From Candidatus Omnitrophota bacterium (GTDB taxonomy: Bacteria; Omnitrophota; Gorgyraeia; Gygaellales; Profunditerraquicolaceae), in NCBI GenBank assembly GCA_016208765.1, contig JACQXK010000004.1, positions 84,243 through 148,242 on the forward strand: DNA of 64,000 nucleotides. The letters are read 5' to 3'. The first letter of the stretch is position 1; each line of letters starts with the position of its first letter. The notes under the pieces are model-generated. The model was given only the letters and a program-made list of their open reading frames with translations, had not been told where the DNA came from and ran no database searches. The translations under genes and the position numbers were made by a program. This document shows positions 1-64,000 of the stretch, piece after piece.

Positions 1-3025
<3,025 letters not shown>

Positions 3026-3039
3026 ATTTAATCAGCCGC

Positions 3040-3273
3040 TTATTTATAAATATCAGGATTTATTCCCAACTTCTTGATCTTTACGCGCATAGTATTACGA
3101 TTTATCCCCAATATCCTTGCTGCTTTTAATTGATTGCCAAAGGTGCGTTCTAAGGCATATTCAAATAAAGGTTTTTCAATTATATCTAAAATTGCGCGAT
3201 ATACAAAGCCTTTTTTTTCCTTTAACAGGGATTCTTCAATTTCAATTAATTTTTCTTTTAGTCCATCAACCAT
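3040..3273 (-). CDS. Fis-family / NtrC-C-terminal-type HTH DNA-binding mini-protein (77 aa)
   Basis: C-terminal motif GNQLKAARILGINRNTMRVKIKKLGI is the HTH_8 (Fis/NtrC) signature. The gene sits directly upstream of gltB. Confidence 0.7.
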   Translation of the reverse strand: MVDGLKEKLIEIEESLLKEKKGFVYRAILDIIEKPLFEYALERTFGNQLKAARILGINRNTMRVKIKKLGINPDIYK

Positions 3274-3436
3274 GGCATATCCTGCTTAAAGTTTAGGCAA
3301 AGGATTTGTTAAAAAATAGAGGCGTCCATAACAGCCTAAGGTTAAGCTTTTATGAACGCCCCTTTGCGTTTAGTCTTAGTTTAGCACAACTGCGTGCCTT
3401 ATATTACAAGTAAATAAATTTCTTTCTTGGTAACTA
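3274..3436 (-). promoter_or_regulatory. Leader of the fis-like/gltB operon: bipartite motif plus hexaloop hairpin (AACGC-AAAGGG-GCGUU)
   Basis: Plus-strand TACAAGTAAA at 3405-3414 and TGGTAAC at 3428-3434 (23-nt offset, identical to three other leaders). The minus-strand RNA carries an A1/G4 hexaloop hairpin and a U-rich tract. Confidence 0.45.
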
Positions 3437-5659
3437 CTACTTTATAAAAAGCATCTCGCGGTACTTCGGCAGGTCCCAATGCTCGTCTGAGACTACCATT
3501 TCCAGATCATCAACATGCTTACGAATGTGATCCATTAACGGCTTCATTTCTTTATAATATACTTCTGCCCGTTTCTCCTGCTCCATTAAAGATGCTTTCT
3601 CTAAAAGCTTCTTTAATACTCCGGCATTACGCCTTACATAATAAATCTTTGCAACCACCTCATCTAAATGGTCTTTTAGATCCTCAAGCGCCTTTGTATC
3701 AGGCTTTAAACCGGTTTGTTTCTTCAAATTTGCCAAATCAATCAGGTTATCAGCCAATAATTTCTGATACTCAAAGCCTGCCGGAGCAACGCTTGCATTT
3801 ACCATTTCAATTAAAGTGTTTGCCTCAATTTCAAGGGTCAGGTTATACATGTGAATCCAAATATGGTAACGCGCAACCAGCTCTTCCTTGGATAAAACTT
3901 TATATTTTTCAAAGAGGGCTATATTTTCCTTTTTAATAAAAGCCTCTAATGCCTCAAATGTAGCAGCAACATTAGGAAGCCCTCTTTTCGTTGCCTCTTT
4001 TAACCACTCCTCAGAATAATTATTTCCCTCAAAACGCACATCCTTGGTTTCTTTAACCACCTGTGCAATTACCTGCAATACCGCAGAATTAAAATCTTTA
4101 CCGCTTGCCTGCGCTTTTTTGATTTTATCAGCAACATAATCAAGGGAGTCGGCAATAATGGTATTAATTACCGTAATTGATGTAGAAATATTCTGGGATG
4201 AACCTACGGCGCGAAATTCAAATTTCTGCCCGGTAAAAGCAAAAGGAGAAGTGCGGTTCCTGTCGGTTGAATCCTTGCTAAAAGTAGGCAGCCGGGCAAT
4301 TCCAAAATCAATAATATCGCTTTTTGAGATCTGCTTCTTTGTGCCTTTTTCAATCGTATCCAAAACGCGCGACAGCTGATCCCCCAGGAAAACACTGATA
4401 ATTGCAGGAGGAGCTTCATTTGCTCCTAAACGATGCTCGTTTCCGGCAAGAGCGACACTTGCGCGCAAAAGATCGGCATGCAGATAAACCGCTCTTAAAA
4501 CCGCGGACAACACTGCTAAAAACTGCAGGTTATCTTCCGGCGTTTGCCCGGGATTAAGCAGGTTGTTTCCTTTATCATCAGCTAACGACCAATTCAAATG
4601 CTTTCCGCTGCCGTTTATCCCTGCAAAAGGCTTCTCGTGTAAGAGGCAAACTAAATTATGGCGCAAAGCGACTTTCTTCATCAATTCCATCAAAAGCTGG
4701 TTGTGGTCAGCAGCAATGTTAGATTCCTCAAAAATCGGGGCAAACTCATATTGATGAGGCGCAACTTCATTATGCCTGGTCATTACGGGAATTCCTAACT
4801 TATACGCTTCCTCAGCAACTTCAAACATAAAATTCAAAACCCGCTCTTTAATTGTCCCGAAATATTGATCCTCTAACTGCTGGCCTTTAGGAGATGCTGC
4901 TCCTACAAGCGTCCTTCCGGTAAGCAAAAGATCCTGCCTTAGGTTATAATAATTTTTATCAATCAGAAAATACTCCTGCTCAGGGCCGCAGGTTGAAAAA
5001 ATCTTTTTAATATCTTTATGCCCGAAAACTTCCAGCAAATTCTTGGCTGCCTTGTTTAAAGCCTCGTCGGAACGTAAAAGCGGCAGTTTCTTATCCAAGG
5101 CCTCACCGTGATAAGAAATAAATATTGTCGGAATACAAAGGGTTTTCCCTAACTTACTCTCAATGATAAATGCCGGGCTTGAGGGATCCCATGCAGTATA
5201 TCCTCTTGCTTCAAAAGTAGCACGGATACCACCGGAAGGAAATGAGCTTGCATCCGGTTCGCCCTGAATAAGCTTTGATCCGGAAAATTTTTCAATCACC
5301 TTGCCCGGGCCGGTAATAGAAATAAAACTATCGTGCTTCTCTGCGGTCAAGCCGGTCATCGGCTGAAACCAGTGTGTGTAATAAGTAGCCCCTTTTGAAA
5401 TTGCCCACTCTTTCATGGCGTTGGCAATCTCATTAGCCTGTTCTTTGGAAATTTGTTTGCCCTCAGACATCCACGTCTTAAATGCCTCAAAGGTTGCATT
5501 GGAAATATACTTTTGCATAGTTTCAATATTAAAAGTATTCTCTCCAAAGTAAGCGGATACTTTTTCCGGCAAGTCCACCGTTTCTATTTCTATGCTCTTT
5601 ATCTTGGTCAACAACTCCTGTCTGATACCCATAAAAACCTCCACATAGTTAATGCGCAC
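3437..5659 (-). CDS. glnN: Glutamine synthetase type III (GSIII)
   Basis: 740 aa, the typical GSIII length. Catalytic-domain motifs include MTRHNEVAPHQYEFAPIFEE and the NGSGKH region. The gene lies in a nitrogen-gene neighbourhood. Confidence 0.85.
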   Translation of the reverse strand: MRINYVEVFMGIRQELLTKIKSIEIETVDLPEKVSAYFGENTFNIETMQKYISNATFEAFKTWMSEGKQISKEQANEIANAMKEWAISKGATYYTHWFQPMTGLTAEKHDSFISITGPGKVIEKFSGSKLIQGEPDASSFPSGGIRATFEARGYTAWDPSSPAFIIESKLGKTLCIPTIFISYHGEALDKKLPLLRSDEALNKAAKNLLEVFGHKDIKKIFSTCGPEQEYFLIDKNYYNLRQDLLLTGRTLVGAASPKGQQLEDQYFGTIKERVLNFMFEVAEEAYKLGIPVMTRHNEVAPHQYEFAPIFEESNIAADHNQLLMELMKKVALRHNLVCLLHEKPFAGINGSGKHLNWSLADDKGNNLLNPGQTPEDNLQFLAVLSAVLRAVYLHADLLRASVALAGNEHRLGANEAPPAIISVFLGDQLSRVLDTIEKGTKKQISKSDIIDFGIARLPTFSKDSTDRNRTSPFAFTGQKFEFRAVGSSQNISTSITVINTIIADSLDYVADKIKKAQASGKDFNSAVLQVIAQVVKETKDVRFEGNNYSEEWLKEATKRGLPNVAATFEALEAFIKKENIALFEKYKVLSKEELVARYHIWIHMYNLTLEIEANTLIEMVNASVAPAGFEYQKLLADNLIDLANLKKQTGLKPDTKALEDLKDHLDEVVAKIYYVRRNAGVLKKLLEKASLMEQEKRAEVYYKEMKPLMDHIRKHVDDLEMVVSDEHWDLPKYREMLFIK

Positions 5660-5868
5660 TTACGCCATTCCACATAAGCGTAATGTGCCTGTTATTTGTT
5701 ATATTCTACTATATTTTCCAGAAAAAACAAAGGCGTTCTTTTTATTAAGAACGCCTGCGTTCAAATTCGTTGTGTTGGCACTGCAATGTACCATAGCATA
5801 ATTCCTGCTCTACTCTTATTACAAGTAAACTTGTATCTATTTTGGTAACAAACTTTTAGTGGAACTAA
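5660..5868 (-). promoter_or_regulatory. glnN 5' leader: putative promoter motif, ANTAR-type dual hexaloop hairpins and an intrinsic terminator (attenuator)
   Basis: Plus-strand motif TACAAGTAAA 5820-5829 / TGGTAAC 5843-5849. Minus-strand RNA: P1 UGGUAC-AUUGCA-GUGCCA (5776-5793); P2 GAAC-GCAGGC-GUUC (5749-5763), sharing GGCGUUC with the terminator GGCGUUCUU-AAUAAA-AAGAACGCC (5732-5755) followed by UUUGUUUUUU. Confidence 0.6.
5732..5755 (-). terminator. Leader intrinsic terminator (attenuator) upstream of glnN
   Basis: Perfect 9-bp stem GGCGUUCUU/AAGAACGCC with a 6-nt loop, followed on the minus-strand RNA by UUUGUUUUUU. Confidence 0.6.
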
Positions 5869-6117
5869 TTATCCAATAGCAAGAGAGCCTCTCTCCCCTG
5901 TGCGTATGCGCACGCATTCAGATAACTCCATAACAAATATCTTACCGTCTCCTGTTGAGCCGCTTTTAGCGCCGTTAATAATGGCGTTAATGGCTGGTTC
6001 AAGGAAATTATCATTTACAGCTATTTCAAGACGGATCTTACGCAGGAGATTACCTGTTTCTTTGGCTCCGCGATAAACCTCGGTAACACCCTTTTGCCGA
6101 CCATGGCCCAAGCACAA
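5869..6117 (-). CDS. glnK: PII nitrogen regulatory protein (GlnK/GlnB), N-terminally truncated copy 1; it starts at the T-loop and lacks about 34 N-terminal residues
   Basis: [17 protein letters not shown]...[23 protein letters not shown] aligns to PII residues ~35-112. No MKKIEAII-type N-terminus is present in any frame upstream. The 5' end overlaps the tail of the amtB1 ORF by 68 nt. Confidence 0.6.
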   Translation of the reverse strand: MCLGHGRQKGVTEVYRGAKETGNLLRKIRLEIAVNDNFLEPAINAIINGAKSGSTGDGKIFVMELSECVRIRTGERGSLAIG

Positions 6118-7246
6118 ATTTATAGATCACAATTGTCCCGACAAACGTAAAACCAACAGCAACCGCAACACCCAGCAATTGAATAAACAGTTGTTTTGGA
6201 TTCCCAAAAAACAATCCGTCAGCTCCGGCAGGGTTAATCGCTTTTGAAGCAAACAAACCTGTGGCAATGGTCCCTAATATCCCGCCTACACCATGCACGC
6301 CAAAGGCATCAAGAGAATCGTCATAATTAAACATTGGTTTAATCAGCGCAACGGAGATAAAACAAAAAATACTTGCCAAAACCCCGATGATCAAAGCAGA
6401 TAGCGGGCTGACAAAACCACAAGCAGGCGTAATAGTAGCTAAACCGGCAATTATTCCGGTGACAGTCCCAAAGACCGTAGGTTTTCCATTGCGGATCCAC
6501 TCAAGCACCGCCCAGCTTAAACCTGCGCTTGCAGCAGCGGTATTTGTAACCACAAATGCATTGGCTGCCAAGCCATTTGCCGCAAGAGCGCTTCCTGCGT
6601 TAAAACCAAACCATCCAAACCAGAGCAATGCTGTTCCCAAAACCACTAAGGGCAAATTATGCGGAGCTGGCAAATGATGATCCATATTCTTACGCTTACC
6701 TATAATTATTGCCGTAACTAAAGCTGTAATCCCGGCGCTGGTATGCACAACAATCCCTCCTGCAAAATCAAGAACGCCCAAATTCTTTAACCATCCTCCA
6801 TCACCCCAAACCCAATGACAAAGCGGATCATACACAAAAGTCGCCCAAAGAAGCGTAAACACCAAAAAAGCAGAGAATCTTATTCTCTCAGCAAAAGCAC
6901 CAATAATCAGAGCTGGAGTGATCACAGCAAACATTGATTGAAAAGACATAAAAGCAATATGAGGTATAGTTACGCCATACGCTGCATAAGGTTCTGTTCC
7001 TACTCCAATCAAACCCAACCACGATAAACCACCCCAGAAACCTTTTCCCGGAGCAAAAGAAAGGCTATAACCAAAGATTACCCATTGCACGCTTAAAAGG
7101 CATATTGCCACAAAACACTGCATCAACACACTCAAAACATTTTTTCGCCTGACCATCCCTCCATAGAAGAAAGCCAGACCCGGAGTCATCAGCAAAACCA
7201 GGGCTGTTGAAAACAAAACCCATGCCGTATCACCTGAATTAATCAT
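6050..7246 (-). CDS. amtB: Ammonium transporter AmtB, copy 1; its 3' end runs out of frame into glnK
   Basis: 398 aa with full Amt/MEP conservation (FFYGG, HNLP..., GFNAGSA). The C-terminal tail ...[19 protein letters not shown] is the glnK T-loop region read in the -1 frame. Confidence 0.85.
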   Translation of the reverse strand: MINSGDTAWVLFSTALVLLMTPGLAFFYGGMVRRKNVLSVLMQCFVAICLLSVQWVIFGYSLSFAPGKGFWGGLSWLGLIGVGTEPYAAYGVTIPHIAFMSFQSMFAVITPALIIGAFAERIRFSAFLVFTLLWATFVYDPLCHWVWGDGGWLKNLGVLDFAGGIVVHTSAGITALVTAIIIGKRKNMDHHLPAPHNLPLVVLGTALLWFGWFGFNAGSALAANGLAANAFVVTNTAAASAGLSWAVLEWIRNGKPTVFGTVTGIIAGLATITPACGFVSPLSALIIGVLASIFCFISVALIKPMFNYDDSLDAFGVHGVGGILGTIATGLFASKAINPAGADGLFFGNPKQLFIQLLGVAVAVGFTFVGTIVIYKFVLGPWSAKGCYRGLSRSQRNR

Positions 7247-7464
7247 AACCAGCCTCCTCCTTATTTGCCTTATCTAAAAAACAAAGGCGTCCTTTAAATA
7301 AAGAACGCCTGCGTTCAATTTATGCTGTAACTGCTTCCGCACTCCGACGTGCTTAAGCATAAATCCATTAAAGCTGAGTTATAAGAAAAATACCCAACTT
7401 TTCGGATTATTATAAGTACAAGTAAAGAATTGGCTGTTTTGGTAACCCTTTTTTATCCTTTTTT
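7247..7464 (-). promoter_or_regulatory. amtB1 5' leader: bipartite motif, hexaloop hairpin and terminator (ANTAR-type attenuator)
   Basis: Plus-strand TACAAGTAAA 7417-7426 / TGGTAAC 7440-7446. P2 palindrome gaacgcctgcgttcaa at 7304-7319 overlaps the terminator ggcgtccttt...aagaacgcc (7286-7310), which is preceded on the plus strand by aaaaaacaaa (a U-tract on the RNA). Confidence 0.55.
7286..7310 (-). terminator. Leader intrinsic terminator upstream of amtB1
   Basis: Stem GGCGUUCUUU/AAAGGACGCC followed by UUUGUUUUUU on the minus-strand RNA. Confidence 0.55.
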
Positions 7465-7713
7465 CTATCCTATTGCCATCACCCCCCTCTCCTCAGTACG
7501 TATACGTATGCATTCAGATAACTCCATAACAAATATCTTACCGTCTCCTGTTGAGCCGCTTTTAGCACCGTTAATAATGGCGTTAATGGCTGGTTCAAGG
7601 AAATTATCATTTACAGCTATTTCAAGACGGATCTTACGCAGGAGATTACCTGTTTCTTTGGCTCCGCGATAAACCTCGGTAACACCCTTTTGCCGACCAT
7701 GGCCCAAGGCCAC
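7465..7713 (-). CDS. glnK: PII nitrogen regulatory protein (GlnK), N-terminally truncated copy 2
   Basis: (IV)[19 protein letters not shown]...[14 protein letters not shown]. It begins 5 nt after the amtB2 stop and again starts at the T-loop. About 190 nt are ~98 % identical to copy 1. Confidence 0.6.
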
Positions 7714-7721
7714 AATACTAA

Positions 7722-8951
7722 TTATTCTAAAACAGTATACGCGCTTTCACGGTGCTGGGTAAGGTCTAAACCGATAACCTCATCCTTCTCTGATACCCTG
7801 ATACCAATAAACAGATCCACCAATTTATAAATAACAAAAGTTGTAACAGCAGTATAAACAATGGTAACAAGCACTGTTATTAACTGCACCAAAAATTGTT
7901 TTGGATTCCCAAAAAATAATCCGTCAGCTCCGGCAGGGTTAATTGCCTTTGAAGCGAAGAGCCCTGTTGCCAAAGCGCCCCAAATCCCACCCACACAATG
8001 CACGCCAAAAGCATCCAGCGCATCGTCATATCCTAATCTCGGCTTTATGATCGTTACTGCCACAAAACAAAACACGCTTACTAATAACCCGATCACAATT
8101 GCCGGCACCACCCCCACGTAACCGGCTGCAGGAGTAATTGCCACAAGCCCTGCTACTGCGCCGCTGACTGTTCCAAAAAGAGTAGGCTTACCATTACGCA
8201 ACCATTCAATCAGCGCCCAGGAAAGTCCTGCAGCAGCAGCCGCAGTATTAGTAACCACAAACGCGTTTACTGCCAAGCCATTTGCCGCAAGAGCACTTCC
8301 TGCGTTAAAACCAAACCATCCGAACCAAAGTAATGCCGTACCTAAAACTACAAAAGGCAAATTATGCGGAGCAGGCAAATGATGATCAAGATTTTTCCTG
8401 CGGCCGATTACAAGCGCTGTTACAATAGCTGCAATTCCAGCGTTAATATGCACAACTGTTCCGCCTGCAAAATCCAAAGCTCCTAAATTTCTTAAAAATC
8501 CTCCTATGCCCCACACCCAATGGCAAAGCGGATTATACACAAAAGTCGCCCAGAGAATTGTAAAAACTAAAAACGCCGAAAATTTCATCCTCTCGGCAAA
8601 AGCTCCAATAATAAGCGCCGGCGTAATAATTGCGAACATCGCCTGAAAGATCATAAATGCCTGATGAGGAATTGTTCCTGCATAATCTGCATACGGCTCA
8701 AGGCCCACGCCATTTAAAGCAAACCAACTAAATCCTCCCCAAAAGCCTTTTCCGGGAGCAAATGACAAGCTATAACCGAATAAAACCCATTGCAGGCTTA
8801 AAACACAAAGCACAATAAAACACTGCATCAGAACCCCGAGAATATTCTTGCGCCTGACCATACCCCCATAAAAAAATGCCAGGCCCGGCGTCATAAGCAT
8901 TACTAACGCCGTAGACATCAACACCCATGCTGTATCACCTGCATTAATCAT
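7722..8951 (-). CDS. amtB: Ammonium transporter AmtB, copy 2, with an intact C-terminal tail
   Basis: 409 aa, about 75 % identical to copy 1. It has the canonical cytoplasmic tail ...[26 protein letters not shown]. Confidence 0.9.
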
Positions 8952-8969
8952 CTCTTTCCTCCTTTTTGA

Positions 8970-9767
8970 TTAAAAATCCATATCCAGCTGAAAAGTAACT
9001 GTATTTCTTAAATTTTTATTATTGTAAATGTCGTAACCAAATATCGCGGAAATATTGTTTGTGAACTTCCATGAAAAACCAACGTTAAGCGCCCCATAAG
9101 AAGATTGCGTTCCCTGATAATCAACACACAGCCAAAGTTTATCAGATATTTCTGACATGGTGCGCTCCCAGGCAAATAGCGGCCCGATATTGTCCCGTTC
9201 AGAATCTTTATCCCTTAATAATTTGGCGTTACCGTTAAAATATCCGGCGGAGAATCTGCCCAAATTAAACTTGCCAATATTAATTGTTTTTGCCCCTCTA
9301 AGATACCAAACATTATTATTTGTTTTATTGCGTTTTGTGCCGACATCATACACGCCGATGGCAAATGCTGGCATATTCTTAAAATAAGCATCCTCAGGCA
9401 CAGCCGCTTTAAAATTAAAGTAAAACGGATATGTATCTAATGATGAACCAAATCCTTTCTTATAATCAAACCCTGTTTCAGCCATAATTTTCCCTAAAGG
9501 CTGCCAAACACGCCCCAATAAATTATCTTCAGGTTTGTCAGACAAAAGGCTGAACGTAGAGCCATAGACTTGCTGAATATATGTTTTTATTTCATTCTTG
9601 TCTTTGCTTCTTACCGGGAAATACAAATCAGAGCCGATATGTATTTTCTTATATGGCTGGATATCTGTAGATGGCGACCAGATCAAAGTTGTAGGCGTAG
9701 CGAAAACAATTGCCGCATTTAAAACAAAAAACATCAAACCAAGAATTATTACACCCGTTTTTTTCAT
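8970..9767 (-). CDS. Putative outer-membrane beta-barrel protein (signal peptide; C-terminal ...QLDMDF)
   Basis: N-terminal hydrophobic signal peptide, alternating beta-strand pattern and a C-terminal aromatic residue. It shares an operon with amtB2. Confidence 0.45.
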   Translation of the reverse strand: MKKTGVIILGLMFFVLNAAIVFATPTTLIWSPSTDIQPYKKIHIGSDLYFPVRSKDKNEIKTYIQQVYGSTFSLLSDKPEDNLLGRVWQPLGKIMAETGFDYKKGFGSSLDTYPFYFNFKAAVPEDAYFKNMPAFAIGVYDVGTKRNKTNNNVWYLRGAKTINIGKFNLGRFSAGYFNGNAKLLRDKDSERDNIGPLFAWERTMSEISDKLWLCVDYQGTQSSYGALNVGFSWKFTNNISAIFGYDIYNNKNLRNTVTFQLDMDF

Positions 9768-9966
9768 TTATTGCATCCTCCTTTTAAAATAAAAAGCGCC
9801 TTTCTATCCAACACTGGAAAAAGAAAGACGCCCGCGTCTTAAAACCACCCTATAAACAAAAAAGCGTTCTTTATAGAACGCCCATGTCTTATACACCTCT
9901 GTGTGTATTTGCTGCGAAATATTGCACTTACATCAATACAAGTAAAAACCCTCTTTATCTGGTAAC
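9768..9966 (-). promoter_or_regulatory. Leader of the OMP-amtB2 operon: bipartite motif, hexaloop hairpin and two tandem terminators
   Basis: Plus-strand TACAAGTAAA 9937-9946 / TGGTAAC 9960-9966. Hexaloop AGAC-AUGGGC-GUUCU. Terminator 1 gcgttctttatagaacgc at 9855-9883 and terminator 2 aagacgcccgcgtctt at 9816-9840, each followed by U-tracts on the RNA. Confidence 0.5.
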
Positions 9967-10521
9967 CTAATCCAGGTATTTTTTACACTTTCCCCTGATA
10001 CTTGCCATCATTTTCACTACGCGCACATGAGAAACTCCGCAGCATTTTCCGATTTCTCTTGTAGTCAGCCCCTCGGAAAATAACCTTAGAAGCTGTTTTT
10101 CCCGGGTTGTAAAACCGTTGTTATGAATAGTTTCAGCAAGTAATTTACTGTTTAAAGTATCAAGAAAATTATCCGCAGAGGTATCCCTAAGAAGCAAGGA
10201 CTCCTCAAAATTGTTCCCCTCCTGATTAACAATTGCCTCAATACTTACAAGCCTTGATTTATCTTTTATCTTACGTAAATAATTCCTTAAATGAAAATAG
10301 CAGCCCTGTAATACATAGCTATCGGTCTTATCTGTCAGCTTTCCGGATGAGTAATCCTGCCAAAGATGCACAAGCGCCTCCTGATAAAGATCGTCATCCC
10401 CAAGAAAACGGCAGTAGCCGTTTAATTTATAGGTAATCCGCCTTAAAACAGGAGAAATCTTCTTTACTATTTGTTCAAATTCCATACCCCTCATCCTTAT
10501 AGAAAACAAAAAAGCGCCCAT
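9967..10521 (-). CDS. RNA polymerase sigma factor, sigma-70 family (ECF-like, 184 aa)
   Basis: Region-2-like DDLYQEALVHLWQ and region-4 HTH LTTREIGKCCGVSHVRVVKMMASIRGK. Confidence 0.6.
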   Translation of the reverse strand: MGAFLFSIRMRGMEFEQIVKKISPVLRRITYKLNGYCRFLGDDDLYQEALVHLWQDYSSGKLTDKTDSYVLQGCYFHLRNYLRKIKDKSRLVSIEAIVNQEGNNFEESLLLRDTSADNFLDTLNSKLLAETIHNNGFTTREKQLLRLFSEGLTTREIGKCCGVSHVRVVKMMASIRGKCKKYLD

Positions 10522-10653
10522 AATCCATTGCTGGATAAAGGACGCCTCAGTCCAAAAAAAAGCCTTCGCGGCATATTAACTTTGCCTTGAAGACCTCTGT
10601 GTCTCTATTACATCACTGTAATTAATTAAAGTTTACCACAAAATACCTTCTTG

Positions 10654-11376
10654 TCAAGTTTTACCTTTAATATCTCTGGCTAAAATAATTGCCTCGGCTA
10701 TTTCGCGCATGGTTTTACGGGTGTCCATGCTTTGTTTCTGGATCAGGCGAAATGCCTCAGAAGAAGAAATATTGGCTTCCTGAGAAAGAATGTCTTTTGC
10801 GCGTTCAATAAGCTTACGTGTGGTCAGGGCTTCTTCGGCGCTTCGCGCACGCAGGTCAAGCTCGGCATTTTCAATTGCTACTGCCGCCTGATTTGCAAGT
10901 GCGGTTAAAACATCCATCTCCTGTTTGGAGAATTTATGTTTTTTAGATGTGTAACAGTTTAATACCCCGATTACTTTGGATTTAACCGATAGAGGAACGC
11001 ATGCCAAAGAAACCAGATTCTCAGCCTTTGCAATATCGCGGTTTAAATAACCCGCATCCTTACGCACATCCTCCACGTAAACCGCCTTGTTTTCCAAAGC
11101 AACAACTCCGGCAATCCCCTGGCCTAATTTGATATTTGGTTTTTTATTATATGCTTCTGAGATAGATTGTGTTGCCCGCACCACCAGTTCTTTTTTCTCA
11201 GGATCAAGCAGTAAAAGCGAGGAAACCTTGGAATTCATCACCTCGGCAGTGACCTGCACCACCAAACGCAGCAATTCATCCAAATACAAACCTGAAGTGA
11301 TCAGGTTAGCTATTTTGGAAAGCGCCTCAATCTGTTTAACATAAATTTGATAGTGCCGGGCTTTAGTAGTAGACAT
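10654..11376 (-). CDS. GAF-ANTAR transcription antitermination regulator
   Basis: N-terminal GAF-like sensor. The C-terminal ANTAR domain (...LTTRKLIERAKDILSQEANISSSEAFRLIQKQSMDTRKTMREIAEAII...) matches the AmiR/NasR family. Confidence 0.75.
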   Translation of the reverse strand: MSTTKARHYQIYVKQIEALSKIANLITSGLYLDELLRLVVQVTAEVMNSKVSSLLLLDPEKKELVVRATQSISEAYNKKPNIKLGQGIAGVVALENKAVYVEDVRKDAGYLNRDIAKAENLVSLACVPLSVKSKVIGVLNCYTSKKHKFSKQEMDVLTALANQAAVAIENAELDLRARSAEEALTTRKLIERAKDILSQEANISSSEAFRLIQKQSMDTRKTMREIAEAIILARDIKGKT

Positions 11377-11379
11377 AAT

Positions 11380-12537
11380 TTAACGCCTCTTTTCTAAAAA
11401 TATTTCCATGCGCTTTAACGCCTCTTTTAAATTATCAAAACTTGATGCGTAAGAAATGCGCACATAATTATCAAGTCCGCTGCCAAAGGCAGTGCCCGGG
11501 ACAACTGCTACCTTCTGCTCTTTTAACAAGCTTTGCGCAAAATCAATCGCATTCATTCCGGTTTTCTTTATTGAAGGAAAGGCATAAAAAGCCCCTTGAG
11601 GTTTATGGCAGGTCAAACCAATACGGTTTAAGCCGTCAATCACAAATTCCCGCCTTCTTTTATATTCACGCTTCATTTCTTCAACAAATCTTCTTCCTGA
11701 AACTATTGCCTCTGCTGCAGCCATCTGGGCTGTGATAGAAACACACATAATTGTATATTGATGTATTTTGGTCATTGCGGCAATAACCTCTTTCGGCCCG
11801 CAGGCAAAACCCACACGCCAGCCGGTCATAGCATAACTTTTGGAAAAACCATCCAGATAAACAGTGTTATCTATTGCTCCGGGCAAAGTAGCAAAATGCG
11901 TGTGATTAAAATCATAGGTCAGGTCGCAATAAACCTCATCGCAGATTGCCATAACTTTATGTTTCAATAATACCTTATTAATTTCATAAAGCTCTTTTCT
12001 TGTATAAGAAACACCCGTGGGATTTGAAGGATAATTTAAGATAATTGCCTTGGTTTTTTTGTCAATGTTCTTTTCCAGCTCTTGCGGCGTGATCTTAAAA
12101 CCGTTCTTTGCCGTATTAATATACACTGGGACGCCGCCTGCTAACTCGGTAACCGGCCCATAAGAAACATAGCTCGGCTGAGGGACAATCACCTTATCCT
12201 GCGGCTCAAGAATAGAACGCAAAACTAAATCCACTCCCTCGCTGACACCGACAGTAATTAAGATTTCCTCATCAGGGCAATATTTTAAGCCGCATTTATC
12301 TTTAAGGTAATTGCTGATACCTAATCTTAACTTATATAATCCTTTATTGGAAGTATAAGACGTAAATCCGCTTTCCAAAGAATAGATCCCTGCCTCACAG
12401 ATTGGCCAGGGGGTAACAAAATCAGGCTCCCCCACCCCTAAAGAAATAACATCCTTCATTCCGAGCACTAAATCAAAGAATGCACGGATTCCCGAAGGCT
12501 GCATTTCTTCCACTTTTTTAGAAATAATATTTCTCAT
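11380..12537 (-). CDS. Pyridoxal-phosphate-dependent aminotransferase, class I (aspartate/aromatic family)
   Basis: 385 aa with class-I fold motifs (SNPTG, the YSFSKSYAMTGWRVG Lys region). Confidence 0.75.
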   Translation of the reverse strand: MRNIISKKVEEMQPSGIRAFFDLVLGMKDVISLGVGEPDFVTPWPICEAGIYSLESGFTSYTSNKGLYKLRLGISNYLKDKCGLKYCPDEEILITVGVSEGVDLVLRSILEPQDKVIVPQPSYVSYGPVTELAGGVPVYINTAKNGFKITPQELEKNIDKKTKAIILNYPSNPTGVSYTRKELYEINKVLLKHKVMAICDEVYCDLTYDFNHTHFATLPGAIDNTVYLDGFSKSYAMTGWRVGFACGPKEVIAAMTKIHQYTIMCVSITAQMAAAEAIVSGRRFVEEMKREYKRRREFVIDGLNRIGLTCHKPQGAFYAFPSIKKTGMNAIDFAQSLLKEQKVAVVPGTAFGSGLDNYVRISYASSFDNLKEALKRMEIFLEKRR

Positions 12538-12565
12538 CTTAATTACCGATTACGAATTACAATAT

Positions 12566-13066
12566 TTAATACGATATCGCTATCCTCTTATTCTCTTGCT
12601 TATGCTTTAGTATAACACCATCTTCTTTATATTTTTTCAACAAAAAATGCGTAACTGTCCCGCGCACATTCTCCAAACATGCCAGTTTTTCCGCAACAAA
12701 ACGCGAAACATCATGGATGGTCTTTCCCTCAATCACCACCAAAAGGTCATATGTCCCGGAAATTAAATAGCAGCTCGTTACCTCGGGAAAAGAATATATC
12801 CTCTCGGCGATCTTCTCAAAGCCCAGATCTTTCTGAGGAACAACTTTTACTTCAATAAGCGCACGGGCAAGAGAATCCTCCCTGCGCACCAATTCTTTAT
12901 TAATTACCGCCTTGTATTTAATGATAATCCCATTTTTCTCCAATTTCTTAATTTCATCTTTTACTGTTTGAGGCTTTAATTTTAGCATCTTGGCGATTTC
13001 TTCCGGAGTGATACGCGCGTCTTTTTCTAAGATCTCAATAATTTCATTCATTTTTAATCCTCCCAT
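12566..13066 (-). CDS. lrp: Lrp/AsnC-family transcriptional regulator
   Basis: 166 aa: N-terminal HTH (ILEKDARITPEEIAKMLKL...) plus a C-terminal RAM domain. Confidence 0.75.
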   Translation of the reverse strand: MGGLKMNEIIEILEKDARITPEEIAKMLKLKPQTVKDEIKKLEKNGIIIKYKAVINKELVRREDSLARALIEVKVVPQKDLGFEKIAERIYSFPEVTSCYLISGTYDLLVVIEGKTIHDVSRFVAEKLACLENVRGTVTHFLLKKYKEDGVILKHKQENKRIAISY

Positions 13067-13095
13067 AAAACTGAGTTACCTGTATCTGCGTAAAC

Positions 13096-13812
13096 TTAAA
13101 TTAAACAAATCCTCGGCCCCTGGCGCTTGTGTTCTGAAAGCCTGTGCATATTAACAACCTTAGAAACCTTTATTTTAGAAACAGAATGCCTTTTACCTTT
13201 AAACATACAATCCAGAATGTCATCCAACTCCGGATAAGTAATGCCCATCTCTTTTTCATCGGTCTGCCCCGGCCAAAGCCCTGCAGTAGGCGTCTTTTTA
13301 ATAATCTGCTCAGGGATCCCTAATTCTTTTGCCAATAACACAACCTGCTTTTTTAGCAACCCGCCGATAGGCAAGATATCGTTTGCTCCGTCGCCGTGCT
13401 TTGTAAAATATCCGACGCTTAATTCTGACTTATTGCCTGTGCCGGCGACTAAATAATTATATTTATTAGCAAAATAGTAAAGCGTGAGCATCCTCAGCCG
13501 CGGCTTAAGATTTGCCCGCGCCATAGGGCTTGCCTCTGGCAAAACTTTTGTCAAACTATCAAAAATATTTGATAAATCTACAGTCTTAGTTTGTATACCT
13601 AAAGTTTTTGCCAGGAACTTTGCATCAATTAAATCCTGCGGCTGACTATGGCATGGTAAAAATAGGCCTAAAACATTATTTTTCCCCGCCGCTTCTTTTG
13701 ATAAAGCTGCTACTACACTTGAATCTATCCCACCGGATAGGCCCATCACAATCCCCTTGGCCCCGGAAGATTTTACCTGCTTCTTTATCCAATTTATAAT
13801 TTTACTGCGCAT
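13096..13812 (-). CDS. nadE: NH3-dependent NAD+ synthetase
   Basis: PP-loop GLSGGIDSSVVAAL, 238 aa. Confidence 0.75.
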   Translation of the reverse strand: MRSKIINWIKKQVKSSGAKGIVMGLSGGIDSSVVAALSKEAAGKNNVLGLFLPCHSQPQDLIDAKFLAKTLGIQTKTVDLSNIFDSLTKVLPEASPMARANLKPRLRMLTLYYFANKYNYLVAGTGNKSELSVGYFTKHGDGANDILPIGGLLKKQVVLLAKELGIPEQIIKKTPTAGLWPGQTDEKEMGITYPELDDILDCMFKGKRHSVSKIKVSKVVNMHRLSEHKRQGPRICLI

Positions 13813-13899
13813 ATGATTACTTATTACCTATTTAAAAGCACAAAAACATTCTATATCAAAAACCAGACATGTCAACGCGTATATGATCCGCCTAAACTC

Positions 13900-14553
13900 T
13901 TAAAACCTGAAACTAATATTGCTTACCAGAACATTGGCATATGTCCATTTGTCTGCAGGTTTCTTTGAATTAAGCATGTACCCGATATTAAAAGAAATAT
14001 TCTTATTAAGCGCATAACTGATGCCTACAGTGCTGCGGTGCTCTGTAATCCGGTCAAGCTTACAGTCATAAAAAGGCTCTTCGCTTATAAATGGGCCGAT
14101 TTCCTGTGTGCCAAGAATTTTAAAACCCTTGTAGAGCCGCAGGCTGTTACGGAAAATAGTTTTTGCTTTATCGTAATCATACTGAAAACGCAGGCGATTA
14201 GAAAGTTTAATGTTTGAAAACTTTTCAAAACTAAATTTAAAAGTATTGTCCAAATAAGATATCTCTGAACCATCCCACAAAGCTCCGGTATTTTTATCTT
14301 GATGAACATAATATGGTGTTATTTCCCAGAATTTATTAATTTTAAATGAAACTCCGGTCTCAAGTTTAAATAAATAATTATAGCTCATATCATTCTTAAA
14401 ACGCCACTCAGGAATAACAACAAAACTTACTTTATCGGTAATTTCGTAAGTAAATGTCTCCTGGTTCCAATATTCCCAATCCCGCGCCGCACAAGCATGT
14501 CGGTAAATAAAAATCATGCTTAGCGCAGTTAGGCAAACAAATAATCTTCTCAT
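13900..14553 (-). CDS. Putative outer-membrane beta-barrel protein (DUF2490-like)
   Basis: Signal peptide, beta-strand-rich composition and a C-terminal ...NISFRF. Confidence 0.4.
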   Translation of the reverse strand: MRRLFVCLTALSMIFIYRHACAARDWEYWNQETFTYEITDKVSFVVIPEWRFKNDMSYNYLFKLETGVSFKINKFWEITPYYVHQDKNTGALWDGSEISYLDNTFKFSFEKFSNIKLSNRLRFQYDYDKAKTIFRNSLRLYKGFKILGTQEIGPFISEEPFYDCKLDRITEHRSTVGISYALNKNISFNIGYMLNSKKPADKWTYANVLVSNISFRF

Positions 14554-14562
14554 TGGCTTATT

Positions 14563-15258
14563 TTATAATTTCTCAGGATGATGTTTCACTACTTTTGCCT
14601 CAATCATATAAATTACATCCTCGGCAATATTGGTTGTGTGGTCGCAAATCCGCTCCAAATGGCGGGCGATTAAAAGTAGCGGCACAGCCCGGTCTGCGGT
14701 TTTAGGATCTTTGGCCATATAATCATTTATAAGCTCATCGGAAACAAAATTACGCAGCCTGTCTGCTTCGGGGTCGGCAAAGAGGACTTTTTTAGCCAGC
14801 TCCACATCGCGTTTTATAAAAGCGTCAATAGCATCACGCACCATGTTCTGGGCAATAACAGAAAGCTTGGGAATATCTATCAGGGGTTTAAGTAACGGCT
14901 TATCGGCAATCTCCAAAACGCGCTGGCTGATATCCAGGGCCAAATCCGCAATACGTTCAAGCTCGGCATTGATCTTCATGCCGGTAGTCAAAAATCTCAG
15001 GTCGCTTGCCATCGGCTGATGCCGGGCGATTAAATCTATGCAGCGCTCATCAATAAACAATTCCAACTCATCAATTTTGTCATCAGCCCTGATTACTTCC
15101 TGCGCGAGCAGTTTATCGCGATTTTTTAAAGCCTCAATAGATTTATAAATCGCCTCCTGGGCCAAAACACCCATTCTTAGAATATCTTTATGTAATTCCT
15201 TCAACTCTTCATCAAAATGTCTTTGCACTATAGTCTCCTGTCTCCGGTCACCAGTCAC
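14563..15258 (-). CDS. phoU: Phosphate signalling complex protein PhoU
   Basis: Two PhoU repeats (DxxxD helices), 231 aa, located downstream of pstB. Confidence 0.85.
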   Translation of the reverse strand: MTGDRRQETIVQRHFDEELKELHKDILRMGVLAQEAIYKSIEALKNRDKLLAQEVIRADDKIDELELFIDERCIDLIARHQPMASDLRFLTTGMKINAELERIADLALDISQRVLEIADKPLLKPLIDIPKLSVIAQNMVRDAIDAFIKRDVELAKKVLFADPEADRLRNFVSDELINDYMAKDPKTADRAVPLLLIARHLERICDHTTNIAEDVIYMIEAKVVKHHPEKL

Positions 15259-15280
15259 CGGTAAATAATTAAAGTTTCTG

Positions 15281-15616
15281 TTAAATAGATTTTCTCAAAT
15301 ACTTAATAAAACCAGAACATAGTTTCCTAACATTTGTCGCTAAAGTATAAACTGAATTAAACTCTTCTTGATTGATATAATCTGAATCTAATGCCACATA
15401 CAAATGAGATTGCACCTCGGAAGCAGATCTTTTCGCATATCCTAAGAATTGAATAAACTGCTGGTCCGAATCAGAATCAAACCCCTCAGCAATGTTTGCC
15501 ATACAAGATACTGCCGCTCTCTGTATTTGCTCTCTTAATCCATAATCCCTATTATTAGCAATTTTCTCTCCTAATAGATAAACCGCTTTTGCTAATTTTC
15601 TTGCTTCCTGCCACAC
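15281..15616 (-). CDS. Four-helix-bundle protein (23S rRNA intervening-sequence protein family)
   Basis: 111 aa; the AVSCMANIAEGF...ASEVQSHL pattern is typical of TIGR02436-type proteins. It is inserted between pstB and phoU. Confidence 0.6.
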   Translation of the reverse strand: MWQEARKLAKAVYLLGEKIANNRDYGLREQIQRAAVSCMANIAEGFDSDSDQQFIQFLGYAKRSASEVQSHLYVALDSDYINQEEFNSVYTLATNVRKLCSGFIKYLRKSI

Positions 15617-15661
15617 ATCAGATTCTTCAAAATTTAATATTTTGATTCCATTTGTGACAAC

Positions 15662-16414
15662 TTATCCGTATCTGCCGGTAATATAATCCTCTGTGCGCTT
15701 ATCTGAGGGATGAGTAAAGATATCATCTGTTTTTCCAAATTCAATCAATTCTCCCAAAAGCATAAATCCTGTATCATCAGAAATTCGCGCTGCCTGTTGC
15801 ATATTATGTGTCACAATCACTATTGTATAATTATTTTTTAATTCGCGCATTAATTCCTCAATACGCTGAGTTGCCTGCGGGTCAAGGGTAGAACAGGGCT
15901 CATCCATCAACAGAACTTCCGGCTTAACTGCCACAAGGCGGGCAATACAAAGCCTTTGTTTTTGCTCTAACGATAAACTCAATGCTGATTTGTGCAGTTT
16001 GTCTTTTAATTCATCCCATAATAACACCGACCTCAGGCTCTCTTCTGCCAAAGAATCAAGCTCAGATTTACGTATAGAATTATGAATACGCTGGCCAAAA
16101 ACTACATTCTCATAAATTGATAGCGGAAACGGATTTGGCCGCTGGAACACCATGCCGATCTTCTTTCTTAAAACCACCAAATCTGCATCCGTATCCAGGA
16201 TATTCTCCTGGTCTACGATGATCTCCCCGCTGGTGCGCACGCCTTCAATTAAATCATTCATACGATTAAAAATACGCAGCAATGTTGACTTGCCGCAACC
16301 CGAAGGCCCGATAATAGCGGTAATCTTATTCCCGCTAAAAGCAGCATTCACATTAATAATTGCCTGAAAATCACCATACCATAAATTTAGGTTCTTAGTT
16401 AATATTTTTGCCAT
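15662..16414 (-). CDS. pstB: Phosphate ABC transporter ATP-binding protein PstB (copy 2)
   Basis: Walker [10 protein letters not shown], signature LSLEQKQRL, Walker B LLMDEP. Confidence 0.85.
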
Positions 16415-16422
16415 AAATAATC

Positions 16423-17169
16423 CTATCCGAATTTACCTCTGATATAATCATCTGTGCGCTGGTCACCTGGCGCTGTAAAAATTTTATCAGTCTGGTCAAC
16501 TTCAACCAACTCTCCGTTTAAAAAAAAGGCTGTCCTGTCCCCTACACGCGCAGCTTGTTTTACATTATTTGTAACCAGGACAATTGTATAATGCTGTTTT
16601 AATTTCAACATTGCTTCTTCCACTTTTGCAGTAGAAATAGGGTCTAAACCGGAACAGGGCTCATCAAACAAGACCACCTCCGGTTTAACTGCTAAAGTCC
16701 GGGCAATACAAAGCCTCTGTTGCTGCCCTCCTGAAAGCTTAAAAGCAGAAGTATTCAACCGGTCTTTTACCTCTTCCCAAAGATAGGCTTGTTTTAAACA
16801 AGATTCCACATTTTCTTTAAGCTTGGTTTTATTTCTTATTCCCTGCATCCTCGGCCCATAAGCCACATTATCAAATATTGACAACGGCAACGGCAAAGGA
16901 AGGGCAAAAACCATACCCACTCTACGACGGAGTTCTTCAACATCAACCTTCTTAATACTTAAGGTATCAAGATCAATTTCTCCGGACATGCGGAAGCTTA
17001 ACTGCAATTCGTTTAACCTGTTGAGCATACGGATAAAAGTGGTTTTGCCGCTATTTGACGGCCCAATCACGCTTAGAATTTCATTTGACTGCACCTCAAG
17101 ATTAACCTCTCTTAAAGAATGCACATCTCCAAACCAAACATTAATATTAGTTATTCTAAATTTAGTCAT
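16423..17169 (-). CDS. pstB: Phosphate ABC transporter ATP-binding protein PstB (copy 1)
   Basis: Walker [10 protein letters not shown], signature LSGGQQQRL, Walker B LFDEP. Confidence 0.85.
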
Positions 17170-17214
17170 CTCTCAACCCAAAATGAATTTGCTGATTTTG
17201 TAAATAAATATCAC

Positions 17215-17400
17215 TTTTACTTATAGCGGGTTCCGGGGCTTGATTTGAGCAGCACGTTGAAAATTTGAGCGGGCACGGATGCCCCGCTATTAACTGTCTG
17301 GCAGAGCGAAAATTTTCACCGAGCGCAGCCACACCTCGCCGGGGTGTGGCAAGCGGTGCTGCGAAAACAAGCCCCGGAACCCGCTGTCTTAAAATCGCCT
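17215..17400. repeat. GC-rich structured intergenic element (nested-stem, REP-like or candidate ncRNA) between pstA and pstB
   Basis: Outer 17-bp inverted repeat gcgggttccggggcttg / caagccccggaacccgc. It encloses inner stems cagcac/gtgctg, gcggg-cacggatg-ccccgc and gccacacc-tcgccgg-ggtgtggc. GC is much higher than the flanking sequence. Confidence 0.5.
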
Positions 17401-17430
17401 TAAACAAATTACAAAGCGAATTCATCTTCA

Positions 17431-18282
17431 TCACCATTTCTTCAGTTTCCTAAACTTATATCTTATAATTACCGCCACCAAATTTACCGATAGCACCATA
17501 AACAACAGCACCAAAGCTGTGCCGTAGCGGATCTTTTCATCTACATTCGGCACCTGCGTAGAAATAACATACAAATGATACGGTAGAGCCATAGCCTGAT
17601 CAAAAATAGAACTTGGTAATTGCGGCAGGTAAAATGCCGCTACAGTAAAAAGAATAGGAGCGGTTTCTCCTGCTGCCCTGCCCACTCCTAAAATTGTCCC
17701 GGTAATAATCCCCGGAACAGCATTAGGCAAAACTATGTTACGAATCGTCTGCCATTTGCTTGCTCCTAAAGACAGGCTGACCTCGCGAAATGACTGTGGC
17801 ACGCTCTCAAGCGCCTCAACGGAAGAAGTAATAATTATAGGTAAAATCATCAGGCCCAAAGTCAATGAACCAGAAAGAATGGATGCCCCGAATTTAAAGA
17901 AAACAACAAACAACGCCAGGCCGAACAAACCGTAAACAACCGAAGGAACACCTGCCAAATTAACAATAGACAGCTTAATCAGGCGGGTAAGAATATTTGC
18001 CCTTGCATATTCACTCAAGTATACTGCAGCCAATAAACCAATTGGCAGGGCGAAAGAAATCGCGCCCAAAACTAAATACACTGTGCCGACAATTGCCGGA
18101 AAAATTCCTCCGGCACGCATCCCCTGGCGTGGCATATCTGTTAAAAACTGCCAGTTAATTGCAGGAAGGCCTTTCTGAATTATAATTACAATGATTAACC
18201 CAACAGGCACTATAATTAAAAGCGTGGCAAGCAGTAAAAAGAAAAAAGCAATTTTCTGGGTACGTTGAGGGTTTCTCTTCAT
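17431..18282 (-). CDS. pstA: Phosphate ABC transporter permease PstA
   Basis: 283 aa with six TM segments and the EAA-like loop (GASKWQTIRNIVLP). Confidence 0.85.
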   Translation of the reverse strand: MKRNPQRTQKIAFFFLLLATLLIIVPVGLIIVIIIQKGLPAINWQFLTDMPRQGMRAGGIFPAIVGTVYLVLGAISFALPIGLLAAVYLSEYARANILTRLIKLSIVNLAGVPSVVYGLFGLALFVVFFKFGASILSGSLTLGLMILPIIITSSVEALESVPQSFREVSLSLGASKWQTIRNIVLPNAVPGIITGTILGVGRAAGETAPILFTVAAFYLPQLPSSIFDQAMALPYHLYVISTQVPNVDEKIRYGTALVLLFMVLSVNLVAVIIRYKFRKLKKW

Positions 18283-19142
18283 CTTCTCTTATGTAAAAAT
18301 AGATCCGCGGTTACGTTAATCGCAAAACTAATCACAAATAAAACTATCCCGATGGCAAACAAGGCAAAATAATGTTCGCTTCCCACCACCACTTCGCCCA
18401 TTTCTGCGGCAATTGTGGCGGTCAATGTGCGCACAGGCTGTAAGATAGTGTGAGGGATAATTGCAGAATTACCCGTAATCATCATCACTGCCATTGTCTC
18501 GCCAATTACTCTTCCAATCCCAAGCATCACTGCAGCAACAATTCCCGAGGAAGCTGCGGGAAGGAGCACCCTGTAAATTGTCTGCCAATGCGTAGCCCCC
18601 AAGGCAAGGGCACCTTCTTTGTAATTCTTAGGCACAGAATAAAGCGCATCCTCTGCAATAGAAACGATTGTAGGCATGGCCATAAAAGCAAGCATAATTG
18701 AACCGGACAAGGCAGTCAGCCCCGTCGGAAGATGAAAAATGCTTTTTACCCAAGGCACCAAAGTCACCATGCCAATAAAACCCAAAACAACACTGGGTAT
18801 TGCCGCTAACAATTCAATCCCTGATTTTAATATTTCTTTTACTTTTTGCGGGGCGATTTCAGCAATATATACGGCACAGGCAATGCCAATTGGAACAGAT
18901 ATAACCGCAGCTCCAAGCGTAACTAAAAGAGATCCAAGGATCAAAGGCAAGATCCCTAATTGCGGCGGCTCAGAAATAGGATACCAGCTCTTGCCGAACA
19001 AAAAATTAAAAGGCGAAACGCTTTTAAAGACAGCAATGCCTTCCTTGGCAAGGAAAATAAATATAAGGATAACAAAAAATATAGAAGCTAATCCGCAAAT
19101 CAGGATTAGCTTTTCTATAACAAATTCTTTAATCTTACGCAT
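18279..19142 (-). CDS. pstC: Phosphate ABC transporter permease PstC
   Basis: 287 aa; GATHWQTIYRVLLPAASSGI loop. The start overlaps pstA by 4 nt. Confidence 0.85.
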   Translation of the reverse strand: MRKIKEFVIEKLILICGLASIFFVILIFIFLAKEGIAVFKSVSPFNFLFGKSWYPISEPPQLGILPLILGSLLVTLGAAVISVPIGIACAVYIAEIAPQKVKEILKSGIELLAAIPSVVLGFIGMVTLVPWVKSIFHLPTGLTALSGSIMLAFMAMPTIVSIAEDALYSVPKNYKEGALALGATHWQTIYRVLLPAASSGIVAAVMLGIGRVIGETMAVMMITGNSAIIPHTILQPVRTLTATIAAEMGEVVVGSEHYFALFAIGIVLFVISFAINVTADLFLHKRR

Positions 19143-19172
19143 AGCTTATATTACTGAGCCTCCGATAAATAA

Positions 19173-20024
19173 CTACTTCACCGGCACAAAATCAGTCTTT
19201 AAAACAATCTCCTGCCCTTCTTTGGAAAGGCAAAAATCAAAAAATTTCTTTATCTGTCCCTGTGGCGCATTATTGGTATAAAAGAATAATGGCCGTGAAA
19301 TCGGATACTTGCCATTAATCACATTTTCCGTAACTGGAGAGACAAATTCCGATTTTGCATCCTTGGCCACTGCAACAGCTTTCTGCTTAGGAGAAATATA
19401 ACCCATGCCATAATAACCAATTGCCCCGGTATTTTGAGTAATTTCGTCGGCAATTGCCTGCGAAGAAGGCAGCAACAGCGCGCCTGGGGTAAACTCTTCC
19501 TTTGAATTCGGATCATTCTTTCTTAAAACGTGCTCCTTAAAATAAACATGTGTCCCGGAATTTACCTCGCGGGACAAAACCACAATCTGTAAATCTTGCC
19601 CGCCAACCTGCTTCCAATTAGTAATTTTACCGGTAAAAATTTGCGCCAACTGGTCAATAGTGAGTTTATCCACAGGATTCTTGGGGTTTACTACTACTGC
19701 CAAACCGTCCAAAGCCACTTTTGCCTCGTAAGGCTTAACTCCTCTTGCTTCTGCAAGGCTGATTTCTTTCCCCTTAATATTACGTGAGCTCATAGCAATG
19801 CTACAGGTACCACTGATCAAGCTGGAAAGGCCTGTCCCCGACCCGCCGCCGGTAACAGCGATAAACTCACCGGGATTAACCTCCATATACCTCTCTGCCC
19901 AAGCCTGCGCAAGATTCACCATAGTGTCTGAGCCTTTCACCTGAACGCAATTTTTTGCAGGAGCTGCTAATGCTAAACTGCAGAAAAACAAATTTATCAA
20001 CAAAACTGAAACTATTCTAAACAT
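19173..20024 (-). CDS. pstS: Phosphate-binding protein PstS
   Basis: 283 aa periplasmic-binding protein with a signal peptide and the SGTGLSS...GAIGY motifs. Confidence 0.85.
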   Translation of the reverse strand: MFRIVSVLLINLFFCSLALAAPAKNCVQVKGSDTMVNLAQAWAERYMEVNPGEFIAVTGGGSGTGLSSLISGTCSIAMSSRNIKGKEISLAEARGVKPYEAKVALDGLAVVVNPKNPVDKLTIDQLAQIFTGKITNWKQVGGQDLQIVVLSREVNSGTHVYFKEHVLRKNDPNSKEEFTPGALLLPSSQAIADEITQNTGAIGYYGMGYISPKQKAVAVAKDAKSEFVSPVTENVINGKYPISRPLFFYTNNAPQGQIKKFFDFCLSKEGQEIVLKTDFVPVK

Positions 20025-20086
20025 GTCTTCCTCCTCTTTTTCATTATAATATTATTCATTGTCAGTTAAAACTATGTTAAGCCAAT

Positions 20087-20104
20087 GTAAAATCTATGTA
20101 AAAT
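20087..20104 (-). promoter_or_regulatory. Pho box upstream of pstS
   Basis: Direct repeats TGTAAAA-tcta-TGTAAAA (11-bp periodicity), giving TTTTACA-N4-TTTTACA on the coding strand. The site lies about 70 nt upstream of the pstS start. Confidence 0.55.
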
Positions 20105-21393
20105 TAGAATTTTACATTCCAGTCAACCTGCACAACCTGATACGACCTTGAGTTTGTATAACCGAAATTACCCTTCATGTATTCATTATAGTAATAATCC
20201 AGGCCCAACCAGGTATTTTTGCCTAAACCAAAATCAAGGCCTGCTTCAAAACCTTTAATTCCTGTTTTTCCACCATAACGGTCAGAATCCGGAAGGATAT
20301 CCAGAATTGAGTCTTTTCCAAGTTTGCAGTAATTAAACTTAAACTGCCAATCTTTCCATTTTTCTACTTTTTGCGCTCCTGCCTTAAAGCCCAACATCCA
20401 ACCAGTATCATCACCCGGGACATCTTTTACAACATTTGTAACATACTCGCCGAAAAGTGCAAAATAAGGCAGGCTGTATCCAATTGCCTTAAGCGGCTCA
20501 TTTATAGAAATTTCAAAAGCAGGAGTAAAATTTTTATAATTATACTTTAGCCCACCATTAACCGTGCTATTTGTTCCTGAGCTGGCTGTTAATGATTTCC
20601 CGACTAAACCTGTAAAATTATAAAATGAGGCAGCAATCTTTGCCGAAACCGCATCCGTTAATTGCTGTTTTAACCCACCTTGCAATACATACATCGTTGG
20701 GTCTGCTTCATCTCCGGCTGCTTCTCCAATTAAAAATACACCCAGATTAGAAAATAACTCAGTTTTAGAACCTATCTTAGTGCTTAATGCCGCTACCCCA
20801 CCTTCAGGCGTAATATCCGTATCCCAAATCAAATCTCCCGGCTCCCAAAGAGGATTTTGCATTTTACCTCCGGTAAAACTCGCCCATTTCCAAGGAGAAT
20901 AAGTAGCATAGGCATAATCAAGAACAATACTCTTTTTTGTAGAACTTGAGCCTAGTGTAATATTAGTTGAACGAGGGTCAGTAGTTGAACCTGTGGCGAT
21001 ACCAACACCTGCTTTTATTTTATCGTTTACCTTCCCCTCTAACCCGAGCCTCGCACGAATACGCGCCCTGTCCTGGCCATCGCGCGGAGATTGGGTATTC
21101 CCAGCCAGCTCTTTTGCCTGGTCATGCTGATATCTTAACCTGAAATCCCCCTTTAGCTTAATATTCTGCACCCAGCTTGGCAAGGCAGCGCTTTTACCCT
21201 GAGCAACTTCTTTTTTTACCTGCTCTTGAGTTTCAGTTTTAACCACCTGTGCCTCTCCTGGACTAAGTACGCCTTTTTCTACAAGCTTCTGCAGGAGAAC
21301 ATCAATTTCTCCGGCAAAAATATTTCCTGCATTTAAAAAAACGCTTGATGCCACAAAACACAACACCAGCCACAACCCCAACATCTTTTTCAT
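20104..21393 (-). CDS. Phosphate-selective porin (OprO/OprP family)
   Basis: 429 aa, signal peptide, C-terminal ...VDWNVKF. It sits immediately upstream of pstS. Confidence 0.65.
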   Translation of the reverse strand: MKKMLGLWLVLCFVASSVFLNAGNIFAGEIDVLLQKLVEKGVLSPGEAQVVKTETQEQVKKEVAQGKSAALPSWVQNIKLKGDFRLRYQHDQAKELAGNTQSPRDGQDRARIRARLGLEGKVNDKIKAGVGIATGSTTDPRSTNITLGSSSTKKSIVLDYAYATYSPWKWASFTGGKMQNPLWEPGDLIWDTDITPEGGVAALSTKIGSKTELFSNLGVFLIGEAAGDEADPTMYVLQGGLKQQLTDAVSAKIAASFYNFTGLVGKSLTASSGTNSTVNGGLKYNYKNFTPAFEISINEPLKAIGYSLPYFALFGEYVTNVVKDVPGDDTGWMLGFKAGAQKVEKWKDWQFKFNYCKLGKDSILDILPDSDRYGGKTGIKGFEAGLDFGLGKNTWLGLDYYYNEYMKGNFGYTNSRSYQVVQVDWNVKF

Positions 21394-21413
21394 TCTGCTT
21401 TCCTCCTTTTTTG

Positions 21414-21605
21414 TTACAAGCTCTCAACGCACAGCTTCCTGATCTGGCGAAGATTAAGTTCTATTTCTTTTAAAGACTGTTCAGCATAATCACAATCTGC
21501 ATCTTCTTCCAAATTATTTAAAATGTTGCGCATTTTATTTAATTGCAAACGTAAATGGCTGATAAAAAAATCTTTACGTACTGATGACATCACACTCACT
21601 TCCAC
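21414..21605 (-). CDS. Hypothetical small protein (63 aa) preceded by a Pho box
   Basis: ORF from the track only. It lies between a Pho box and the porin gene. There is no recognisable similarity. Confidence 0.3.
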   Translation of the reverse strand: MEVSVMSSVRKDFFISHLRLQLNKMRNILNNLEEDADCDYAEQSLKEIELNLRQIRKLCVESL

Positions 21606-21671
21606 AACCCACCTCCTTTCTGTACCATAGTTAAATCTTAATTCATTTGTATTTAAATAAAATCAAGAAAA

Positions 21672-21689
21672 TGTAAAATCTATGTAAAT
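21672..21689 (-). promoter_or_regulatory. Pho box upstream of the small ORF/porin operon
   Basis: TGTAAAA-tcta-TGTAAAT direct repeats, the same architecture as the box at 20087. Confidence 0.5.
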
Positions 21690-21694
21690 CATAT

Positions 21695-22096
21695 TCAGGC
21701 ATTTGTTACCAAGAAATTCTTCTCCGATAACACGGAAAACTCATTAACCATATTTACAAGAGTTAGAATTGAAAATGGTTTTTCTAAATAACAATCCGCC
21801 CCTAAAATATGCGCAAAAAGCTTATCCTGAGGGCTGTTTTTAGCACTTACTACGATCACAAACACAGCAGAATTATTATTAGCCTTAAGCTCGCGGCAGA
21901 TCTGAAATCCATCTATACCCGGGAGCATAAGGTCTAAAATCACAATTCCAAATTGATCCTCTTTTAAAAGCCTCTGCGCCTGATAACCGTCATGGGCCTC
22001 TTTAACAGAGAAACCTTCTTTTTGCAAATTATAGTAAATTAACCTGCTGATATCCTTATCATCCTCAACAATAAGCGCTTTGCGCATACAAGACAT
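21695..22096 (-). CDS. Single-domain response regulator (CheY-like receiver)
   Basis: Receiver motifs LIVEDD...D-loop ILDLMLPGIDG...KP. There is no output domain. Confidence 0.75.
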   Translation of the reverse strand: MSCMRKALIVEDDKDISRLIYYNLQKEGFSVKEAHDGYQAQRLLKEDQFGIVILDLMLPGIDGFQICRELKANNNSAVFVIVVSAKNSPQDKLFAHILGADCYLEKPFSILTLVNMVNEFSVLSEKNFLVTNA

Positions 22097-22260
22097 CCTT
22101 TTTGTTCTTAAGCATACTGCCTATAAAAGGTATCAAGAGTTTGATTTTCCTCATTGATAACTTTTACAAGGTATTCTTTAATCACCTTTAATATTTTTTT
22201 CATCATGGCAAAAGTATAAGTTATGGGAGTTAAGGATGTTTGAAGGTAATGTAAAATGCG

Positions 22261-22410
22261 GGTAAATTCGCGGATTGGATTATTTAGATCCTTCAGTCGG
22301 CTTTAGGCCTCCTTCAGGATGACTGAAGCATGGCTCATTCATGATGACGAATATTGCCATTCTGAGTTGTAGCGGACGTTTAAACGTCCGCTACTGTGCC
22401 TTACAGGAGT
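22261..22410. other. Structured intergenic region containing a 26-nt perfect palindrome and competing helices
   Basis: gtagcggacgtttaaacgtccgctac at 22369-22394. CTTCAGTC...GACTGAAG (8 bp) competes with CTTCAG...CTGAAG. There is also a weaker Pho-box-like repeat TGTAAAA-tgcg-GGTAAAT at 22250-22267. Confidence 0.35.
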
Positions 22411-22450
22411 ATTTTTCAAGAAGTTAAACTGTTACTTGAATAAAAAGCGG

Positions 22451-22924
22451 TTATTCGCGGCTGATACTAAGGATTTTGTAACGAAGTTTTCCTGCAGGGA
22501 CACTTATTTCTGCAACATCATTTATCTTGCGGTTTAAAAGCCCGGAACCCACGGGCGAGGTGATAGAAATTTTATTCTGTTCATAATCAGATTCGTCCTC
22601 GGAAACTAAAGTATACTCAAGCTCTTCATCTGTATCTAAATCTTTTAATTTTACAGTAGCTCCAATTAAAACTTCATCACAAGACATTCCAACATCTTCA
22701 ATAATATGCGCGCCTGCTAATTTTGACTCAAGCTGATTAATCCTTGCCTCGTTATGCGCCTGAGCCTCTTTTGCTGCATCAAACTCGGAATTCTCAGAGA
22801 TATCCCCATGCGCGCGCGCCTCAGCAATTGCCTTGGATATTTCTTTTCTCTTTGTCTTCTTTAGATATTCCAGCTCTTCCATTAATTTTTGATATCCATT
22901 TTTAGTCAAATATGCTCCACTCAT
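22451..22924 (-). CDS. greA: Transcription elongation factor GreA
   Basis: 157 aa; N-terminal coiled coil with the DxxENxExxxAK motif (GDISENSEFDAAKEAQ). Confidence 0.85.
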   Translation of the reverse strand: MSGAYLTKNGYQKLMEELEYLKKTKRKEISKAIAEARAHGDISENSEFDAAKEAQAHNEARINQLESKLAGAHIIEDVGMSCDEVLIGATVKLKDLDTDEELEYTLVSEDESDYEQNKISITSPVGSGLLNRKINDVAEISVPAGKLRYKILSISRE

Positions 22925-22929
22925 AAAAA

Positions 22930-24144
22930 TCAGGCCTCCTTAATTACCTTAAGCAGAATAAACCAAAATTTAGAACCTGCCCCCTCAAGGCTCTCCACTC
23001 CTACGCTTCCGCCATGCGCCTCTATGATATGTTTTACAATGGAAAGCCCTAAACCGGTGCCGCCTAATTCGCGCGAACGCGCCTTGTCAACACGATAAAA
23101 ACGCTCAAAGATCCTCGCTAAGTCCTTTTCTGGAATACCCATTCCAGTGTCTTCCACAATTATCTTTACCTTACCATCAAAATCCTGATGAGAAATGTTA
23201 ATTGTGCCTTGTGAACGATTAAATTTTATTGCATTATCCACTAAATTAACCAACACCTGCTCTATTTTAGCAGAATCAGCATTAACGAATAATTCTCCGG
23301 GCAGTTGATTTTCGGCGCTGACACCTTTTGCCTTAAACTGCGATTTAAAACCCTCCAAAACTTTATCAAGCAGTTGAGATATATTTGTTTTTTCAAGATT
23401 CAACGCCAAAGCCTTAGACTCAAGGTACGCCAAACTTAAAAGATCATTGATCAAACCGTCAAGACGGATTGTATGCTCATGGATAATTTCCAGGAAATTC
23501 CGGCTGTTTTCTCTATCCTCTATTGCGCCTTCTAAAAGTGTTTCCACAAAACCCTTAATTGAAGTAAGAGGGGTTTTTAGCTCATGCGAAACATTAGCCA
23601 CAAATTCCCTGCGCATTGCCTCAAGCTTTCTGATTTCTGTAATATCATGAATAACAATTAAACAACCGCTTATGGAACGCTCGCCGATAATGATTGCGGA
23701 GGCATTGATACTAAATATCCTCTGCACCGGCCAAACCAAAGACAATTCTTGAGAAATAAAACCTCCGCTTGTTAATACTTTGTTTGCGATTTCGGCGATA
23801 TCATTATTGCGGATCGCCTCAAGCAAATACCTGCCTTCCGCTTCTGACTTTTTAATACCGAATATATTTTCAGTTGCCGGATTTATAGAAATCACCTTTG
23901 CGTCCTTATCTATTGCCAAAACCCCTTCAATCATATTATCCAAGATGGCAACAGACTTTTTATTTTCCTGCTCAAGAAAAGCAATTCTTTTGGTAAATGC
24001 TCCGATAAGATTATTTATGGCAGAAACCAGCGGCGAAAGGCTTATCCCAGAGGAAAGCTCAACCTTTTCGTTTAGGCTGTCTTGAGAAATTTTATCAAGA
24101 CCGGTAATAAGAGATTTTATTTGTTTATTTGTAGCAAAAATCAT
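22930..24144 (-). CDS. phoR: Sensor histidine kinase (PAS-HisKA-HATPase), PhoR-like by context
   Basis: H-box FVANVSHELKTPLTSI, N-box VDNAIKF and G-boxes DTGMGI / GGTGLGLSI. The gene is adjacent to phoB-like and pst genes. Confidence 0.65.
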   Translation of the reverse strand: MIFATNKQIKSLITGLDKISQDSLNEKVELSSGISLSPLVSAINNLIGAFTKRIAFLEQENKKSVAILDNMIEGVLAIDKDAKVISINPATENIFGIKKSEAEGRYLLEAIRNNDIAEIANKVLTSGGFISQELSLVWPVQRIFSINASAIIIGERSISGCLIVIHDITEIRKLEAMRREFVANVSHELKTPLTSIKGFVETLLEGAIEDRENSRNFLEIIHEHTIRLDGLINDLLSLAYLESKALALNLEKTNISQLLDKVLEGFKSQFKAKGVSAENQLPGELFVNADSAKIEQVLVNLVDNAIKFNRSQGTINISHQDFDGKVKIIVEDTGMGIPEKDLARIFERFYRVDKARSRELGGTGLGLSIVKHIIEAHGGSVGVESLEGAGSKFWFILLKVIKEA

Positions 24145-24147
24145 GAA

Positions 24148-24843
24148 TTAATCCTCATCAAATTCAAAACGATACCCGTAATTCTTAACTGTAATAATGC
24201 GTTTTGACTGATTCTTTAACTTTTTGCGCAAAGACATAATGTGTACGTCTACGGTACGTGTTTGGATTTCCATGGCATGATCATAACCCCAGATAGAATC
24301 CAGAAGAAAATCCCGCGACAACACCCTTCCTTTTGCCTTAATTAAAGTAGTTAAGAGTTCAAATTCTTTTGATGAAAGAACAATTTGTTTTCCATTAACA
24401 AACACCTGAATTTTGGAAAAATCAATAGAAATACTGCCTATTTTCGTAATCTCCGCAGGCTTTTCGCTTTCCTTGCCCCTGCGCAACACCACCTTTACCC
24501 GCGCAATCAGCTCGCGAATACTAAACGGCTTAGTAATATAATCATCAGCTCCCAATTCAAGGCCGATAACTTTATCTGCTTCCTGCGATTTTGCAGTAAG
24601 CATGATCACCGGGATACCTGCGGTCTTTTCTTCTTTCTTAAGTTGTTTACACACCTCCAAGCCGTCAATCTCAGGGAGCATCAGGTCCAAGAGAATCAAA
24701 TCAGGGCGCTCTCTTCTGGCCAAATCCAAGGCATCTTCACCGTCATAAGCAAGGGCGGTGCGGAATCCTTCTTTTTTTAAGTTATAATCCAGCATCTTCA
24801 CAATATCTTTTTCGTCATCTACAATTAAAATTTTTTCTTTCAT
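24148..24843 (-). CDS. phoB: OmpR/PhoB-family response regulator
   Basis: Receiver domain plus the winged-helix trans_reg_C domain (...RVDVHIMSLRKKL...). Confidence 0.7.
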   Translation of the reverse strand: MKEKILIVDDEKDIVKMLDYNLKKEGFRTALAYDGEDALDLARRERPDLILLDLMLPEIDGLEVCKQLKKEEKTAGIPVIMLTAKSQEADKVIGLELGADDYITKPFSIRELIARVKVVLRRGKESEKPAEITKIGSISIDFSKIQVFVNGKQIVLSSKEFELLTTLIKAKGRVLSRDFLLDSIWGYDHAMEIQTRTVDVHIMSLRKKLKNQSKRIITVKNYGYRFEFDED

Positions 24844-25514
24844 TTTTCCTTACTCCTGCAGGCATTAACGCACACGCCGCAAATATACTGGTCAACTAAA
24901 CGCTGTTTCTGAAAATCCTTTAGCTTCTCAAAACAAACCAGATGATCAAACTCTGCCGGATTATTCTTAATTGCACCAGCCGGGCATATTTTAACACAAC
25001 AAAAACAATCTCCACAGTTATCTTTCCCCGGATTGTCAGCTTTAAGAGGGAAATTAGTTAGAATTGTAACCAGGCGTAACTGGCTGCCGAATTTCTTGTT
25101 TACCAATAAATTATTTCTCCCCAACCATCCAAGGCCGGCTAACTCTCCTATTTTCTTATGAGAAAGATGCCCGGTTTGCTTTTGCCAATCAAGTATCTGC
25201 GAAGCAGGGATAGGAAGCGCTTTGAAACCCTTGCCTTGAATATAATTAACCAGCCGCAATGAAACCTGGTCAAGAGCATTATTTACCTGACGGTAATGAT
25301 GAAAATATAATCTCGTCGGAGAATCTGAGATCTCCTGAAGTACTGCCTGGGAAAGCCTGATGCCAAGACTAATAGCATAGTCCAGATTGTTTACTACTTC
25401 CGGCTTTAATACAAATTCATGGCGGATTTTCTTGATATCTGCCACACCAAACAAATCCACTCCTAAGCCTTGGCAGAATTTCTTAACTAATAAATAATTC
25501 TTCTTTTTATCCAT
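24840..25514 (-). CDS. queG: Epoxyqueuosine reductase QueG-like 4Fe-4S protein (short form)
   Basis: HKKIGELAGLGWLGRNNLLV matches the QueG HxxxAGLGxxGKNxLL motif. 4Fe-4S ferredoxin cysteines CGDCFCCVKICP...CGVCVNAC are present. Confidence 0.5.
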   Translation of the reverse strand: MDKKKNYLLVKKFCQGLGVDLFGVADIKKIRHEFVLKPEVVNNLDYAISLGIRLSQAVLQEISDSPTRLYFHHYRQVNNALDQVSLRLVNYIQGKGFKALPIPASQILDWQKQTGHLSHKKIGELAGLGWLGRNNLLVNKKFGSQLRLVTILTNFPLKADNPGKDNCGDCFCCVKICPAGAIKNNPAEFDHLVCFEKLKDFQKQRLVDQYICGVCVNACRSKEK

Positions 25515-27367
25515 TAAATCTTTCTTAAATAAACCATTAATATTGAAATCGCAGCCGGAGTAACTCCGGAAATCCTTGAAGCCTGGCCTAAATTCATCGG
25601 TTTAAATTTATTCAGTTTCTCTTTTATCTCGCGCGAAAGCCCAGGGATAACAGCATAATCTAAATCTTGCGCCAGCTTAATTTTTTCTAAATCTTTAAAC
25701 CTTTCCACTTCAACAAACTGGCGCTTGATAAACCCAGTATATTTTACCTCAATCTCAACCTGGCGCAAAGCAAATTCCGGGATCTTTTGGCCCACACCTG
25801 GCATACGCATTAAATCATGCAAGCTGACTTGCGGCCTTTTAAGAATATCCTCAAGAGTAGCCGGATTGCGCAGGCAAGGTGTGCCTAAATTCTCCAGAAA
25901 TTCATTCACCTGCTGATTAGGAGTAATCCTGTGAGAACGCAAAAATTTTATCCCATCTTCAATTTCCTGTTGTTTGGCTTGGGCATCTTTAAGTTCGGCT
26001 TCAGAAATTAAACCCAAATCATGCCCGATTTTTCTCAAACGTAAATCCGCGTTATCCTCGCGCAAAATCAAGCGGTATTCTACGCGGGATGTAAACATCC
26101 GATAAGGCTCTTGTGTGCCTTTTGTGGTTAAATCATCAACCAGGACCCCGATGTAACTATTTGCGCGCGTAAGGACCAGGGGGTCTTTTTCTTTTGCCCG
26201 CAAACCGGCATTGATCCCGGCAACTAAGCCCTGAGCTGCCGCCTCCTCATAACCGGTAGTCCCGTTAATCTGGCCGGCAATATATAAATTCCGGATTATT
26301 TTTGATTCTAAGGTGGGGAAAAGCTGGGTGGAATCAACCACAGTATGCTCAATACCATAACCAAAACGAATAACCCGCGCTTTTTCAAGGCCTTCAACAG
26401 AGTGTATAATTTCAAGCTGCACATCTTCAGGAAAACTTGTGGAGAGGCCATTGGGATAAACCTCGTCGGTATTTAATCCTTGCGGCTCAAGAAAAACCTG
26501 GTGGCGCTCTCTATCAGAGAACTTAACAATCTTATCCTCAATAGAAGGGCAATACCGCACGCCGGTGGCCTTAATAATCCCTGCATAAAGCGGAGAACGA
26601 TCAAGGTTATCTAAAATGATCTTATGCGTAGAAGGATTAGTATAGGTAATATAACAGGGAACTTGCTCTTGCCGGATTAATTTAGTAGAGAAAGAAAATG
26701 GCTGAGGCGGATTATCTCCGTTTTGTATAATTAATTTTGTGAAATCTATTGTATTTTTATCTAAACGCGGGCAGGTCCCGGTTTTAAACCTGAAAAGATT
26801 AAATCCAAGGCTTTTTAAGCTATCTGCAAGCTGGCTACTTGCCGGTTCATTTATCCTGCCACCACTAATTTTATTTAAGCCAATATGAATTATCCCGTCT
26901 AAGAACGTACCCGGGCAAACTACCACACAATCTGAAAGGATTTCTTCTTTCTTGCCTGTGATAACTCCGTAAACCTGAGATCCTCTGACAATTAAATCTT
27001 TAACCTCTGCCTCAACTATTTCAAGATTCTTCTGCCCGGAAACAACGCGCTGCATATATTGCTGATACAATTGCATGTCTACCTGCGCGCGGCTTGATTG
27101 CACTGCAGCGCCTTTAGAGGCATTCAAGATCCTGAATTGAATCCCGCTAAAATCAGCAGCCTTGGCCATCTCTCCTCCCAGGGCATCAATTTCTTTTACT
27201 AATTGGCCCTTACCAACTCCGCCGATTGCAGGATTACAGCTTAAAGCTCCGATGGTATTACGGTTTAAAGTCAGTATTGCTGTGTTAAGGCCCACCCTCG
27301 CGCAGCAAAGCGCTGCTTCAATACCAGCATGCCCGGCGCCAATAACTACGACATCATACTTATCCAT
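25514..27367 (-). CDS. mnmG: tRNA uridine 5-carboxymethylaminomethyl modification enzyme MnmG (GidA)
   Basis: N-terminal FAD motif YDVVVIGAGHAGIEAA, 617 aa, conserved throughout. Confidence 0.9.
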   Translation of the reverse strand: MDKYDVVVIGAGHAGIEAALCCARVGLNTAILTLNRNTIGALSCNPAIGGVGKGQLVKEIDALGGEMAKAADFSGIQFRILNASKGAAVQSSRAQVDMQLYQQYMQRVVSGQKNLEIVEAEVKDLIVRGSQVYGVITGKKEEILSDCVVVCPGTFLDGIIHIGLNKISGGRINEPASSQLADSLKSLGFNLFRFKTGTCPRLDKNTIDFTKLIIQNGDNPPQPFSFSTKLIRQEQVPCYITYTNPSTHKIILDNLDRSPLYAGIIKATGVRYCPSIEDKIVKFSDRERHQVFLEPQGLNTDEVYPNGLSTSFPEDVQLEIIHSVEGLEKARVIRFGYGIEHTVVDSTQLFPTLESKIIRNLYIAGQINGTTGYEEAAAQGLVAGINAGLRAKEKDPLVLTRANSYIGVLVDDLTTKGTQEPYRMFTSRVEYRLILREDNADLRLRKIGHDLGLISEAELKDAQAKQQEIEDGIKFLRSHRITPNQQVNEFLENLGTPCLRNPATLEDILKRPQVSLHDLMRMPGVGQKIPEFALRQVEIEVKYTGFIKRQFVEVERFKDLEKIKLAQDLDYAVIPGLSREIKEKLNKFKPMNLGQASRISGVTPAAISILMVYLRKI

Positions 27368-27383
27368 ATTTAAGTTAGTAAGT

Positions 27384-27999
27384 TAGGGACGGTTCTGAAA
27401 CACGGTTAAAAGTGTCCCTCTTCTAATAAATTTTATGTTAGAAATTGATATTTTTTGTGTCTATTATAATAGGAGGTGGTCAATATGCCAAGACAGGCAC
27501 GAATTATAACGGAAAATGGTTGTTATCATGTTATCACACGAGGCAACCAAAAACAATTGGTTTTTAAAGAGTTGAGCGATTATGAAATGTACTTAAGCAT
27601 TGTTTCCAAATATAAAAGGAAGTATAATTTTAAACTCTACTCTTTCTGCTTAATGCCTAATCATATACACTTGCTTTTAGAAGTAAACAACCCTTATTTT
27701 CTCAAAAAAGTTATGCATGGGCTGAATTTGAGCTACACGATATACTTTAATTCAAAATATGATAAGGTGGGGCATCTTTGGCAAGACAGATTTAAAAGTA
27801 AAATTATTCAAAAAGATGAATATTTAGCAGAGTGCATGAAGTATATAGAAACAAATCCGATGAGAGCATCTTTAGCTAAAAACATAACTACTTGGCGGTG
27901 GAGTAGCTATGTTTTCAAGTTAGAAAACAATTCCCTAATAGACGAGCTTACTATCTAATTAAGGGGACACTTTTAAGCGCAATTCAGAACCGTCCCTAA
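27384..27999 (+). mobile_element. REP-associated tyrosine transposase (RAYT) unit flanked by REP inverted arms
   Basis: Left arm tagggacggttctgaaacacggttaaaagtgtccct at 27384-27420. The right arm at 27963-27999 is its reverse complement. Each arm carries the internal palindrome AGGGAC...GTCCCT. Confidence 0.8.
27476..27958 (+). CDS. REP-associated tyrosine transposase (IS200/IS605 TnpA-like Y1 HUH enzyme)
   Basis: HUH motif NHIHLLL and the Y1 region (...KYDKVGHLWQDRF...); 160 aa. This is the only substantial plus-strand gene in the window. Confidence 0.75.
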   Translation: MVNMPRQARIITENGCYHVITRGNQKQLVFKELSDYEMYLSIVSKYKRKYNFKLYSFCLMPNHIHLLLEVNNPYFLKKVMHGLNLSYTIYFNSKYDKVGHLWQDRFKSKIIQKDEYLAECMKYIETNPMRASLAKNITTWRWSSYVFKLENNSLIDELTI

Positions 28000-29282
28000 C
28001 TTAAAGAGGCTAATTTTACAAGAAGCGGCATGATATCCTGTCCCATGATCTCACCGATAGAGCCATCTTTTGCGGCTTTTTCCGAGAAATTCTTTGTGCC
28101 ATCAGGCTTGATAGAACCTCCACAAACTAAAATCGGCACAGGGTCAGCAGTATGGGCCTTAACTTTGCAGGCAGTTGAGTGATCTGCAGTAACAGCGACT
28201 ATAGTATTGTTTAAATCTAATTTTGCCAAAAGATTCGTAAAAAAATACTTGTCAATAGCGTCAATACTTTCCTTTTTTTTCATGAAATCACCGTCGTGCG
28301 CCGGCTCATCAGGGCCTTTAATATGCACATAAATACCGTCGTATTTGCCGATAGATTCAAGTGCAAGCTTTGCCCAAATCGGATAATCCACTTCTGGCTT
28401 TGAACTTGATTCCGGGACATCAATAATTTCTATACCGGTTAATAACGCGATGCCTTTTTCTACGGGCATCTGCACAAAAGAACCAAACTTTAAATTAAAC
28501 AAACTCTTAATCGGAGGGAACACCGGCAGATGGTCTCCGGCATCGCGCGACAAAATTACATTCCCCGGCATTTTGCCTTCACTAACGCGCTTTTTATTTA
28601 CCGCGGAGTCATTTAACACTTTGTTTGACTTTTGCGTAAATTCATTTAAAAGAAGCGCTGCGGCTTTAGCCTCGGGGTTATTTTCATATCCGGGCATAGG
28701 CTCTGAAACAGCAACAAAATTCTCAAACTTTTCTTTGGCAACCCCAAAAACCCCTTCTCTGTCATATGCAGGATCTGTATTTGTGATCCAACCGCTTAAT
28801 TTGGAACGGATCCCGCGGATCACCAAGACGCCGCGATGCCCTATGGTATTCTTAAATTCAAATGTTCCACCTGACAAAGTAACCTTAGTATTAATTTCCT
28901 TTGCAAGCTCGGTTGCTTCTTCGGTGGTAAGATTCCTTCCCACACGCCTGTCCTTAATTGCTTTGCCGTCAGCGGCAACTGTTGCAAAATTAACCCTGAA
29001 TGCCACATCGCCGCTATTAACCTTTATGCCTTCGGCAAAAGACTCCAGCGGGCCGCGGCCGGTATAATATTTATGCGCATCATAACCTAACAAACTTATT
29101 ACCGCAATATCAGACTCAGGGGCAATACCCTTTGCAACCGTATACACCAAACCAGTCCTGCCTTTTTGGCAAAGCCCGTCCATATTAGGCGTTAGCGCTG
29201 CCTCAAGCGGGGTTTTGTTGCCTAATTCTGCAATAGGCTGATCGCCCAAACCGTCAAGCACGATGTAAACTATCTTCTTCAT
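27996..29282 (-). CDS. apgM: 2,3-bisphosphoglycerate-independent phosphoglycerate mutase, archaeal type (ApgM)
   Basis: N-terminal VLDGLGD metal site, 428 aa, alkaline-phosphatase-superfamily pattern. The stop codon lies inside the right REP arm. Confidence 0.75.
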   Translation of the reverse strand: MKKIVYIVLDGLGDQPIAELGNKTPLEAALTPNMDGLCQKGRTGLVYTVAKGIAPESDIAVISLLGYDAHKYYTGRGPLESFAEGIKVNSGDVAFRVNFATVAADGKAIKDRRVGRNLTTEEATELAKEINTKVTLSGGTFEFKNTIGHRGVLVIRGIRSKLSGWITNTDPAYDREGVFGVAKEKFENFVAVSEPMPGYENNPEAKAAALLLNEFTQKSNKVLNDSAVNKKRVSEGKMPGNVILSRDAGDHLPVFPPIKSLFNLKFGSFVQMPVEKGIALLTGIEIIDVPESSSKPEVDYPIWAKLALESIGKYDGIYVHIKGPDEPAHDGDFMKKKESIDAIDKYFFTNLLAKLDLNNTIVAVTADHSTACKVKAHTADPVPILVCGGSIKPDGTKNFSEKAAKDGSIGEIMGQDIMPLLVKLASLS

Positions 29283-29323
29283 GATTTATCTCCAATCTAA
29301 ATATTTGTTATTGAATAACTAAT

Positions 29324-31624
29324 TTAACACTTTGAAAAACCGCAGGCATAACACTTCATACAGCCTTCTTCATGACGAAGCGCTCCGCCGCAATCAGGAC
29401 AAACTCCAACAATATTACCGTGCTCCTCAAGCAAAGAGGTTCCGTTTTCATCATCGCTGGAATGTTTCATTGCTAAAGCTGATGCCTCAACATTTACATT
29501 TAAATGCTGGCTGTTTAAGAGCCTTTTTTCAACTACACGGGCAATTGCATCAGCACAAGAAAAAATCCTCTGGCCCTTTTCCCATGAAGGGCTTGGGCAA
29601 CGGATATTGCGCAACTGCTCAATAATTGACTTTACTTCAATACCTGAACGAAAACCCAAAGACACCAAACGGCCGATTGCTTCAAGCTGGCTTGCTGCGC
29701 AACCGCCGGCTTTCCCCATCTGGGTAAACAACTCAAAGGGCTTTCCTTTTTCATCCTCGTTGATAGTAACATAAAGATTACCACATCCTGTGGCAACCTT
29801 AGTGGTCGTTCCAATGGTAACTTCCGGCCGCGGACGGGGAGCAATCTCTTTTAACGGCTGCGAAGATTCCTGCGGCTTATTTTTATCATCCTTACGCATA
29901 ATATTTAAAACCTGCTCTTCGCGGCTTCCGTCGCGATAAATAGTAATTCCTTTACATCCTAACTCATAGGCCAACAAATATGCCCCGCGCACATCTTCCA
30001 TTGTTGCATCGTGGGTAAAGTTAATTGTTTTAGAGGTAGCATTATGCACACATTTCTGAAATGCAGCCTGCATGCGCACGTGCCACTCAGGAGAAATATC
30101 ATGGGAGACAACAAAAATCTTTTTCACATCCTCAGGGATCCCCTCTACATGCTGCACAGAACCGCTCTCAGCAATTTTTTCCATCAGTTCTCTGGTGTAA
30201 AAACCGCGCTCTTTGGCGATTTCTTCAAAAAGCGGCTCTGTTTCTACAAGCTTATCATTATCCATAACATTACGGTAAAAAGAAACTGCGAATAGCGGCT
30301 CAACCCCGGAGGAGCATGGCCCTGCGATAATACTGATAGTTCCCGTCGGAGCAATGGTAGTGATGGTGGCATTACGCATCTTTAGCGGAGAATCCTTTTT
30401 ATCATAAATGCTGTCTTTAAACGCGGGAAAAACGCCCTTTTGAGCAGCAAGTTCCTGCGACTTTTTCATGCCCTCGGTCATAATAAAACACATTACTTTC
30501 TCAGCCAAAGCTACCGCCTCTTCGCTATTATAAGGAATGCCCATGCGGATCAAAAGGCTTGCCCAGCCCATTACGCCCAAGCCGATTTTACGCGTCGCCT
30601 TTGTGGCCTTTTCTATTTCAGGAAGAGGAAACTTGTTTACATCAATTAAGTTATCCAAAAAGTGAACAGCAAGCCGGGTTACTTCTTTTAACCTGTCCCA
30701 ATCAACTTCGTAACGGGTGCCGATCTTTTTGTAAAGTTTTACCAGGTTAATTGAACCAAGGTCGCAGCTCTCATACGGCAGAAGCGGCTGCTCACCGCAG
30801 GGATTTGTGCTTTCAATGGCTCCAAGCTTTGGGGTCGGGTTACCCTGATTTAAACGATCAATAAAAATAATGCCGGGTTCTCCATTTTTATGCGCCTGCT
30901 TTACCACTAAATCAAAAACTTCTTTGGGATTGATCTTCCTGACAAACTCGTTGCCGTGGGGATCAATTAAATCATACTCTTTTTGCTCCTGCAGATTTTT
31001 CATAAAATCATCGGTAATAGCCACAGAAATATTAAAATTGTTTATCTGATCGTTGTTCTCTTTGCAGCAAATAAATTCCAGTATGTCCGGATGATCCACG
31101 CGAAGGATGCCCATATTCGCTCCGCGGCGGGTTCCACCTTGCTTGACCGCCTCGGTTGCTGCATCATAAACCTTCATAAATGATACCGGGCCGGAAGCAA
31201 CTCCTCCGGTTGAACGCACCACTGAATTCTTTGCACGAAGCCGCGAAAAAGAAAAACCTGTTCCTCCGCCTGATTTATGGATCATCGCAGTTGCTTTTAA
31301 GGTCTCAAAAATTGATTCCATTGAATCATTAACAGGAAGCGTAAAACAGGCAGACAACTGCCCAAGCTCTTTTCCGGCATTCATCAGGCAGGGTGAATTT
31401 GGCAAAAATTCTAAGCTCGTCATAATACGATAAAATGAATCCCTGATTTTTTCAACCTCCTGAGCATTCTTGCCATAAAGCCTGTCTGCATCAGCAATGG
31501 CAGCAGCAACCCGCTTAAACATGCCATCCGGAGTTTCTATCACCTTTCCCTTTTCGTCTTTCTTAAGATACCTGCGCTCTAACACCTTAATTGCATTTTC
31601 AGATAACTCTAAACTCATACCCAC
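29324..31624 (-). CDS. nrdJ: Adenosylcobalamin-dependent ribonucleotide reductase (class II, NrdJ)
   Basis: 766 aa; active-site region LEFLPNSPCLMNAG; C-terminal zinc-ribbon CPDCGG...CMKCYACGFSKC. Confidence 0.85.
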   Translation of the reverse strand: MGMSLELSENAIKVLERRYLKKDEKGKVIETPDGMFKRVAAAIADADRLYGKNAQEVEKIRDSFYRIMTSLEFLPNSPCLMNAGKELGQLSACFTLPVNDSMESIFETLKATAMIHKSGGGTGFSFSRLRAKNSVVRSTGGVASGPVSFMKVYDAATEAVKQGGTRRGANMGILRVDHPDILEFICCKENNDQINNFNISVAITDDFMKNLQEQKEYDLIDPHGNEFVRKINPKEVFDLVVKQAHKNGEPGIIFIDRLNQGNPTPKLGAIESTNPCGEQPLLPYESCDLGSINLVKLYKKIGTRYEVDWDRLKEVTRLAVHFLDNLIDVNKFPLPEIEKATKATRKIGLGVMGWASLLIRMGIPYNSEEAVALAEKVMCFIMTEGMKKSQELAAQKGVFPAFKDSIYDKKDSPLKMRNATITTIAPTGTISIIAGPCSSGVEPLFAVSFYRNVMDNDKLVETEPLFEEIAKERGFYTRELMEKIAESGSVQHVEGIPEDVKKIFVVSHDISPEWHVRMQAAFQKCVHNATSKTINFTHDATMEDVRGAYLLAYELGCKGITIYRDGSREEQVLNIMRKDDKNKPQESSQPLKEIAPRPRPEVTIGTTTKVATGCGNLYVTINEDEKGKPFELFTQMGKAGGCAASQLEAIGRLVSLGFRSGIEVKSIIEQLRNIRCPSPSWEKGQRIFSCADAIARVVEKRLLNSQHLNVNVEASALAMKHSSDDENGTSLLEEHGNIVGVCPDCGGALRHEEGCMKCYACGFSKC

Positions 31625-31777
31625 CTCCTCGCAGAAAAACTTTCTCTGAATTTGTCAAATCTAAAACAAAGTATAGCAATCTTATAAAAAACTGTCAATA
31701 GAAAAAATACAATATATGGTGTCCATATCATGGCAGGATACAATAAGTTGTGCCGACGGAAGAATAATTTAAACGAG

Positions 31778-32824
31778 TTAAAGAGCTCTGCAGGATTCTC
31801 TGATGACAAGTTCTGTGGGCAAAAATACTTTTCTAAATTGAGCAGTTTTTGAAGAAACAACTTCTTGTGTGCCTTTTTTCATATTCATTAGGCGTTCCAG
31901 TTCCTTGACCCCCTCTTCTGCCATTTTAATAAGAGGCTGCCTGACAGTAGTTAAAGAAACCGGCCCATACAGCCCTGAGGGATTATCGTCAAAACCGACA
32001 ATAGATAAATCGCCCGGAATGTTTTTCCCCATTTCCCTTGCCACGGCCATTACTTCAAGGGCCATGGAATCAGACGCCACAAATACCGCGGTCGGCGCCT
32101 CCTGCATGCGAAATAAATTCTCTACGGCAACCCTTGCCTGTCCGCGCGAATAATCTGTTTTGAAAATGTATTTTTGGTCCACTTCAATGTTATTCTTCTT
32201 TAAACCCTGCTTATAACCCTCAAGCCTGTGGGCTGCTGCCTGCGTTACAACATCTCCGGCAATGTGCGCGATCTTTCTGTGCCCCATGCTAAACAAATAA
32301 TTAACCGCGTTTTCAGCTCCGCCAATATTGTCAACAGCAACACAGCTGACGTTTAAATCTTCAACATAATAATTGATCACTACAGTAGGAATATTATTAA
32401 CAAGCGCTTCTTCAAGCTGATGGCGGTTGCCGATTATATCTGCAAAAATTATTCCTCCGACTCCTCTTAAATTAAGCGAAGAACGCACATCGGTTAAATG
32501 CAGCAGCAAGTCCAATTTAAAAACATCGCAAAGCGTGCCGATACCCCGGATCAATTCCAATGCGTAGAAAGAATAAAATACCCCCTCGTAGCGGGGGATC
32601 ACCAATGCCACAATATTGCTTTTTCCGGTGGCAAGCCTCTGGGCAAAAATAGAAGGCTGAAAATTAAGTTCTTTAATAACCTCCAATACTCTTAGTTTAT
32701 TTCTTTCTTTAACGGTAGGTATTTTATTAATTACCCTTGAAACCGTGGTAATAGACACACCTGCTCGGCGGGCAACATCTTCTATTGAAATATTTGCTGG
32801 AGTATTTTTTCTTGTGCGGGTCAT
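31778..32824 (-). CDS. LacI-family transcriptional regulator
   Basis: N-terminal HTH IEDVARRAGVSITTVSRVIN plus a periplasmic-binding-like sugar-binding domain. Confidence 0.8.
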   Translation of the reverse strand: MTRTRKNTPANISIEDVARRAGVSITTVSRVINKIPTVKERNKLRVLEVIKELNFQPSIFAQRLATGKSNIVALVIPRYEGVFYSFYALELIRGIGTLCDVFKLDLLLHLTDVRSSLNLRGVGGIIFADIIGNRHQLEEALVNNIPTVVINYYVEDLNVSCVAVDNIGGAENAVNYLFSMGHRKIAHIAGDVVTQAAAHRLEGYKQGLKKNNIEVDQKYIFKTDYSRGQARVAVENLFRMQEAPTAVFVASDSMALEVMAVAREMGKNIPGDLSIVGFDDNPSGLYGPVSLTTVRQPLIKMAEEGVKELERLMNMKKGTQEVVSSKTAQFRKVFLPTELVIRESCRAL

Positions 32825-32837
32825 TTATTCCAAAAAG

Positions 32838-33527
32838 TTACCTGACTAAATCACCGATTTTAACCGGCACATTCTCTTTCTTGATATCACAGGCAGAAAT
32901 ATTGCTGCGTACCTGAATAACCTGCAGCAGAGCAATAGACTGGTTGCCCCTGTAAACGTGTAAGCTATCTCCCTGCTTAACACCGGCGTTATTTCCTAAA
33001 TCAATAATCAAGAAATTGCTCTCCCTGTTGATTGCCACAACTTTACCTTGCCCCGTGCTGTCAGGAGCAATAGAGGTTGTTGACTGCGGCCGCACCACTA
33101 TCGCCGGCAGCTGCACAGCAGGTTCCTTTTGTCCCGAAGCCGGCTGTTCTGTGCCTTCTAAATCAGCTGTATTTTCTTTTGTTTGCCGCACAGAACTAAG
33201 CTGGTCTCTCAATTTATCCACATAATTAAGCTTATCTGATAGCATTGTTTCCATTTCATCCATGCGCCGCTGCAACACGTCTTTTTCTTCCTGGGTTTGC
33301 TGCAGCTTTTTCTCTAAATCAAATTTACGGTTATTCAGATTCTTTAGTTGGCGGCTCAATAAAGCATTTTCACCCCTTAAGGATTTTAGATTATCAACTA
33401 TCTGGGATTTATCATTCTTTTCTCTTACCAGATCCTGGGCAATGCTATCCATAACCTTCTGATTATAATCCAACTGCTGCTTCATATCCTCTTTTTCCCG
33501 CTTTAAGGCGCTTAGGTCAATTTCCAA
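32838..33527 (-). CDS. Coiled-coil protein (possibly the C-terminal part of a single gene with 33512..33901)
   Basis: Heptad-rich sequence. It overlaps the upstream coiled-coil ORF by 16 nt in another frame. Confidence 0.35.
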   Translation of the reverse strand: MEIDLSALKREKEDMKQQLDYNQKVMDSIAQDLVREKNDKSQIVDNLKSLRGENALLSRQLKNLNNRKFDLEKKLQQTQEEKDVLQRRMDEMETMLSDKLNYVDKLRDQLSSVRQTKENTADLEGTEQPASGQKEPAVQLPAIVVRPQSTTSIAPDSTGQGKVVAINRESNFLIIDLGNNAGVKQGDSLHVYRGNQSIALLQVIQVRSNISACDIKKENVPVKIGDLVR

Positions 33528-33901
33528 GGAATCTTTATCTTTTGCTGCTGCGCTGCCTGTGGTTTTTGCTCTTCTTGCAACTGGGTTTTTGCCTGGTTTA
33601 ATTTTTCAATCAGCTCATCTTTTGCCTTACTAAGCAGATCATATCTTCTCTGAAGCTCTATTTTATCCTGACTTACTGTATCAATCTCGCGGCTAAACTG
33701 ATTGACCTTGTTTTCCAGGCTACGCAGGCTTGCTGCATCACTTTCCGTCTTTAACTTAAGCGCTGAGTTTTCCTTTTTAAGGTCATCATTTAAGCGCGCC
33801 AAATTTTCTTTGACACCGGATGTTTGGGCAAGAAGAATCAAAAAAATCAGGGTTAAAACTGCAAGTCCAATGATAATAAATTTTGACTTTTTGTCCATCA
33901 A
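33512..33901 (-). CDS. Membrane-anchored coiled-coil protein (N-terminal TM helix)
   Basis: TM segment FIIIGLAVLTLIFLILLA followed by a coiled coil. Confidence 0.35.
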   Translation of the reverse strand: MMDKKSKFIIIGLAVLTLIFLILLAQTSGVKENLARLNDDLKKENSALKLKTESDAASLRSLENKVNQFSREIDTVSQDKIELQRRYDLLSKAKDELIEKLNQAKTQLQEEQKPQAAQQQKIKIPWKLT

Positions 33902-33924
33902 GCCTCCTATTACCTATAATTAGC

Positions 33925-35160
33925 CTACCAAAGCTGGGCAAACATTTTCTGCATCACCAAACTTGCCGCGCCCAAAGCCACTGCATTCTCCCGCAAATTA
34001 GAATAAACAATCCTTAAATCATCGGTTACTTCTCTAAATGACCACTCTTTTACAGTTTCTCCCACTTTGTGCAAAAACGAGTCTCCTGCTTCTTCAAATC
34101 CTCCGCCAATCACTACTGCCTGCGGATTCAACAAGTTAACTAAGAAAGAAATTTTTATTCCCAGCCGCTTGGCAGCACTCTCAAGCGCAATATTGGCAAC
34201 TTCATCCCCTGAACGGGCAGCGATAAAAACGCTCTTTAAGTCAATATTATTTATATTACTGGAGGTAGTCTTAAAAAATTTATCCGCCTTAAGTTTATCT
34301 TTAGAAAGCATTGCCCTGACATCTTCCACAATCCCGATATCTAATTCCCAGCGTTTCAGAAAACAGGTATTTCCGGCGTTACAATTAAAATCATCCTGCT
34401 CTTTGTAATTATAAATAGACACCTCTCCGGCATACCCCTGGGCGCCCCGATACGCCTCGCCATTAATAATTATGCCGCAGCCTACCCCGGAAAACATATA
34501 GATCAGGTTTTTAAAATTTTGATCAAGCCCAAGCCAATACTCGCCGAAACAAGCGCTGGTGGCGTCATTCTCAATCAGGGCCGGGATGTTAAACTCTTTT
34601 TCAATTAAAGATTTTAAAGGCAAATCCACCGACGCATAAGTGTAATAGTGATCCATCTTCTGCGGCCAATGAATTGAACCGTCTGTTTTGTTAATTAAAC
34701 CCGCCATTCCCACGCCGATACCCTTTATATTAGAACTTTGCTCTTTGGACCTGCGCAGGATCTCGCGGATAATGTCAAAGAGGCATTCAGAAATTTCTTT
34801 AACTGAAGCGCGAGGCCGGGCAACTTGTGTCTTTGTAATAATATTGCCTTTAAGATCCAGCAAAAGCCCAACCATGCTCATCAGGTTAAGCCCTACCCCA
34901 ATCACATACCCTGCCTGCGGGTTCAAATCCAAAAGAACAGGCCTTCTTCCGCCTTCAGAAACATCTAACTCTTTCTCGTATACCAAATTGCGCTTGATGA
35001 ATTCGTCAACATAATTGGAAATGGTTACAACATTAATGCCCATTTCTTTAGAAATATCCGGCCTGCTGATAGGGCCGCGCCTGCGCAAGATCTCAAGTAT
35101 GTCAATATTGCGTCTTTCTTTTTCGCTTAAGTCTTCTTTCCAGAAATCTAAAGTCCGCAT
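33925..35160 (-). CDS. ROK-family transcriptional regulator (NagC/XylR-type)
   Basis: N-terminal wHTH (ILEILRRRGPISRPDISKEMGI) plus an ROK sugar-kinase-like domain with a Cys/His zinc motif. Confidence 0.75.
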   Translation of the reverse strand: MRTLDFWKEDLSEKERRNIDILEILRRRGPISRPDISKEMGINVVTISNYVDEFIKRNLVYEKELDVSEGGRRPVLLDLNPQAGYVIGVGLNLMSMVGLLLDLKGNIITKTQVARPRASVKEISECLFDIIREILRRSKEQSSNIKGIGVGMAGLINKTDGSIHWPQKMDHYYTYASVDLPLKSLIEKEFNIPALIENDATSACFGEYWLGLDQNFKNLIYMFSGVGCGIIINGEAYRGAQGYAGEVSIYNYKEQDDFNCNAGNTCFLKRWELDIGIVEDVRAMLSKDKLKADKFFKTTSSNINNIDLKSVFIAARSGDEVANIALESAAKRLGIKISFLVNLLNPQAVVIGGGFEEAGDSFLHKVGETVKEWSFREVTDDLRIVYSNLRENAVALGAASLVMQKMFAQLW

Positions 35161-35257
35161 TTAAACATTATACTTTCTCCGTGGCTTTTAGAGAATTTTT
35201 ATTACTTTATTTATACTACTAAAGAAAATATAAGTCAAGTAATTTTAACAAATTAGG

Positions 35258-36886
35258 TTAATTTATGTCCTCTAAAGTGAAGCTGCGCTCCACAATTCCA
35301 TTAGGGCTGACTACAACTAAATTAATCTCTTTTGTCCCTGAATGGATATAAGAGGTGTCAAATGATGCGGAATCATTTGCTAAAGAAGGGGTTTTGCCGG
35401 TGTGCCCGGACCAAAGGTATTGCAGTTCTACCTGCATACAACCGGAGGGTGAAGCATAAGCCAAAGACTCAACTGCAACTGCTTCATCTTTTTTAGCTTT
35501 TGCGGGGAGTGATTTTAACTCAACCTTACTCATATCAAGATTAGCATACTCATCTTTAAAAGAAACGTCCAGAAAGGTCTTAAGACTATATTCTATAGGC
35601 AAATCTTTTTCTAATTCTTTAAGCCTCTCATTTGCAAGTTTCTGTGTTTCAACAAACGACCCTGAAGCCTTGTTTAATAATTTATCGTAATACTCTTTTG
35701 CTTTTTCTTTGTTGCCTTCCCATTGCGCCAACAAACCCAATTGATATAAACCGGAGATTGTTTGCGCGCTAACCGCAGGAGATTCTTTCTGCGCTAATTT
35801 CTCAAAAAGCTCGCGGGCGCCCTTTAAATCCCTTAATGCATAAGCGTCAAAGTATGCGGCCTTAAAGAGTGCCTCGTCTGAATAAACGCTTTCAGGAAAA
35901 CGCAAAAGCTCAAGATAAGCATCTTTAGACAAAACATAGTCTTTCGCCTTCTCAAGATTATAAGCCCTTAAATACAACAGCTGCTCATCAAAAGTCGCTT
36001 TACCGCCGAGGCCTTCTATCTGCTTGAATATCTTTTCAGTATACACAGGGTCGGATAATGAGCCGTCTTTATATGAAAACAGCTTTGCCGTTTCAATCAA
36101 AACAGGGATTGTTTTTTCTTTCGGCGCTCCTCTTTCAATCAGGCGCTTTATATAAATATCGTAAACACTTTCTGACAATTCAAGATTACCGTCCTTATAA
36201 AAACTTTTTGCGCTGGACAACAAATCTTCGTCTTTGGCATTGCCCGCTAAAAGTAAACCGGAGTAAAGCCTGTAAAGCTCTTTTGCCTTTAATTTTTCGC
36301 CGTAAGCCTGCAATTGATCTGCGACATTTTTTATAGCGGGTGCGTTATTGATATTTTCTGAACTGGCCGTTGCCTGAGACATCAAATCATCAAGGCTTGC
36401 TTCGTGCAAATTATCCTGCTGGTCGCGGTGAAATTTCCAGGCCACAAGTTTTGCATCAAGTAACAAAGGATCTTCCGCAGTCAAAGCAGAAATGCTTTTT
36501 TGCACTGATTCAACAATTTGTGCCCTGTAATCGTTTCCTTTATTAAAATATTCGTCCCAGCTTTGAGTTTCTTCAAGATGCCTCAACTGGTTATAGCGCG
36601 AGAGAGCAATATAAAAGTTTGCCTGCCCGGTAAACTCTTTTTTCTGGTTAATTATTGAATTTAATAGATCAACAAATTCATTGTATTTGTTCTCTTTAAA
36701 AAATGAATCCGACGCCTCTTCAAATTTAACAGCTGCCTCTTCACTGCTTTTTGCCTGCATAATTTCTTTAGAAAAACGAGCCGCTAATAAATCATCCGCC
36801 CCGTAAACCAGGCCTGCGCCATAAACAAAACAAAAAACCAGAAACAAAACCCGGCTAACCGTTAAAATTTGTTTTTTCATAATCAT
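35258..36886 (-). CDS. Secreted helical-repeat (TPR-like) protein, function unknown
   Basis: Signal peptide and repetitive amphipathic helices. No catalytic motif was recognised. Confidence 0.35.
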   Translation of the reverse strand: MIMKKQILTVSRVLFLVFCFVYGAGLVYGADDLLAARFSKEIMQAKSSEEAAVKFEEASDSFFKENKYNEFVDLLNSIINQKKEFTGQANFYIALSRYNQLRHLEETQSWDEYFNKGNDYRAQIVESVQKSISALTAEDPLLLDAKLVAWKFHRDQQDNLHEASLDDLMSQATASSENINNAPAIKNVADQLQAYGEKLKAKELYRLYSGLLLAGNAKDEDLLSSAKSFYKDGNLELSESVYDIYIKRLIERGAPKEKTIPVLIETAKLFSYKDGSLSDPVYTEKIFKQIEGLGGKATFDEQLLYLRAYNLEKAKDYVLSKDAYLELLRFPESVYSDEALFKAAYFDAYALRDLKGARELFEKLAQKESPAVSAQTISGLYQLGLLAQWEGNKEKAKEYYDKLLNKASGSFVETQKLANERLKELEKDLPIEYSLKTFLDVSFKDEYANLDMSKVELKSLPAKAKKDEAVAVESLAYASPSGCMQVELQYLWSGHTGKTPSLANDSASFDTSYIHSGTKEINLVVVSPNGIVERSFTLEDIN

Positions 36887-36890
36887 TCTC

Positions 36891-38143
36891 TTATTCTTTA
36901 GAAATTAAAGGGGTTTTTTTGCCCTTAACTTTTTTAGGAGGGTTCTTCCAGAATTCACGCACTACATAATAAGCCTTGCGCGGAATACGCTTATTCAAAC
37001 CATCCTGCATCTCTTCTGACAAAGCCACAATCCCAAACCACTCTTCGTTCATATTCTTGTTATTTTCAGCTTTAATATCAAAATAATAACTGCCGTTGGA
37101 CCAGTTTGATCCGGTATCATGGATCTTCCATGTATCGGGGCTTGATTCATTATGCTTCCACCACTCATCACTCCATTCAAAGATAGTCCCTCCGAGGCAA
37201 TTTCCCTCGCCTTCTTTATTATTTGCCAGATTATCGTAGATCTGGCGCCACTGAGATTCCAGAAAGAATGCCTGCATGTTTTGATTCTCGCTCTTTTGAT
37301 AAGCATCATAACAATCCGCGCCAAATTCTGCCAGAAGCACCGGTTTGTCAAAAGTCATTTTTAAGGACTTAAAAAGATTGCCAAAAGTTTTTCCACGGTA
37401 AATAATACAGGCAACCAAATCCACATCCGGGCAATATTCTTTTGCATACTCCAGGCCGATCAGCTCCCCGTTACCCAGAGCTACCGGATGCTGCGTGTCA
37501 ATTTTATGGATTTCATTTGCTATTGAATTTACAAAAGAATAATAAACTTTATAACGCATGGCCTTTTGTTTCTGCGGGTCAGGTTCCTTGTCAATCTCGT
37601 CGGTTGACCAACGGTTGATCTGGCCAAAGCAGGAATAGTTATTTTCATTGCCGAGGATCCACATTAAAATACCAGGCTCATCCTTATATAAATTCACCAT
37701 CTCAAGGACTTCTTTGCGGATCTTCTCTTCAAAATTTTTATCTCCATACAACGGGCAAGGATATTCCCAAAACCCCAGCCAATGCCCAAGAATAGTGCGA
37801 ATTCCGAATTTATCATATAAATCACGAATTACTTCTTTAACTTTCTGCGGATCATCGCCGGCTTGATATATCCTGACAGTATTAACCCCCATCTCCTGCA
37901 TTAGTTTTCCATCAACAAGCCAGGGCTTATTTGGATCTGACCACCAGTCATAATCATGGCTCTGCCCAATAGGCACAGGATTATAGCAAACACCCTTTAC
38001 AACATAAGGCTTGTTGTTAACCATTAACTGGTAATGATTATTTTTTAATTTTTTAATAAAGACTTTGGGCAGGGGCCGGCTGGACATGCCGGTGAATAAA
38101 AAAATACAGCTGATTAAAAGAATTAAATAATTTTTTTTCATTG
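36891..38143 (-). CDS. Putative secreted TIM-barrel glycoside hydrolase (GH clan A-like; LGNENNY motif)
   Basis: GVNTVRIY and ILGNENNY motifs are shared with the hydrolase domain of 39527..41863. The track start at 38207 lies inside a REP element, so the start is taken at MKKNYLILL (38143). Confidence 0.45.
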
Positions 38144-38147
38144 AATA

Positions 38148-38223
38148 GTAGGGACGGTTCTGAAACACGGTTAAATCTGTCCCCTTGGGGGACACTTTCA
38201 AGCGCAAATCAGAACCGTCCCTA
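38148..38223. repeat. Solo REP doublet (the same REP family as the RAYT arms)
   Basis: tagggacggttctgaaacacggttaaatctgtcccc ttgg gggacactttcaagcgcaaatcagaaccgtcccta: both arms are arranged head-to-head without a transposase. Confidence 0.75.
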
Positions 38224-38233
38224 GCATATAATT

Positions 38234-39421
38234 TTATTCGTACTTTATTTCGTCCAAATAGAAGGTCATTCCATCCGGATTATTATCTACATTTGCCGCC
38301 CAGCAGAAACCACCAAAAATATAGGACATATCTTTGCCCTTTAAATCAATGGTATACTGGGTCCATTCTTTATTCAAGATCACCGGGCCGATTACAGCGC
38401 TGTCTGAATCAGAATATTCATTCATGATCCCGCCGACTTTAAACTCTTCTATTCTCTCCCCGCCCTTTGCGCCCTTTGCCCAGAAGGTGAGTTTTGTTGC
38501 TTTTGAGAGATCAAAGCCGCCGTCAATCGCTCCCCAGTTATTTGCAGGGTTCTGCCAATAAATACCCGCCCAACGCGCACCTTGCGCACCTTGGCCGTTA
38601 TACGTGATCTTAATACAGGTGTCTCCTAAATAAGGATCATCCTTTGAAGCTCCGTCATACTTTAGATCTCCGTAATCACCCATCCAACCCGAAGGAATAA
38701 AGTGATTGCTGGAAGATGACCTGTCCGCATAAACATAAAACGGCATTGCTTCCTGTTTCTTTGATTCCGGTTTTATTGCCGGATCAGCTTCAAATTTCAC
38801 ATCATCAATATAAAAAGTTGCGCCTTCAGGATTTAGATCCGCAGTAGTAACCCAACCAAAACCGCCGCTGATATAACTCAAATCCTTGCCTGCCAAATTA
38901 ATGGTGTATTGTTTCCATGCATCAGTAAGCTCAACCGGGCCCATTTCAATAACAGCAGAATCAGGGTATGTGCCCTTGATACCGCCAACAGTAAATTTCT
39001 GGATCACTTCCCCGCCTTTTGCTCCGCGCGCCCAAAAAGTTAATTTGGTCATACCGGTAAGGTCAAACCCGCCCTTTTTGCTTCCCCAGTTATTTGCAGG
39101 ATTCTGCCAATACACGCCAGCCCAACCCTGATTTTGCGACTTTTTTGCGGTATAAACAAATTGCAAACAAGTTGAACCGGAATGCGGATTATCAGTGCTC
39201 TGGTCGTTAAGTTTTACATCGCCGTAATCACCCATCCAACCCGAAGGAATATAGTGATTTTCTTTTTTGCCCTTGTCAGAATAAACTACAAATTCTTTTG
39301 GGCAAGAAGCATCAGCCTTTACAGCCTCTTCTTTCACCGGCTCAACAGCCGCATCTTCTGCCTGCGCGCAAAACGGCATCAACAACACCAATGCCGCTAA
39401 AATTGCTAATTTCTTTTTCAT
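38234..39421 (-). CDS. Secreted protein with two tandem ~180-aa duplicated domains (putative carbohydrate-binding)
   Basis: Signal peptide. Repeats FVVYSDKGKKENHYIPSGWMGDYGD... and FYVYADRSSSSNHFIPSGWMGDYGD... are also visible as a ~550-bp tandem DNA duplication. Confidence 0.45.
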   Translation of the reverse strand: MKKKLAILAALVLLMPFCAQAEDAAVEPVKEEAVKADASCPKEFVVYSDKGKKENHYIPSGWMGDYGDVKLNDQSTDNPHSGSTCLQFVYTAKKSQNQGWAGVYWQNPANNWGSKKGGFDLTGMTKLTFWARGAKGGEVIQKFTVGGIKGTYPDSAVIEMGPVELTDAWKQYTINLAGKDLSYISGGFGWVTTADLNPEGATFYIDDVKFEADPAIKPESKKQEAMPFYVYADRSSSSNHFIPSGWMGDYGDLKYDGASKDDPYLGDTCIKITYNGQGAQGARWAGIYWQNPANNWGAIDGGFDLSKATKLTFWAKGAKGGERIEEFKVGGIMNEYSDSDSAVIGPVILNKEWTQYTIDLKGKDMSYIFGGFCWAANVDNNPDGMTFYLDEIKYE

Positions 39422-39526
39422 TTCTACGCCTCCGTTTTTATAAATTTAGTTTTGCTGCTTTTAAAACTTTCCAAGTCCAGTCAAGATGCTGTTTTGTTTC
39501 CTCCTTTCTAAAATAAAATTTTACCC

Positions 39527-41863
39527 TTACTTCCACATTCGTTTATATTCAAAATAAGCCTTGCGTAACTGCCTTAAAAACGGGCTAAGCTTTCCATCAC
39601 CCTGGCCGGAAACACCAAGCCATTCTTCGTGCATGTATCCGTCGGGAAACGGCCCCACCCACAGCCCCTTTGTATCATGACGGCCGGGTTCGTAGCCTTT
39701 CCACCATTCATCAAGCCACTCAAAAACAAAACCACCAAGCGCATTACCTGCACCACCGGCAAACGCCATATTATTCTCAATATCCTCCCAGGAACCCCGA
39801 TGATATGAAGCCTGCAAAGCCTCTGCCTCATCGGCAATTTTTCCTTCGGCATAAGCAGGACAACCAAACTCTGTAATCATGGCCGGCCTGCCGATATATT
39901 CTTTTACCTGCTGCCACAATGAACCGAAGCCATAATCTCCTCGGTAGGCGTTTGTCCCAAATATGTCAATATCAGGAGCGAACTTACCGAATTTATCCAT
40001 AAATAAAATATCGCCGCTACAAATAGCCACAGGATGCTCCGGGTCAAGCGCCTTTATTGTCTGTGCTACTTCATTGGCAAATTTAAAAAAAGCTTCAGGG
40101 TCCTTATCAGCATTACAGGCATACCCGTAAACATTTTCATTCCCCAAGAGCCAGAATAAAATATACGGCTCATCTTTAAATTCCATCACCATGTTTGTGA
40201 CCGACTCAACCATTTTCTTTTTATGCTCTTCATTGTTATAGTCGGTGCCGGGATTCCAGGGGGCGCCTGAGCCAATGGCATATTTACCAAGAAAATCCCC
40301 CATCACAGTCATAATCCCGTAATTTTCATAAAGGTCGCGCAGGATTTCTTTTTTTATTTTTAAAGGGTGATGATACAGCCTGATAGTATTTACTCCCATT
40401 TCCCGCATCAAAAGAAAATCCCCTACATCGGGCTCATCATTATCTTGCAGATTGTTTTTATTCCTATCCACAAAAGCATCATACGGTCCGTCGGCTTTGC
40501 CGTTATTATTAAAATCTTCTTCCATCCAGTTTCCCATAGTCCCTTCATCAGGAGACTGCCCGACTTTTGTAGGAGCATAAGTAATTCCCTTAATAATATA
40601 CGGGGCGTCATTTACTAAAAGCTGCCAGTCACCGGTTTCATATTGCGCCAAGCGCACCTTTCCTGTGCCCAAGGCTCTTTTTAAAACAGGTTTTTCTAAA
40701 GAGGTTTTTGGTTTTAATTTTTCAAAGAGCCCGATCTTTTCAAATTTACCCGGGTTAGTAATTACCACATCATTTGAAACATCGTTATCAAAACCATTAA
40801 TGATCCTTATCTGGGCATCACTAAGCTTGAACCCGAGCTTAGGATTATTGCGCAGAAGATAATTTATTTTTGCAATTGCCGCCTGCCCGACTGACCAGGG
40901 GGTATGCCAATATGTCCAGCCGTAGCTGCCCGGAAAATGCACCACAATCGCGTAATAACATTTAATCGCCTGTTTAATCAGGCCGCTTTTTTCTAAAATT
41001 AAACCGGTATAAAATAATTTTACTCCCTGCGGCTCAGGGGCTAATGCCCATTTTAAGAATGCCGCCTCTAAATCAGGCGAATGCACAAAATCCCAATGCG
41101 GGCACTCAAGCCTTTTTTCTTTTTGCGCCTTTTTAAATTCCGGGTCCCATCTTACAGAAGTGGTGTTCGGATAAACCCCCTCGCCGACTGCCTGCGCCAG
41201 GCCTTCCTGATCCTTAAGAACATATTTATAATCTTTGGTTCCCACATTCTGAAGTTCGCCGTACTTTGCATAATCAACAAAGTCTTCTTTACCGGCGTCA
41301 TATAAAACTATTTTTGTAGGGAGCTGGCTCACCTTGCAAGACGGTGTTGACCCCTGTTCTTCTGTGCCCGGACAAGGCGTAGGCAACTCTTCCTTAGGGT
41401 TGATTTTGACAATGCTTTCCCGCGAGGCCTTTGACACCGACCAAAACCATCCGCGCGGATCCCAAGCTTGAGCAAAACAAAATTTCTGTAAAACTATTTT
41501 AAATAATTTTAATGCCTGCGCAGGGTCTTTTTTAATATCCCGATACGCCTCTGCCTGAATAAAATAAGCTGTGCCCACATCATTTAATATTTGCACAGAT
41601 TCTATCTCTGCTCTTTTTTTGGGAAGCGTCTTGAGCGAAGCCTGCTGTTTTTCTGCTTCAGCAGTATAAAGATCAATGCATTGCTGGGTATATTTTATAG
41701 TAGCGTCAAAATCTTTCGCGCCTTTTGCCTGCCAGGCCTTTACGACCAGATCTCCACTGGTTGGGATTTCTTCTGCAGTCACAGCCCGCAAACCAATAGC
41801 CGCAAAGCTAAGAAATAAAAATAAAACTGCTAATTGTAATCGTTTAATTTTTGGTTTCAACAT
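39527..41863 (-). CDS. Large secreted protein with a C-terminal TIM-barrel glycoside-hydrolase-like domain
   Basis: Signal peptide. The C-terminal half (GVNTIRLYHHP..., LLGNENVYGY..., FVFEWLDEWWK) is paralogous to 36891..38143. Confidence 0.45.
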   Translation of the reverse strand: MLKPKIKRLQLAVLFLFLSFAAIGLRAVTAEEIPTSGDLVVKAWQAKGAKDFDATIKYTQQCIDLYTAEAEKQQASLKTLPKKRAEIESVQILNDVGTAYFIQAEAYRDIKKDPAQALKLFKIVLQKFCFAQAWDPRGWFWSVSKASRESIVKINPKEELPTPCPGTEEQGSTPSCKVSQLPTKIVLYDAGKEDFVDYAKYGELQNVGTKDYKYVLKDQEGLAQAVGEGVYPNTTSVRWDPEFKKAQKEKRLECPHWDFVHSPDLEAAFLKWALAPEPQGVKLFYTGLILEKSGLIKQAIKCYYAIVVHFPGSYGWTYWHTPWSVGQAAIAKINYLLRNNPKLGFKLSDAQIRIINGFDNDVSNDVVITNPGKFEKIGLFEKLKPKTSLEKPVLKRALGTGKVRLAQYETGDWQLLVNDAPYIIKGITYAPTKVGQSPDEGTMGNWMEEDFNNNGKADGPYDAFVDRNKNNLQDNDEPDVGDFLLMREMGVNTIRLYHHPLKIKKEILRDLYENYGIMTVMGDFLGKYAIGSGAPWNPGTDYNNEEHKKKMVESVTNMVMEFKDEPYILFWLLGNENVYGYACNADKDPEAFFKFANEVAQTIKALDPEHPVAICSGDILFMDKFGKFAPDIDIFGTNAYRGDYGFGSLWQQVKEYIGRPAMITEFGCPAYAEGKIADEAEALQASYHRGSWEDIENNMAFAGGAGNALGGFVFEWLDEWWKGYEPGRHDTKGLWVGPFPDGYMHEEWLGVSGQGDGKLSPFLRQLRKAYFEYKRMWK

Positions 41864-42711
41864 TATCCTACGACTGCTCCCTGAGTAACGCCCTTAATAA
41901 TGTATTTCTGCATCAACAAATATACAATAATAATGGGTAAAGCGGTAATCGTCAGCCCTGCCATTAATAAAGGATAATTAGTAACAAACTCCCCCTGAAA
42001 GGTTTGCAAAGCTACCTGCAAAGGCATAAACTGGCGGGAATCAAAGATGATCAACGCCAGGATATATTCGTTCCAAACGTTCAAAGCATTAAATACTACC
42101 AATACCGCTAAAACCGGCTTAGCTAACGGCAATGCCACATGCCACCAGATGCCGAATTTTGAGCACCCGTCAATGCGCGCGGCATCTTCAAGCTCCTTGG
42201 GCATCTTGTCAAAAAAAGTTTTCAATAAAAATATGCTCGTGGATAAGCCGACATTAATCATGCACAAAATGTAGCCTATCGGGGTATTGCGCAAATGCAA
42301 TTTATTTAACAAGACATACAACGCCACGAAACTCCCCGGGATAGGGATCATCATTGCCGCCAGAAAAAGCGCAAAAATTATTTTCTGCCCGGGAAAACGC
42401 AGGCGCGAGAAAGCATAAGCAGCCAGAGAAGAAATAATTACTATCCCAAAAACAACCGCAGTTGTATAAAAAATGCTATTTAAGAAATACCTGCCAAAAT
42501 TACCTTCTTTTACAGCCAGGTAATAGTTCATAAAGTTAACCTGCTTGGGAATTAATGATGGGTCGGAAAATATTGTGCTTTGTGTTTTAAGGCTTGAGGA
42601 CACCATCCAGAGAAGCGGATAAACACAAGTAACCGCAACAGACAAAAGGAAAGCATGGATCAAAACATTGATGGCAATCTTCTTTGTCTTATAATAGGCT
42701 GTTGTTTTCAT
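41863..42711 (-). CDS. Carbohydrate ABC transporter permease (MalG-like)
   Basis: Six TM segments and the EAA loop (ELEDAARIDGCSKFGIWWHVALPL). Confidence 0.8.
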   Translation of the reverse strand: MKTTAYYKTKKIAINVLIHAFLLSVAVTCVYPLLWMVSSSLKTQSTIFSDPSLIPKQVNFMNYYLAVKEGNFGRYFLNSIFYTTAVVFGIVIISSLAAYAFSRLRFPGQKIIFALFLAAMMIPIPGSFVALYVLLNKLHLRNTPIGYILCMINVGLSTSIFLLKTFFDKMPKELEDAARIDGCSKFGIWWHVALPLAKPVLAVLVVFNALNVWNEYILALIIFDSRQFMPLQVALQTFQGEFVTNYPLLMAGLTITALPIIIVYLLMQKYIIKGVTQGAVVG

Positions 42712-42714
42712 TAT

Positions 42715-43596
42715 TTATGCCTTTGTATTCTTTGAAAAACGGTACTGGATAAATGAAATGACAATCAAAACCACGCCAAAGGTAATTGCCTGAGCGCAGG
42801 CATAACCAAAACGGGACGACCCGCGCATAGACGCTAATATTCTTAAAACCGGCACCGAAGTATGCCCGGCTAATTCTCCTCCGACCAAACCGATAATTAA
42901 AGCAAACGCCTGCATGGTCCCTAATACCGTCAGAATCGCCACTAAAACAATTACCGGTATCATTAAAGGTATAGTTACGTTCTTAAATGACTGCCAGGCA
43001 TTTGCTCCGTCAACTCGGGCAGCTTCATAAAGCTCGCGCGGAATTGTCTGCAGGCCGGCCAGAAACAGCAGGAATCCCCATCCGAATCCTTTCCAACTGT
43101 GCACTATGGCCACAGTAGTAAGCGCAGTCTTAGGGTCGCTTAACCAATTATGCACCAAGTTCGGCAAACCGATTTGCGTTAATGTGCGGTTGATCATGTT
43201 AGCGCCATCAATATCATTAATAATGAAACGCCAGACCATACCCACAACAATCTCTGAAAGTACCGGCGGAATAAAAAATATCACCCGGTAGAAATTCTTT
43301 AATCTGATTTCGCGGTCGCATGCCCAAGCCAGTAAAAACGCCAGGATATTCTGGAAGGTCAAAGCAATCATGGTGATCCAGCCGGCATTTAACATTGACT
43401 GCCACCAGTTAGGATCCTGCAGGATGATCTCTTTAAAATTACCCATACCTACCCAGTTCCAAACCGGCATGATCCCGTCCCAGTCCGTAAAACCGAGCAT
43501 AAATACATAAAAAAATGGAATGATATAAAAAACAGAAAAAATAATTACCGCAGGAAGAATAAACAGGTAATTTTCTAAAGTTGACTTAAGTCTCAT
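42715..43596 (-). CDS. Carbohydrate ABC transporter permease (MalF-like)
   Basis: EAA loop ELYEAARVDGANAWQSFKNVTIPL. Confidence 0.8.
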   Translation of the reverse strand: MRLKSTLENYLFILPAVIIFSVFYIIPFFYVFMLGFTDWDGIMPVWNWVGMGNFKEIILQDPNWWQSMLNAGWITMIALTFQNILAFLLAWACDREIRLKNFYRVIFFIPPVLSEIVVGMVWRFIINDIDGANMINRTLTQIGLPNLVHNWLSDPKTALTTVAIVHSWKGFGWGFLLFLAGLQTIPRELYEAARVDGANAWQSFKNVTIPLMIPVIVLVAILTVLGTMQAFALIIGLVGGELAGHTSVPVLRILASMRGSSRFGYACAQAITFGVVLIVISFIQYRFSKNTKA

Positions 43597-44903
43597 TTCT
43601 TTCTTTTGGCGAGTTCGCGTTCCTTTACCTTTTGTATATCAGATGCAACTTGCTCCGGGCTCTTCTCTCCGAGGATAATTGACTGGATCCCCCTGTCAAC
43701 AGCCTCAATAACCGCGGAAGATTCAGATACCCCCCAAACATTTGGATGAGTAGCCGATTCCATGCCTTTGGCAAACTGGGCAAGGATTTCCGGGATTTTA
43801 TTCAGGCTGTTTTTATTTGCAGGCAGGTTATTAGTTTCCTGCGCAAGATAGGCCTGCTGTTCAGTATCCGTGAGCCACTGCAAAAACTTAACCGCTTCTT
43901 CTTTATTCTTTGAGCGCGCATTAACCATAAAAGAAGACCCTGCCCCGCCCCAAATTGCCATCGGGAATTTCTCAGATGCCTTTGGAGGAAGGATTGCGCC
44001 ATAATCCAGGTTAGGATTCATACCCTTGTAAACATTCACGCACCAGGATCCATTAAAAGCAAAAACAGCTTTTTCGTTTGCAAAAAGCTGTTCTGCGGTT
44101 TTATTTACCATCGTGATGATGCTTTGATTTAATAAACCGGCGTTCTTCATTTCCTTAAAAATACTAAAAACCTTTACCCAATCAGGATCAGTATAAGGCA
44201 CCTCTCCTTTTAAGGTCGCCAATACCTTATCTTTGCCCATAATGTTAAAAGCATAATTATTAGCAAAACAATCCACCATCCAAAGCTCTCCCCACCCGGA
44301 AACAAAACCCTCTATATTAGCTTGCTTGATCTTCGGCCCCAGGGCAATTAATTCCTCAAAGGTTACAGGGGGTTTCTTGGGATTTAATCCGAGAGCTTTA
44401 AATAAATTCTTGTTATAAAGCATCTGAATGGTCATTATGTCAATAGGCACACCATAAATCCCCGGGCTTACATTATAAACTCCTCCTGCTGTAAACTCAT
44501 TCACCTCAAGCGCCTTGGCATAAAAACAATTTTTCCATTTGCCATTATCAGCATCCATATAAGGAGTAAGATCCAAAACATGCCCGGCTTTGATATAAGA
44601 GGCAAAGTCGCGTTTTTCCCCCAAAACACCGAATATATCCGGAAGGTTGAACCCTTGTGCTGCGGCACGCACCTTCTGGGAATAGGCGTCAGAAGGGGCA
44701 AAAAGCTCAAAATTTACTTTTACGCCAGTTTTAGCTTCATAGTTCTTGGCTAATTGCTGCAAAGGAGCGTCGCGGTCAGTCATCCAATACCAGATATTGA
44801 CGGTATTTTTAGAAGATTCTTTTGAAGAGCCCCCGCAGCCGGAAAAAATAAATGAAAACATACAAAATGCCAAAAACATAAAGCTAAACTTTCTACCTGC
44901 CAT
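43593..44903 (-). CDS. Extracellular solute-binding protein of the sugar ABC transporter (lipoprotein)
   Basis: Lipobox FSGCGGS; 436 aa family-1 SBP. Confidence 0.75.
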   Translation of the reverse strand: MAGRKFSFMFLAFCMFSFIFSGCGGSSKESSKNTVNIWYWMTDRDAPLQQLAKNYEAKTGVKVNFELFAPSDAYSQKVRAAAQGFNLPDIFGVLGEKRDFASYIKAGHVLDLTPYMDADNGKWKNCFYAKALEVNEFTAGGVYNVSPGIYGVPIDIMTIQMLYNKNLFKALGLNPKKPPVTFEELIALGPKIKQANIEGFVSGWGELWMVDCFANNYAFNIMGKDKVLATLKGEVPYTDPDWVKVFSIFKEMKNAGLLNQSIITMVNKTAEQLFANEKAVFAFNGSWCVNVYKGMNPNLDYGAILPPKASEKFPMAIWGGAGSSFMVNARSKNKEEAVKFLQWLTDTEQQAYLAQETNNLPANKNSLNKIPEILAQFAKGMESATHPNVWGVSESSAVIEAVDRGIQSIILGEKSPEQVASDIQKVKERELAKRKK

Positions 44904-45064
44904 TAAAATGCTCCTTTCCTGGACAATCCAACATATAGTTTAACATTTAAAAAAGGTTAAATCAAGGCTTGAAATAGCCGGCAAAGCTCCCTTTGAGAAG
45001 GAAATTAAAATTTATCATAAGTTTAGATAGAGGTCAAGAGTTTTTCACAGCTTTATTAACTATT

Positions 45065-45409
45065 TTAAGCCTGCTGGCAATGCCGCAGTATACGTGACAT
45101 TCCCATTAAATCCGCTTTTTCCAGATTAATCCCTATCCTATATTTATGCAAATCCGCTTTTTGCGACCAAATCACTTTGCCGCGGGCGTATAATGGCTCG
45201 CCTTTCCCATATGTATCCACCCAGACTTCCAAAGGCGTGTTTTCCGGCAAAGGTATTCCTAAAACCATCCCCATACCTTTAGCGCTTATATCAGATAATT
45301 GCCCAGCACCCTCACTATTGTTGTTTAAATCTAAAAAACGCAAAGAACAATCTGCATTAAACCTGGCAAATATCCTTTTATCCGCAAAATTGTCTTGTGC
45401 CATTTTCAC
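45065..45409 (-). CDS. PilZ-domain protein (c-di-GMP-binding)
   Basis: RxxxR-like motif and DxSxxG (DISAKGMGMV) motif; 114 aa. Confidence 0.6.
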   Translation of the reverse strand: MKMAQDNFADKRIFARFNADCSLRFLDLNNNSEGAGQLSDISAKGMGMVLGIPLPENTPLEVWVDTYGKGEPLYARGKVIWSQKADLHKYRIGINLEKADLMGMSRILRHCQQA

Positions 45410-45539
45410 CTCGCATTTTGGAAAATATATCTTATAATAAAAATTCTAACTCTTTGCTGCTAATAAGCTTAATAACCTGATTTATCTGTCCATATCATAC
45501 CCCCCTTTCTTGATTTTGCAAACAATTTTTTGTGTTTTT

Positions 45540-48500
45540 TTAATTAAGCCACCATCTGCGCCTTAACCAATACGGCATTTGCCCAAATCCAAACGCATAG
45601 CTCTGAGAAAATGTATTAAGTAAACAGCCGTAATTTAAATTTTCATTGCTGTTTCCTTTCATACTTACGGCAGAGCTGGATTTATATGAATGTTTCCCGA
45701 TTTCAGATAGCAGCGCCTCTTGAATAGGAATTATATAGTCTTGATGCGTATATTCAGGAGACTGAGCAATCACGGTTAACTTTTGGCTAAATCTTGTTCT
45801 CTCAAAAAGTATTTTGATAGCGGTAACAATGCGTTCATTTAAGATATCGTTAAACCGTTCTCTGTTTCCACAAGAACTCAATATCCTGAAAGCCGGATCA
45901 ATGTAGCAATTATTTAGTAAAAAATAATCAATGTCAAAATCAAGTATTATATCCGGATAATCTTTTAAGTCGGAGAAATACGGAAGGTCATAAACATGGA
46001 TGACTCTTACATCAGGAATTAAACCTCTATTTTGTCTCCTTGCTTTTATGAGCAATTTCCGGACATTCTTTTGCTCTTTGGCTGGATTCATATAATGAGG
46101 AACAATCCAATACATCCTTGAAATAACCCCATGATAAAATAACGGCATTATCATAGAAGCGCAATCGTATTCAGACCACCAGTTTTGTATGGTATTTTGG
46201 CCGAGGCCATATATACGCGATGGCATACTCAAATCACTATGGGCATCAAAGTGGATTAATGTTGCTCCACGGGAAATTCTGCTTTTCAGCAAATACTCAA
46301 TTACTACGTTATACATCTGGCCGTGATCTACCACCAACCAAAGGCCATCATTGATCATTTTTACGCCTCTTAATATAACACGATCAAAACACTGCATCAT
46401 TGGAGCAAGCTTTACCGGTAGAAAAGTATGACTAACCTCATCAACTACAGCAACTTCAGGGCCGTTTCCTTCTTTCTTTATGGCGGAGCTGGAGTTACGC
46501 TGGAAGTGTCCCCTGTCTTCTGTCGCCGAGGAGGCGCCGCTTGTTAGCTTACCCACTGTCCCGATTGATTTGGAAACAGTTTCCGAGTTGTTCGGGAAAC
46601 TGGGCTCTTTTAGCACCGCCGAGGATGCACCCTCATCGGAATTAAATATTGTGTCCCTGGAATTAAACACTAACCTTATTGACATTCCTCCTGCCATACA
46701 AAGATATCTATATAAATAAAGAACGCCGTTATTCTCAGAATAATCGACTATCATCCCGGATAAATCCACGACATCGCCATTTTTATCCTTCGCATACCCC
46801 CTTATTACCAAACACGTCGGCTGACCTATTTCTTTTCGTGCCAAAAGCAGTTTACGCCGATACATCAGGTGTAAAGTTTCCTCAGTTTGCAACAGCAACA
46901 CTTGTGATAGAGTTTTAATCCTAAATATTTTATATGAACCATTATTAATTGCTTGAGCCCAAAACAATTCGGAGCGAAAACAGGCTGGATATAATAATGA
47001 GCTCCATAATCTGTTTCTGTCTATCCTTTTTGCATCGGCCCCTGCCTCACTTAAATCTACATCTTTAATTAAGGCCAATCGACTACCGCTACAAGCAATG
47101 GCAGAGCCGGAGCTATGCTGGAACAGCCCCCTGTCTTCTGCCGCCGAGGATGCGCCCCATCTTATGCGACCCACTATCCCGATTGATTTGGAAACAGTTT
47201 CCAAGTTGTTCGGGAAACTGGGCCCTTTTAGCACCGCCGAGGAAGCGCCACCGTTAGAATTAAATGTTGTATCCCCAGAATTACCACCAGAGTCCTCATC
47301 TATATACTCAAAAGCCGCATGTCTTATGGTTCTGCCGTTTTTGATCTCGGCAATCGGAATATCTTTGTAATCTTTAATATCAAAAGAAGTATTTACGCCT
47401 GATGATTTAATATGCCACTCCCTAAATGCATTCTCCACTAATCTATCAAGTTCCCCAAAAATTTGTGCTGCGGAAAAGTTTCCTTCTGTTAAACATCTTC
47501 GCTCGCCTTGCCTACAGATAGAGATACTAATAGGGTTTTTTTCAAAACTTGTGCGGACGATAACAATATCCTTGGCCATACCCAGGGATTCTACTATAGG
47601 AGTAGGGTTCCAAATGAACCCTATCTTTCTTAATCCCTCTAACTTAGTAGAAACAAATCTAGATTTACCAGTAGCACTCGTGTCTAATTCTGGATGCACA
47701 TCATCTATCCTCAACACTTTCTCATTTTTAGGATCTACAATCTGCTTTATTTTATTAGATAGATCTCCCAAAGAATAATTCTCGCCAACAACATTTACGA
47801 AGCATGGCATAGAACCTTCAAATTCTTTTATAAGCGAAGCTGCTAGGGCAGCGCAATCCCAAAGAGGAATAAAATTATAATACAGAGCGTTAGCATTTGG
47901 TGGCATTTTAAGAAAACTTCCTTCCAAAATATTCTTTATAAATTTTGACACTATGTCTATAGGTTTACCTTTTTTAAATAATGGAAAAAGGTTGCCCAAT
48001 CGCAAAACAACAGCCCTGAGTCCACTATAGTGCACCCTTCCAGCAATTGCATTTTCTATAATTATTTTACTTAATTCATATGGATGTTCAAGGTTATACC
48101 AACAATCACACTCACCCACTTTTTCCACTGTCTCTCTCTTACCATAAACCCTTAAAGAAGAAGTAAATACTAACCTTGTCGTTTTCATTAAATTCAAGTT
48201 TTTTAAAGCATCTAGAATATTAAAAGCCATTGCAATATTATTAGAAAAGATACTCCTAAATTCATCTTCGCTATAGCTGTTTTGTATTCGACTATCAGAA
48301 GCAAGATGATAAATAAAGCTCGGCCTTACCATACTCAATACTTTTTCCGTAGAAGCATAATCAGTTAAATCACAATGAACAATCTTTACCCTTCCTTCTT
48401 TTACCGCTCTTGAAAGACTACGGTTCAATGGTAAATCTGAAAGATAATCAACCCTGGAGGTGAGAACTGTTATGTCCTCTGCTACTGGATAATCAAGAAG

Positions 48501-48860
48501 TTGTGATAAAACCATAATGCCTAAATGCCCAAGCCCTCCAGTAATCAAAATCTTGTCTTTCTCTTTTCTAGATAAAGTATAGTCAGGCTTGCCTACTGAC
48601 TCTATAAGGTCAAATAATAACGACGCTCCACTCTTCTCGTCTTCCATATCAACATCCAAAGTTATTTTTTCCTTTTCTCCGGATAACGGCAACCATCGCT
48701 CTTCCCGGTCATCAATTTCCATGGCATCTGGAGATGCAAAAGGCAAAACCCCAAATTTTAAAAGCAAGAAAAATATGTCAGCCAACTGAACAAAATGCTT
48801 TCCTTCTAATAGATTACCCTTCAATCTCAATAATGGTATATAATCAACATCTCTTCGCAT
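45540..48860 (-). CDS. Giant multidomain protein (1106 aa): NAD-dependent epimerase/dehydratase, repeat, unknown domain, repeat, arginase/deacetylase-like domain
   Basis: Rossmann motif ILITGGLGHLG (nt ~47570-48545). C-terminal VVDHGQ...HFDAHSD. Two in-frame copies of the repeat family at 46462-46666 and 47098-47284. Confidence 0.6.
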   Translation of the reverse strand: MRRDVDYIPLLRLKGNLLEGKHFVQLADIFFLLLKFGVLPFASPDAMEIDDREERWLPLSGEKEKITLDVDMEDEKSGASLLFDLIESVGKPDYTLSRKEKDKILITGGLGHLGIMVLSQLLDYPVAEDITVLTSRVDYLSDLPLNRSLSRAVKEGRVKIVHCDLTDYASTEKVLSMVRPSFIYHLASDSRIQNSYSEDEFRSIFSNNIAMAFNILDALKNLNLMKTTRLVFTSSLRVYGKRETVEKVGECDCWYNLEHPYELSKIIIENAIAGRVHYSGLRAVVLRLGNLFPLFKKGKPIDIVSKFIKNILEGSFLKMPPNANALYYNFIPLWDCAALAASLIKEFEGSMPCFVNVVGENYSLGDLSNKIKQIVDPKNEKVLRIDDVHPELDTSATGKSRFVSTKLEGLRKIGFIWNPTPIVESLGMAKDIVIVRTSFEKNPISISICRQGERRCLTEGNFSAAQIFGELDRLVENAFREWHIKSSGVNTSFDIKDYKDIPIAEIKNGRTIRHAAFEYIDEDSGGNSGDTTFNSNGGASSAVLKGPSFPNNLETVSKSIGIVGRIRWGASSAAEDRGLFQHSSGSAIACSGSRLALIKDVDLSEAGADAKRIDRNRLWSSLLYPACFRSELFWAQAINNGSYKIFRIKTLSQVLLLQTEETLHLMYRRKLLLARKEIGQPTCLVIRGYAKDKNGDVVDLSGMIVDYSENNGVLYLYRYLCMAGGMSIRLVFNSRDTIFNSDEGASSAVLKEPSFPNNSETVSKSIGTVGKLTSGASSATEDRGHFQRNSSSAIKKEGNGPEVAVVDEVSHTFLPVKLAPMMQCFDRVILRGVKMINDGLWLVVDHGQMYNVVIEYLLKSRISRGATLIHFDAHSDLSMPSRIYGLGQNTIQNWWSEYDCASMIMPLFYHGVISRMYWIVPHYMNPAKEQKNVRKLLIKARRQNRGLIPDVRVIHVYDLPYFSDLKDYPDIILDFDIDYFLLNNCYIDPAFRILSSCGNRERFNDILNERIVTAIKILFERTRFSQKLTVIAQSPEYTHQDYIIPIQEALLSEIGKHSYKSSSAVSMKGNSNENLNYGCLLNTFSQSYAFGFGQMPYWLRRRWWLN
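46462..46666 (-). repeat. Full-length copy of the in-frame repeat (A-part + DR + palindromic core + DR + C-part)
   Basis: ccgtttccttctttctttatggcggagctggagttacgctggaagtgtcccctgtcttctgtcgccgaggaggcgcc...ggaaacagtttcc...caccgccgaggatgcaccctcatcggaattaaatattgtgtccc. Confidence 0.85.
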
Positions 48861-48910
48861 TAATTCGTTAAAGACATCCGGATTACTTGATATAGTTATA
48901 GTCTATGTTT

Positions 48911-51900
48911 CTAAATATTAATATCAATTTGCTTTATCATCTCTCCAAATCTTAAAGTAAGAGCATATGTTCCAGGAGGTAAATTCAAAGTAGCCAAATC
49001 AATTTCCCCTTTAAAGATAAAATACTCGTCGCCATAATAGGAAAACGAGCGTTTCTCATCCAATCTTGCAGGAAAAACTGCAGTCGGATGACCTAAATCG
49101 TCTAAAGTTGGTTCTTTCTTCGCCGTTATTGCCACACCGAGCCACATAGCAAAATCCTCGTCTCCGGGTAAATATATATGAAAAGGAGGATTACCGCAAA
49201 CAAACGGCCGAAAATCTTTTTCTGCATAAAGCTCAAACATTCCTTGTATATGTCTTGCGGCATAGTCAAGGGCTTCGGGCTTAGTCCGAAAAATCGCTTC
49301 CCAAACGTCCAGTTTCACAGCTGCCTCCAAAGAAATCTTGCCATCTGAATTAACCTTAATAATTGTGTCTGGCTCCGGAGAAACTAATGCTGTCCACAGA
49401 TGCGAAACCTCTGCCTTTTGCCAGCGAATTTCCGAATCAGGGTAGATTCTCCTAGCTTCTATCTCTGGCGGAATCATATCTTTCAGTGGCCAAAAATATT
49501 CTCTAGTTTCTTCAAGAGCTGCTTCTTTATAAGTAACCCCCGCAGCAATACCTGTTGCTAAAATAGTTTGCAAATATTCTATTTCGCCATAATTCCCAGC
49601 TTCTCTCAATGCTTCAATTCTTTTATAAAATAATGCAGGCAGAAATTCATCTTTAAACCAGTTGAAAAATATTACTGGATAAGCAACGTTCTGCTCATGT
49701 AAGAATTGCAACAATCTATTTACTCTATTTCCCATAGGTGGACATACCGTGCATTCCATCTTAGGATTAAACCACTTCTTAAAAATACCTCCCATCCTTT
49801 CCCATCCGTCAACAGAAGCAAATCCTTCCCCAAGAGACCCCCCTCTTGAAAAAGCCCTATGGTCACAAGGATAGATTTCTGATGTAGCGCCTAAACAAGT
49901 ACAAAAATAAGCAAACCAACAGCGATCATAATCCGGCTTTCCAATGCCTCTGGATATATCTCTTTCATCATGTATGGTCTCCACCTTAAACCTGCCATCA
50001 GAAAAAGCCATTGATAGATTAAGACTCTCAATAATTTCTTTTTTATCTCTATCATTTAATAAACAGGCTTGATCGGGCCTGATATTAACCTTAAAACGTA
50101 TAAGATCAACGCCTGCTTTCTTAAGCCTTTCTGTTATCTGAACAATGCCTTTAAAATTCTCTTTTCCAATAACATACCCAACGTTTATTGCCAGTTTTGA
50201 GCCAGACTGATTCCTCATATTAACCAGCTCTTCAATATTTCTCATTATTCTTTCAAAATCACCTCTTCTACCTTCTTTCAACTCAAAGAAGCTGTCATTA
50301 CCATAAGCGTCCAAGCTGATATGCACATATTTCGCATAATTCACCAATGTCTCTCTAACTTCTTGGCTCATCAATACACCATTAGTGAATAACCCAACAT
50401 CAAAACCAAGCCTTGACGCTGCTGCTATCCCAAGAAGAGTCGTCTTTTTATTCACTAATGGCTCTCCGAATATGCCGGAAAATTTAATAACTTTCGTTCT
50501 TAATGATGGGGCAGCTTCTTCATTCGCAAGAAAAAAGTTGCAAAGCAACTCTAGTAACCAAAGAGGAGACATTTTTTTCTGAATTTTGCATCTTTCTTTC
50601 TCTCCGATGCAGTGCTTACAGTTTAGATTACACCCACCCGAAGGCTGAACTTCTATTTCATAAGGCAGAAAATCAAATTCCCCATTTAAAATTTTCAAAA
50701 CTCTGTCATATTGCCTTGTAAGTATATTTTCTTCGTAATTAAACTGCGTCCCTGAACGAGATAAGAAAGATTCTAACGCATTCTTCCATTTCACCTTCAA
50801 AGAAAATGATTCTGCTTCTCCACCAACCCCAGAAGATAAGCAACTATCTATTGCAGCAACTTCAGAACCTACACCGTTTCCTTCTTTCTTTATGGCTGAG
50901 CTGGAGTTACGATGGAACTGTCCCTCGTTTTCTAAGGCCGACGAAGCGCCTGCGGCAAAATTAAAACTACAATCTTCAAATCTCATAATCTGCATATCAA
51001 TTTCCTTATCAACAGAAAAATAATCTATATTCTGGTTTCTTGTAGATTTCTCATAAAATACATTTGGTTTGCGAAAGTTCGGCTTAAAATCAAAAATAAC
51101 CCAGTCTTCTTGCCCATAGAAAAGCACTCTCACCCACATATGACCATATACAATTGATTCAGTCCAGATTGCCTGAACATTTTTTATCTTATATTTCCCA
51201 AATTTTTCAAATTGATCAAAGTGCGAATAAAATAATAGCAATATCGCCCTAGAAATAACCCCACAATCATTCTCTCCAACAATTTCATGTAATAAAACGC
51301 CAACAAAATTATGCACAAGAGGATCAACAACAATACGTCCATCAAAAATATCTTGAATTGGATAATTAATTGAATAATCTTTTAAATTTACCTCGGTTAA
51401 ATTACTAAGTTTATTAGTTAAGGGCCGAAATTGCTTATAACGCTTATTCGCAATTAACAACACGTTTCCCCGTCTTTCAAAAATATCATTTTTATTCCAA
51501 TCAAGAACAACGGACGATTCTATTCTTTTCTCCAACGGCGAAGAGACAGCTGTCAAATTAAGCATTGCATCCCCTGAGTTCCTCCCACCTCTTCTTAAAA
51601 ATATTGAATAGAGCCTAAACCATTCTTGCATTAACTCAATCTTATCCCAAAGAAGAATTACAATATTAGAATCAATATTATTACAAAGGATTCCATTGCA
51701 ATCTTCTTTAAAAATTATTGAATCACCATTAAAATATACACAAGAAAATAACCCTGCTTCTTCTAAATATTGAATATACGACCCCTGTTTCCTTCCCCTG
51801 CCAGTAAATATCTCCTCCAAACCAAAACGATGGCTTATAAAAAAGTAGTCCGTTAGCATAAGCGGAATATGAAAGTATATTTTGTAGCCTCCCTTTAAAT

Positions 51901-54900
51901 AATTGGATGCTATTAAAGATTTTAAAAATATACCAAAATTTTGCACCATACAATAATTCATACTCCCGCCAACATGAACAAAAATTGTTGGGCAATCTTT
52001 ATGCTTTTGCAATATCTCAATTATTTTTAGGCTATCAATATCCCCATGAGGATTAAACTCCTGTAATGGATCATACACATACCCTGCAAATTCTAGCCAC
52101 TTCAACGTTGACAAAGAATCTGCTTTTTTTATTATTAAATGGGTATATAAAAGATATGTAGGAATATTTCCTCTAATTAGTTTCTTAATATCTTCTTCTA
52201 TTTCTGCTGCACCTGCGATTTTCACCACCGAAGAAGCGCCCTCATCGGAATTAAATATTGTGTCCCCGGAATTGCAGGAATTGTGCGAACCAGGGATAGA
52301 ATTGGCAAGATCAACCCAATCCCGCAATCTTCTTTGATTCTGCGTGTCCTTAAATGCTGCTACTATCAAACGAAAAGCACTACGTACTTGCTCGGAGGTA
52401 AGCAAATCTGTCTCTGTATGGAAAAAATTACGATCAGGAAAATTATCTACAGGCCCGAACTTTTTCCCGCCAACAAATCTTACTCTCCCCTGGAAATCTA
52501 AACCGGGATATGGAATAAGAGTTGCAAGCTCAATGAAGTTTGGCTGGCTTATACTAATAAAATCAATTGTTTTCTGGACTGAGGCAATTGTCTGTCCAGG
52601 AAGGCCAACCAAATAATAATGCCCTATAAAAAGGCCCAGGTCTTGTGCCCATTTAGTAACTAATCTAACCGTCTTTAAATCCACTCCCTTACCTATTTTA
52701 TTCAACAAATCCTGGTCACCTGTTTCCACTCCAATATTTATGCCTACAAGGCCAGCCTGCTGCATCAACTTTAGTAGCTCCCGAGAAAGACAATCAGCCC
52801 TGCTATGACAAATCCATTTTATGCCTAAACCTACTCTGATGAATTCTTGGCACAGAGACGTTATTCTCTGTGGATTTAAAGTAAAGGTGTCATCAAAGAA
52901 GACAATAAAAAAAATGCCTTGCGAACGCAAATATATTAATTCTTGCATAACATGAGGAATGCTTCTTGATTTAATGGCCTTGCCCCAAACATTTGAAGCA
53001 CAGAAAATACACCCATAAGGACAACCAAAGGAAGTCATCATTCCGAATCTAGAAATATTTCTACTATCTCCTAATGCATCTTTTAACAAATCAAGGCTAT
53101 TGGCAGCAAAGGGGAAATCATCAGGCCTAAAATGAATTATTTGTTTCCTGTTGTCTACGATTGCCGTGGTTTGTTTATTCCCTGATTTGTCTTTAAATAT
53201 GATCCCCTGAACACGAGATAACTGGTCAGACACAAAACCATACTTAGCCAAAATATATACTGCTCTCACCAATGCTTCCTCTGCCTGCCCCGCAAAACCA
53301 ATATCAAATTCACTTGCTTGTAAAACCTCTATTGGCAAGAGAGTAAAATGAGGCCCTCCAATTAAAGTAATAATTTCTGGATTATACTCTTTGGCTATCC
53401 CTGCGGCTTGGACTGCTTCTCTGATAGACACCGAAGTTGCAGTAACACCAACAATATCAGGATTAAATTCAGCAAATACATTTTTTAGTCTTAATCGCGC
53501 AGCTTCGCCCCTTAGTCTATCAAACCCTGTCATTAAACATAATATTTTAACCTCATATTCAGGCATTCTGCTTCCCGGGAATATCTTGCTGAATAATTGA
53601 GGATCACGCAAAATACTGGACAAATATGTGCTGACTATAGAATCTGCGCGTAAATTAGGTAAAGGCTGGGTATCAATTAATAGAATTCTTTTGTTCACCG
53701 CCGAGGAGGCACCTCGCTTACCCACTGTCCCGATTGATTCGGAAACAGTTTCCAAGTTGTTCGGGAAACTGGGCTCTTTTAGCACCGCCGAGGATGCACC
53801 CTCATCGGAATTAAATATTGTGTCCCCGGAATTGTTCAATGTTGTGCCCCAGAAACTACCCACAGCCGAGGATGAGCGACTTCTACGGTAACTGACTTCA
53901 TTTCTGGCATGTCTCCGGAAAACTTCTTGGCAGCCGAAAATAAGCGTATCCAAAACTGGCTGTATCGCACGTATTTCTTCAGGATTTTCGTCTCGCCAGC
54001 CGATTAAATCTACAAATGTCAAGGCGCGGCTAAGATTAACTTTTGCACCCTTGCGGATTTCTTCATTATGTAGCTGTTCACAAATATTTTCTCCGATGAA
54101 AGCTAATTGATGACGAAAATCTAATTCACCATCTTTCATTTTCATTTTATTTGCCACTATATAATAGTAATAGTAAAAAATACAGGCATGCCCCCAATAA
54201 AGCGTTGTAATAATTTTTGCGCTATTTTCAATGTCTGCAAAACCATATTCAAAGCGACAGTATTTTCTTTCTTCAAGATACTCTGCCTGTTTCCTGAATC
54301 TAACTGTTTTACCCGTCTTTTTAAACTGTATTCTTTTATCTGAAACGTAAGCAACAACTACATCAAACATCAGCCACTCTAAATCTCTTAACAACATTTT
54401 TTTTATATCTTTGTGAATTAAATTATACTGATAGGCACGAACACCGACATTCACCTGCACAGAAACTATGTCTTCTTTTCTCAAACAAGCATTTTGCATA
54501 ATCTTACCTAAAGTAAGAACCTGGATAGCAGGACTCCATGCAGGACGAGTTTTGATTTCAACCAGGTTCAAATGTTTATCTTCATCTTCCCAAGAAGTAC
54601 CACAACATTCTTCTTTGGTAGGCAGGATAGCTGCTATTCCCCTGAGGTTGCATTCATTTTCTGAATGTCTCTGGCTAAGCTCTATTTCCAAACCTATCGG
54701 GATAGCCACGAGTTGTCTAAATTCGCTCTCGGTTCTTACTACACGACTATAATTTATACCTAACGACATCAAATCTTTGCCACCTTGAGTGAGACTAAAT
54801 GCTCCCTTGTCCACCGCCGAGGAGGCACCTCGCTTACCCACTGTCCCGATTGATTTGGAAACAGTTTCCAAGTTATTCGGGAAACTGGGCTTTTTTAGCA

Positions 54901-57900
54901 CCGCCGAGGATGCGCCGTCGTTAGAATTAAGTATTATGTCCCCGGAATTGCCCCCATGAACCTTATCCTCAAATATTCTTTTAAGCACCCTGAAGTCCTT
55001 CGCCCAAGCCAAATCATCTTGAACTAATATTTCCCCGATTATTTTCAAGGCTGCATCTAAACCACCGGAAATTTTAGTAAAATGTTTAGCCAAAAATTTG
55101 CCTACGCAATGAGAGAAAAAACTATCGTCATTCTTTATGTCATCTCTTAATTCCTGGAAAGACAGATGATCATTAAGCGCCTCAAAGATTATTTCCTCTT
55201 TAGTTTCTTGTAAAACATTTACCAAAGGAATCTGTTTAATATGTGCATAACGGGTAATCGGATTTTCTCCATTTTGTCCAATCATCATTATTGCTGTGAA
55301 GACTTTTTCCTCTTTTCTGTAATCATAATTTTCCCAAAGCTGAGGAACTGCCAACATCTGGGAAATGACATCTAAGGTTTCGTGAACACCAGCATCTACT
55401 TTGGTAACTCTGCCTTTTAATATTTGGCATAAAACAAGATGCCCTATTTCTGCTGCAACATATTTCAGCCTACATTCTTGCATCCTTACAGGTCGGCCAA
55501 GATTAATTCTTTCTTCATGTGGGAGTGAAGTTATTGCTTCAGCATTACCAAAAACAATTTCATTACTAATTATTATCAAAAACATCCTGCCATCCCATAA
55601 TAAAGGCCTTCTAAAAATCCCACTAGTAAACAACGCAGGATAACCTTTATAACCAAAGATCCTTGATGGACCACTGATTATCTTATAAGATTTCTTTATT
55701 TTTTCATAAAGAGCCTCCTCACAAAGGCCGAGCCTATACAACATCTTAATAATGTGGGCATCCGCAAACAATCTTAAATATTCTGGTTCATGAACAATCT
55801 CCCAAAAGTTAGATACCCAAAGCTTAATTTTAATCTTTGTTTCTTGTTTCAAATCAGTACGATTTGATTTTTTAATAATATCCATAGCGCCATTTCCTTC
55901 TGTCTTTATGGCAGAACTAGAGTTATAATGGAGCTGTCCCCTGTCTTCTGTCGCCGAGGAGGCGCCGCTTGTTAGCTTACCCACTGTCCCGATTGATTTG
56001 GAAACAGTTTCCCTAACAATCTGGAAACTGTTTCCGGTCTCCAAATTAAGTATTGCACCTCCGGAATTACCTACCGGAGAGCTGGTAACGCGACGATATA
56101 AATGCATATTTCCAAATACGCCTATTTCTTGAATGTCTTTATCAACGTCAAGTGTCCCCGGTGGAATTAACCCACTAATTAATGGATCTCTAAGGTCAAA
56201 ACCTGCCAGATACATGACTGCGCCATTTTTCATTTGCATAATACTGAGTAAAAGCGCCAGGGAAAAAAATGAGCCATCTTCTAACGGGGGATAGATATGA
56301 AATACATCATACAATCTAAGATCTTGACTGCTGCAATCATTAAAGACCAAATGGACTCGGCCTGGATCAATCGCACCTAACTGAACAAGTTTAGAATAAA
56401 TTGCAGATTCTTCATTATGTATCCATTTATTAATCTCAAAACGCGTTGCATCTATGCCCGTTACCGCATTGACTAACATAGCTAATAATCCACCTCCAAA
56501 AAGACTGCAAAATTTTTCATTCTTACTGAAATATCCTTCCTCTTGTAAATACCGAATAAAATTTAAAGCGCTCTCATAGCCTATTGCCGAATGAAGAGAC
56601 GTATGATAACCGGGGCACTCAGCAATCCTGTCCAGGTATGCCTTGTATTCTTTTATAACTGCAGCTATTTTTTCTTCGGCAGTTAGTTGAGTTGTCGGCG
56701 GGATAGAACCATCTTCCACCACAGAGGAGGCGATACTTGGGCCGACAGGAAAATGCTCATCTATAATGAACTCTTTTAAAGAAAATCTCTCGGCTATAGC
56801 ACCTAGATCTGCCTCTTTCCTGCTTATACCGGCTTGACCAGTGTAAACAAGATAACCCTGAATTGCCTGAGCATATTTTCCTTCCCAAATCAAAATCGCA
56901 ATAGTAAGCCTTGCGCGCACATCTTCGCTAAACTCCCGAAAATCCATCGCCTGCCGCAATCTTGACAAGATCTGCATCCAATACTTCCCTGTAACTAAAC
57001 TAAGGTCGGTTTTAATATTATTAGCCAGATTGCTCTGCGTCATTAGCCTGAATCTCCCTGGATTCTTACAAAAATATTTAATGATGTAATGTACTGCCTT
57101 ATTGACAACCCTTTCTTGCCTCGGACTTAGAAGCGCAGAAACAATCTCATTTTTATCAGAGCAACTATCTTCTCCTGCATGCAACACAGACACAGGAGCC
57201 GCAGGCAAAAGAAGCGGGGATCTTTCTCTTTGAGTAGTGCAACCCCTGCCAAATGAAGGCTGGCTTCTTCTAATGAACGCCCTTCTCTTGGCTAACAAAT
57301 GATAAACCCTAATCGCCTCCCGATGCCAAAAAATACTACAAATATCTCCCGAAATAAAACCGGGATGATTTCGCTTCACAAAATCATAATACGATAACTT
57401 TAGATCCTGATCGCTGATGTAGCCTTCCTCTTCCTTGCTCCTTGGATAAAAACCAAATAACCAATATGAACTTAGGCGGGGCTTTTTTGACGGCAAATAT
57501 ACACGGTATCTCCGGGACGAATAATATAAGTACGGGTCTTCTCTCATAATATCAAACGCCCATATATTAATCCCGCAACGGATCCTTCCGGTAACCAGTA
57601 ACTCAACCGTAAACCTGCTCGTATATCTTTGCACCCTGCCTATTGGCATTAAAGCTTTTCCAACCGCATGAACTGTCTTGGTCTTTAACAAAATTTCATA
57701 TGCCTGAGCGGTCAAAACAAAGAATTCGTTGAATTTTTCTAATAAACCTTTCTTAACCAAAGCACGACTGGTAATTTGGAAAAAAACTTCACTTAATCCT
57801 GTGGCTTTAACGAATAATTTAGGTGAGTTATGCTTCCTGGAAACAGCAAAAAACACTAATACCTGCGCTGCATTAGCAAAGCGCTTGCCTGAGGAACAAA

Positions 57901-57955
57901 TATCCTTTTGGAGACAATACCTTCTCCAAACCCGCCGCACAAGAAACGCCTTCAT
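48911..57955 (-). CDS. Giant multidomain protein (3014 aa) with at least 7 unrelated segments joined by in-frame repeats; includes a B12-binding radical SAM, a second radical SAM, and a transglutaminase-like Cys protease domain
   Basis: Uninterrupted 9-kb ORF. B12-binding motif DIVGVTATSV...IGGPHFT plus CPYGCIFC at ~52998-53026. CNLNCKHC at 50603-50650. Cys/His/Asp triad DCGVISRA...YGHMWVRV...DWVIFD at ~51.0-51.5 kb. Repeats at 50874, 51548, 52226, 53696, 54812 and 55891. Confidence 0.6.
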   Translation of the reverse strand: MKAFLVRRVWRRYCLQKDICSSGKRFANAAQVLVFFAVSRKHNSPKLFVKATGLSEVFFQITSRALVKKGLLEKFNEFFVLTAQAYEILLKTKTVHAVGKALMPIGRVQRYTSRFTVELLVTGRIRCGINIWAFDIMREDPYLYYSSRRYRVYLPSKKPRLSSYWLFGFYPRSKEEEGYISDQDLKLSYYDFVKRNHPGFISGDICSIFWHREAIRVYHLLAKRRAFIRRSQPSFGRGCTTQRERSPLLLPAAPVSVLHAGEDSCSDKNEIVSALLSPRQERVVNKAVHYIIKYFCKNPGRFRLMTQSNLANNIKTDLSLVTGKYWMQILSRLRQAMDFREFSEDVRARLTIAILIWEGKYAQAIQGYLVYTGQAGISRKEADLGAIAERFSLKEFIIDEHFPVGPSIASSVVEDGSIPPTTQLTAEEKIAAVIKEYKAYLDRIAECPGYHTSLHSAIGYESALNFIRYLQEEGYFSKNEKFCSLFGGGLLAMLVNAVTGIDATRFEINKWIHNEESAIYSKLVQLGAIDPGRVHLVFNDCSSQDLRLYDVFHIYPPLEDGSFFSLALLLSIMQMKNGAVMYLAGFDLRDPLISGLIPPGTLDVDKDIQEIGVFGNMHLYRRVTSSPVGNSGGAILNLETGNSFQIVRETVSKSIGTVGKLTSGASSATEDRGQLHYNSSSAIKTEGNGAMDIIKKSNRTDLKQETKIKIKLWVSNFWEIVHEPEYLRLFADAHIIKMLYRLGLCEEALYEKIKKSYKIISGPSRIFGYKGYPALFTSGIFRRPLLWDGRMFLIIISNEIVFGNAEAITSLPHEERINLGRPVRMQECRLKYVAAEIGHLVLCQILKGRVTKVDAGVHETLDVISQMLAVPQLWENYDYRKEEKVFTAIMMIGQNGENPITRYAHIKQIPLVNVLQETKEEIIFEALNDHLSFQELRDDIKNDDSFFSHCVGKFLAKHFTKISGGLDAALKIIGEILVQDDLAWAKDFRVLKRIFEDKVHGGNSGDIILNSNDGASSAVLKKPSFPNNLETVSKSIGTVGKRGASSAVDKGAFSLTQGGKDLMSLGINYSRVVRTESEFRQLVAIPIGLEIELSQRHSENECNLRGIAAILPTKEECCGTSWEDEDKHLNLVEIKTRPAWSPAIQVLTLGKIMQNACLRKEDIVSVQVNVGVRAYQYNLIHKDIKKMLLRDLEWLMFDVVVAYVSDKRIQFKKTGKTVRFRKQAEYLEERKYCRFEYGFADIENSAKIITTLYWGHACIFYYYYYIVANKMKMKDGELDFRHQLAFIGENICEQLHNEEIRKGAKVNLSRALTFVDLIGWRDENPEEIRAIQPVLDTLIFGCQEVFRRHARNEVSYRRSRSSSAVGSFWGTTLNNSGDTIFNSDEGASSAVLKEPSFPNNLETVSESIGTVGKRGASSAVNKRILLIDTQPLPNLRADSIVSTYLSSILRDPQLFSKIFPGSRMPEYEVKILCLMTGFDRLRGEAARLRLKNVFAEFNPDIVGVTATSVSIREAVQAAGIAKEYNPEIITLIGGPHFTLLPIEVLQASEFDIGFAGQAEEALVRAVYILAKYGFVSDQLSRVQGIIFKDKSGNKQTTAIVDNRKQIIHFRPDDFPFAANSLDLLKDALGDSRNISRFGMMTSFGCPYGCIFCASNVWGKAIKSRSIPHVMQELIYLRSQGIFFIVFFDDTFTLNPQRITSLCQEFIRVGLGIKWICHSRADCLSRELLKLMQQAGLVGINIGVETGDQDLLNKIGKGVDLKTVRLVTKWAQDLGLFIGHYYLVGLPGQTIASVQKTIDFISISQPNFIELATLIPYPGLDFQGRVRFVGGKKFGPVDNFPDRNFFHTETDLLTSEQVRSAFRLIVAAFKDTQNQRRLRDWVDLANSIPGSHNSCNSGDTIFNSDEGASSVVKIAGAAEIEEDIKKLIRGNIPTYLLYTHLIIKKADSLSTLKWLEFAGYVYDPLQEFNPHGDIDSLKIIEILQKHKDCPTIFVHVGGSMNYCMVQNFGIFLKSLIASNYLKGGYKIYFHIPLMLTDYFFISHRFGLEEIFTGRGRKQGSYIQYLEEAGLFSCVYFNGDSIIFKEDCNGILCNNIDSNIVILLWDKIELMQEWFRLYSIFLRRGGRNSGDAMLNLTAVSSPLEKRIESSVVLDWNKNDIFERRGNVLLIANKRYKQFRPLTNKLSNLTEVNLKDYSINYPIQDIFDGRIVVDPLVHNFVGVLLHEIVGENDCGVISRAILLLFYSHFDQFEKFGKYKIKNVQAIWTESIVYGHMWVRVLFYGQEDWVIFDFKPNFRKPNVFYEKSTRNQNIDYFSVDKEIDMQIMRFEDCSFNFAAGASSALENEGQFHRNSSSAIKKEGNGVGSEVAAIDSCLSSGVGGEAESFSLKVKWKNALESFLSRSGTQFNYEENILTRQYDRVLKILNGEFDFLPYEIEVQPSGGCNLNCKHCIGEKERCKIQKKMSPLWLLELLCNFFLANEEAAPSLRTKVIKFSGIFGEPLVNKKTTLLGIAAASRLGFDVGLFTNGVLMSQEVRETLVNYAKYVHISLDAYGNDSFFELKEGRRGDFERIMRNIEELVNMRNQSGSKLAINVGYVIGKENFKGIVQITERLKKAGVDLIRFKVNIRPDQACLLNDRDKKEIIESLNLSMAFSDGRFKVETIHDERDISRGIGKPDYDRCWFAYFCTCLGATSEIYPCDHRAFSRGGSLGEGFASVDGWERMGGIFKKWFNPKMECTVCPPMGNRVNRLLQFLHEQNVAYPVIFFNWFKDEFLPALFYKRIEALREAGNYGEIEYLQTILATGIAAGVTYKEAALEETREYFWPLKDMIPPEIEARRIYPDSEIRWQKAEVSHLWTALVSPEPDTIIKVNSDGKISLEAAVKLDVWEAIFRTKPEALDYAARHIQGMFELYAEKDFRPFVCGNPPFHIYLPGDEDFAMWLGVAITAKKEPTLDDLGHPTAVFPARLDEKRSFSYYGDEYFIFKGEIDLATLNLPPGTYALTLRFGEMIKQIDINI
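53696..53834 (-). repeat. Representative copy of the in-frame modular repeat (DR-core-DR-C form)
   Basis: caccgccgaggaggcacc + tcgcttacccactgtcccgattgattcggaaacagtttccaagttgttcgggaaactgggctcttttag + caccgccgaggatgcacc + ctcatcggaattaaatattgtgtccccggaatt. It is about 90 % identical to copies at 46462, 47098, 54812, 55891 and 60921. Confidence 0.85.
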
Positions 57956-59714
57956 CAGAATCAGATGCTACATCATCAGGAATACCCGAGAATATGTCTC
58001 TGGAAATAATTGGGCTGCTTGCATCTATCCTGTCCGCGCGGAATATCAGGCTGACAACCGTAGAATTAGGGACAAGATTGACAATACTCACATGCCCGTC
58101 TAAAAAAGCTTTGGCAAAATTCAACACATGAGTTAGCCCTAAACCATTGGCTCCCTGCTCTCCTTTCTTATTTTTGCTTCTGCCGAGGCCTTCAACAAAA
58201 AATAATGCAACTAACCCATTCATTTCAACATAATTATCTATATCTTTCAATGCCCTCTCAAGATCGATCAGGCGCTCAAATCTATGAGAATTATTCTTCA
58301 GGTATTCTCCTTGCTCAGGTATCCCGAGGATTTCAACGATAAGTTGACCTGTTATTTTGTCGCGCCAAAGCTTTTTTCTATCGGCCTGTTTTTTTATTTT
58401 TGAATATAGCTCGTCCAGAACAAAATGATCTATATTCCCCTGGTTCTCAACGCTTAACTTAAATACACCTGTAGTTGGTTCTGATAAATTTATCCTGATA
58501 ACGCCTGACAAGTTTTCATCGTGGGCATTCTTCAAAAGCTCCCCAATTAAGAATCTCAGCATGAATTCAAGACCTTTCTCAAGAATAAGTTGCCTGTCTG
58601 CGTAGTTAATTATGCCTGCGGTATCAAGTTTCCAATAAACTTTGAGGCGTTGATTAACACCAGAGTATTCAATAGAATTGTGTTTTAAGAAAGGGAATCC
58701 GTCTATAATATGATTTAGCAAATCAGAAAAGTCAATTTCTGCTAAAAACGTATATTTGCTGAATGACCTTATTCTATTTATAGCCTTATTTTCTGCCAAG
58801 AGTTGTTCATTATCAAGACCGTTTCCTTCTTTCTTTATGGCAGAGCTGGAGTTATAATGGAGCTGCCCCTTGTCTTCTGCCGCCGAGGAGGCGCTTCGTG
58901 AATAGAGGGCTCTTAAAGCAACGTGGAGCAGAAAGGCCCTCCCATACCATTGATTATAGCCTATATCGAGTTTCCTAAAGATACTCATAAGCGCCTTATC
59001 AACTTCAACGGTTCGCGCGGAGAGCTCGGAAGAATCATTGATTATACATGAGAGAAGATTATCTCCAATTATACTGAGTTCTTCCTCAACTCTGCCTATG
59101 CCTTTCCAGAAGGCAGCTTCGTACTTCTCTTGCATAGAGAATAAACTCCCAGACTCAGGATACATCAACCTCCCTATTGATCTTTGCTCTGCCAACAATT
59201 CTTTATTAGCCAAGAGCACAAATACACCTTCTTCTCTCCAGAAAGAAAAGGACACCCCTGCAGGATAGGTAAGATAACTAAACTTACCCCAATTATTTCT
59301 GAAAGACATCAAATCGACGTTCTCAAAACAATCCAATAATAGCTCTATGTTCCTAGCAATGCATAGTTGTGCTTCAGCGTCAACCAGAACCCTATCTGCA
59401 GGATAATTGTCCTCTGGGCCATATGGCCCCTCTTTTACAAGTTTTCCAAAAGGTTCGCGCAAAAACTCCGGCAGCTCAAGTTCTTTTAGATATCTTAAAT
59501 TATGCTTGAATCTCCCAAGCTTATTTAAAACCGCTCCATCCTTTATATCCGAAAAATCAAATGTACGGCAATACCTGACCTTTGATAAAAATTGTAACGT
59601 ACGTGATGGCTCCAATGCAGAAATTCCAAATTCTGCACCTAAATATGGTCCGGCCGCACATTGCAGGGTTATCGGTCCTTTAGCGTGGTAATCAAGCCTC
59701 TTCTTAAATTCCAC
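57873..59714 (-). CDS. Multidomain protein (613 aa) with an internal repeat copy and a C-terminal GHKL/histidine-kinase-like ATPase domain
   Basis: Bergerat-fold motifs LLKNAHDENLSGVIRINL ... GANGLGLTHV. Repeat A-part at 58819-58895. The frame stays open upstream through the repeat at 59729-59785 up to a TAG. Confidence 0.5.
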   Translation of the reverse strand: MEFKKRLDYHAKGPITLQCAAGPYLGAEFGISALEPSRTLQFLSKVRYCRTFDFSDIKDGAVLNKLGRFKHNLRYLKELELPEFLREPFGKLVKEGPYGPEDNYPADRVLVDAEAQLCIARNIELLLDCFENVDLMSFRNNWGKFSYLTYPAGVSFSFWREEGVFVLLANKELLAEQRSIGRLMYPESGSLFSMQEKYEAAFWKGIGRVEEELSIIGDNLLSCIINDSSELSARTVEVDKALMSIFRKLDIGYNQWYGRAFLLHVALRALYSRSASSAAEDKGQLHYNSSSAIKKEGNGLDNEQLLAENKAINRIRSFSKYTFLAEIDFSDLLNHIIDGFPFLKHNSIEYSGVNQRLKVYWKLDTAGIINYADRQLILEKGLEFMLRFLIGELLKNAHDENLSGVIRINLSEPTTGVFKLSVENQGNIDHFVLDELYSKIKKQADRKKLWRDKITGQLIVEILGIPEQGEYLKNNSHRFERLIDLERALKDIDNYVEMNGLVALFFVEGLGRSKNKKGEQGANGLGLTHVLNFAKAFLDGHVSIVNLVPNSTVVSLIFRADRIDASSPIISRDIFSGIPDDVASDSDEGVSCAAGLEKVLSPKGYLFLRQALC

Positions 59715-59746
59715 TGCCGAAGAGGCAGGACCGTTTCCTTCTTTCT

Positions 59747-62700
59747 TTATGGCAGAGCTAGAGTTATAATGGAGCTGTCCCTTGTACCACTAAAATCTGA
59801 TTTACTCAAAGTTTGCCTCTTAATTCGCGAACTATTCCGCTTCCACCTATTGACTATGCCATCGCTTTCGATCTCAATAACTAAATTATTAATTGACGTT
59901 GCCATTCTTGCCACAGCCAAGCCTAAACCACGGCCCTCTAAACCGATGTTTACCTTTGTAGAATATAAATACTTTAAAACATTCCTAATTGCGAATCCTG
60001 AGAGATTTACTCCTTGATTAGAAATCTCAATAACGATTTCATCCTTATTGCGGCGGAATATCCTGCCTTCCACTGTTGTTCCAGGGTAAGCAGCGCTCAA
60101 TGCGTTCCGGATAACTTCGTATATAGCGTTTGCTATGTCGTCCTCCGTAAGAAAAAATTGCGCTTCTTTTAGGGCGGACTCAATTTTAAAATCATAAATA
60201 TACCGCTTGCCAAGAACATTCGCCAAATCTTGTAATTCCTCGCCAACCATCAATCCCCTTATCATCGGGAGAATCTTGACCCAGGAAAGCCCAAACCCTT
60301 CATATAATTCATGCAAGCGAGGGCTTTGAAACCTATACCTTTCTTCATTAGCCGGATCTCTCTCAATAACATTGAAATAGAATATCCTAGCCGTCCTATA
60401 AATTACGCGTATTACTTTTAAATAAAGGTCCATTAAATAAAAGTAGCGTTGTTTATTCAAGGCTATGACTTTTTTGTCTTTCATAAAAGTAGGGAATTCA
60501 TCGACCAAATCATATAAATTAGTCATAATAAGCCCCAAAGTCGGATCGGCGTAATCTCTTTTAATTAATTCTTCTCCATTTCCTTTGTCATATATATCCA
60601 ATAATTTACTGATAAGTTGATTTACTCTATTCTTGCTGTAATCAGTTTTACTACTTTGACCATGATCTGGAAACACCGAATTAAAATTACCGATGAGCTT
60701 TTGAAGCCCTTTAAGATATTTGGAAAGATAACGATCATATAATTTTATCGCCTCCTCCATAGCTATCCTCTCATTACCGATATTTTGCAAAGCGCTCACC
60801 TTACCAATTACCCGAAAAATTAATCGCTTCTTGATGCTAAAGATAAGCCTCTCAAAATGCTCTCTGAAATATTTCAAGAAAAGCTTAGTAAATAAATAAG
60901 CTGGTTCTGTTTTTTCCTCCGCAGCCGAGGAAGCGCCCCGCTTACCCACTGTCCCGATTGATTCGGAAACAGTTTCCAAGTTGTTCGGGAAACTGGGTCC
61001 TTTTAGCACCGCCGAGGATACGCCCTCGTTAGAATTAAGTATTGTGTCCCCGGAATTACGCTGATCTAAATACCAAGATAAAAAACGCTCAGTTGACCAC
61101 CAATAAAATAGAGCACCATCGGAATGATTAAAACCCTCCCAAAAATATCTTTCATTAAGAGCAAAATTATAGAAAACCCCCTTATGATGCAAAAGATAAT
61201 GAAAATACAAATTATCCTTAATTGCGGCTTTAGAAAAATGCTTTCTTATTGAAAACCCCGGAGTTCCGTAAATAGTATCGAAGATAAAATGAAAAGTAGC
61301 CCGTAATTTAGCGTTCTTTCTCAGCTCTGCGGCCCAAAGGAACCATTGCCAATGGCAAGATTCAAAATAACCGCCTGAGACGATAAAATCTGTAGCTTGC
61401 GGATCTAAAACAAAATCCTTGAGCTTATCTTTATCAACAGCAGGATCAACAATCAATTCATTATGCGGCTTCAAACAAGAATAATGACCTTGCCGGAGAA
61501 TTTCTAAATTTCGGCCACAACCTAATCCTGTCTGCTTCATTAGATTTTCAATACCAACCTGTTTTCGTGAATCTTCAGCGTCAATGATGATATGCCGCAC
61601 ACCGTTAAAACACTCAAGAGGACGCATAGATGAAGAAGCATAACCCCATATAGAAGATATACCTTTGCTATCTTTGAATTCCTTTAATCCAAGCCTAACA
61701 ATCCGCTCCTGTGTCCGCTTCCTTTGAACCTCTATCCACTCTGATGCTTCTTGCTTGGTCAATGTTAAATTCTGAGTGCCGTCACCTTTAGACAATTTTT
61801 TCTCTCCAAGGGGCCGGACAACCGAATTAAAATAATTAAAAATATCAGCAAAACGCTGTCTAACGGCGTACACAGAGATATATTCCATGCTATTACAACC
61901 TATTATTTCTTGAAAGGCAGCCATAGTTAACTCGGTTCCCAATCCCCTGCCTCTGTAATCAGGGGCAATATCTATATAATGGATACTCCCAAAGAAATAT
62001 AGATATCCTTTGAATTCGCCAAATTCTCCATCCTCCAGAGATATGGCTAAACGTACAGAACGTAAAAAATCAAGCCTTAAATCACCGCCCATTTCTTCTC
62101 TTTTACCTTGTTCTAATTTTCTTATAAACCATTCCAAAGAATCATTTAGTTCGTCAAGCATCCTTTTACTATCTTCTGTTTTCCTGTCGTTCTTATTAAA
62201 ATAATTAGAATACCAATGATATAATCCAAGCACAGCAAACCGGCATTGAAATATACTGAGCCTATCAGCGGGAACATATAATAAGGGAACCATTTTCCTG
62301 CCCTCGCTGTCAAGCGTATATATAAGATCCCGGTAATGCCTTTGTGGCTCATATGAATTGTAGCAGGCAAGACTGGTTTTCTCTCCCACCGCCGAGGAGA
62401 CGGATTCTTTTCCGGAAAAATATGAAGCCGGACGCGTGCCAATAATTGCCAATGCGTCATCACCACTTTTATGAACCACCCATTTCCTTAAATAAAATTC
62501 CCCTGGCCTTGGCGAACTCCAGTAAGTTTCATTTGTATTAACGCGTATTCCAATAATTCCCACATCTACATTTATTGCCTTTCTTTTCTTGTTAACCAGA
62601 AAATGTTTAGTATCAGGAGTGTGGGCAACTATCTGAGGCACGCTTGCTTCAAGAAACCAGAAACGTATGTCAAAAATACCATGGTGTGTGCGCTTATTCC

Positions 62701-64000
62701 AATGGCCTCCGCTTATTACAGGATGATCATAATTATTACTTATTACCGCTCGCTTAAAAATAATATTAAATTTATTAACCAGGCTATCCAAATTTTTGTT
62801 GCCGCAAAAATCTTTATCTACACCCGCATGGACAACTATCCTGTCTTCAATGCGCAATGCTGCAATACTTCTTTCTTTTGTCACTGCTTGGCGAATTCTA
62901 TTTTTCCATTTATCAGCAATCTTAGTGGTCCATTCCTGCGTATATTGCCTACCGATAAAATTTTGAAGTTCTTTTGGAACTTCAATTCTTTCCGATACAT
63001 ACATACCCTGCCTATCTGCTTCCTGAGAATCCCTATGATGCAAGTTAGCTAAATAGTTTAATTCGTGATTTCCTGCCAAGCGCAATACTTTACCGCCGAG
63101 TCTTGAAGCTTCTGCTTCTTTCTGCAATTTTGCAAGAATCTCCCAGCAAATTATTGCGCCCATCTCTGGATGCACATCTAGCACATCACCTGTCTGAACC
63201 AAAATAGCATCTCCGGCAATCCATTTAAGCTTGGCTATAATTCTTCTTGCCTCTTCCAATGTCTCACAAAACATTAATTTATTGGCATTATCCGGAGAGA
63301 TAAATCCTGCCCTCCTGAGAATTAAAACCAACGTTTTCCATTTGGCATGCAGATCCCCGATAATTAACCCGCGTAGTTTTATATCCGAAGGCAGACTATT
63401 AATCATCCCCGAACCTATCAAAGCATTCAAAGGAATAAACCCCATCTCCCTTTGACGAATTAATTCTAAAATTTTGGTTATTCTTTTTTCTTTCTGGGTG
63501 GCGTCTAAATTCAACAAATCGTAGCCTAATCTGATAAAAGCCGGGATACGCGGCTTACTTTCTTGCATTGCACAGATAGGACTAGTGGAGTGATTTAAAG
63601 GCAGTATAAAATTAACTTGAGTTCCATAAAAAGCATGTTCTCCTTCTTTAATTTCCGGAGGAGATCTCCCGCTGACAGTCAGGCATAAGCTACTAGCAGT
63701 TTCAGGGCAGTTTCTTTCTTTCTTTACGGCAGAGCTGGAGTTATAAAGAAACTGTCTACTGCTTTCTACAGCTAAAAAGGTGTGATTACTATGCAGCATA
63801 AACTCATAAATCGCGATTACTTCCCCCTTATTCTTGCAATATTGAGCTGCTTCTGCAATTGTAAAAGCATGTTCATTAGCTAGCTCATACAAAACCGCAG
63901 AACGTGCTTGCGGGAAAATAATATATAGCCTGCCTTCGTTAGGGTACAAACGATTAACAGCGCCAGCAAATAAACGCCGCAATGTTTTATAATCCTGGTC
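59747..64000 (-). CDS. Giant multidomain protein (at least 1411 aa; the 5' end lies beyond the window): metallophosphoesterase, GNAT acetyltransferase, C-terminal GHKL ATPase-like domain, and at least 3 repeat copies
   Basis: Metallophosphoesterase motifs GDLHAKW...GDVLD...GNHE (~62990-63350). GNAT IDIAPDYRGRGLGTEL (61925-61985). GLEGRGLGLAVARM (59890-59950). Repeats at 60921-61057 and 63709-63765. The ORF terminates in the repeat at 59729-59785 in a shifted frame. Confidence 0.5.
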   Translation of the reverse strand, partial: DQDYKTLRRLFAGAVNRLYPNEGRLYIIFPQARSAVLYELANEHAFTIAEAAQYCKNKGEVIAIYEFMLHSNHTFLAVESSRQFLYNSSSAVKKERNCPETASSLCLTVSGRSPPEIKEGEHAFYGTQVNFILPLNHSTSPICAMQESKPRIPAFIRLGYDLLNLDATQKEKRITKILELIRQREMGFIPLNALIGSGMINSLPSDIKLRGLIIGDLHAKWKTLVLILRRAGFISPDNANKLMFCETLEEARRIIAKLKWIAGDAILVQTGDVLDVHPEMGAIICWEILAKLQKEAEASRLGGKVLRLAGNHELNYLANLHHRDSQEADRQGMYVSERIEVPKELQNFIGRQYTQEWTTKIADKWKNRIRQAVTKERSIAALRIEDRIVVHAGVDKDFCGNKNLDSLVNKFNIIFKRAVISNNYDHPVISGGHWNKRTHHGIFDIRFWFLEASVPQIVAHTPDTKHFLVNKKRKAINVDVGIIGIRVNTNETYWSSPRPGEFYLRKWVVHKSGDDALAIIGTRPASYFSGKESVSSAVGEKTSLACYNSYEPQRHYRDLIYTLDSEGRKMVPLLYVPADRLSIFQCRFAVLGLYHWYSNYFNKNDRKTEDSKRMLDELNDSLEWFIRKLEQGKREEMGGDLRLDFLRSVRLAISLEDGEFGEFKGYLYFFGSIHYIDIAPDYRGRGLGTELTMAAFQEIIGCNSMEYISVYAVRQRFADIFNYFNSVVRPLGEKKLSKGDGTQNLTLTKQEASEWIEVQRKRTQERIVRLGLKEFKDSKGISSIWGYASSSMRPLECFNGVRHIIIDAEDSRKQVGIENLMKQTGLGCGRNLEILRQGHYSCLKPHNELIVDPAVDKDKLKDFVLDPQATDFIVSGGYFESCHWQWFLWAAELRKNAKLRATFHFIFDTIYGTPGFSIRKHFSKAAIKDNLYFHYLLHHKGVFYNFALNERYFWEGFNHSDGALFYWWSTERFLSWYLDQRNSGDTILNSNEGVSSAVLKGPSFPNNLETVSESIGTVGKRGASSAAEEKTEPAYLFTKLFLKYFREHFERLIFSIKKRLIFRVIGKVSALQNIGNERIAMEEAIKLYDRYLSKYLKGLQKLIGNFNSVFPDHGQSSKTDYSKNRVNQLISKLLDIYDKGNGEELIKRDYADPTLGLIMTNLYDLVDEFPTFMKDKKVIALNKQRYFYLMDLYLKVIRVIYRTARIFYFNVIERDPANEERYRFQSPRLHELYEGFGLSWVKILPMIRGLMVGEELQDLANVLGKRYIYDFKIESALKEAQFFLTEDDIANAIYEVIRNALSAAYPGTTVEGRIFRRNKDEIVIEISNQGVNLSGFAIRNVLKYLYSTKVNIGLEGRGLGLAVARMATSINNLVIEIESDGIVNRWKRNSSRIKRQTLSKSDFSGTRDSSIITLALP

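Follow-up and report, generated by a model that had tools for sequence, protein, structure and literature searches.

ANTAR proteins are already known to control nitrogen genes. In EutV, an aromatic residue stacks on the guanine at position 4 (G4) of the RNA loop (Walshe 2022, PMC8934654). The locus described here lies in a 64-kb stretch of DNA (64,000 nucleotides, hereafter the window) from the uncultivated genome of an Omnitrophota bacterium, and encodes a regulator whose ANTAR domain, by PDB sequence matches, shares homology with the ANTAR domains of EutV, Rv1626, and NasR. The residue matching the G4-stacking aromatic of EutV is Phe in this protein and Tyr in the Omnitrophota consensus, and the GAF domain is nearest to the nitrogen-sensing GAF domains of PtsP and NifA/Nlh. 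The leader RNAs of the neighboring operons have features that agree with the ANTAR-target definition of Ramesh 2012 (PMC3369931). We consider it likely, from the sequence, that the locus specifies a nitrogen-assimilation switch with two tiers, combining ANTAR-type attenuation of transcription with a sigma cascade. The nitrogen gene set on the minus strand was annotated with Pfam and NCBIfam as follows:

10654-11376, minus: GAF-ANTAR one-component regulator, 240 aa, proposed antiterminator (Pfam GAF_2, 5e-23; ANTAR, 1.8e-18)
9967-10485, minus: ECF-like (group IV type) sigma factor, 172 aa (TIGR02937 sigma70-ECF, 49.4 bits, cutoff 42.9)
7465-9767, minus: operon 1, putative outer-membrane protein, AmtB2, and 5'-truncated glnK (Pfam)
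8970-9767, minus: 265-aa putative outer-membrane protein (porin) of operon 1
7722-8951, minus: AmtB2 of operon 1
7465-7713, minus: glnK of operon 1, 5'-truncated
5869-7246, minus: operon 2, AmtB1 and 5'-truncated glnK (Pfam)
6050-7246, minus: AmtB1 of operon 2, C-terminus cut
5869-6117, minus: glnK of operon 2, 5'-truncated
3437-5659, minus: glnN, type III glutamine synthetase (Pfam GSIII_N, 1e-76)
1-3273, minus: operon 4, Fis-type HTH_8 protein and gltB
3040-3273, minus: Fis-type HTH_8 protein of operon 4 (Pfam)
from 3022, minus: gltB of operon 4, extending past the window end

The gene roles assigned in the original prediction (type III glutamine synthetase, GltB, and two AmtB proteins) hold; as a correction, the sigma ORF starts at 10485, according to gene calls on two orthologous loci (L001 and L083), which places the sigma leader at 10486-10653. 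Homologues of the putative porin match Gcw_chp weakly, and BBP2 porins occupy this slot of operon 1 in other species. Both P-II genes of the window are fragments, and because these glnK copies appear truncated, misassembly or a defect may affect part of the regulon.

The four nitrogen operons share a promoter motif, GTTACC-N14-TTTACTTGTA, of which the window contains four exact copies against 0.00 expected, one in front of each operon. The sigma gene is preceded by a promoter of a different kind, the top match of the promoter scan (10/12, with an extended -10 element), and its TTGACA...TGnTATACT pattern is conserved upstream of the sigma gene in other species. The promoters are located as follows:

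10630-10657, minus: housekeeping-type promoter TTGACA-16-TG-n-TAAACT, sigma gene
9937-9966, minus: motif GTTACC-N14-TTTACTTGTA, porin-amtB2-glnK operon
7417-7446, minus: motif, amtB1-glnK operon
5820-5849, minus: motif, glnN
3405-3434, minus: motif, fis-like-gltB operon

The motif, with its fixed -35/-10-like geometry, is unlike the housekeeping promoters of the same leaders. It stands directly 3' of the sigma stop codon in all examined loci with sequence there, and upstream of the sigma gene in none of the examined loci. Its adjacency and shape indicate that it is probably read by the ECF-like sigma factor, a protein with about 400 homologues, all organism-named ones coming from Omnitrophota/Omnitrophica or an unclassified "bacterium". 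It is unlikely, but deserves serious consideration, that the attenuators work as described while the motif is the operator or promoter of something else (the Fis-type HTH protein or another sigma, for instance) and the sigma gene is an ordinary member of the regulon. The motif contains TTAC repeats to which a transcription factor might bind, gltB shares its transcript with the gene of a Fis-type DNA-binding protein, and three loci (L013, L033, and L073) carry the motif with no sigma gene within the 10 kb examined. However, the two blocks keep a 16-nt spacer as in -35/-10 elements, a purine follows about 6 nt downstream, and the motif stands in place of a housekeeping promoter, not beside one. 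Furthermore, the sigma gene is the only regulon member that lacks the motif, and it has the strongest attenuator, as a cascade predicts.

All five minus-strand leaders have the same order of elements, consisting of a promoter, one or two hexaloop hairpins (P1 and P2), an intrinsic terminator (T1, or T2 after a second module), and a ribosome-binding site:

10608-10621, minus: sigma leader P1, UUAC-AGUGAU-GUAA (A1, G4)
10591-10604, minus: sigma leader P2, AGAC-ACAGAG-GUCU (A1, G4), 3' arm common to T1
10554-10598, minus: sigma leader T1, stem + U8, within the MFE structure
10540-10553, minus: sigma leader second module, single hairpin GGAC-UGAGGC-GUCC (U1, G4)
10503-10546, minus: sigma leader T2 (GGCGUCC...GGGCGC + U-run), overlapping the second-module hairpin
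9891-9908, minus: porin/amtB2 leader P1, AUACAC-ACAGAG-GUGUAU (A1, G4)
9877-9888, minus: porin/amtB2 leader P2, GAC-AUGGGC-GUU (A1, G4), overlapping T1
9854-9883, minus: porin/amtB2 leader T1
9825-9840, minus: porin/amtB2 leader second module, AAGAC-GCGGGC-GUCUU (G1, G4)
9786-9832, minus: porin/amtB2 leader T2, long stem with inner UCCA/UGGA hairpin, then U-run
7339-7352, minus: amtB1 leader P1 candidate, GCAC-GUCGGA-GUGC (G1, G4), 22 nt upstream of P2
7303-7316, minus: amtB1 leader P2, GAAC-GCAGGC-GUUC (G1, G4)
7276-7310, minus: amtB1 leader terminator
5776-5793, minus: glnN leader P1, UGGUAC-AUUGCA-GUGCCA (A1, G4)
5749-5762, minus: glnN leader P2, GAAC-GCAGGC-GUUC (G1, G4)
5722-5756, minus: glnN leader terminator, AGGCGUUCUUAAUAAAAAGAACGCCU + UUGUUUUUU
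3383-3398, minus: gltB leader P1, GGCAC-GCAGUU-GUGCU (G1, G4)
3355-3370, minus: gltB leader P2, AACGC-AAAGGG-GCGUU (A1, G4)
3311-3363, minus: gltB leader terminator, long loop, AGGGGCGUUCAUAA...UUAUGGACGCCUCU + U-run, within the MFE structure

In all five leaders the terminator 5' arm includes the 3' arm of the second hexaloop hairpin, as originally predicted, and P2 and the terminator are mutually exclusive. The predicted hairpins are present as well, with loops AUUGCA (glnN P1), AAAGGG (gltB P2), and AUGGGC (porin/amtB2 P2), together with both copies of GAAC-GCAGGC-GUUC. The proposed control by attenuation stands in so far as the leaders are predicted attenuators, but attenuation would not act alone; the four operons also share a non-housekeeping promoter; this motif and the second tandem attenuators had been overlooked. 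The A1/G4 loop rule holds for G4 throughout, but not for position 1: four of the ten main loops in the window start with G (GCAGUU, GUCGGA, and GCAGGC types), and the loops of the second modules have U or G at position 1. Some hairpins are thus non-canonical, also in their P1-P2 linkers of 12 (gltB), 13 (glnN), and 22 nt (amtB1); for EutV, induction fell strongly when the linker was 14 nt. The assignment of amtB1 P1 is uncertain, since the covariance model favors a closer, non-hexaloop hairpin. The P2 stem of porin/amtB2 has only 3 bp, one of them G.U, and the hairpin reads AAC-ANNGGC-GUU in orthologues; the second module of this leader has the repeatedly found orthologous form AGAC-GCAGGC-GUCU, and its T2 design also occurs in other species. 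Orthologous gltB P1 reads GCAC-RUUGUA-GUGC. Many leaders have a second, or sole, single-hexaloop module, and many glnN leaders of other species have one hairpin only.

The sigma leader, originally described as the weaker one, is instead the most canonical target in the window, with A1 and G4 in both P1 and P2. Across 23 orthologous sigma leaders, aligned blind to loop content, G4 occurs in 23/23 for both hairpins and A1 in 20/23 (P1) and 18/23 (P2), the other loop positions being variable. The 10-bp T1 stem is 96% paired with four compensatory pairs, values attained by none of 500 shuffles, and the second-module pattern GGAC-N3-G-N2-GUCC is kept in nearly all sigma leaders.

The protein that would bind the leaders is, we infer, the GAF-ANTAR regulator. 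Genuine switches could instead be read by a different ANTAR protein encoded elsewhere (e.g., a response regulator) or by an RNA-binding protein of another family, which we regard as improbable. The 64 kb in view leave room for an ANTAR gene elsewhere in the genome, a second GAF-ANTAR paralogue (49-59% identity) exists in some Omnitrophota loci, and the non-A1 loops and single-hairpin modules could reflect a second specificity. However, the window contains no second ANTAR ORF, and GAF-ANTAR directly precedes the first attenuator here, as it does in the loci of about 20 other species; elsewhere, the nitrogen cluster is located a few kb further downstream or lies beyond the contig. It is also unusually conserved (76-83% identity among 80 Omnitrophota species), and A1/G4 hexaloop recognition is known from no other protein family.

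We searched both strands of the window with the dual-hairpin covariance model R1, the search that had been proposed for these leaders, and found the five leaders at 33.9, 31.7, 27.6, 20.6, and 13.0 bits, the two lowest-scoring of which were outside the model seed. No other minus-strand match had E < 0.8, and the lone plus-strand match (5713-5739, 17.5 bits, E 0.016) lies antisense to the terminator of the glnN leader. Of 80 loci from Omnitrophota species (1.09 Mb), about 30 show the leader design again. The 80 loci gave 71 model matches, and 70 have the orientation of the genes (p = 6e-20); all matches are upstream of genes for sigma, porin, amtB, glnN, gltB, glutamine-dependent nadE, a GAF-ANTAR paralogue, or an amino-acid-permease-PII fusion. 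A terminator using the P2 3' arm directly follows 65 of 70 matches, although the model stops short of the terminator. In an independent sample of 120 metagenome contigs, chosen by the promoter motif only, all 75 matches lie on the motif strand, and a dual-hexaloop match occurs within 160 nt downstream of 56 of the 110 motifs; the genes downstream of the motifs in this sample encode GlnN, GlnA, AmtB, PII, porins, Fis/GltB, and a GATase. In species loci and metagenome contigs, 97-100% of the loops have G at position 4 and 76-85% have A at position 1. The dual-hairpin alignment, with seeds curated by hand, is 91.5% paired, against 26-45% with partners slid; its covariation includes C-G/U-A and A-U/G-C swaps, mostly from comparing paralogous leader classes, the stems being near-invariant within a class, and so represents few independent events.

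These data make it very improbable that the hairpins are incidental to ordinary constitutive terminators or insulators between operons, the overlaps arising by chance or from G+C-rich arms. The stems are very short (3-5 bp, and just 3-4 bp in P2), some overlapping hexaloop hairpin is possible at 36% of control terminators, and in many P2 loops the GGC is part of the terminator stem, a pairing that partly accounts for G4 in such loops. However, the terminators lie downstream, not upstream, of the promoters, P1 and the P2 5' arms are conserved although outside the terminators, and G4 is invariant while its neighbors vary. In addition, an R1/G4 hexaloop overlaps 21 of 35 nitrogen-leader terminators (60%) but only 3 of 89 opposite-strand controls (3%; p = 1e-11), and the matches are specific for strand and gene class. 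Protein-free metabolite riboswitches, e.g., glutamine-sensing ones, are scarcely credible, for although glutamine and ammonium genes lie downstream as with glutamine riboswitches, no Rfam family matches the leaders even at E <= 10 and the conserved core of two 14-nt hairpins with variable linkers is too small and loose for a ligand pocket. Every defining sequence feature that can be tested in silico supports the original reading of the leaders as ANTAR targets, including the 6-nt-loop hairpins, A1/G4, the closing C-G pairs, P2-terminator exclusivity, and conservation in the phylum.

In the first tier of the proposed switch, the housekeeping-type promoter would transcribe the sigma leader with its two tandem intrinsic terminators, the first preceded by the canonical dual-hexaloop motif. 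P2 alone has about -2 kcal/mol against -10 to -19 kcal/mol for the terminator stems; therefore, termination would be the default state. The signal that switches the system on is presumably a nitrogen-status metabolite on the GAF domain, our guess being 2-oxoglutarate or glutamine. An ANTAR dimer of the activated protein would then bind the nascent hexaloops and hold P2, so that the terminator 5' arm is occupied and polymerase continues into the sigma gene. In the second tier, the sigma factor would guide RNA polymerase to the four identical promoters, and each transcript would encounter one or two hexaloop/terminator modules that again require the same antiterminator, the overall logic being that of a coherent feed-forward AND gate. 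Such a switch for ammonium-assimilation genes is probably conserved across the phylum, and its new elements would be the GAF sensor, the sigma tier, and the setting in Omnitrophota.

The nitrogen genes and their putative regulators lie on the minus strand in the following order, starting from the most upstream gene:

11380-12537, minus strand: aminotransferase
10654-11376, minus strand: GAF-ANTAR protein (Pfam GAF_2, E 5e-23; ANTAR, E 1.8e-18)
start at 10485, minus strand: small ECF-superfamily member of the sigma-70 family (TIGR02937, 49.4 bits)
8970-9767, minus strand: 265-aa protein, no Pfam hit
7722-8951, minus strand: AmtB2, followed by a P-II fragment
6050-7246, minus strand: AmtB1, followed by a second P-II fragment
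3437-5659, minus strand: GlnN, type III glutamine synthetase
3040-3273, minus strand: Fis-type HTH_8 protein, 77 aa
continuing past the window end, minus strand: GltB

Five leaders precede the sigma gene, the porin-amtB2-glnK, amtB1-glnK and fis-like-gltB operons, and glnN, and the hairpins and terminators that the original prediction had quoted are all present in the window. Each leader contains two short stem-loops with 6-nt loops (P1 and P2), the choice of P1 being ambiguous in the amtB1 leader. The 3' arm of P2 is shared with the 5' arm of the first intrinsic terminator (T1), and the two structures are mutually exclusive in all five leaders, as had been claimed. When the five leaders are folded to minimum free energy (MFE), each of them forms its terminator and leaves P2 open. 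Taken alone, the P2 hairpins of these leaders have energies of +0.2 to -3.9 kcal/mol, and the terminator stems of equivalent leaders in other species reach about -10 to -19 kcal/mol. By these folds and energies, termination is the default state. The sigma leader, which had been ranked as weaker, turned out to be the most canonical, with UUAC-AGUGAU-GUAA and AGAC-ACAGAG-GUCU, both A1/G4 (A and G at loop positions 1 and 4), separated by a 3-nt linker. The A1/G4 rule itself stood for G4, which is found in every window loop, and gave way at A1, which is replaced by G in four of the ten main loops.

The linkers between P1 and P2 are about 2-11 nt long in the sigma and porin/amtB2 leader classes and 12-24 nt long in the gltB, glnN, and amtB1 leaders. 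In the eut leaders, the linkers are 5-12 nt, and linkers of 3 or 14 nt impaired EutV (PMC3369931); the window gltB, glnN, and amtB1 linkers of 12-22 nt are beyond that tolerance. A AAAUUAGGCA-like stretch recurs in the linker after P1 in the glnN, glnA, and gltB leaders (for example, those of loci L102, L105, L124, and L187), and its counterpart in the window gltB-leader linker is AAACUAAGAC (3371-3382). The hairpin model does not account for this sequence, which may be an additional recognition element. Beyond their first terminator, the leaders of sigma and the porin contain a second module, a single hexaloop hairpin (GGAC-UGAGGC-GUCC or AAGAC-GCGGGC-GUCUU) with U1 or G1 and a G4 that is also part of the terminator stem. 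The 3' half of this hairpin opens a second, longer terminator (T2). REP-like palindromic units (for example, GCCCACAAGGGCACACCAAACAATCCTATATGTTTGGGTGTT and CGCCA...GGCGAATCCGCC), some in tandem, are located between attenuator modules in several species (locus L006 at about 17420-17540; leaders in L010, L030, L044, L019, and L034). Rfam release 15 gave no match in the whole window at gathering thresholds, and at E <= 10 only chance-level matches were obtained in the region 3000-11500.

The leaders were compared across species by using one genome per GTDB species, which gave 80 Omnitrophota loci with a GAF-ANTAR protein (74-83% identity). In about 30 of the 80 loci, the GAF-ANTAR block is followed, directly or a few kb on, by sigma, the porin, one to three amtB-glnK pairs, glnN, and fis-like-gltB. 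We aligned 23 sigma leaders with MAFFT, chosen via a GAC-N6-GTC anchor that left the loops unconstrained. G4 is present in 23/23 of both hexaloops, A1 in 20/23 and 18/23, and the four other loop positions vary. Pairing in the 10-bp terminator stem of these leaders amounts to 96%, and four of its pairs show changes in both partners; 0/500 shuffles reach any of these measures. An automatic pair search conditioned on G4 and on a simple terminator with a perfect stem overlooked terminators with long loops and paired some hairpins wrongly; hence, the seed of the dual-hairpin alignment was curated by hand and the loop statistics were re-derived without loop selection. This alignment of 41 sequences from three leader classes is 91.5% paired, and sliding the partners by 1-3 columns lowers the value to 26-45%; taken together, the pairing tests span 91.5-91.9% versus 26-50%. 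In both hairpins, the C-G pair that closes the loop is fully or almost fully conserved. Five pairs are changed on both sides, with the swaps C-G/U-A, A-U/G-C, and A-U/G-C/G-U, most of which fall between paralogous leader classes. The 3-5 bp stems hardly vary within a leader class, so the covariation amounts to few events, and its basis is a hand-curated seed.

For the covariance-model search proposed as a check, we used our model R1, which spans 35 positions and stops one base past P2. It gives 71 matches at E <= 0.5 in 1.09 Mb, 70 of which are on the gene strand (p = 6e-20). The matches lie upstream of sigma, porin (Gcw_chp or BBP2), amtB, glnN, fis-gltB, Gln-dependent NAD synthetase, a second GAF-ANTAR, and an amino-acid-permease-PII fusion. 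A few weak matches (E 0.05-0.4) precede Proton_antipo_M genes directly after GAF-ANTAR and may reflect the terminator of the operon that contains the regulator. Among the matches, all from other species, the P1 loop is 6 nt in 62/71 and the P2 loop is 6 nt in all; A1 and G4 are found in 85% and 100% of the P1 loops and in 76% and 97% of the P2 loops. A terminator using the 3' arm of P2, itself outside the model, directly follows 65/70 matches. With stringently defined terminators, a hexaloop with R and G at loop positions 1 and 4 overlaps a terminator in 21/35 nitrogen leaders versus 3/89 opposite-strand controls from the same loci (p = 1e-11). About a third of the glnN leaders in other species have no P1.

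Four exact copies of GTTACC-N14-TTTACTTGTA were found, one before each nitrogen operon and none elsewhere in the 64 kb (expected 0.00). Across species, the conserved blocks of the motif are GTTACCA and TTYTTTACTTGTA, and its geometry is promoter-like, with GTTACC, a 16-nt spacer, an ACTTGTA-type -10, and a purine about 6 nt downstream. The 80 species loci contain 52 gene-strand copies, always before porin, amtB, glnN, or gltB; the motif is located directly after the sigma stop codon and never before sigma. The sigma gene has a housekeeping-type promoter (TTGACA-16-TGnTAAACT), conserved in other species as a TTGACA/TATACT type. Readings of the motif as a sigma-54 (GG-N10-GC), NtcA (GTA-N8-TAC), or Bacteroidetes (TAnnTTTG) element were rejected, as both the spacing and the bases misfit when these consensus sequences are compared by eye. 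In the glnN leaders of most other species (L011-L074), a conserved extended -10, TTGTGGTAnAAT, lies downstream of the attenuator terminator, and TATAGTAGAAT occupies this position in the window (5703-5713). TTGTGGTAnAAT is probably a second glnN promoter that would bypass the attenuator and give basal glutamine synthetase expression.

The sigma protein consists of 172 aa with regions 2 and 4 only and exceeds the TIGR02937 cutoff of 42.9 bits; its homologues carry PF04542 plus PF04545, PF08281, or GerE. According to the gene calls in the species loci L001 and L083, the ORF starts at ATG 10485 behind AAGGATGAGGGG and not at 10521. Within the stretch 10486-10521, the mechanical start at 10521 falls inside T2. 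The typical ECF context of a co-transcribed anti-sigma gene and an autoregulated promoter of the factor's own type was not found at the loci examined; the downstream neighbor is a porin with its own promoter, and the upstream neighbor is GAF-ANTAR in most loci and nadE in some. The protein is thus ECF-like in sequence but not in regulation, and its gene appears to be controlled by attenuation instead of an anti-sigma factor or autoregulation. We infer that this sigma factor reads the GTTACC...ACTTGTA motif.

In other species, attenuators and/or the motif also precede the glutamine-dependent NAD synthetase (CN_hydrolase + NAD_synthase), which is sometimes co-transcribed with sigma, and the amino-acid-permease-PII fusion, the second GAF-ANTAR paralogue, type I GlnA, and a class-I glutamine amidotransferase. 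These extra targets are located in the species loci L009 (17581-19480), L063 (17884-19638), L058 (4348-6373), and L070 (17544-18456) and in the metagenome loci L143, L187, and others.

An independent sample was obtained by scanning metagenome contigs for the promoter motif alone, which gave 120 contigs with 138 motif copies. The next genes downstream of the motif encode GlnN (23), AmtB (21), the 265-aa protein (18), other porins (13), Fis/GltB (11), type I GlnA (10), PII (6), and class-I amidotransferase (3); the remaining copies are scattered singletons and probably chance matches. The commonest gene upstream of the motif is that of the sigma factor. R1 gave 75 matches at E <= 0.1 on 100 motif contigs, all on the motif strand. 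A dual-hexaloop match lies no more than 160 nt downstream of 56/110 motif copies, and of 15/16 in the porin class; the other 19 matches are, by their position, probably sigma-type leaders. The glnN/glnA leaders are of two types, a dual type with GCAC-RNNGUA-GUGC ... GAAC-ANAGGC-GUUC and a single-hairpin type with AGAAC-AGRGGC-GUUCU at the extreme 5' end of the predicted transcript.

The ANTAR match of the regulator (PF03861) covers profile positions 3-54 of 54, and the domain matches the PDB entries 1s8n (Rv1626, 1.4e-9), 6wsh (EutV, 5e-7), and 4akk (NasR, 2e-5). An identical GAF-ANTAR protein is recorded at NCBI as Candidatus Omnitrophota. The structure of EutV with RNA (PMC8934654) shows the flipped-out G4 stacked on Tyr164. 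The aligned residue, picked by alignment with a chain-numbering offset of 2 and with its role taken from that structure, is Phe both in the window protein and in Rv1626; 15 Omnitrophota orthologues have Tyr as their consensus, and NasR has Trp. The GAF domain is closest in similarity to the GAFs of PtsP (EI-Ntr) and NifA or NifA-like proteins. These GAFs respond to glutamine and/or 2-oxoglutarate, and the likeness may serve as a lead toward the ligand. No second ANTAR ORF was found in the 64-kb window. In the window and in about 20 other species loci, GAF-ANTAR immediately precedes the first attenuator, and in about 10 further loci the two are no more than a few kb apart, such that the ANTAR-target RNAs occur alongside an encoded ANTAR protein; the adjacent GAF-ANTAR is the predicted binder of the leaders. 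The block of NH3-dependent NadE, an AsnC/Lrp-type regulator, a class I/II aminotransferase, and GAF-ANTAR (window 11380-13812; species loci L003-L082) is syntenic in nearly all 80 species, so the regulator has an amino-acid/nitrogen setting even in species that have the amtB/glnN cluster at another location.

The amtB2 operon begins with the gene of the 265-aa protein, for which neither Pfam nor NCBIfam gives a match; this protein probably acts as an outer-membrane channel alongside AmtB. Its N-terminus is signal-peptide-like, and its positional counterparts elsewhere show weak Gcw_chp matches or are BBP2 porins. The Fis-type HTH_8 protein has 77 aa in the window and in L083, the closest relative, and 127-151 aa in other species (L011 16782-17237, L012 16736-17119). 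The N-terminal extension of the longer proteins has no Pfam match, and an NtrC-like assignment was rejected, as the domain check found HTH_8 only and no receiver domain. Both glnK (P-II) genes are without their first 33 codons and amtB1 is without its 3' end (5869-6117, 6050-6200, 7465-7722). In L083 (84% nucleotide identity, same gene order), P-II has 113 aa and the two AmtB have 409 aa, and the stretches missing from the window are about 160 and 207 nt. Both glnK gaps stop at the same codon, the exact start of a ~190-nt stretch identical between the two window copies, and a Logan contig from the same organism breaks at that codon. The truncations are probably a repeat-induced misassembly; a deletion spread by gene conversion is possible.

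The elements, their order, mutual exclusivity, conservation, and restriction to nitrogen genes are observed, and a regulatory mechanism can be proposed in which we infer what ligand is sensed and in which direction the circuit responds. Upon an inducing nitrogen signal, a GAF-ANTAR dimer would bind the nascent hexaloops and hold P2 closed, the terminators of the sigma leader could not form, and the sigma factor would be made. The sigma factor would then transcribe from the four GTTACC...ACTTGTA promoters, and each nitrogen-operon transcript would need the same antiterminator at its own terminator or terminators. Together, these steps would make a coherent feed-forward loop with AND logic; its off-states would be tight, and two consecutive terminators would stand at its top. 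It is a serious possibility, to which we give slightly less than even credence, that the one-component GAF-ANTAR protein is the master nitrogen regulator of Omnitrophota. In this role it would sense a nitrogen-status metabolite directly and release the attenuation of a phylum-specific ECF-like sigma factor without an anti-sigma, and then of every sigma-dependent transcript, replacing NtrBC/sigma-54, GlnR, or NtcA and including natural single-hexaloop attenuators.

This kind of system is already known. Ramesh 2012 (PMC3369931) defined the dual-hexaloop A1/G4 motif and predicted that, in Desulfotomaculum, Pelobacter, and others, it precedes the genes for P-II, ammonium transporters, glutamine synthetase, and glutamate synthase; Ueki & Lovley 2010 (PMC2995071) described a Geobacter nitrogen cascade with an ANTAR response regulator; and Walshe 2022 (PMC8934654) redefined the minimal motif as a single hexaloop. 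By 2020, NasR and PAL were the only characterized one-component ANTAR proteins, and a 2025 review names no GAF-ANTAR example (PMC12591593). A literature search for Omnitrophota together with ANTAR found no relevant paper. To our knowledge, no GAF-ANTAR protein has been characterized since the 2012 predictions, and we know of no work on gene regulation in Omnitrophota, a phylum without a cultured model.

Like EutV/eut of Enterococcus faecalis (PMC3369931, PMC8934654), the Omnitrophota leaders have two short A1/G4 hexaloop hairpins with conserved closing pairs, the second of which excludes an intrinsic terminator, and there are several leaders per regulon and a conserved aromatic G4-stacking residue. 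However, EutV is a phosphorylated REC-ANTAR protein acting on ethanolamine genes, whereas here a one-component GAF-ANTAR accompanies ammonium-assimilation genes, the linkers reach 12-22 nt in some leaders, and tandem and single-hexaloop modules are common. The predicted regulons of Desulfotomaculum and Pelobacter (PMC3369931) share the dual-hexaloop motif before the same four kinds of genes and several units per genome, but here the phylum is Omnitrophota, the sensor is a GAF domain, and the targets include type III glutamine synthetase and a sigma-factor gene that, through its product, apparently drives the other ones. GnfL/GnfM-GnfK/GnfR of Geobacter sulfurreducens (PMC2995071) is likewise a two-level nitrogen cascade, with promoters used in nitrogen limitation and then terminators overcome by an ANTAR protein. 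There, a sigma-54 activator stands on top and induces the ANTAR two-component system, whereas the wiring proposed here is inverted, with the ANTAR protein on top gating the ECF-like sigma without a histidine kinase. NasR/nasF of Klebsiella oxytoca (PMC12591593; Goodson 2020, PMC7496416) is also a one-component fusion of a ligand-binding domain to ANTAR, with a hexaloop hairpin beside a terminator in a nitrogen-assimilation operon, but its NIT domain senses nitrate/nitrite and it serves a single operon under NtrC/sigma-54 promoter control, in contrast to the predicted GAF-domain control of at least five leaders. The actinobacterial ANTAR-target RNAs (PMC8164766) were similarly found by covariance models as dual-hairpin motifs in a phylum where they had been missed; they mostly overlap start sites and act on translation, whereas the Omnitrophota elements overlap intrinsic terminators.

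New are the phylum, the assignment of a defined regulon to a GAF-ANTAR protein, and the frequent tandem and single-hexaloop attenuators, together with a sigma-factor gene as the primary target and other targets that share the presumed promoter of that sigma. ANTAR attenuation of nitrogen genes has been a bioinformatic prediction since 2012, and this locus supplies a clean predicted GAF-ANTAR regulon that spans the phylum, a candidate consensus for the promoters of a new sigma-factor family, and an apparent example of a sigma factor under transcription attenuation rather than anti-sigma control. The natural variation of the targets (A1 versus G1/U1, linkers of 2 to 24 nt, single versus dual hairpins) could calibrate ANTAR target prediction, and the coverage ratio across the terminators would be a simple metatranscriptome read-out of nitrogen status in these organisms. 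If GAF-ANTAR is indeed the master nitrogen regulator, the regulon would cover porin-AmtB-GlnK, GlnN/GlnA, GltB, and NadE, and the 'minimal' ANTAR motif that was proposed from the EutV structure would have its first in vivo example in the natural single-hexaloop attenuators.

Follow-up and report, generated by a model that had tools for sequence, protein, structure and literature searches.

The locus in question is part of a 64-kb stretch of DNA (hereafter the window) from a Candidatus Omnitrophica MAG, and it carries a cluster of nitrogen genes, all on the minus strand. The cluster is headed by a gene for a GAF-ANTAR RNA-binding antiterminator (10654-11376), syntenic in the related loci L001, L002, L003, and L004, and by a gene for a 172-aa, ECF-sized protein of the sigma-70 family (9967-10485). 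These are followed by genes for a porin-like protein (8970-9767), amtB (7722-8951), a truncated P-II (7465-7713), a second amtB (6050-7246), a second truncated P-II (5869-6117), type III glutamine synthetase (GS III; 3437-5632), and a 77-aa mini-protein with a Fis/NtrC-type helix-turn-helix (HTH; 3040-3273), and by gltB, encoding the large subunit of glutamate synthase (1-3025), which is the last gene of the Fis-HTH unit, extends past the window edge, and is identified by the annotation of L001 and L002. The sigma gene had initially been placed at 9967-10521, and while its identity as ECF-like stands, its start does not, the real start being MEFEQ at 10485.

A bipartite motif, GTTACCA-N13-TTTACTTGTA on the coding strand, occurs in exactly four copies in the window, all within the nitrogen cluster, and the four copies listed in the initial annotation are all recovered as exact matches (n = 4) to the plus-strand form, TACAAGTAAA-N13-TGGTAAC. 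Copy 1 (3405-3434; minus strand, as are the others) lies upstream of the genes for the Fis-HTH mini-protein and gltB, copy 2 (5820-5849) upstream of the GS III gene, copy 3 (7417-7446) upstream of the second amtB/P-II unit, and copy 4 (9937-9966, with GTTACCA at 9960-9966, N13, and TTTACTTGTA at 9937-9946) directly 3' of the sigma stop codon, where it is predicted to serve the porin-like, amtB, and P-II genes. By our own arithmetic, about 1e-5 matches to the 17 specified bases would be expected by chance in a sequence of 64 kb. When up to 3 mismatches were tolerated, shuffled versions of the window (n = 100) contained 0.22 matches on average and in no case as many as 5, and the sole additional match in the window (3 mismatches; 34380-34409) lies within an ORF and is compatible with chance. 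All four copies start 0-19 nt 3' of the stop of the preceding gene. Their downstream ends are 131, 187, 170, and 169 nt from the start codon (161-217 nt if counted from the upstream end), in rough agreement with the 150-200 nt initially proposed, and downstream of every copy is a leader that contains hairpins and a terminator.

The repeated motif is real, and it is conserved across the uncultured phylum Omnitrophota before genes for ammonium uptake and for glutamine and glutamate synthesis. Among 80 metagenome loci picked solely for encoding a homologue of the adjacent 172-aa sigma (at 49-62% identity), 78 were testable, and 68 of these have the motif directly 3' of the sigma stop, always with a spacing of 13 nt, as do all 7 loci in a further set picked by sigma homology only. 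The other 10 of the 78 loci have no adjacent motif, 4 of them possessing it 2-5 kb downstream, and in control windows from the same sigma loci the best match was mostly no better than 5-9 mismatches. This unbiased set defines the core of the motif as GTTACC-N16-TACTTGTA, with box conservation of 97-100%, with TTACC and ACTTGTA conserved at 100% in the 68 unique sites, and with a spacer that is free in sequence except for A at positions 8-10 and T at positions 18-22. The offset of 23 nt between box starts (a 13-nt gap), first noted in the four window copies, does not vary among about 240 additional instances in other genomes, and the motif remains unchanged while sigma identity drops to 32-38%. 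When 185,579 species genomes were scanned for the exact pattern, at least 120 stretches matched, and among the matches listed nearly all were Omnitrophota-type contigs. A co-oriented ORF is present within 450 nt downstream in 162 of 167 motif instances, and the genes found behind the motif include those for GS I and III, amtB, P-II, porin-like/Gcw_chp/BBP2 proteins, Fis-HTH/gltB, GATase, the hybrid-cluster protein, and NifH.

Both the position and the architecture of the motif are consistent with a promoter. It is intergenic and co-oriented with the downstream gene, and it consists of two boxes separated by a fixed spacer of about 16-17 bp of variable sequence, as is characteristic of promoters read by alternative sigma factors of the sigma-70 family. 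Downstream, 148 of 166 instances have a hairpin with a hexaloop, in which position 4 is G and position 1 mostly A, versus 14 of 166 in shuffles, and the 5' arm of this hairpin never begins before motif position 37 (64 instances start at positions 37-46), so that transcription is predicted to start no more than about 7 nt after TACTTGTA, a bound that would put the boxes near -10 and -35. Position 38 (A38) is occupied by a purine in 84% of the motif instances, and an A-tract is present at -7 to -3. In agreement with the initial annotation, consensus searches of the intergenic regions returned none of the known nitrogen or global regulatory sites: the sigma-54 consensus TGGCAC-N5-TTGC (GG-N10-GC) is absent from both strands of five intergenic regions, and the NtcA site (GTA-N8-TAC), the CRP/FNR palindromes (TGTGA-N6-TCACA and TTGAT-N4-ATCAA), and the TnrA/GlnR site (TGTNA-N7-TNACA) are absent from the intergenic regions of the cluster. 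Likewise, in the four intergenic regions that carry the motif, a sigma-70 scan for TTGACA-N16-18-TATAAT found nothing on the minus strand. TTTACT was considered as a -35 box and rejected, as no conservation is seen where the matching -10 would fall.

The closeness of the motif to the preceding stop codons, with no terminator between them, means that read-through from the upstream units would transcribe it, and this could be taken to suggest an RNA-level site, for processing or protein binding on read-through transcripts, or else a recombination or cassette boundary. We consider such explanations very improbable, as the combination of invariant boxes, a fixed-length spacer free in sequence, and a lack of covariation is a signature of DNA-protein contact over two helical turns. 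The orientation of the motif is also fixed relative to the downstream genes, the gene order is stably syntenic between genomes, with no sign of mobility, and no Rfam family was matched, even at E<=1.

As to the leaders, the attenuators initially noted just downstream of the motif copies are ANTAR-type dual-hairpin antiterminators. In leader 1 (3274-3404), the P1 hairpin begins 7 nt after the motif, bounding the predicted transcription start; leader 2 (5633-5819) contains P1 GGTACattgcaGTGCC, P2 GAACgcaggcGTTC, and a terminator; leader 3 (7247-7416) contains hexaloop hairpins and a terminator; and leader 4 (9768-9936) is composed of two hexaloop-hairpin/terminator modules. One more leader, also on the minus strand, precedes the sigma gene itself (10486-10629), with two ANTAR-type hairpins, AGACacagagGTCT and GGACtgaggcGTCC, of which the latter overlaps a terminator. 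Across genomes, at least two hexaloop hairpins follow 152 of 242 motif instances, versus 5 of 242 shuffles, and 141 of the 152 also have a T-run. Dual hexaloops with A1 and G4, a second hairpin overlapping the terminator, and the presence of an ANTAR gene in the genome are the features that define ANTAR target leaders (PMC3369931). The GAF-ANTAR protein is proposed to be the nitrogen sensor for all five leaders.

The protein proposed to read the motif is recognizable as a sigma factor by multiple lines of evidence. It passes the cut-off for NCBIfam TIGR02937 (49.4 bits versus 42.9), which places it just above the superfamily threshold, with no NCBIfam subfamily matched, and while Pfam detects only a GerE-like HTH in the window's own protein, its homologues match Sigma70_r2, Sigma70_r4, and ECF families. 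A profile search of PDB retrieves FliA at 8.6e-8 and also SigH. The AF2 model consists of two helical domains with a disordered linker between them, and its top Foldseek matches are all sigma factors, including the ECF factors SigL, SigH, AlgU, and RpoE. The invariant alignment columns correspond to the DNA-reading segments of sigma2 and sigma4, and the protein, possessing these two domains only and belonging to the superfamily, is of the ECF type. ECF sigma factors are usually autoregulated and encoded next to an anti-sigma gene. Here, the motif is found upstream of the sigma gene in only 1 of 61 loci, speaking against positive autoregulation, and no anti-sigma gene was found beside the sigma gene in the window or in L001-L007, the upstream neighbors being genes for GAF-ANTAR, nadE, or a Glu_synthase-domain protein and the downstream neighbors being porin-like, amtB, hybrid-cluster (Prismane), or permease genes. 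Instead, the sigma gene is preceded by a canonical housekeeping-type promoter (10630-10657, minus strand; TTGACA-16-TAAACT with an upstream TG), and a TTGACA...TGTGnTAnACT element is found at this position in 28 of the 61 sigma loci.

This last observation bears on the proposal that the motif is an unusual promoter of the housekeeping sigma, held invariant by some activator or repressor encoded elsewhere, with the adjacent sigma controlling something else. TTACCA does share 4 of 6 positions with TTGACA, TGTAAT/TGTAWT resembles TATAAT, and the link between the sigma and the motif is one of adjacency only. However, the spacing from TTACCA to TGTAWT would be 19 nt, and the consensus scan, while detecting a near-perfect sigma-70 promoter before the sigma gene of the same cluster, does not recognize the motif as one; as the promoter of the sigma gene recurs among the sigma loci, these organisms must use ordinary sigma-70 promoters. 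In addition, 17 positions that stay invariant over a divergence of the sigma to about 32% identity are typical of alternative-sigma promoters, and no other regulator gene is consistently linked in L001-L007, making this proposal quite unlikely.

The initial annotation had named two potential binders of the motif, the adjacent ECF-like sigma and the Fis/NtrC-type mini-protein, the latter as an activator or repressor for which the motif would be the operator, with or without an alternative sigma. The mini-protein does possess a bona fide HTH_8 DNA-binding domain, as originally recognized, its gene is part of the regulon and has a motif copy of its own upstream, and its conservation equals or exceeds that of the sigma (933 homologues of 60-95% identity, the named ones all from Omnitrophica); a conserved binder would suit an invariant site. 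Judging from these homologues, the mini-protein is as phylum-wide as the sigma, and thus co-occurrence cannot tell the two candidates apart. Fis/NtrC HTH domains bind inverted repeats as dimers, but there is no dyad between the two boxes (box 2 reads TACAAGTAAA when reverse-complemented, versus GTTACCA for box 1). The boxes also lie where the -35 and -10 elements would be expected from the predicted start bound, and, with no other promoter element present, a Fis operator alone would leave the units without a promoter. Moreover, the position of the motif is tied to the sigma gene (68 of 78 loci) and not to the Fis-like gene, which lies at the end of the cluster and appears to be a target. Overall, an operator of the Fis-like protein seems unlikely, and the mini-protein may be a co-regulator.

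The first of the two options is favored by the -35/-10-like geometry, the start bound, the absence of other promoter consensus sequences, the sigma-motif coupling, and the contrast with the sigma-70 promoter of the sigma gene, and, from sequence evidence of this kind, the motif is probably the promoter read by a dedicated ECF-like sigma, with ANTAR antitermination gating the synthesis of that sigma. GTTACC would be the -35 box, with an A-rich, UP-like tract just upstream, and TACTTGTA would be the -10 box, the 16-bp spacer between them ending in a T-tract and transcription starting about 5-8 nt after TACTTGTA; the reader of this promoter would be RNA polymerase with the 172-aa sigma from the head of the cluster. 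The sigma gene would be transcribed from its ordinary sigma-70 promoter through a leader with an ANTAR-controlled terminator, and production of the sigma would require the neighboring GAF-ANTAR protein to be active, as is presumably the case when nitrogen is limiting. It would then fire the four motif promoters (porin/amtB/P-II, amtB/P-II, GS, and Fis-HTH/gltB), and every target transcript would again meet an ANTAR-controlled terminator, resulting in a feed-forward AND gate. A more far-reaching proposal is that central nitrogen assimilation in Omnitrophota is run by a two-tier circuit, in which an ECF-like sigma devoid of an anti-sigma, its synthesis set by an ANTAR riboregulator, alone reads the invariant GTTACC-N16-TACTTGTA before every assimilation unit, each gated again by the same ANTAR protein, and we see the chances of this proposal as evenly balanced.

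Well-known ECF (group 4) sigma/promoter pairs are those of Escherichia coli (sigmaE), Bacillus subtilis (sigmaW/X/M), and Mycobacterium tuberculosis (SigL/SigH). The Omnitrophota system resembles these in the small sigma of sigma2 and sigma4, the highly conserved candidate promoter of two boxes strictly spaced by about 16 bp, and the compact and coherent regulon physically linked to the sigma gene. It differs in its boxes, as ECF promoters typically have AAC in the -35 box and a short -10 of the CGT/TC type, while here the -35 box GTTACC has TAC in place of the AAC core and the -10 box, (T)TACTTGTA, is unlike any ECF -10 known to us. It also differs in that the sigma gene has a sigma-70 promoter with an ANTAR attenuator upstream in place of its own promoter, without a nearby anti-sigma gene, and in that the regulon is for cytoplasmic nitrogen assimilation rather than for envelope or stress functions. 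In the sigma-54/NtrC, NtcA, and TnrA/GlnR regulons, the units of glnA, amtB-glnK, and gltB are recognizable by a single conserved DNA signal. The nitrogen units of Omnitrophota likewise share one such signal, but it has a -35/-10-like geometry of the sigma-70 family and is neither of the -24/-12 type nor a palindromic operator, and the only NtrC-like remnant in the cluster is the 77-aa HTH. ANTAR proteins that regulate nitrogen genes include EutV, NasR, and AmiR, and further regulons have been predicted in Desulfotomaculum and Pelobacter (PMC3369931). Shared with these are the dual A1/G4 hexaloops, the overlap of the second hairpin with the intrinsic terminator, the nearby ANTAR gene, and the hairpins upstream of P-II, amtB, GS, glutamate synthase, and nitrogenase genes, while an ANTAR layer atop a dedicated promoter/sigma layer, with the sigma gene itself an ANTAR target, is a coupling not described there (PMC3369931). 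The sensor domain in Omnitrophota is also different, being GAF and not receiver or NIT.

No earlier description was found of nitrogen assimilation controlled by a dedicated small sigma at such a promoter; the bacteria studied so far use sigma-54/NtrC or repressor/activator proteins for this purpose, and the level of the candidate sigma appears to be set by ANTAR antitermination and not by an anti-sigma, pointing to a feed-forward design. If the two-tier circuit is true, it would present a new solution for a nitrogen master regulator, beside sigma-54/NtrC, NtcA, TnrA/GlnR, and AmtR, and a naturally very stringent and potentially orthogonal sigma/promoter pair. The pair could be of use as an orthogonal expression switch and is amenable to study in E. 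coli, with no need for Omnitrophota cultures. To our knowledge, members of this phylum are abundant and almost wholly uncultured, and nothing is known of their gene regulation. The 17-position promoter signal marks a nitrogen-assimilation regulon phylum-wide and can be used for annotating regulons in MAGs, and it flags the porins, the hybrid-cluster protein, and nifH, the latter preceded by the motif in one locus, as nitrogen-regulated.

In the window, which comes from a Candidatus Omnitrophica MAG, the bipartite motif occurs as four exact matches on the plus strand (TACAAGTAAA-N13-TGGTAAC, at 3405-3434, 5820-5849, 7417-7446 and 9937-9966), the same four sites as those reported in the initial annotation, and the observation can now be extended greatly beyond the window. 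Throughout the nitrogen-cluster region every gene is on the minus strand; read on that strand, the motif is GTTACCA-N13-TTTACTTGTA. In the direction of transcription, gene or domain annotation and pattern matching place there an aminotransferase (11380-12537), a GAF-ANTAR protein, a predicted antiterminator (10654-11376), the 172-aa sigma-70-family protein (9967-10485), motif 4, a porin-like protein of 265 aa (8970-9767), amtB (7722-8951), a truncated P-II gene (7465-7713), motif 3, a second amtB (6050-7246) and a second truncated P-II gene (5869-6117), motif 2, a type III glutamine synthetase (GS; 3437-5632), motif 1, a 77-aa Fis/NtrC-type HTH protein (3040-3273) and gltB, running off the window (1-3025). 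The four copies open 0-19 nt past the preceding gene's stop codon, and their 3' ends are 131-187 nt from the next start codon. No copy lies outside the nitrogen cluster in the 64-kb window; with up to three mismatches allowed, one extra match is found, within an ORF (34380-34409), while shuffled sequences at this threshold give a mean of 0.22 matches and never reach five.

The 172-aa protein is a sigma factor. It scores 49.4 bits over its full length with the NCBIfam sigma70-ECF superfamily model (cut-off 42.9), many of its homologues carry Pfam Sigma70_r2, r4 and ECF matches, and the family profile matches the structures of FliA (8.6e-8) and SigH. Its AlphaFold model (pLDDT 75) consists of two helical domains with a disordered linker between them, and the top structural neighbours of the model are all sigma factors, including the ECF members SigL, SigH, AlgU and RpoE. 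The family's invariant columns, which include Y57-R71, R143, H153 and V154, map to the sigma2 segment SY-LQGCYFHL-NY-R and the recognition helix of sigma4, matching an invariant target. The gene had been placed at 9967-10521; the ECF-like assignment stands, and the upper bound is to be corrected, as the start MEFEQ gives 9967-10485 and a product identical to a 172-aa database protein.

As to the link between the motif and the sigma gene, frequencies are taken from two sets of loci chosen by sigma homology without regard to the motif (L001-L007 and L128-L207), the loci L008-L127 having been picked by the motif itself. The first set, seven contigs with sigma homologues of 53-84% identity, shares a gene order in which sigma is followed by porin-like, amtB or hybrid-cluster genes and then by amtB/P-II units (7/7), with GS and Fis-HTH/gltB also present in most. 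Each of the seven carries one to four motif copies, with at most two mismatches and the 13-nt gap, the first copy being 0-88 nt past the sigma stop codon. The second, unbiased set includes 80 metagenome loci (49-62% identity), and in 68 of the 78 that are testable the motif directly follows the sigma gene, at a median distance of about 5 nt from the stop codon and always with a gap of 13, so that the claim of invariant spacing holds in both sets; in four further loci the motif is 2-5 kb downstream. In random windows of the same loci, nearly all best matches have 5-9 mismatches. The logo of the 68 unique sites of the unbiased sample has TTACC and ACTTGTA conserved at 100%, followed by G1 and T23 (67/68 each), A7 (66/68), T22 (65/68) and T21 (57/68), the only constraints in the spacer being A (positions 8-10) and T (positions 18-20). 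From this conservation, the predicted functional core of the motif is GTTACC-N16-TACTTGTA. Apparent variants with 12- or 14-nt spacing were only 13-nt sites re-read in a shifted register.

When one genome per species was scanned for the exact pattern, at least 120 stretches with the motif were found; among the matches listed, nearly all come from Omnitrophota contigs or MAG contigs with loose labels, with the same gene content, and eight are obvious chance matches (Flavobacterium, Selenomonas, Rothia, Paenibacillus and others), with about 70 matches expected arithmetically by chance over all phyla in the whole 596-Gb collection. On these comparisons, the motif occurs throughout the phylum and is linked to the sigma gene. 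Some loci with both sigma and motif are labelled as other phyla: Ca. Geothermocultor (Actinomycetota; L062), Proteobacteria (L100), Firestonebacteria (L103) and Patescibacteria (L117). Further such labels are Elusimicrobia (L027, L098, L101), 'delta proteobacterium' (L065, L110, L111, L118) and, in many cases, 'Planctomycetales'. They may be Omnitrophota contigs with a wrong label or in the wrong bin, or the pair may truly have spread beyond the phylum.

The genes that the motif precedes are mostly those of nitrogen metabolism, as proposed from the window and now seen in other genomes: among the matches listed, 162 of 167 non-chance instances have a co-oriented ORF at most 450 nt downstream. 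Glutamine synthetase is downstream in 45 instances (by BLAST to the GS III of the window, many GS I included), and a further GS I cluster, unmatched by this BLAST, in seven. The others are amtB (24), a Gcw_chp-type outer-membrane protein (19), a porin-like protein (17), Fis-HTH/gltB (12), P-II (11), a BBP2 porin (5), a class I glutamine amidotransferase (2), a hybrid-cluster protein (2) and NifH (1). The nifH gene is about 274 nt downstream of the motif on a contig labelled Elusimicrobia (L101), the hybrid-cluster (Prismane) protein is encoded in L007 and L008, and in L027 a DsrE-like gene follows the motif. The additional motif-marked genes, including those for the nitrogenase iron protein and the hybrid-cluster protein, suggest that the regulon is wider in some lineages than in the window.

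What follows the motif sets a bound on where transcription starts. A hexaloop hairpin with G4, and mostly A1, in the loop is found 3' of the motif in 148/166 unique instances versus 14/166 shuffled controls; its 5' arm never begins before motif position 37 (64 begin at 37-46). Two such hairpins are present in 152/242 instances versus 5/242 shuffles, with a T-run after them in 141 of the 152; in the second loop the last three bases are usually GGC, and the 3' arm of that hairpin doubles as the 5' arm of the terminator. This is the dual-hairpin architecture of ANTAR targets (PMC3369931), and a GAF-ANTAR gene is adjacent in the window. The attenuator leaders noted initially are thus ANTAR-type hairpins overlapping intrinsic terminators, and they are found in five leaders on the minus strand (3274-3404, 5633-5819, 7247-7416, 9768-9936 and 10486-10629), in all of which the second hairpin overlaps the terminator, leader 4 (9768-9936) having two hairpin/terminator modules in tandem. 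Rfam gave no match at the gathering threshold over the whole window, nor at E<=1 over 3200-10700, these leaders fitting no curated model. As the hairpins must be in the transcript, transcription would have to begin no more than about 7 nt beyond TACTTGTA, so that TACTTGTA would lie near -10 and GTTACC near -35; a role for the motif at the RNA level or in recombination is very hard to credit. A purine at position 38 (84% of instances) would fit a promoter, as would an A-tract that precedes GTTACC by 3-7 nt. Two other assignments were rejected: TTTACT as a -35 whose -10 box would be 17 nt further downstream, as positions 44-49 are unconserved, and the weakly conserved T35-R36-N-A38-A39 as a -10, as a start at about 47 would cut the hairpins beginning at 37-41 (48 instances); the latter fits better as the start-site region. 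The P1 (first) hairpins at 3365-3378 and 7339-7352 (-) read GCAC-N6-GTGC in DNA, like NtrC-type half-sites, and the window encodes an NtrC-like HTH mini-protein. These palindromes were rejected as NtrC-like DNA sites, since P1 stems vary between leaders (GGTAC/GTGCC, ACAC/GTGT, AGAC/GTCT), favouring RNA structure.

Consensus scans of the four motif-bearing intergenic regions found no minus-strand sigma-70-type promoter and, in agreement with the initial annotation, no sigma-54, NtcA, TnrA/GlnR or CRP/FNR consensus. The sigma gene itself is preceded by a canonical promoter (10630-10657, -; TTGACA-16-TAAACT, with TG upstream), and in 28 of 61 loci the near-consensus, extended -10 form TTGACA-N14/15-TGTGnTAnACT is present; downstream, ANTAR hairpins (AGACannGanGTCT and GGACtaaGGCGTCC) are conserved, with a terminator. 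This first look at Omnitrophota housekeeping promoters suggests that ordinary promoters are in use in these organisms. It is quite improbable that the motif is itself a housekeeping promoter assisted by some other factor. The 77-aa Fis-like protein is as conserved across the phylum as sigma (933 homologues, 60-95% identity), and, both being phylum-wide, co-occurrence does not separate the two. However, the motif has no dyad symmetry, occupies the -35 and -10 positions and tracks the sigma gene in position, so that the Fis-like protein is unlikely to be its primary reader; it may have a modulatory role. Among L004, L005 and many homologues, two lengths of the Fis-like protein are seen, about 77 aa and about 125 aa, the longer form having an N-terminal extension. 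The motif is probably the promoter of the adjacent ECF-like sigma, the first interpretation proposed, which the comparative evidence supports through the -35/-10 geometry, the lack of another promoter and the adjacency to the sigma gene.

From the parts and their arrangement, which are observed, we infer the regulatory steps. The GAF-ANTAR protein would sense nitrogen status and override the terminator of the sigma leader, upon which sigma would accumulate and direct polymerase to GTTACC-N16-TACTTGTA, and the target transcripts would each need ANTAR antitermination again. As each motif directly follows the previous stop codon, the leader terminators would also end the upstream units, and antitermination could allow read-through of the whole cluster. 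An ordinary promoter before sigma, and the motif before units needed under nitrogen limitation, would correspond to the usual order of housekeeping sigma, alternative sigma and regulon. The motif and sigma would work like known ECF sigma/promoter pairs, but the -35 has TAC in place of the ECF core AAC, the -10 is unusual, no anti-sigma gene is beside the sigma gene, and the latter is not autoregulated, control instead apparently being exerted by the ANTAR attenuator in its leader. The ANTAR layer is of a known kind, previously tied to nitrogen genes (PMC3369931). A literature search of incomplete coverage, thus giving absence of evidence only, found no account of the motif, of the role of this sigma family or of an ANTAR-controlled sigma gene.

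Both P-II genes of the window have only 82 codons, lacking the first ~31 codons of the 113-aa orthologues in the 84%-identical relative L001, with the same breakpoint (…LGHGRQKG), and the 3' end of the first-copy amtB is also missing; either the two amtB/P-II repeats, which are nearly identical, collapsed during assembly, or the paired deletion is real. The porin-like protein has no Pfam match, and its counterparts elsewhere (L096, L011, L107) are Gcw_chp or BBP2 porins. As the first gene after sigma usually encodes an outer-membrane protein with a signal peptide, the cluster may include a nitrogen-regulated channel through which ammonium or another source of nitrogen crosses the outer membrane. 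Just upstream of the aminotransferase/GAF-ANTAR/sigma genes are an AsnC-type regulator and an NAD synthase (nadE) (12566-13812, -), conserved in L001 and L004; as nadE is conserved there and directly adjoins the sigma gene in L003, L005 and L006, it may be part of the same nitrogen module. At 45540-63982 (-), three very large ORFs, 1106, 3014 and 1411 aa in length, follow one another on a single strand, together with an additional ORF of 613 aa.

Follow-up and report, generated by a model that had tools for sequence, protein, structure and literature searches.

Truncated glnK copies beside tandem amtB genes in an Omnitrophota genome: probable pseudogene remnants homogenised by gene conversion

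The two PII segments that follow the ammonium transporter genes amtB2 and amtB1 are most probably (at about 0.7 in our estimate) recent, non-functional pseudogene remnants of glnK that have been homogenised by gene conversion. Apparently, this is ordinary gene decay and no new kind of protein is involved. Both segments are truncated and lack translation signals, they share a near-identical tract, the 3' end of amtB2 is a mosaic, and relatives carry intact genes.

The genes are arranged on the minus strand in the order amtB2, PII remnant, amtB1 and second PII remnant. The features within the window (the whole stretch of 64,000 nucleotides that was analysed), some of them defined by comparison with the related Omnitrophota metagenome-assembled genome (MAG) GCA_020063045.1 (L001), are as follows.

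7722..8951, minus strand: amtB2, intact ammonium transporter, 409 aa (ORF, Pfam)
7722..7766, minus strand: 3' end of amtB2, last ~45 nt, of amtB1 (b) type (comparison with the L001 amtB pair)
7709..7721, minus strand: junction 2, 13 nt (TTAGTATTGTGGC), from the amtB2 stop to the shared tract (L001 comparison)
7465..7713, minus strand: PII'2, glnK remnant, 82-aa ORF, PII residues ~34-113 (ORF, Pfam, structure alignments)
7510..7708, minus strand: 199-nt shared tract, copy 2, sole mismatch at 7567 (copy-to-copy alignment)
7247..7464, minus strand: amtB1 leader (promoter-like boxes, hairpins, terminator)
6116..7246, minus strand: amtB1 codons 1-377 (ORF, Pfam, L001 orthologue)
6108..6121, minus strand: junction 1, ...AAATTTGTG|CTTGGGCC (comparison with L001 and junction 2)
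5869..6117, minus strand: PII'1, glnK remnant, 82-aa ORF, PII residues ~34-113 (ORF, Pfam)
5914..6112, minus strand: 199-nt shared tract, copy 1, sole mismatch at 5971 (copy-to-copy alignment)
5633..5868, minus strand: leader of the type III glutamine synthetase (GSIII) gene, glnN (boxes, hairpins, terminator)

The GenBank proteins of the locus are MBI4706661-64. MBI4706661 and MBI4706663, labelled 'P-II family nitrogen regulator', have been annotated from ATA start codons (86 and 84 aa), and MBI4706662, labelled 'ammonium transporter', includes 21 residues read out of frame from PII DNA.

The amtB1 leader combines conserved boxes of promoter-like sequence with two hairpins, a small one whose loop has six bases and an alternative one that overlaps an intrinsic terminator (7310-7285). 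The same boxes, hairpins and terminator (5756-5731) are found in the glutamine synthetase leader. An Rfam scan of positions 3000-12000 at E <= 1 returned no match, so neither leader corresponds to a curated riboswitch. In some groundwater Omnitrophota, a GAF-ANTAR antiterminator appears to control the nitrogen genes.

Truncation of the PII segments and of AmtB1

Both remnant ORFs match the Pfam P-II profile over positions 34-102 of 102 only, and their alignments to 37 solved PII sequences begin at residue 34-35, which agrees with the N-terminal truncation reported in the initial annotation. Residues 1-33 (beta1, alpha1, beta2), a ribosome-binding site and a start codon are absent from both, and neither contains the complete beta-alpha-beta-beta-alpha-beta domain (PF00543, ~112 aa). 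Residues 1-34 are strongly conserved across 115 homologues. No N-terminal coding sequence was detected in the six frames of the 64-kb window by tblastn or with an HMM of residues 1-36 made from 115 full-length PII homologues (best E = 2.4), as had been stated for the upstream DNA. A split PII, in which residues 1-34 supplied by a separate gene elsewhere complement the fragments, could draw on the fact that this search covered 64 kb of a 225-kb contig. It is barely conceivable, given the lack of an N-terminal piece within the window, the one-piece genes of relatives and the absence of any precedent in literature and database searches.

Neither a Shine-Dalgarno sequence nor an ATG was found before PII'1 or PII'2. 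The possible starts are TTG or ATA for PII'1 and only GTG, ATT or ATA for PII'2, the GTG being situated 8 nt past the amtB2 stop. AGGAGG-type sites precede amtB1, amtB2, the porin-like gene and the GSIII gene. The remnants therefore lack initiation signals of their own such as those of the relatives, where glnK of L001 starts with GGAGG-N6-ATG.

What remains of the coding sequence is well preserved. Both remnants are open for 79 codons with no stop or frameshift, and both keep the signatures of the T-loop (G-x-G-R-Q-K-G ... Y-R-G), including R47, and of the B-loop (T-G-x-x-G-D-G-K-I-F). Intact ORFs and signature residues give no positive sign of long decay, as expected if the events are recent; the single mismatch in 199 nt of shared tract leads one to expect little visible decay in that case. 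The remnants carry ~6 unique lineage-specific amino-acid changes vs 1.5-1.9 in the nearest full-length relative (108-109/113 outgroups), the Tajima counts are 7:1, and the E85S change of the remnants is shared by 0 of 115 homologues. This excess of rare substitutions would count in favour of decay.

Of the structure predictions suggested in the initial annotation, that of the fragment alone was run. The AlphaFold2 monomer of the PII fragment had a mean pLDDT of 56.6 and a pTM of 0.44; full-length P0003, a relative modelled from the same 47-row alignment, reached 71.4 and 0.63, and both sets are modest. The missing beta1-alpha1-beta2 segment supplies one half of the PII sheet and contributes to both the trimer and the nucleotide site. 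The idea of a short PII-like module lost ground on these results and on the lack of any family of such proteins: the short database ORFs inspected turned out to be contig-edge fragments, frameshifted long-read genes (L084) or miscalled starts, and the short entry L085 is a full-length gene whose ATG is CTG.

amtB2 matches the Pfam Ammonium_transp profile (PF00909) over 1-399/399, i.e. the full transporter domain, and its product is 96.8% identical to that of its orthologue, the first amtB of L001. amtB1 matches over 1-371/399 only, which falls short of the full domain with its C-terminal cytoplasmic region. It is 96.3% identical to its L001 orthologue over codons 1-377, and the alignment stops at residue 378. 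The 31-residue C-terminal tail has been deleted, and the final 21 residues of the 398-aa ORF, which extends to 6050, derive from PII DNA. The loss of the tail and the reading into glnK in the -1 frame described in the initial annotation are thus in line with the profile match and the frames: PII'1 is in the +1 frame relative to amtB1, and PII'2 in the +2 (equivalently -1) frame relative to amtB2. Nearly all of the 120 closest AmtB1 homologues have lengths of 407-413 aa (range 398-431), and those inspected keep the tail ...RVSEKDE.....LDLTQH...AYT.LE, except P0327 and P0333 (398 aa each), which break off within it at ...LDLTL.

The initial annotation also considered an AmtB-PII product made by frameshifting or translational coupling. 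It does not fit these data, as the two copies require different frame changes (+1, -1), no known slippery motif was seen on inspection, a Shine-Dalgarno sequence is lacking, and the PII domain PF00543 occurs in 0 of the 120 closest AmtB1 homologues. Programmed frameshifting was rejected for the opposite shifts and the absent slippery site. A single frame or recoding signal and recurrence in relatives, by which an AmtB-PII fusion would be recognised, were not found, and a literature search gave no precedent for truncated PII or AmtB-PII fusions.

The shared tract and its junctions

Positions 5914-6112 are identical to 7510-7708 except for one mismatch (5971 G vs 7567 A), giving 99.5% identity over 199 nt with exact matches of 141 nt and 57 nt. 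The tract is thus near-identical, as first described, but slightly longer and more similar than the ~190 nt at ~98% given then. The flanking amtB1 and amtB2 share 73.0% of their nucleotides and 76.4% of their amino acids (~75% had been estimated for the proteins), and 141 consecutive matches between paralogues diverged by ~27% cannot be due to chance. In their final 48 nt, PII'1 and PII'2 have 15 differences. On the other side, copy identity ends at 6112/7708, at the truncation point as originally noted, and further upstream only a TTGTG motif is held in common, offset by 2 nt.

The 13 nt of junction 2 stand in place of the 76-nt spacer, ribosome-binding site and PII codons 1-33 of L001, and they do not encode the conserved S31, E32 and V33 (E32 is invariant). 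A deletion between the TTGTGG motifs of amtB1 and of junction 2 would give an in-frame product, from which junction 1 differs by lacking 2 nt (GC).

The 3' end of amtB2 differs in type from the rest of the gene. Its last ~45 nt are b-type at 6 of the 8 sites at which the two L001 amtB genes differ, whereas the remainder has 43 b-type and 228 a-type among 326 informative sites (Fisher p = 1.4e-4, with a cut point picked after seeing the data). These 45 nt match L001b at 40 positions vs 35 for L001a, and the flank including the TAATT after the stop is identical to the L001b flank at 21/21 positions. This points to the amtB2 3' end and TAATT as the 5' part of a conversion tract from the amtB1-glnK locus, which would be the donor because both are of the amtB1 type. 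A near-identical tract, diverged flanks and mosaic flank sites, the marks of interlocus gene conversion, occur here together. The recent conversion proposed in the initial annotation accordingly gains from the tract and the mosaic end, to which a probable direction can be added.

Independent truncations at a deletion hotspot at the beta2/T-loop boundary, with conversion homogenising only the remaining sequence, would account for the different sequences of the two junctions, and the deletion in another lineage described below ends close by, at PII residue 33. Such an origin is improbable, as the copies have the same start nucleotide, a common C ahead of TTGGGCC and TTGTG just upstream, and the b-type amtB2 tail with TAATT indicates a tract that crosses the junction from the amtB side.

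Compared with L001 glnK, the PII tract is 77% identical in nucleotides and synonymous sites are saturated, vs 86-88% and dS 0.7-0.9 for the flanking amtB genes. Decay alone is insufficient for this divergence, which needs a discordant glnK history (for example, conversions running in different directions, or another donor). No closer donor was found among the available loci, all of which are 69-77% identical in nucleotides.

Because the near-identical copies might have been mis-joined, the real genome having full-length glnK, an artefact of assembly or scaffolding was considered. The longest exact repeat, between the copies and in the window as a whole, is 141 nt long, the same as the largest k that MEGAHIT uses by default. 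MEGAHIT with IDBA-UD scaffolding served for a large set of groundwater MAGs, to which we presume this MAG may belong solely from its accession series, and two loci from that set carry contig names with 'k141'. The species is represented by one assembly; the junctions and a 25-mer inside the tract had no exact match in JGI metagenome contigs, and hence no independent assembly of the strain was obtained. An artefact is nevertheless unlikely. A De Bruijn assembler has no means of inventing k-mers across a junction, simply taking a longer repeat apart again would leave the gene incomplete, as the 13 nt of copy 2 are without S31-E32-V33, and the mosaic of the amtB2 tail against another genome indicates real recombination. 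The remaining cluster genes have the lengths seen in L001, and two independent Logan assemblies of another lineage carry a deletion of a similar kind. Modelling the N-terminal losses as a collapsed repeat (MEGAHIT with k = 141, then scaffolding) reproduced neither the pair of junctions nor the non-coding 13-nt filler.

Intact relatives and an independent deletion

The comparison with orthologous loci advocated in the initial annotation drew on L001, 80 other amtB loci and the best 120 PII homologues, 115 of which are full length. In L001 the order is amtB(409)-PII(113)-amtB(409)-PII(113)-GSIII, and synteny runs from the GAF-ANTAR regulator to the type III glutamine synthetase. The porin, AmtB, GAF-ANTAR and GSIII proteins of L001 are 93-97% identical to those of the window, whose other cluster genes have unchanged lengths. 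The 76-nt spacer after the first amtB of L001 contains a hairpin. The glnK copies of L001 are 95.7% identical to each other vs 72% for its amtB copies, from which concerted evolution would seem to be a trait of the lineage.

Among the best 120 PII matches in a search of 5.8 billion proteins, truncated forms are confined to the two proteins of this contig; of the other 118, 115 have 113 aa and three have 114-126 aa. All four proteins of the locus form singleton clusters at 90% identity. In a survey of 81 amtB-linked PII matches, L001's two included, the PII of the 80 further loci aligned in every case from within PII residue 12, and none was without residues 1-33. The truncation is, on these sequence comparisons, private to this MAG, with full 113-aa PII in all close relatives. 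The reading of the segments as conserved pseudogenes is therefore upheld for pseudogenes but not for their conservation.

A separate case was found in an unrelated Omnitrophota lineage, in L082 and L083, Logan contigs from two sequencing runs which are 3 SNPs apart. In both, the amtB1-type gene is interrupted by a premature TAG, and a deletion joins the AmtB tail (...MRVSE) to PII residue 33 (VLGHG...) in frame; in L082 this deletion is accounted for by a 9-nt VSE/VSE microhomology. Because their AmtB is only ~80% identical to that of the window, the event is independent. As in the window, the AmtB tail, the spacer and PII residues 1-32 are lost, and the affected site is the locus preceding the glutamine synthetase leader. 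Unlike the window, the junction is another one, in frame (MRVSE|VLGHG), with the premature TAG in addition. Decay of the amtB1-glnK pair is thus recurrent, and it is present with another assembler as well. The PII-side deletion ends of the window and L082 are no more than ~4 codons apart, for which the probability by chance is roughly 7%; this could hint at selection rather than microhomology.

These observations bear on the question of whether the fragments function, either as free ~80-aa T-loop mini-proteins (by re-initiation after amtB2) or as a T-loop plug tethered to AmtB1 (by a +1 frameshift or an unrecognised 2-nt difference). Function would be in keeping with the intact ORFs with their R47, T-loop and B-loop motifs, with the GTG 8 nt after the amtB2 stop, with copy 1 being only 2 nt from an in-frame AmtB1(1-377)-ALGHGRQKG fusion, with the in-frame AmtB tail at PII residue 33 in the L082 lineage and with the proximity of two independent deletion ends. 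We regard it as quite unlikely. The fragments are singletons with no conservation, lack beta1-alpha1-beta2 and give a low-confidence AlphaFold2 model; they have no Shine-Dalgarno sequence, stand in different frames relative to their amtB (+1, -1) with no known slippery motif on inspection, and have accumulated rare substitutions, while the L082 fusion lies behind a premature TAG and is without a ribosome-binding site. It is very unlikely that the stretch from T-loop to C-terminus is an expressed module, free or tethered to TM11 of AmtB1, and that the deletions in two lineages were selected for their beta2/T-loop end; if true, the module would block the AmtB pore constitutively or under a different regulation.

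Likely order of events and comparison with known systems

The ancestral cluster would have been porin-amtB2-glnK-amtB1-glnK-glnN, still intact in the close relative L001. We infer three subsequent steps, of which the following order is the most likely. First, the glnK of the amtB1-glnK locus would have lost its ribosome-binding site, its start codon and PII codons 1 to ~33 through a deletion. Second, interlocus conversion would have carried this defective allele into the amtB2 locus, over a tract from ~45 nt before the amtB stop to near PII codon 97, replacing the 76-nt spacer and N-terminus of the second glnK; the glnK copies would already have been in concerted evolution. Third, a second, imprecise deletion near the TTGTG(G) microhomology may have taken the amtB1 C-terminal tail up to the same junction, after which amtB1 would run out of frame into PII DNA. 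Against this third step stands the observation that junction 1, being those 2 nt short, is not an exact microhomology product.

From what is known of PII and AmtB, the organism would be without an amtB-linked GlnK able to form the trimeric fold and to plug AmtB. In E. coli, the cytoplasmic tail of AmtB is tied to full transport activity and to the interaction with GlnK, and AmtB1 has no such tail. Together with the L082 case, this suggests that some groundwater Omnitrophota can do without GlnK control of AmtB. The value of the result lies in an annotation correction and in a small evolutionary case, the locus being a clear bacterial example in which concerted evolution of tandem paralogues probably spread a disabling deletion.

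The locus resembles the canonical amtB-glnK arrangement (E. coli GlnK; PDB 1GNK, 2NUU, 2NS1) in that a PII gene follows amtB, and the T-loop (R47) and B-loop (TGDGKIF) of the remnants align to GlnK residues 35-108. It differs in that both copies are without residues 1-33, ribosome-binding site and start, and one AmtB is without its C-terminal tail. With L001 it shares the gene order and near-identical glnK copies beside diverged amtB copies; there, however, both glnK are full length (113 aa), both amtB encode 409 aa and the spacer hairpin is present. A parallel to the presumed mechanism is the human pair CYP21A2 and CYP21A1P, where a gene is inactivated by conversion from its defective paralogue. 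In both cases the defective allele of a tandem paralogue is copied, as the near-identical tract and the diverged, mosaic flanks would indicate for the window. Here, however, the pair is bacterial and the donor would have been deleted further at a later stage, direction and order being those most likely from the comparisons above.

Truncated PII and AmtB1 reading frames

The genes of the locus, including the glnK (PII) remnants PII'1 and PII'2 located 3' of amtB1 and amtB2, respectively, all lie on the minus strand.

Features of the locus in order of transcription
9767-8970, minus: putative porin-like gene
8951-7722, minus: amtB2, 409 aa
7713-7465, minus: PII'2, PII-like ORF, 82 aa
7464-7247, minus: leader of amtB1, 218 nt
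7246-6050, minus: amtB1 ORF, 398 aa
6117-5869, minus: PII'1, second PII-like ORF, 82 aa, overlapping the end of the amtB1 ORF
5868-5633, minus: leader of the glutamine synthetase gene, 236 nt
5632-3437, minus: type III glutamine synthetase gene

Both remnants were assigned to the P-II family by Pfam, at profile positions 34-102 of 102 only, and in all 37 matching solved PII sequences the alignment starts at residue 34-35. This places the start of the fragments at the end of strand beta2 and the beginning of the T-loop; they extend to the normal PII C-terminus. N-terminal PII coding sequence was found neither by tblastn nor with an HMM of residues 1-36, built from 115 full-length homologues, in any frame of the 64-kb window (best E = 2.4). 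A split PII, its N-terminal part encoded elsewhere, is regarded as extremely improbable. AmtB2 covers the entire Ammonium_transp profile (1-399/399) and AmtB1 only positions 1-371/399; the amtB1 ORF ends with 21 residues translated out of frame from PII DNA. The initial annotation, which described PII ORFs starting at the T-loop with no N-terminus upstream in any frame, and an amtB1 lacking its C-terminal tail and reading into glnK, is confirmed in this observation.

AGGAGG-type ribosome-binding sites were seen at amtB1, amtB2, the porin-like gene and the glutamine synthetase gene, and inspection of the PII remnants for translation signals revealed neither such a site nor an ATG. PII'1 is in frame +1 relative to amtB1, PII'2 in frame +2 (equivalently -1) relative to amtB2. 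These differing frames, the missing start signals and the lack of a PII domain in all 120 closest AmtB1 homologues speak against the suggestion of a frameshifted or coupled AmtB-PII' product. The proposed short PII-like module lacks support as well; AlphaFold2 gave a mean pLDDT of 56.6 and a pTM of 0.44 for the fragment versus 71.4 and 0.63 for a full-length relative modelled from an identical alignment, modest values in both cases. With half of the PII fold missing, no conservation, no start signals and copies in different frames relative to their own amtB, a functional mini-PII or AmtB-tethered plug is very unlikely.

Distribution and decay of the truncated form

In the syntenic relative L001 (GCA_020063045.1), whose neighbouring proteins share 93-97% identity with their counterparts in the window, the order is amtB(409)-PII(113)-amtB(409)-PII(113) with normal GGAGG-ATG starts. 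Among the best 120 matches from 5.8 billion non-redundant proteins searched, only two are truncated (MBI4706661 and MBI4706663), both from this 225-kb contig of the Candidatus Omnitrophica MAG and with annotated ATA starts; of the other 118, 115 have 113 aa and three 114-126 aa. Each of the locus's four proteins forms a singleton cluster at 90% identity, and the linked PII is full length at all 80 further amtB loci of GTDB species representatives. Nearly all of the 120 closest AmtB1 homologues are 407-413 aa long (range 398-431); the C-terminal tail is retained in those inspected except for two of 398 aa, which end inside it. The truncation is private to this genome. Of the earlier term 'conserved pseudogenes', the second word thus stands and the first does not.

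Evidence of relaxed constraint is modest. About 6 amino acid changes in the remnants are lineage-specific, versus 1.5-1.9 in their closest full-length relative (a result obtained with 108-109 of 113 outgroups), with Tajima counts of 7:1. None of 115 homologues shares their E85S, and only 2/115 are as distant from the family consensus. That both ORFs are still open fits very recent events.

A second, independent case was encountered in P0123, the best match among 50%-identity cluster representatives, which stems from Logan contigs L082 and L083 of another Omnitrophota lineage (two runs, 3 SNPs apart). Upstream of a glutamine synthetase leader, their positions 1-800 hold a gene of the amtB1 type with about 80% identity to that of the window, in which a 174-nt deletion through a 9-nt VSE/VSE microhomology leaves PII from residue 33 (VLGHGRQKG...) fused in frame to the AmtB tail (...DFFSKMRVSE). 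A premature TAG in this amtB (L082 431-433) argues for decay and against a useful fusion. The case shows that truncations of this kind are present in real reads from projects and assemblers other than this one, and that decay of the pair is recurrent. Other short PII ORFs inspected in databases were fragments, frameshifted long-read genes or a CTG-for-ATG gene. The latter, the second glnK of GCA_041643055.1 (L085 2420-2500), has CTG at its relatives' ATG position and is annotated as an 87-aa protein for this reason, the full coding sequence being present.

Gene conversion between the two loci

Positions 5914-6112 and 7510-7708 are identical save one mismatch (exact matches of 141 and 57 nt), whereas amtB1 and amtB2 share 73% nt and 76% aa identity. 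The remnants' last 48 nt differ at 15 positions, and upstream the identity stops at the junction, the latter as initially annotated. In L001 the glnK copies are 95.7% identical versus 72% for amtB; the glnK pair was therefore subject to concerted evolution before its truncation.

Nearly all of amtB2 is of 'a' type (L001's first amtB being its orthologue). The exception is its 3' end: between about nt 1186 and the stop, 6/8 informative sites are of 'b' (amtB1) type, versus 43/326 in the rest (228 a-type; Fisher p = 1.4e-4, the cut point being picked after the fact), and the 21 nt up to and including TAATT match the L001 amtB-b flank without a difference. Read from sequence, this mosaic would mark a conversion tract from the amtB1 to the amtB2 locus, begun in the amtB tail while that of amtB1 was still present. 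Such a tract would explain the truncated allele at both loci, the copies' identity beginning exactly at the junction and the loss of a 76-nt spacer between the first amtB and glnK of L001 (8134-8209). This spacer has a long inverted repeat (CCGTAGCTTGTATT...AATACAAGCTACGG). The copy-1 junction (AAATTTGTG followed by CTTGGG) would have arisen by deletion afterwards, close to a TTGTG(G) motif found in both amtB1 and junction 2, the truncation point at amtB2-PII'2; an exact in-frame product of this microhomology would be 2 nt longer. We infer the order conversion, then amtB1-tail deletion.

No other exact repeat in the window is as long as 5972-6112 = 7568-7708, which measures exactly 141 nt. This equals MEGAHIT's default largest k, an odd coincidence that would favour an assembly artefact; yet the junction sequences must be present in reads, the 13-nt filler has no codons for the conserved S31-E32-V33 (E32 invariant), and the mosaic amtB2 tail indicates real recombination. 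No assembly mechanism accounting for the truncations was found, and we consider an artefact very unlikely.

The PII tract (5869-6108 and 7465-7704 versus L001 8210-8551 and 10001-10342) shows 77% nt and 88% aa identity with saturated synonymous sites, far more divergence than flanking amtB (86-88% nt, dS 0.7-0.9, 96-97% aa) or neighbouring genes overall (86-88% nt, 93-97% aa). The history of glnK is therefore discordant with that of its neighbours, possibly because conversion took a different direction in each lineage or because one of them had its glnK replaced; a search for a closer donor among the available loci found none.

The b-type 3' end, the TAATT flank and the near-identical tract support the recent gene conversion proposed initially. 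We put at roughly 0.7 the probability that the PII segments are pseudogene remnants, recent and specific to this lineage, which gene conversion has spread. Events of this kind are already known, and the main value of the locus is for annotation.

Leaders and other ORFs

The 265-aa ORF 18 nt upstream of amtB2 (8970-9767, minus), porin-like by its sequence, has a 93% identical counterpart in L001 and no Pfam match. Several very large ORFs (48911-57955, 59747-63982, 45540-48860; minus) have exact repeats of 31-78 nt in common: one of 3014 aa with two radical-SAM matches and a B12-binding domain, one of 1411 aa with a weak HATPase_c as sole domain match, and one of 1106 aa with epimerase and UPF0489 domains.

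Leaders and their boxes
Window, minus: leaders 9966-9768, 7464-7247, 5868-5633
Window, minus: boxes 9966-9930, 7446-7415, 5850-5820
L001: leaders 5897-6093, 8552-8758, 10343-10564
L082: leader ~860-1180

Each of the three leaders (porin-amtB2, amtB1, glutamine synthetase) starts with the boxes GTTACCA-N13/14-TTTACTTGTA, conserved in the window, L001 and L082, which look like a dedicated promoter. The 184-aa ORF at 10521-9967 has a GerE-type helix-turn-helix (Pfam) and an N-terminus that appears to resemble sigma-70 region 2, which makes it a candidate for the sigma factor or regulator matching these boxes.

The leaders have two RNA elements in common (folding z-score about -4; no Rfam match): a small six-base-loop hairpin (GCAC-GUCGGA-GUGC or GGUAC-AUUGCA-GUGCC) with compensatory stem changes, and a hairpin GAAC-GCAGGC-GUUC that overlaps, through its 3' arm, the 5' arm of an intrinsic terminator. 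Two hairpins in this arrangement are what has been described for ANTAR antiterminators (PMC3369931), and positions 11376-10654 encode a GAF-ANTAR protein.

Follow-up and report, generated by a model that had tools for sequence, protein, structure and literature searches.

The window, a stretch of 64 kb from an Omnitrophota bacterium, carries on its minus strand the pst operon pstSCAB-B-phoU, in which pstB is present as a tandem pair; its PstA is 100% identical to a protein from a 'Candidatus Omnitrophica bacterium' MAG. The genes pstA and pstB are separated by an insertion, which consists of a structured core and two inverted arms and is spanned by an open reading frame, here named ORF91. The features of the locus, in the direction of transcription, are the following:

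19173-20024, minus strand, pstS
18279-19142, minus strand, pstC
17431-18282, minus strand, pstA, the gene upstream of the insertion (TIGR00974, E = 8e-89)
17162-17437, minus strand, ORF91, a 91-codon frame that spans the insert between pstA and pstB
17163-17430, minus strand, the whole insertion, 268 nt, delimited against the empty site with a boundary of +/- about 7 nt
17405-17430, minus strand, terminal inverted arm on the 5' side of the transcript, UGAAGAUGAAUUCGCUUUGUAAUUUG, pairing with 17180-17205 in both folds
17224-17385, minus strand, structured core of 162 nt, the unit of the family, from matches of nhmmer and of the covariance model R1; in the sense orientation of the pst transcript
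17180-17205, minus strand, terminal inverted arm on the 3' side of the transcript, written on the plus strand as AAAATGAATTTGCTGATTTTGTAAAT, pairing with 17405-17430
16423-17169, minus strand, first pstB of the tandem pair, the gene downstream of the insertion (TIGR00972, E = 2.3e-101)
15662-16414, minus strand, second pstB
15281-15616, minus strand, gene of the 23S_rRNA_IVP family
14563-15258, minus strand, phoU

Composition and folding of the element in the window

In 100-nt windows the GC fraction reaches 0.58-0.61 at the element, against 0.41 for the window as a whole, so that the conspicuous GC-richness pointed out by an earlier, sequence-only reading of this DNA is confirmed. The perfect outer stem of 17 bp described in the same reading is also present: GCGGGTTCCGGGGCTTG occurs without mismatches at 17226-17242 on the plus strand and at 17368-17384 on the minus strand (none of 100 shuffles contained two matches), and a repeat finder delimited the outer arms of this stem as 17225-17246 and 17364-17385, 22 nt with 95% complementarity. 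The inner stem (cagcac/gtgctg) and the two internal hairpins that had been described were all found in the sequence. Its view of the extent and of the fold is to be revised in part: the stems stand, while the insert is larger (about 17163-17430, 268 nt) and, by comparison across copies, the middle section forms a different helix, P4, and a pseudoknot instead. For the 261-nt pstA-pstB spacer the folding energy is -104.6 kcal/mol (z = -6.6) on the minus strand and -109.9 kcal/mol (z = -9.4) on the plus strand, and none of 200 shuffles was as stable.

The Rfam scan that had been proposed, with the prospect of a match to a known family, returned no Rfam 15 family for the element: there was no overlapping match up to E = 10, no match to typical and compact copies of the family described below up to E = 1, and no model at its gathering score in the whole window; a search for tRNA and tmRNA genes found none. 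The covariance model R1, run without filters on the 64 kb, gave a sole element match at 17223-17384 on the minus strand (144.3 bits, E = 2.5e-40), with a palindromic echo of 19.5 bits on the plus strand at the element; the next-best match elsewhere scored 10.2 bits (E = 0.38), in agreement with the earlier statement that no further copy occurs within the window.

The insertion at the pstA/pstB overlap

Relatives of the locus were collected as contigs encoding PstA homologues. At least 13 contigs with 88-90% identical PstA have an empty site, in which pstA and pstB overlap by 7 nt and lack any spacer; the overlap reads ATGGTAA, in the context …AAATGGTAAAATTC…. The filled sites are those of the window, of two identical Logan contigs (L001 and L002), of a 97% relative (L004, GCA_020063045.1) and of a third MAG (L022). 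Gene maps and an alignment of the window and L004 with three empty sites (L006, L011 and L016) place the extra 268 nt exactly at the 7-nt overlap between the pstA stop and the pstB start. These comparisons show that, in an ancestor of the window's Omnitrophota lineage, the pstA/pstB overlap received an insertion of about 268 nt, which was then kept.

The insert, 268 nt long, has no transposase gene, and its only open reading frame is ORF91, whose product matches no family in Pfam or NCBIfam. The ATG of ORF91 is the ancestral pstB start, overlapping the pstA stop as ATGGTGA, and its TAA lies inside ATGACTAA, overlapping the present pstB start. The frame is annotated as a gene in three assemblies and has not been closed by 27 substitutions in the window, L004 and L022; across the family it is uninterrupted in 38 of 87 copies, versus about 19 expected, the other frames being open in 7-27 copies. 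These features would favour a genuine small protein gene between pstA and pstB, with both ends overlapping the flanking genes. Between the window and L004, however, ORF91 has a dS of 0.14 and a dN of 0.096, that is a dN/dS of 0.69, and a shifted frame gives a similar ratio, whereas the flanking genes have a dS of 0.6-0.9 and a dN/dS of 0.02-0.08. Among 5.8 billion proteins only three relatives were found, each of them the translation of a copy of the element, and the frame is not maintained across the family because the length of a linker in the core varies. The present data argue against ORF91 as a protein gene, and this reading, rejected on the grounds of dN/dS, homologue search and frame statistics, has hardly any probability left. 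Orthologues with a conserved protein-coding region had been named as a possible refutation of the structured element; ORF91, however, evolves like non-coding sequence. The two frames listed at this place in the sequence-only reading (17162-17437 on the minus strand and 17265-17453 on the plus strand) both exist, and their dismissal as artefacts of the GC content was right as far as coding is concerned, but it overlooked that ORF91 starts on the old pstB ATG and stops on the new one.

Conservation of the pst copy

The insert differs between the window and L004 at 26 of 261 positions (10%), while 124 of 308 fourfold sites of pstA, pstB and the second pstB differ (40%; Fisher p = 4e-17). Its parts have similar rates, with 7 of 45 and 6 of 54 differences in the arms and 13 of 162 in the core. 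Recent recombination was considered as the cause of this low divergence and was rejected, since sliding identity between the two sequences shows no recombination boundary. Among the 13 differences in the core, four make up two exact compensatory double changes, from G-C to A-U in P1 and from A-U to G-C in P3.

An insert that is fourfold more conserved than synonymous sites indicates that the pst copy is now under selection, beyond mere tolerance; moreover, since a fixed single copy is not selected for transposition, its conservation points to a role at the locus. This role could be just the dependence of pstB on the insert for its translation start.

A family of dispersed copies

A second copy of the core was reached through one of the three protein relatives of ORF91; it lies downstream of comEC in a contig (L019) from the same sample as L001, with other flanks and with compensatory changes in the stems. 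In species-representative genomes, a scan with 20-mers turned up L022 as well as four diverged copies within 8 kb of an Omnitrophica WOR_2 MAG, and a scan of JGI metagenomes, with a pattern built from blocks common to the first copies, matched at least 120 stretches; about 35 of these matches, of 35 nt each, were set aside as parts of an unrelated coding gene found in soil bacteria. The family pattern had no match in viral contigs, and the single match in an exact 17-mer scan of viral contigs, in GC-rich DNA, was attributed to chance. With nhmmer and R1, 91 copies were located in 616 kb of fetched sequence; the family of the 162-nt core has at least 90 distinct copies.

Copies in unrelated contigs have 165-235 nt in common at 81-96% identity, whereas their flanks are not shared, and the family unit measures 165-180 nt. 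Their density is about one additional copy per 60 kb of flanking sequence, compared with one in the 64 kb of the window. The carrier contigs range in GC from 0.36 to 0.73; a GC-rich one belongs to Omnitrophota by its CysS, and a compact variant adjoins an RmlA labelled 'Parcubacteria group bacterium' at NCBI. Nearly all copies are intergenic, between co-directional genes and often 5-50 nt from a neighbour, and their orientation relative to the flanking genes is the same in 43 cases, opposite in 34 and ambiguous in 14; copies that share a contig mostly form convergent pairs. The neighbouring proteins (128) match 146 Pfam families, which are mostly housekeeping ones, for example ferredoxins, MurJ, radical SAM enzymes, RecA, QueA/Tgt and thioredoxin; none of the 25 most frequent of these families, which leave aside those seen in a single protein, is a transposase family.

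The element thus belongs to a family of dispersed structured repeats found mainly in Omnitrophota bacteria. The search for further copies that the sequence-only reading had advised, extended to genomes and metagenomes, speaks for its option of a miniature mobile element, given the empty site in close relatives and at least 90 related copies in unrelated contexts. In Rfam 15 and the searchable literature we found no description of this family, and in the literature none of Omnitrophota repeats or non-coding RNAs either; a large genomic survey of Omnitrophota annotated RNA with Rfam only (PMC10066038). The family appears to be previously uncatalogued; by kind it is a small structured intergenic repeat.

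The same distribution bears on a reading of the insert as a cis-regulator specific to the pst locus, such as a riboswitch, an attenuator or a terminator. The location in a phosphate-regulated operon and the conservation of the pst copy would agree with it; however, the same operon occurs in close relatives without the element, the element adjoins unrelated housekeeping genes in both orientations, and the locus has neither a terminator-like site at the element nor an Rfam match. A riboswitch or leader was rejected because the neighbour genes are unrelated and the orientation is mixed; a locus-specific cis-regulator is already contradicted by the family distribution and is very improbable. Several known classes were also considered, namely c-di-GMP-II, ZTP, HDV-like and twister RNAs as well as retron msr-msd, IS110 bridge RNA, TnpB omega RNA and attC sites, and are not supported by Rfam or by the architecture.

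Ends and terminal arms

Core-only copies mostly end as TTTT(A)GCGGG...CCCGC(T)AAAA, and apart from a short run of T ahead of the core and one of A behind it, both of which extend the closing stem P1, nothing in the flanks is conserved. The tips of P1 covary, with GCGGG/CCCGC, GTGGG/CCCAC, ACGGG/CCCGT and TTGGG/CCCAA. Inspection of several filled ends gave no consistent repeat that could be a target-site duplication; the pst site has only an imperfect direct repeat, GGTGATGA versus GGGTTGAGA, or in a longer form TTTAGGAAGATGAAGAAATGGTGA versus TTTTGGATTGAGAAATGAGTAA.

The arms of the window insert are imperfect and AT-rich, and are related to the AATGAAYCTG arms of other copies. The arm motif, AATGAAYCTGNCG…TTCTCGCTCA / …TTCGAGCGAATGG, is found on both sides of the core at 25-60 nt in L036, L024 and two copies of L081, and it also ends a separate repeat of 220-280 nt with its own conserved interior. 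The insert of the window is thus built as arm, core and arm, while most family members are the core alone; the AATGAAT arms are missing from most copies, so that mobilisation may have followed two different routes. This suggests either two ways of moving or one repeat nested in another. A search of 1 Mb of fetched loci for an autonomous element with the same arms found no long arm pair.

A shared fold with a pseudoknot

The helices and blocks of the core, in the direction of transcription, are the following:

17368-17385, minus strand, 5' strand of P1, AGCGGGUUCCGGGGCUUG, covarying across the family
17357-17362, minus strand, 5' strand of P2, GCAGCA, pairing with 17249-17254; the helix is 93.9% paired, with AU/GC and GC/CG swaps
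17328-17350, minus strand, hairpin P3, GCCACACC-CCGGCGA-GGUGUGGC, 97.6% paired, with compensatory changes in 8 of 8 pairs
17310-17321, minus strand, 5' strand of P4, CG..GAAAAUUU, pairing with 17255-17266, from the column-pair scan
17303-17309, minus strand, invariant UCGCUCU, from invariant alignment columns; the sequence was in the search pattern
17300-17303, minus strand, 5' strand of the pseudoknot stem S1, UGCC, pairing with GGCA at 17280-17283
17288-17299, minus strand, hypervariable AU-rich linker, 9-17 nt across the family
17267-17287, minus strand, GCGGG-GCAUCCGUG-CCCGC-UC, comprising two invariant parts, the stem S2/P5 and the block A(A/U)CCGUGCCCGCUC, as well as the 3' strand of S1
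17255-17266, minus strand, 3' strand of P4, AAAUUUUC..CG, from the column-pair scan and the model alignment
17249-17254, minus strand, 3' strand of P2, UGCUGC, from the model alignment
17225-17242, minus strand, 3' strand of P1, CAAGCCCCGGAACCCGCU, covarying across the family

The fold proceeds from the closing stem P1 through P2 to a three-way junction, which bears P3 and P4; P4 encloses an apical core made of UCGCUCU, S1, the AU-rich linker, AGCGGG and the A(A/U)CCGUGCCCGCUC block. In most copies P1 has a conserved asymmetric internal loop, whereas P1 of the window is perfect. The window core fits the consensus fold with 52 of 52 nested pairs canonical, at -77.4 kcal/mol without the pseudoknot; its minimum free energy as a single sequence is -89.2 kcal/mol, and the corresponding structure deviates from the consensus in the P4 region. 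P3 has a 7-nt loop with the consensus CCNGCGW, and its stem is made of three different complementary sequences in the window, L004 and L019.

In a MAFFT alignment of 72 copies, 88.7% of the cells are paired, versus 70.4% in shuffles and 35-49% with slid partners, and 43 of the 51 pairs have changes on both sides. The alignment of 91 copies to the model gives 91.8% of cells paired, and the compensatory cells amount to 990, compared with 267 in shuffles. The pseudoknot stem S1 has a consensus of 4 bp, U-N-N-C with G-N'-N'-A, and its two middle pairs are paired in 99-100% of the copies in the MAFFT alignment and in 97% in the model alignment, with three to four pair types each. The CCCGC of the A(A/U)CCGUGCCCGCUC block can pair with GCGGG, and this would give an H-type pseudoknot; as GCGGG/CCCGC of P5 never varies, covariation neither supports nor contradicts this stem. 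For those blocks that were part of the search pattern, the invariance is partly by construction. Overall, covariation strongly supports a shared multi-helix fold with a 4-bp pseudoknot, and the suggestion of a structured element made in the sequence-only reading holds for the fold, with compensatory changes in 46 of the 51 pairs of the model alignment.

RNA or single-stranded DNA

G-U pairs and A-C mismatches number 89 versus 64 in the MAFFT alignment and 109 versus 98 in the model alignment, and these counts do not differ significantly between copies co-oriented with and opposed to the flanking genes. They are symmetric and hence uninformative for the choice of a strand; their near equality fits the outcome of random decay of young copies, and fits DNA pairing, pairing of both RNA strands and an RNA gene alike. 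A position profile of the 45 nt before 80 copies had no conserved promoter-like box; individual TATAAT-like strings were noticed but are not general, and a promoter of the element's own was discarded. P1 is preceded by U's, and A's follow after the element; this arrangement, together with a scan that found no terminator-like site at the element, excluded an intrinsic terminator. The pseudoknot, like the asymmetric invariant blocks, speaks rather for RNA, whereas the missing promoter and terminator, and the mixed orientation as well, speak rather for a passive element, co-transcribed or acting at the DNA level.

If the fold matters as single-stranded DNA, the family would be a REPIN- or PATE-like hairpin repeat copied by an enzyme that recognises structure, of the HUH/Y1 or IS110 type, and any effect as RNA would be incidental. 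The pairs are almost all strictly Watson-Crick, with G-U no commoner than A-C; no target-site duplication was seen and the ends covary to their tips; the convergent arrangement of most copies on the same contig would also agree with this explanation, and hairpin repeats are known to serve as targets of IS110 and as substrates of RAYT (PMC3184786, PMC12288879). However, no RAYT, Y1 or IS110 gene is among the 25 most frequent neighbour Pfam families listed, the ends have no GTAG or CGTC tag, a pseudoknot is unusual in DNA substrates, and selection with compensatory changes at the fixed pst copy is hard to explain by competence for transposition alone. An explanation by single-stranded DNA is thus possible, although rather unlikely.

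Alternatively, the core could be a functional structured RNA of a new class (for example a ribozyme, a scaffold for protein binding, or an sRNA that acts in trans and has a variable loop), which multiplies selfishly; the pst copy would then be one such gene, or a domesticated one. The multi-branched fold, the covarying pseudoknot and the invariant unpaired UCGCUCU and A(A/U)CCGUGCCCGCUC would agree with this, as would the conserved asymmetric internal loop in P1, the purifying selection on the pst copy and the compact variants, which keep the architecture over 36-73% GC, including on the Parcubacteria-labelled contig; a selfish sRNA module has a precedent in ssr9 of ISPpu9 (PMC12288879). It is set against by the wobble pairs, which lack strand asymmetry (G-U 109 versus A-C 98), by the want of a conserved upstream promoter-like box and of a terminator after the element, by copies that lie 5-50 nt from the flanking genes in both orientations, by the missing Rfam relative that could give a functional clue, and by an invariance that derives in part from the search pattern used to collect the family. 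It is doubtful, and less probable than the explanation by single-stranded DNA, that the core of 170 nt represents a new pseudoknotted RNA class (self-cleaving, protein-recruiting, or a scaffold for the hypervariable loop of 9-17 nt), selfish in Omnitrophota and in at least one CPR (Parcubacteria-labelled) genome, of which the pst copy would have been co-opted for expression of the operon.

Comparison with known repeats

The repeat bcr1 (Group A bcr) of the Bacillus cereus group is about 155-170 nt long and mobile, and its structure is maintained by compensatory changes (PMC3184786). The Omnitrophota element is similar in size, in being dispersed and non-autonomous, in its presence or absence between genomes and in a branched fold kept by compensation; however, there is no sequence relation, the phylum is another one, and the 5-bp direct repeats of bcr1 have no clear counterpart. 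Moreover, bcr1 is a cruciform of two hairpins, whereas the Omnitrophota element has a closing stem, a three-way junction, a pseudoknot and invariant unpaired blocks.

MIRU elements are located in polycistronic operons, have ORFs that overlap the flanking genes, and occupy sites that are empty in related species (PMC3184786). ORF91, by overlapping the pstA stop (ATGGTGA) and the pstB start, has exactly the MIRU arrangement; unlike the Omnitrophota element, MIRUs are 40-100 bp long, often in tandem, and do not have an elaborate conserved fold. The open frame is found in only 38 of the 87 copies examined in the Omnitrophota family, so that translational read-through is not family-wide, and this is a further difference from MIRU.

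ERIC/IRU and Correia (NEMIS/CREE) sequences are imperfect palindromes of 100-170 bp in transcribed intergenic regions, which form long RNA hairpins and can alter mRNA decay (PMC3184786). They share with the Omnitrophota element the location in either orientation in intergenic regions and the hairpin folding. They differ in having TA-type duplications and simple hairpins, whereas the element is devoid of a clear target-site duplication and has a non-palindromic invariant apical core, with arms in common with a second repeat family.

In the classical model for the malE-malF REP, the repeat is a barrier to 3'-exonucleases that sets the relative expression of the neighbouring cistrons. The element resembles REP and BIME sequences as a GC-rich nested palindrome in an operon spacer, with stems that evolve by compensation. 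REP sequences are described in PMC3733652 as units of 20-40 bp with GTAG or CGTC tags; the element differs from the REP/REPIN-RAYT system in its unit of 165-180 nt, in its ends, (T)AGCGGG without a tag, and in that no RAYT is among the 25 most frequent neighbour families listed. Finally, ssr9 of ISPpu9, of the IS110 family of Pseudomonas putida, encodes a small RNA and acts as a selfish mobile module, with orphan copies (PMC12288879); it depends on an identified transposase and inserts in REPs, whereas for the Omnitrophota element no transposase was found among the 25 most frequent neighbour families.

Proposed origin and role of the pst element

Taken together, these data point to the pst element as a copy of a dispersed, non-autonomous, MITE-like structured repeat, with a proposed role in the operon, a reading to which a probability of about 0.7 is assigned. 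The small size, the terminal inverted repeats, the dispersed copies and the filled and empty sites of a MITE are all present. The fold itself would be under selection, either as a form recognised during copying as single-stranded DNA or RNA, or as an RNA module; the non-palindromic invariant core, which is found over 36-73% GC and on the Parcubacteria-labelled contig, goes beyond what a plain MITE needs.

At the pst locus the element is sense-oriented inside the pstSCAB-B-phoU transcript and would hence be transcribed. Having ended pstA, ribosomes would most likely reinitiate at the old pstB ATG, pass through the element along the 91 codons of ORF91, and terminate on the new pstB ATG; such a read-through would keep the translational coupling between pstA and pstB. 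At the same time, a structure of about -80 to -100 kcal/mol probably affects the processing or decay of the mRNA between pstSCA and pstBB-phoU; the mRNA stabiliser partitioning the operon, one of the options of the sequence-only reading, would be a role of this kind.

Omnitrophota are uncultivated and Rfam 15 has no model for the element; with the R1 model, spurious 'hypothetical protein' calls can be masked, among them that of ORF91 in the annotation of public MAGs. The pst locus represents a natural experiment, in which a structured element of 268 nt landed on a coupled stop/start overlap in an essential transporter operon and was retained under purifying selection, with a frame that bridges both genes. 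The occurrence of the pseudoknotted core across very different GC contents, and possibly across phyla, leaves room for an RNA function; a biochemical activity of this invariant core, if there is one, would make it a new class of RNA that abounds in metagenomes of groundwater and sediment.

Gene content of the phosphate operon

The window contains neither tRNA nor tmRNA genes, and no Rfam family reached the gathering score anywhere across its 64 kb (1-64000). A repeat finder reported an inverted repeat of 45 nt, 73% complementary and with a 3-nt spacer, at 38140-38232. The pst operon and its surroundings include the following features:

13900-14553, minus strand: DUF2490 gene, between phoU and nadE
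15281-15616, minus strand: 23S_rRNA_IVP family gene, 111 aa (PF05635, E = 1e-32)
15662-17169, minus strand: two tandem pstB paralogues
20104-21393: putative phosphate porin gene, preceding pstS

The first pstB scores slightly below the NCBIfam PstB cut-off (338 bits against 343), and its dN versus L004, the 97% relative in which the insert is present, is higher than that of the second copy (0.065 and 0.036, respectively). A second complete pst operon, comprising pstSCAB, a low-molecular-weight phosphatase gene and phoU, is found a few kb upstream in both L004 (1-2656) and L006, a relative with an empty pstA/pstB site (3641-8121). The 23S_rRNA_IVP gene is flanked by the second pstB and phoU and is a second lineage-specific insertion in the window operon, because it is missing from the same operon of L004. 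In the latter, nadE directly follows phoU, whereas in the window the DUF2490 gene lies between them.

Arrangement of the core copies and associated repeats

Some copies of the structured core are split by an extra insertion of 50-55 nt, and they are located on three of the fetched loci:

L050:799-1021, split core copy
L084:2709-2931, split core copy
L087:879-1101, split core copy

In L050 this insertion is a small palindrome, CCCCGTTA…TAACGGGG, and thus repeats are nested within repeats. When two core copies share one contig, they nearly always occur in plus-then-minus order. On L021, a contig of an Omnitrophica WOR_2 MAG, two convergent pairs of diverged copies (332-673 and 6465-6866) surround a five-gene operon. 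On locus L105 (951-2797) two inverted copies bracket a 466-aa ORF, which is located between queA and tgt and had no match in a Pfam search; the whole looks like a cassette.

A separate family of small repeats, 220-280 nt in length, ends in AATGAAYCTG terminal inverted arms and is frequently preceded by a core copy, 12-30 nt upstream. Its members include:

L043:2353-2578
L078:5271-5505
L077:9873-10093
L137:134-364
L029:3840-4056
L081:633-874

The interior, which is apparently structured, has its own conserved sequence, …CGGCGGCTGCTGAACTC…CTCT…TCAAACAGCATCGCCG…. Other intergenic motifs recur near core copies (flanks of loci L109, L126, L063, L065, L057; L104, L120, L048), among them the palindrome GGGGACTGTCCC, frequently in the form CCCCGAAGGGGACTGTCCC, and TTTGATGCGGGATATTGTTCGCGTGCAATT.

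Taxonomic reach of the core family

One further locus carries a compact variant of the core:

L056:847-1001 (the same as L136), compact core variant, 79 bits

The gene directly 5′ of this variant is rmlA, whose exact protein is labelled “Parcubacteria group bacterium” at NCBI (KKS26449.1); therefore, the core family may extend past Omnitrophota.
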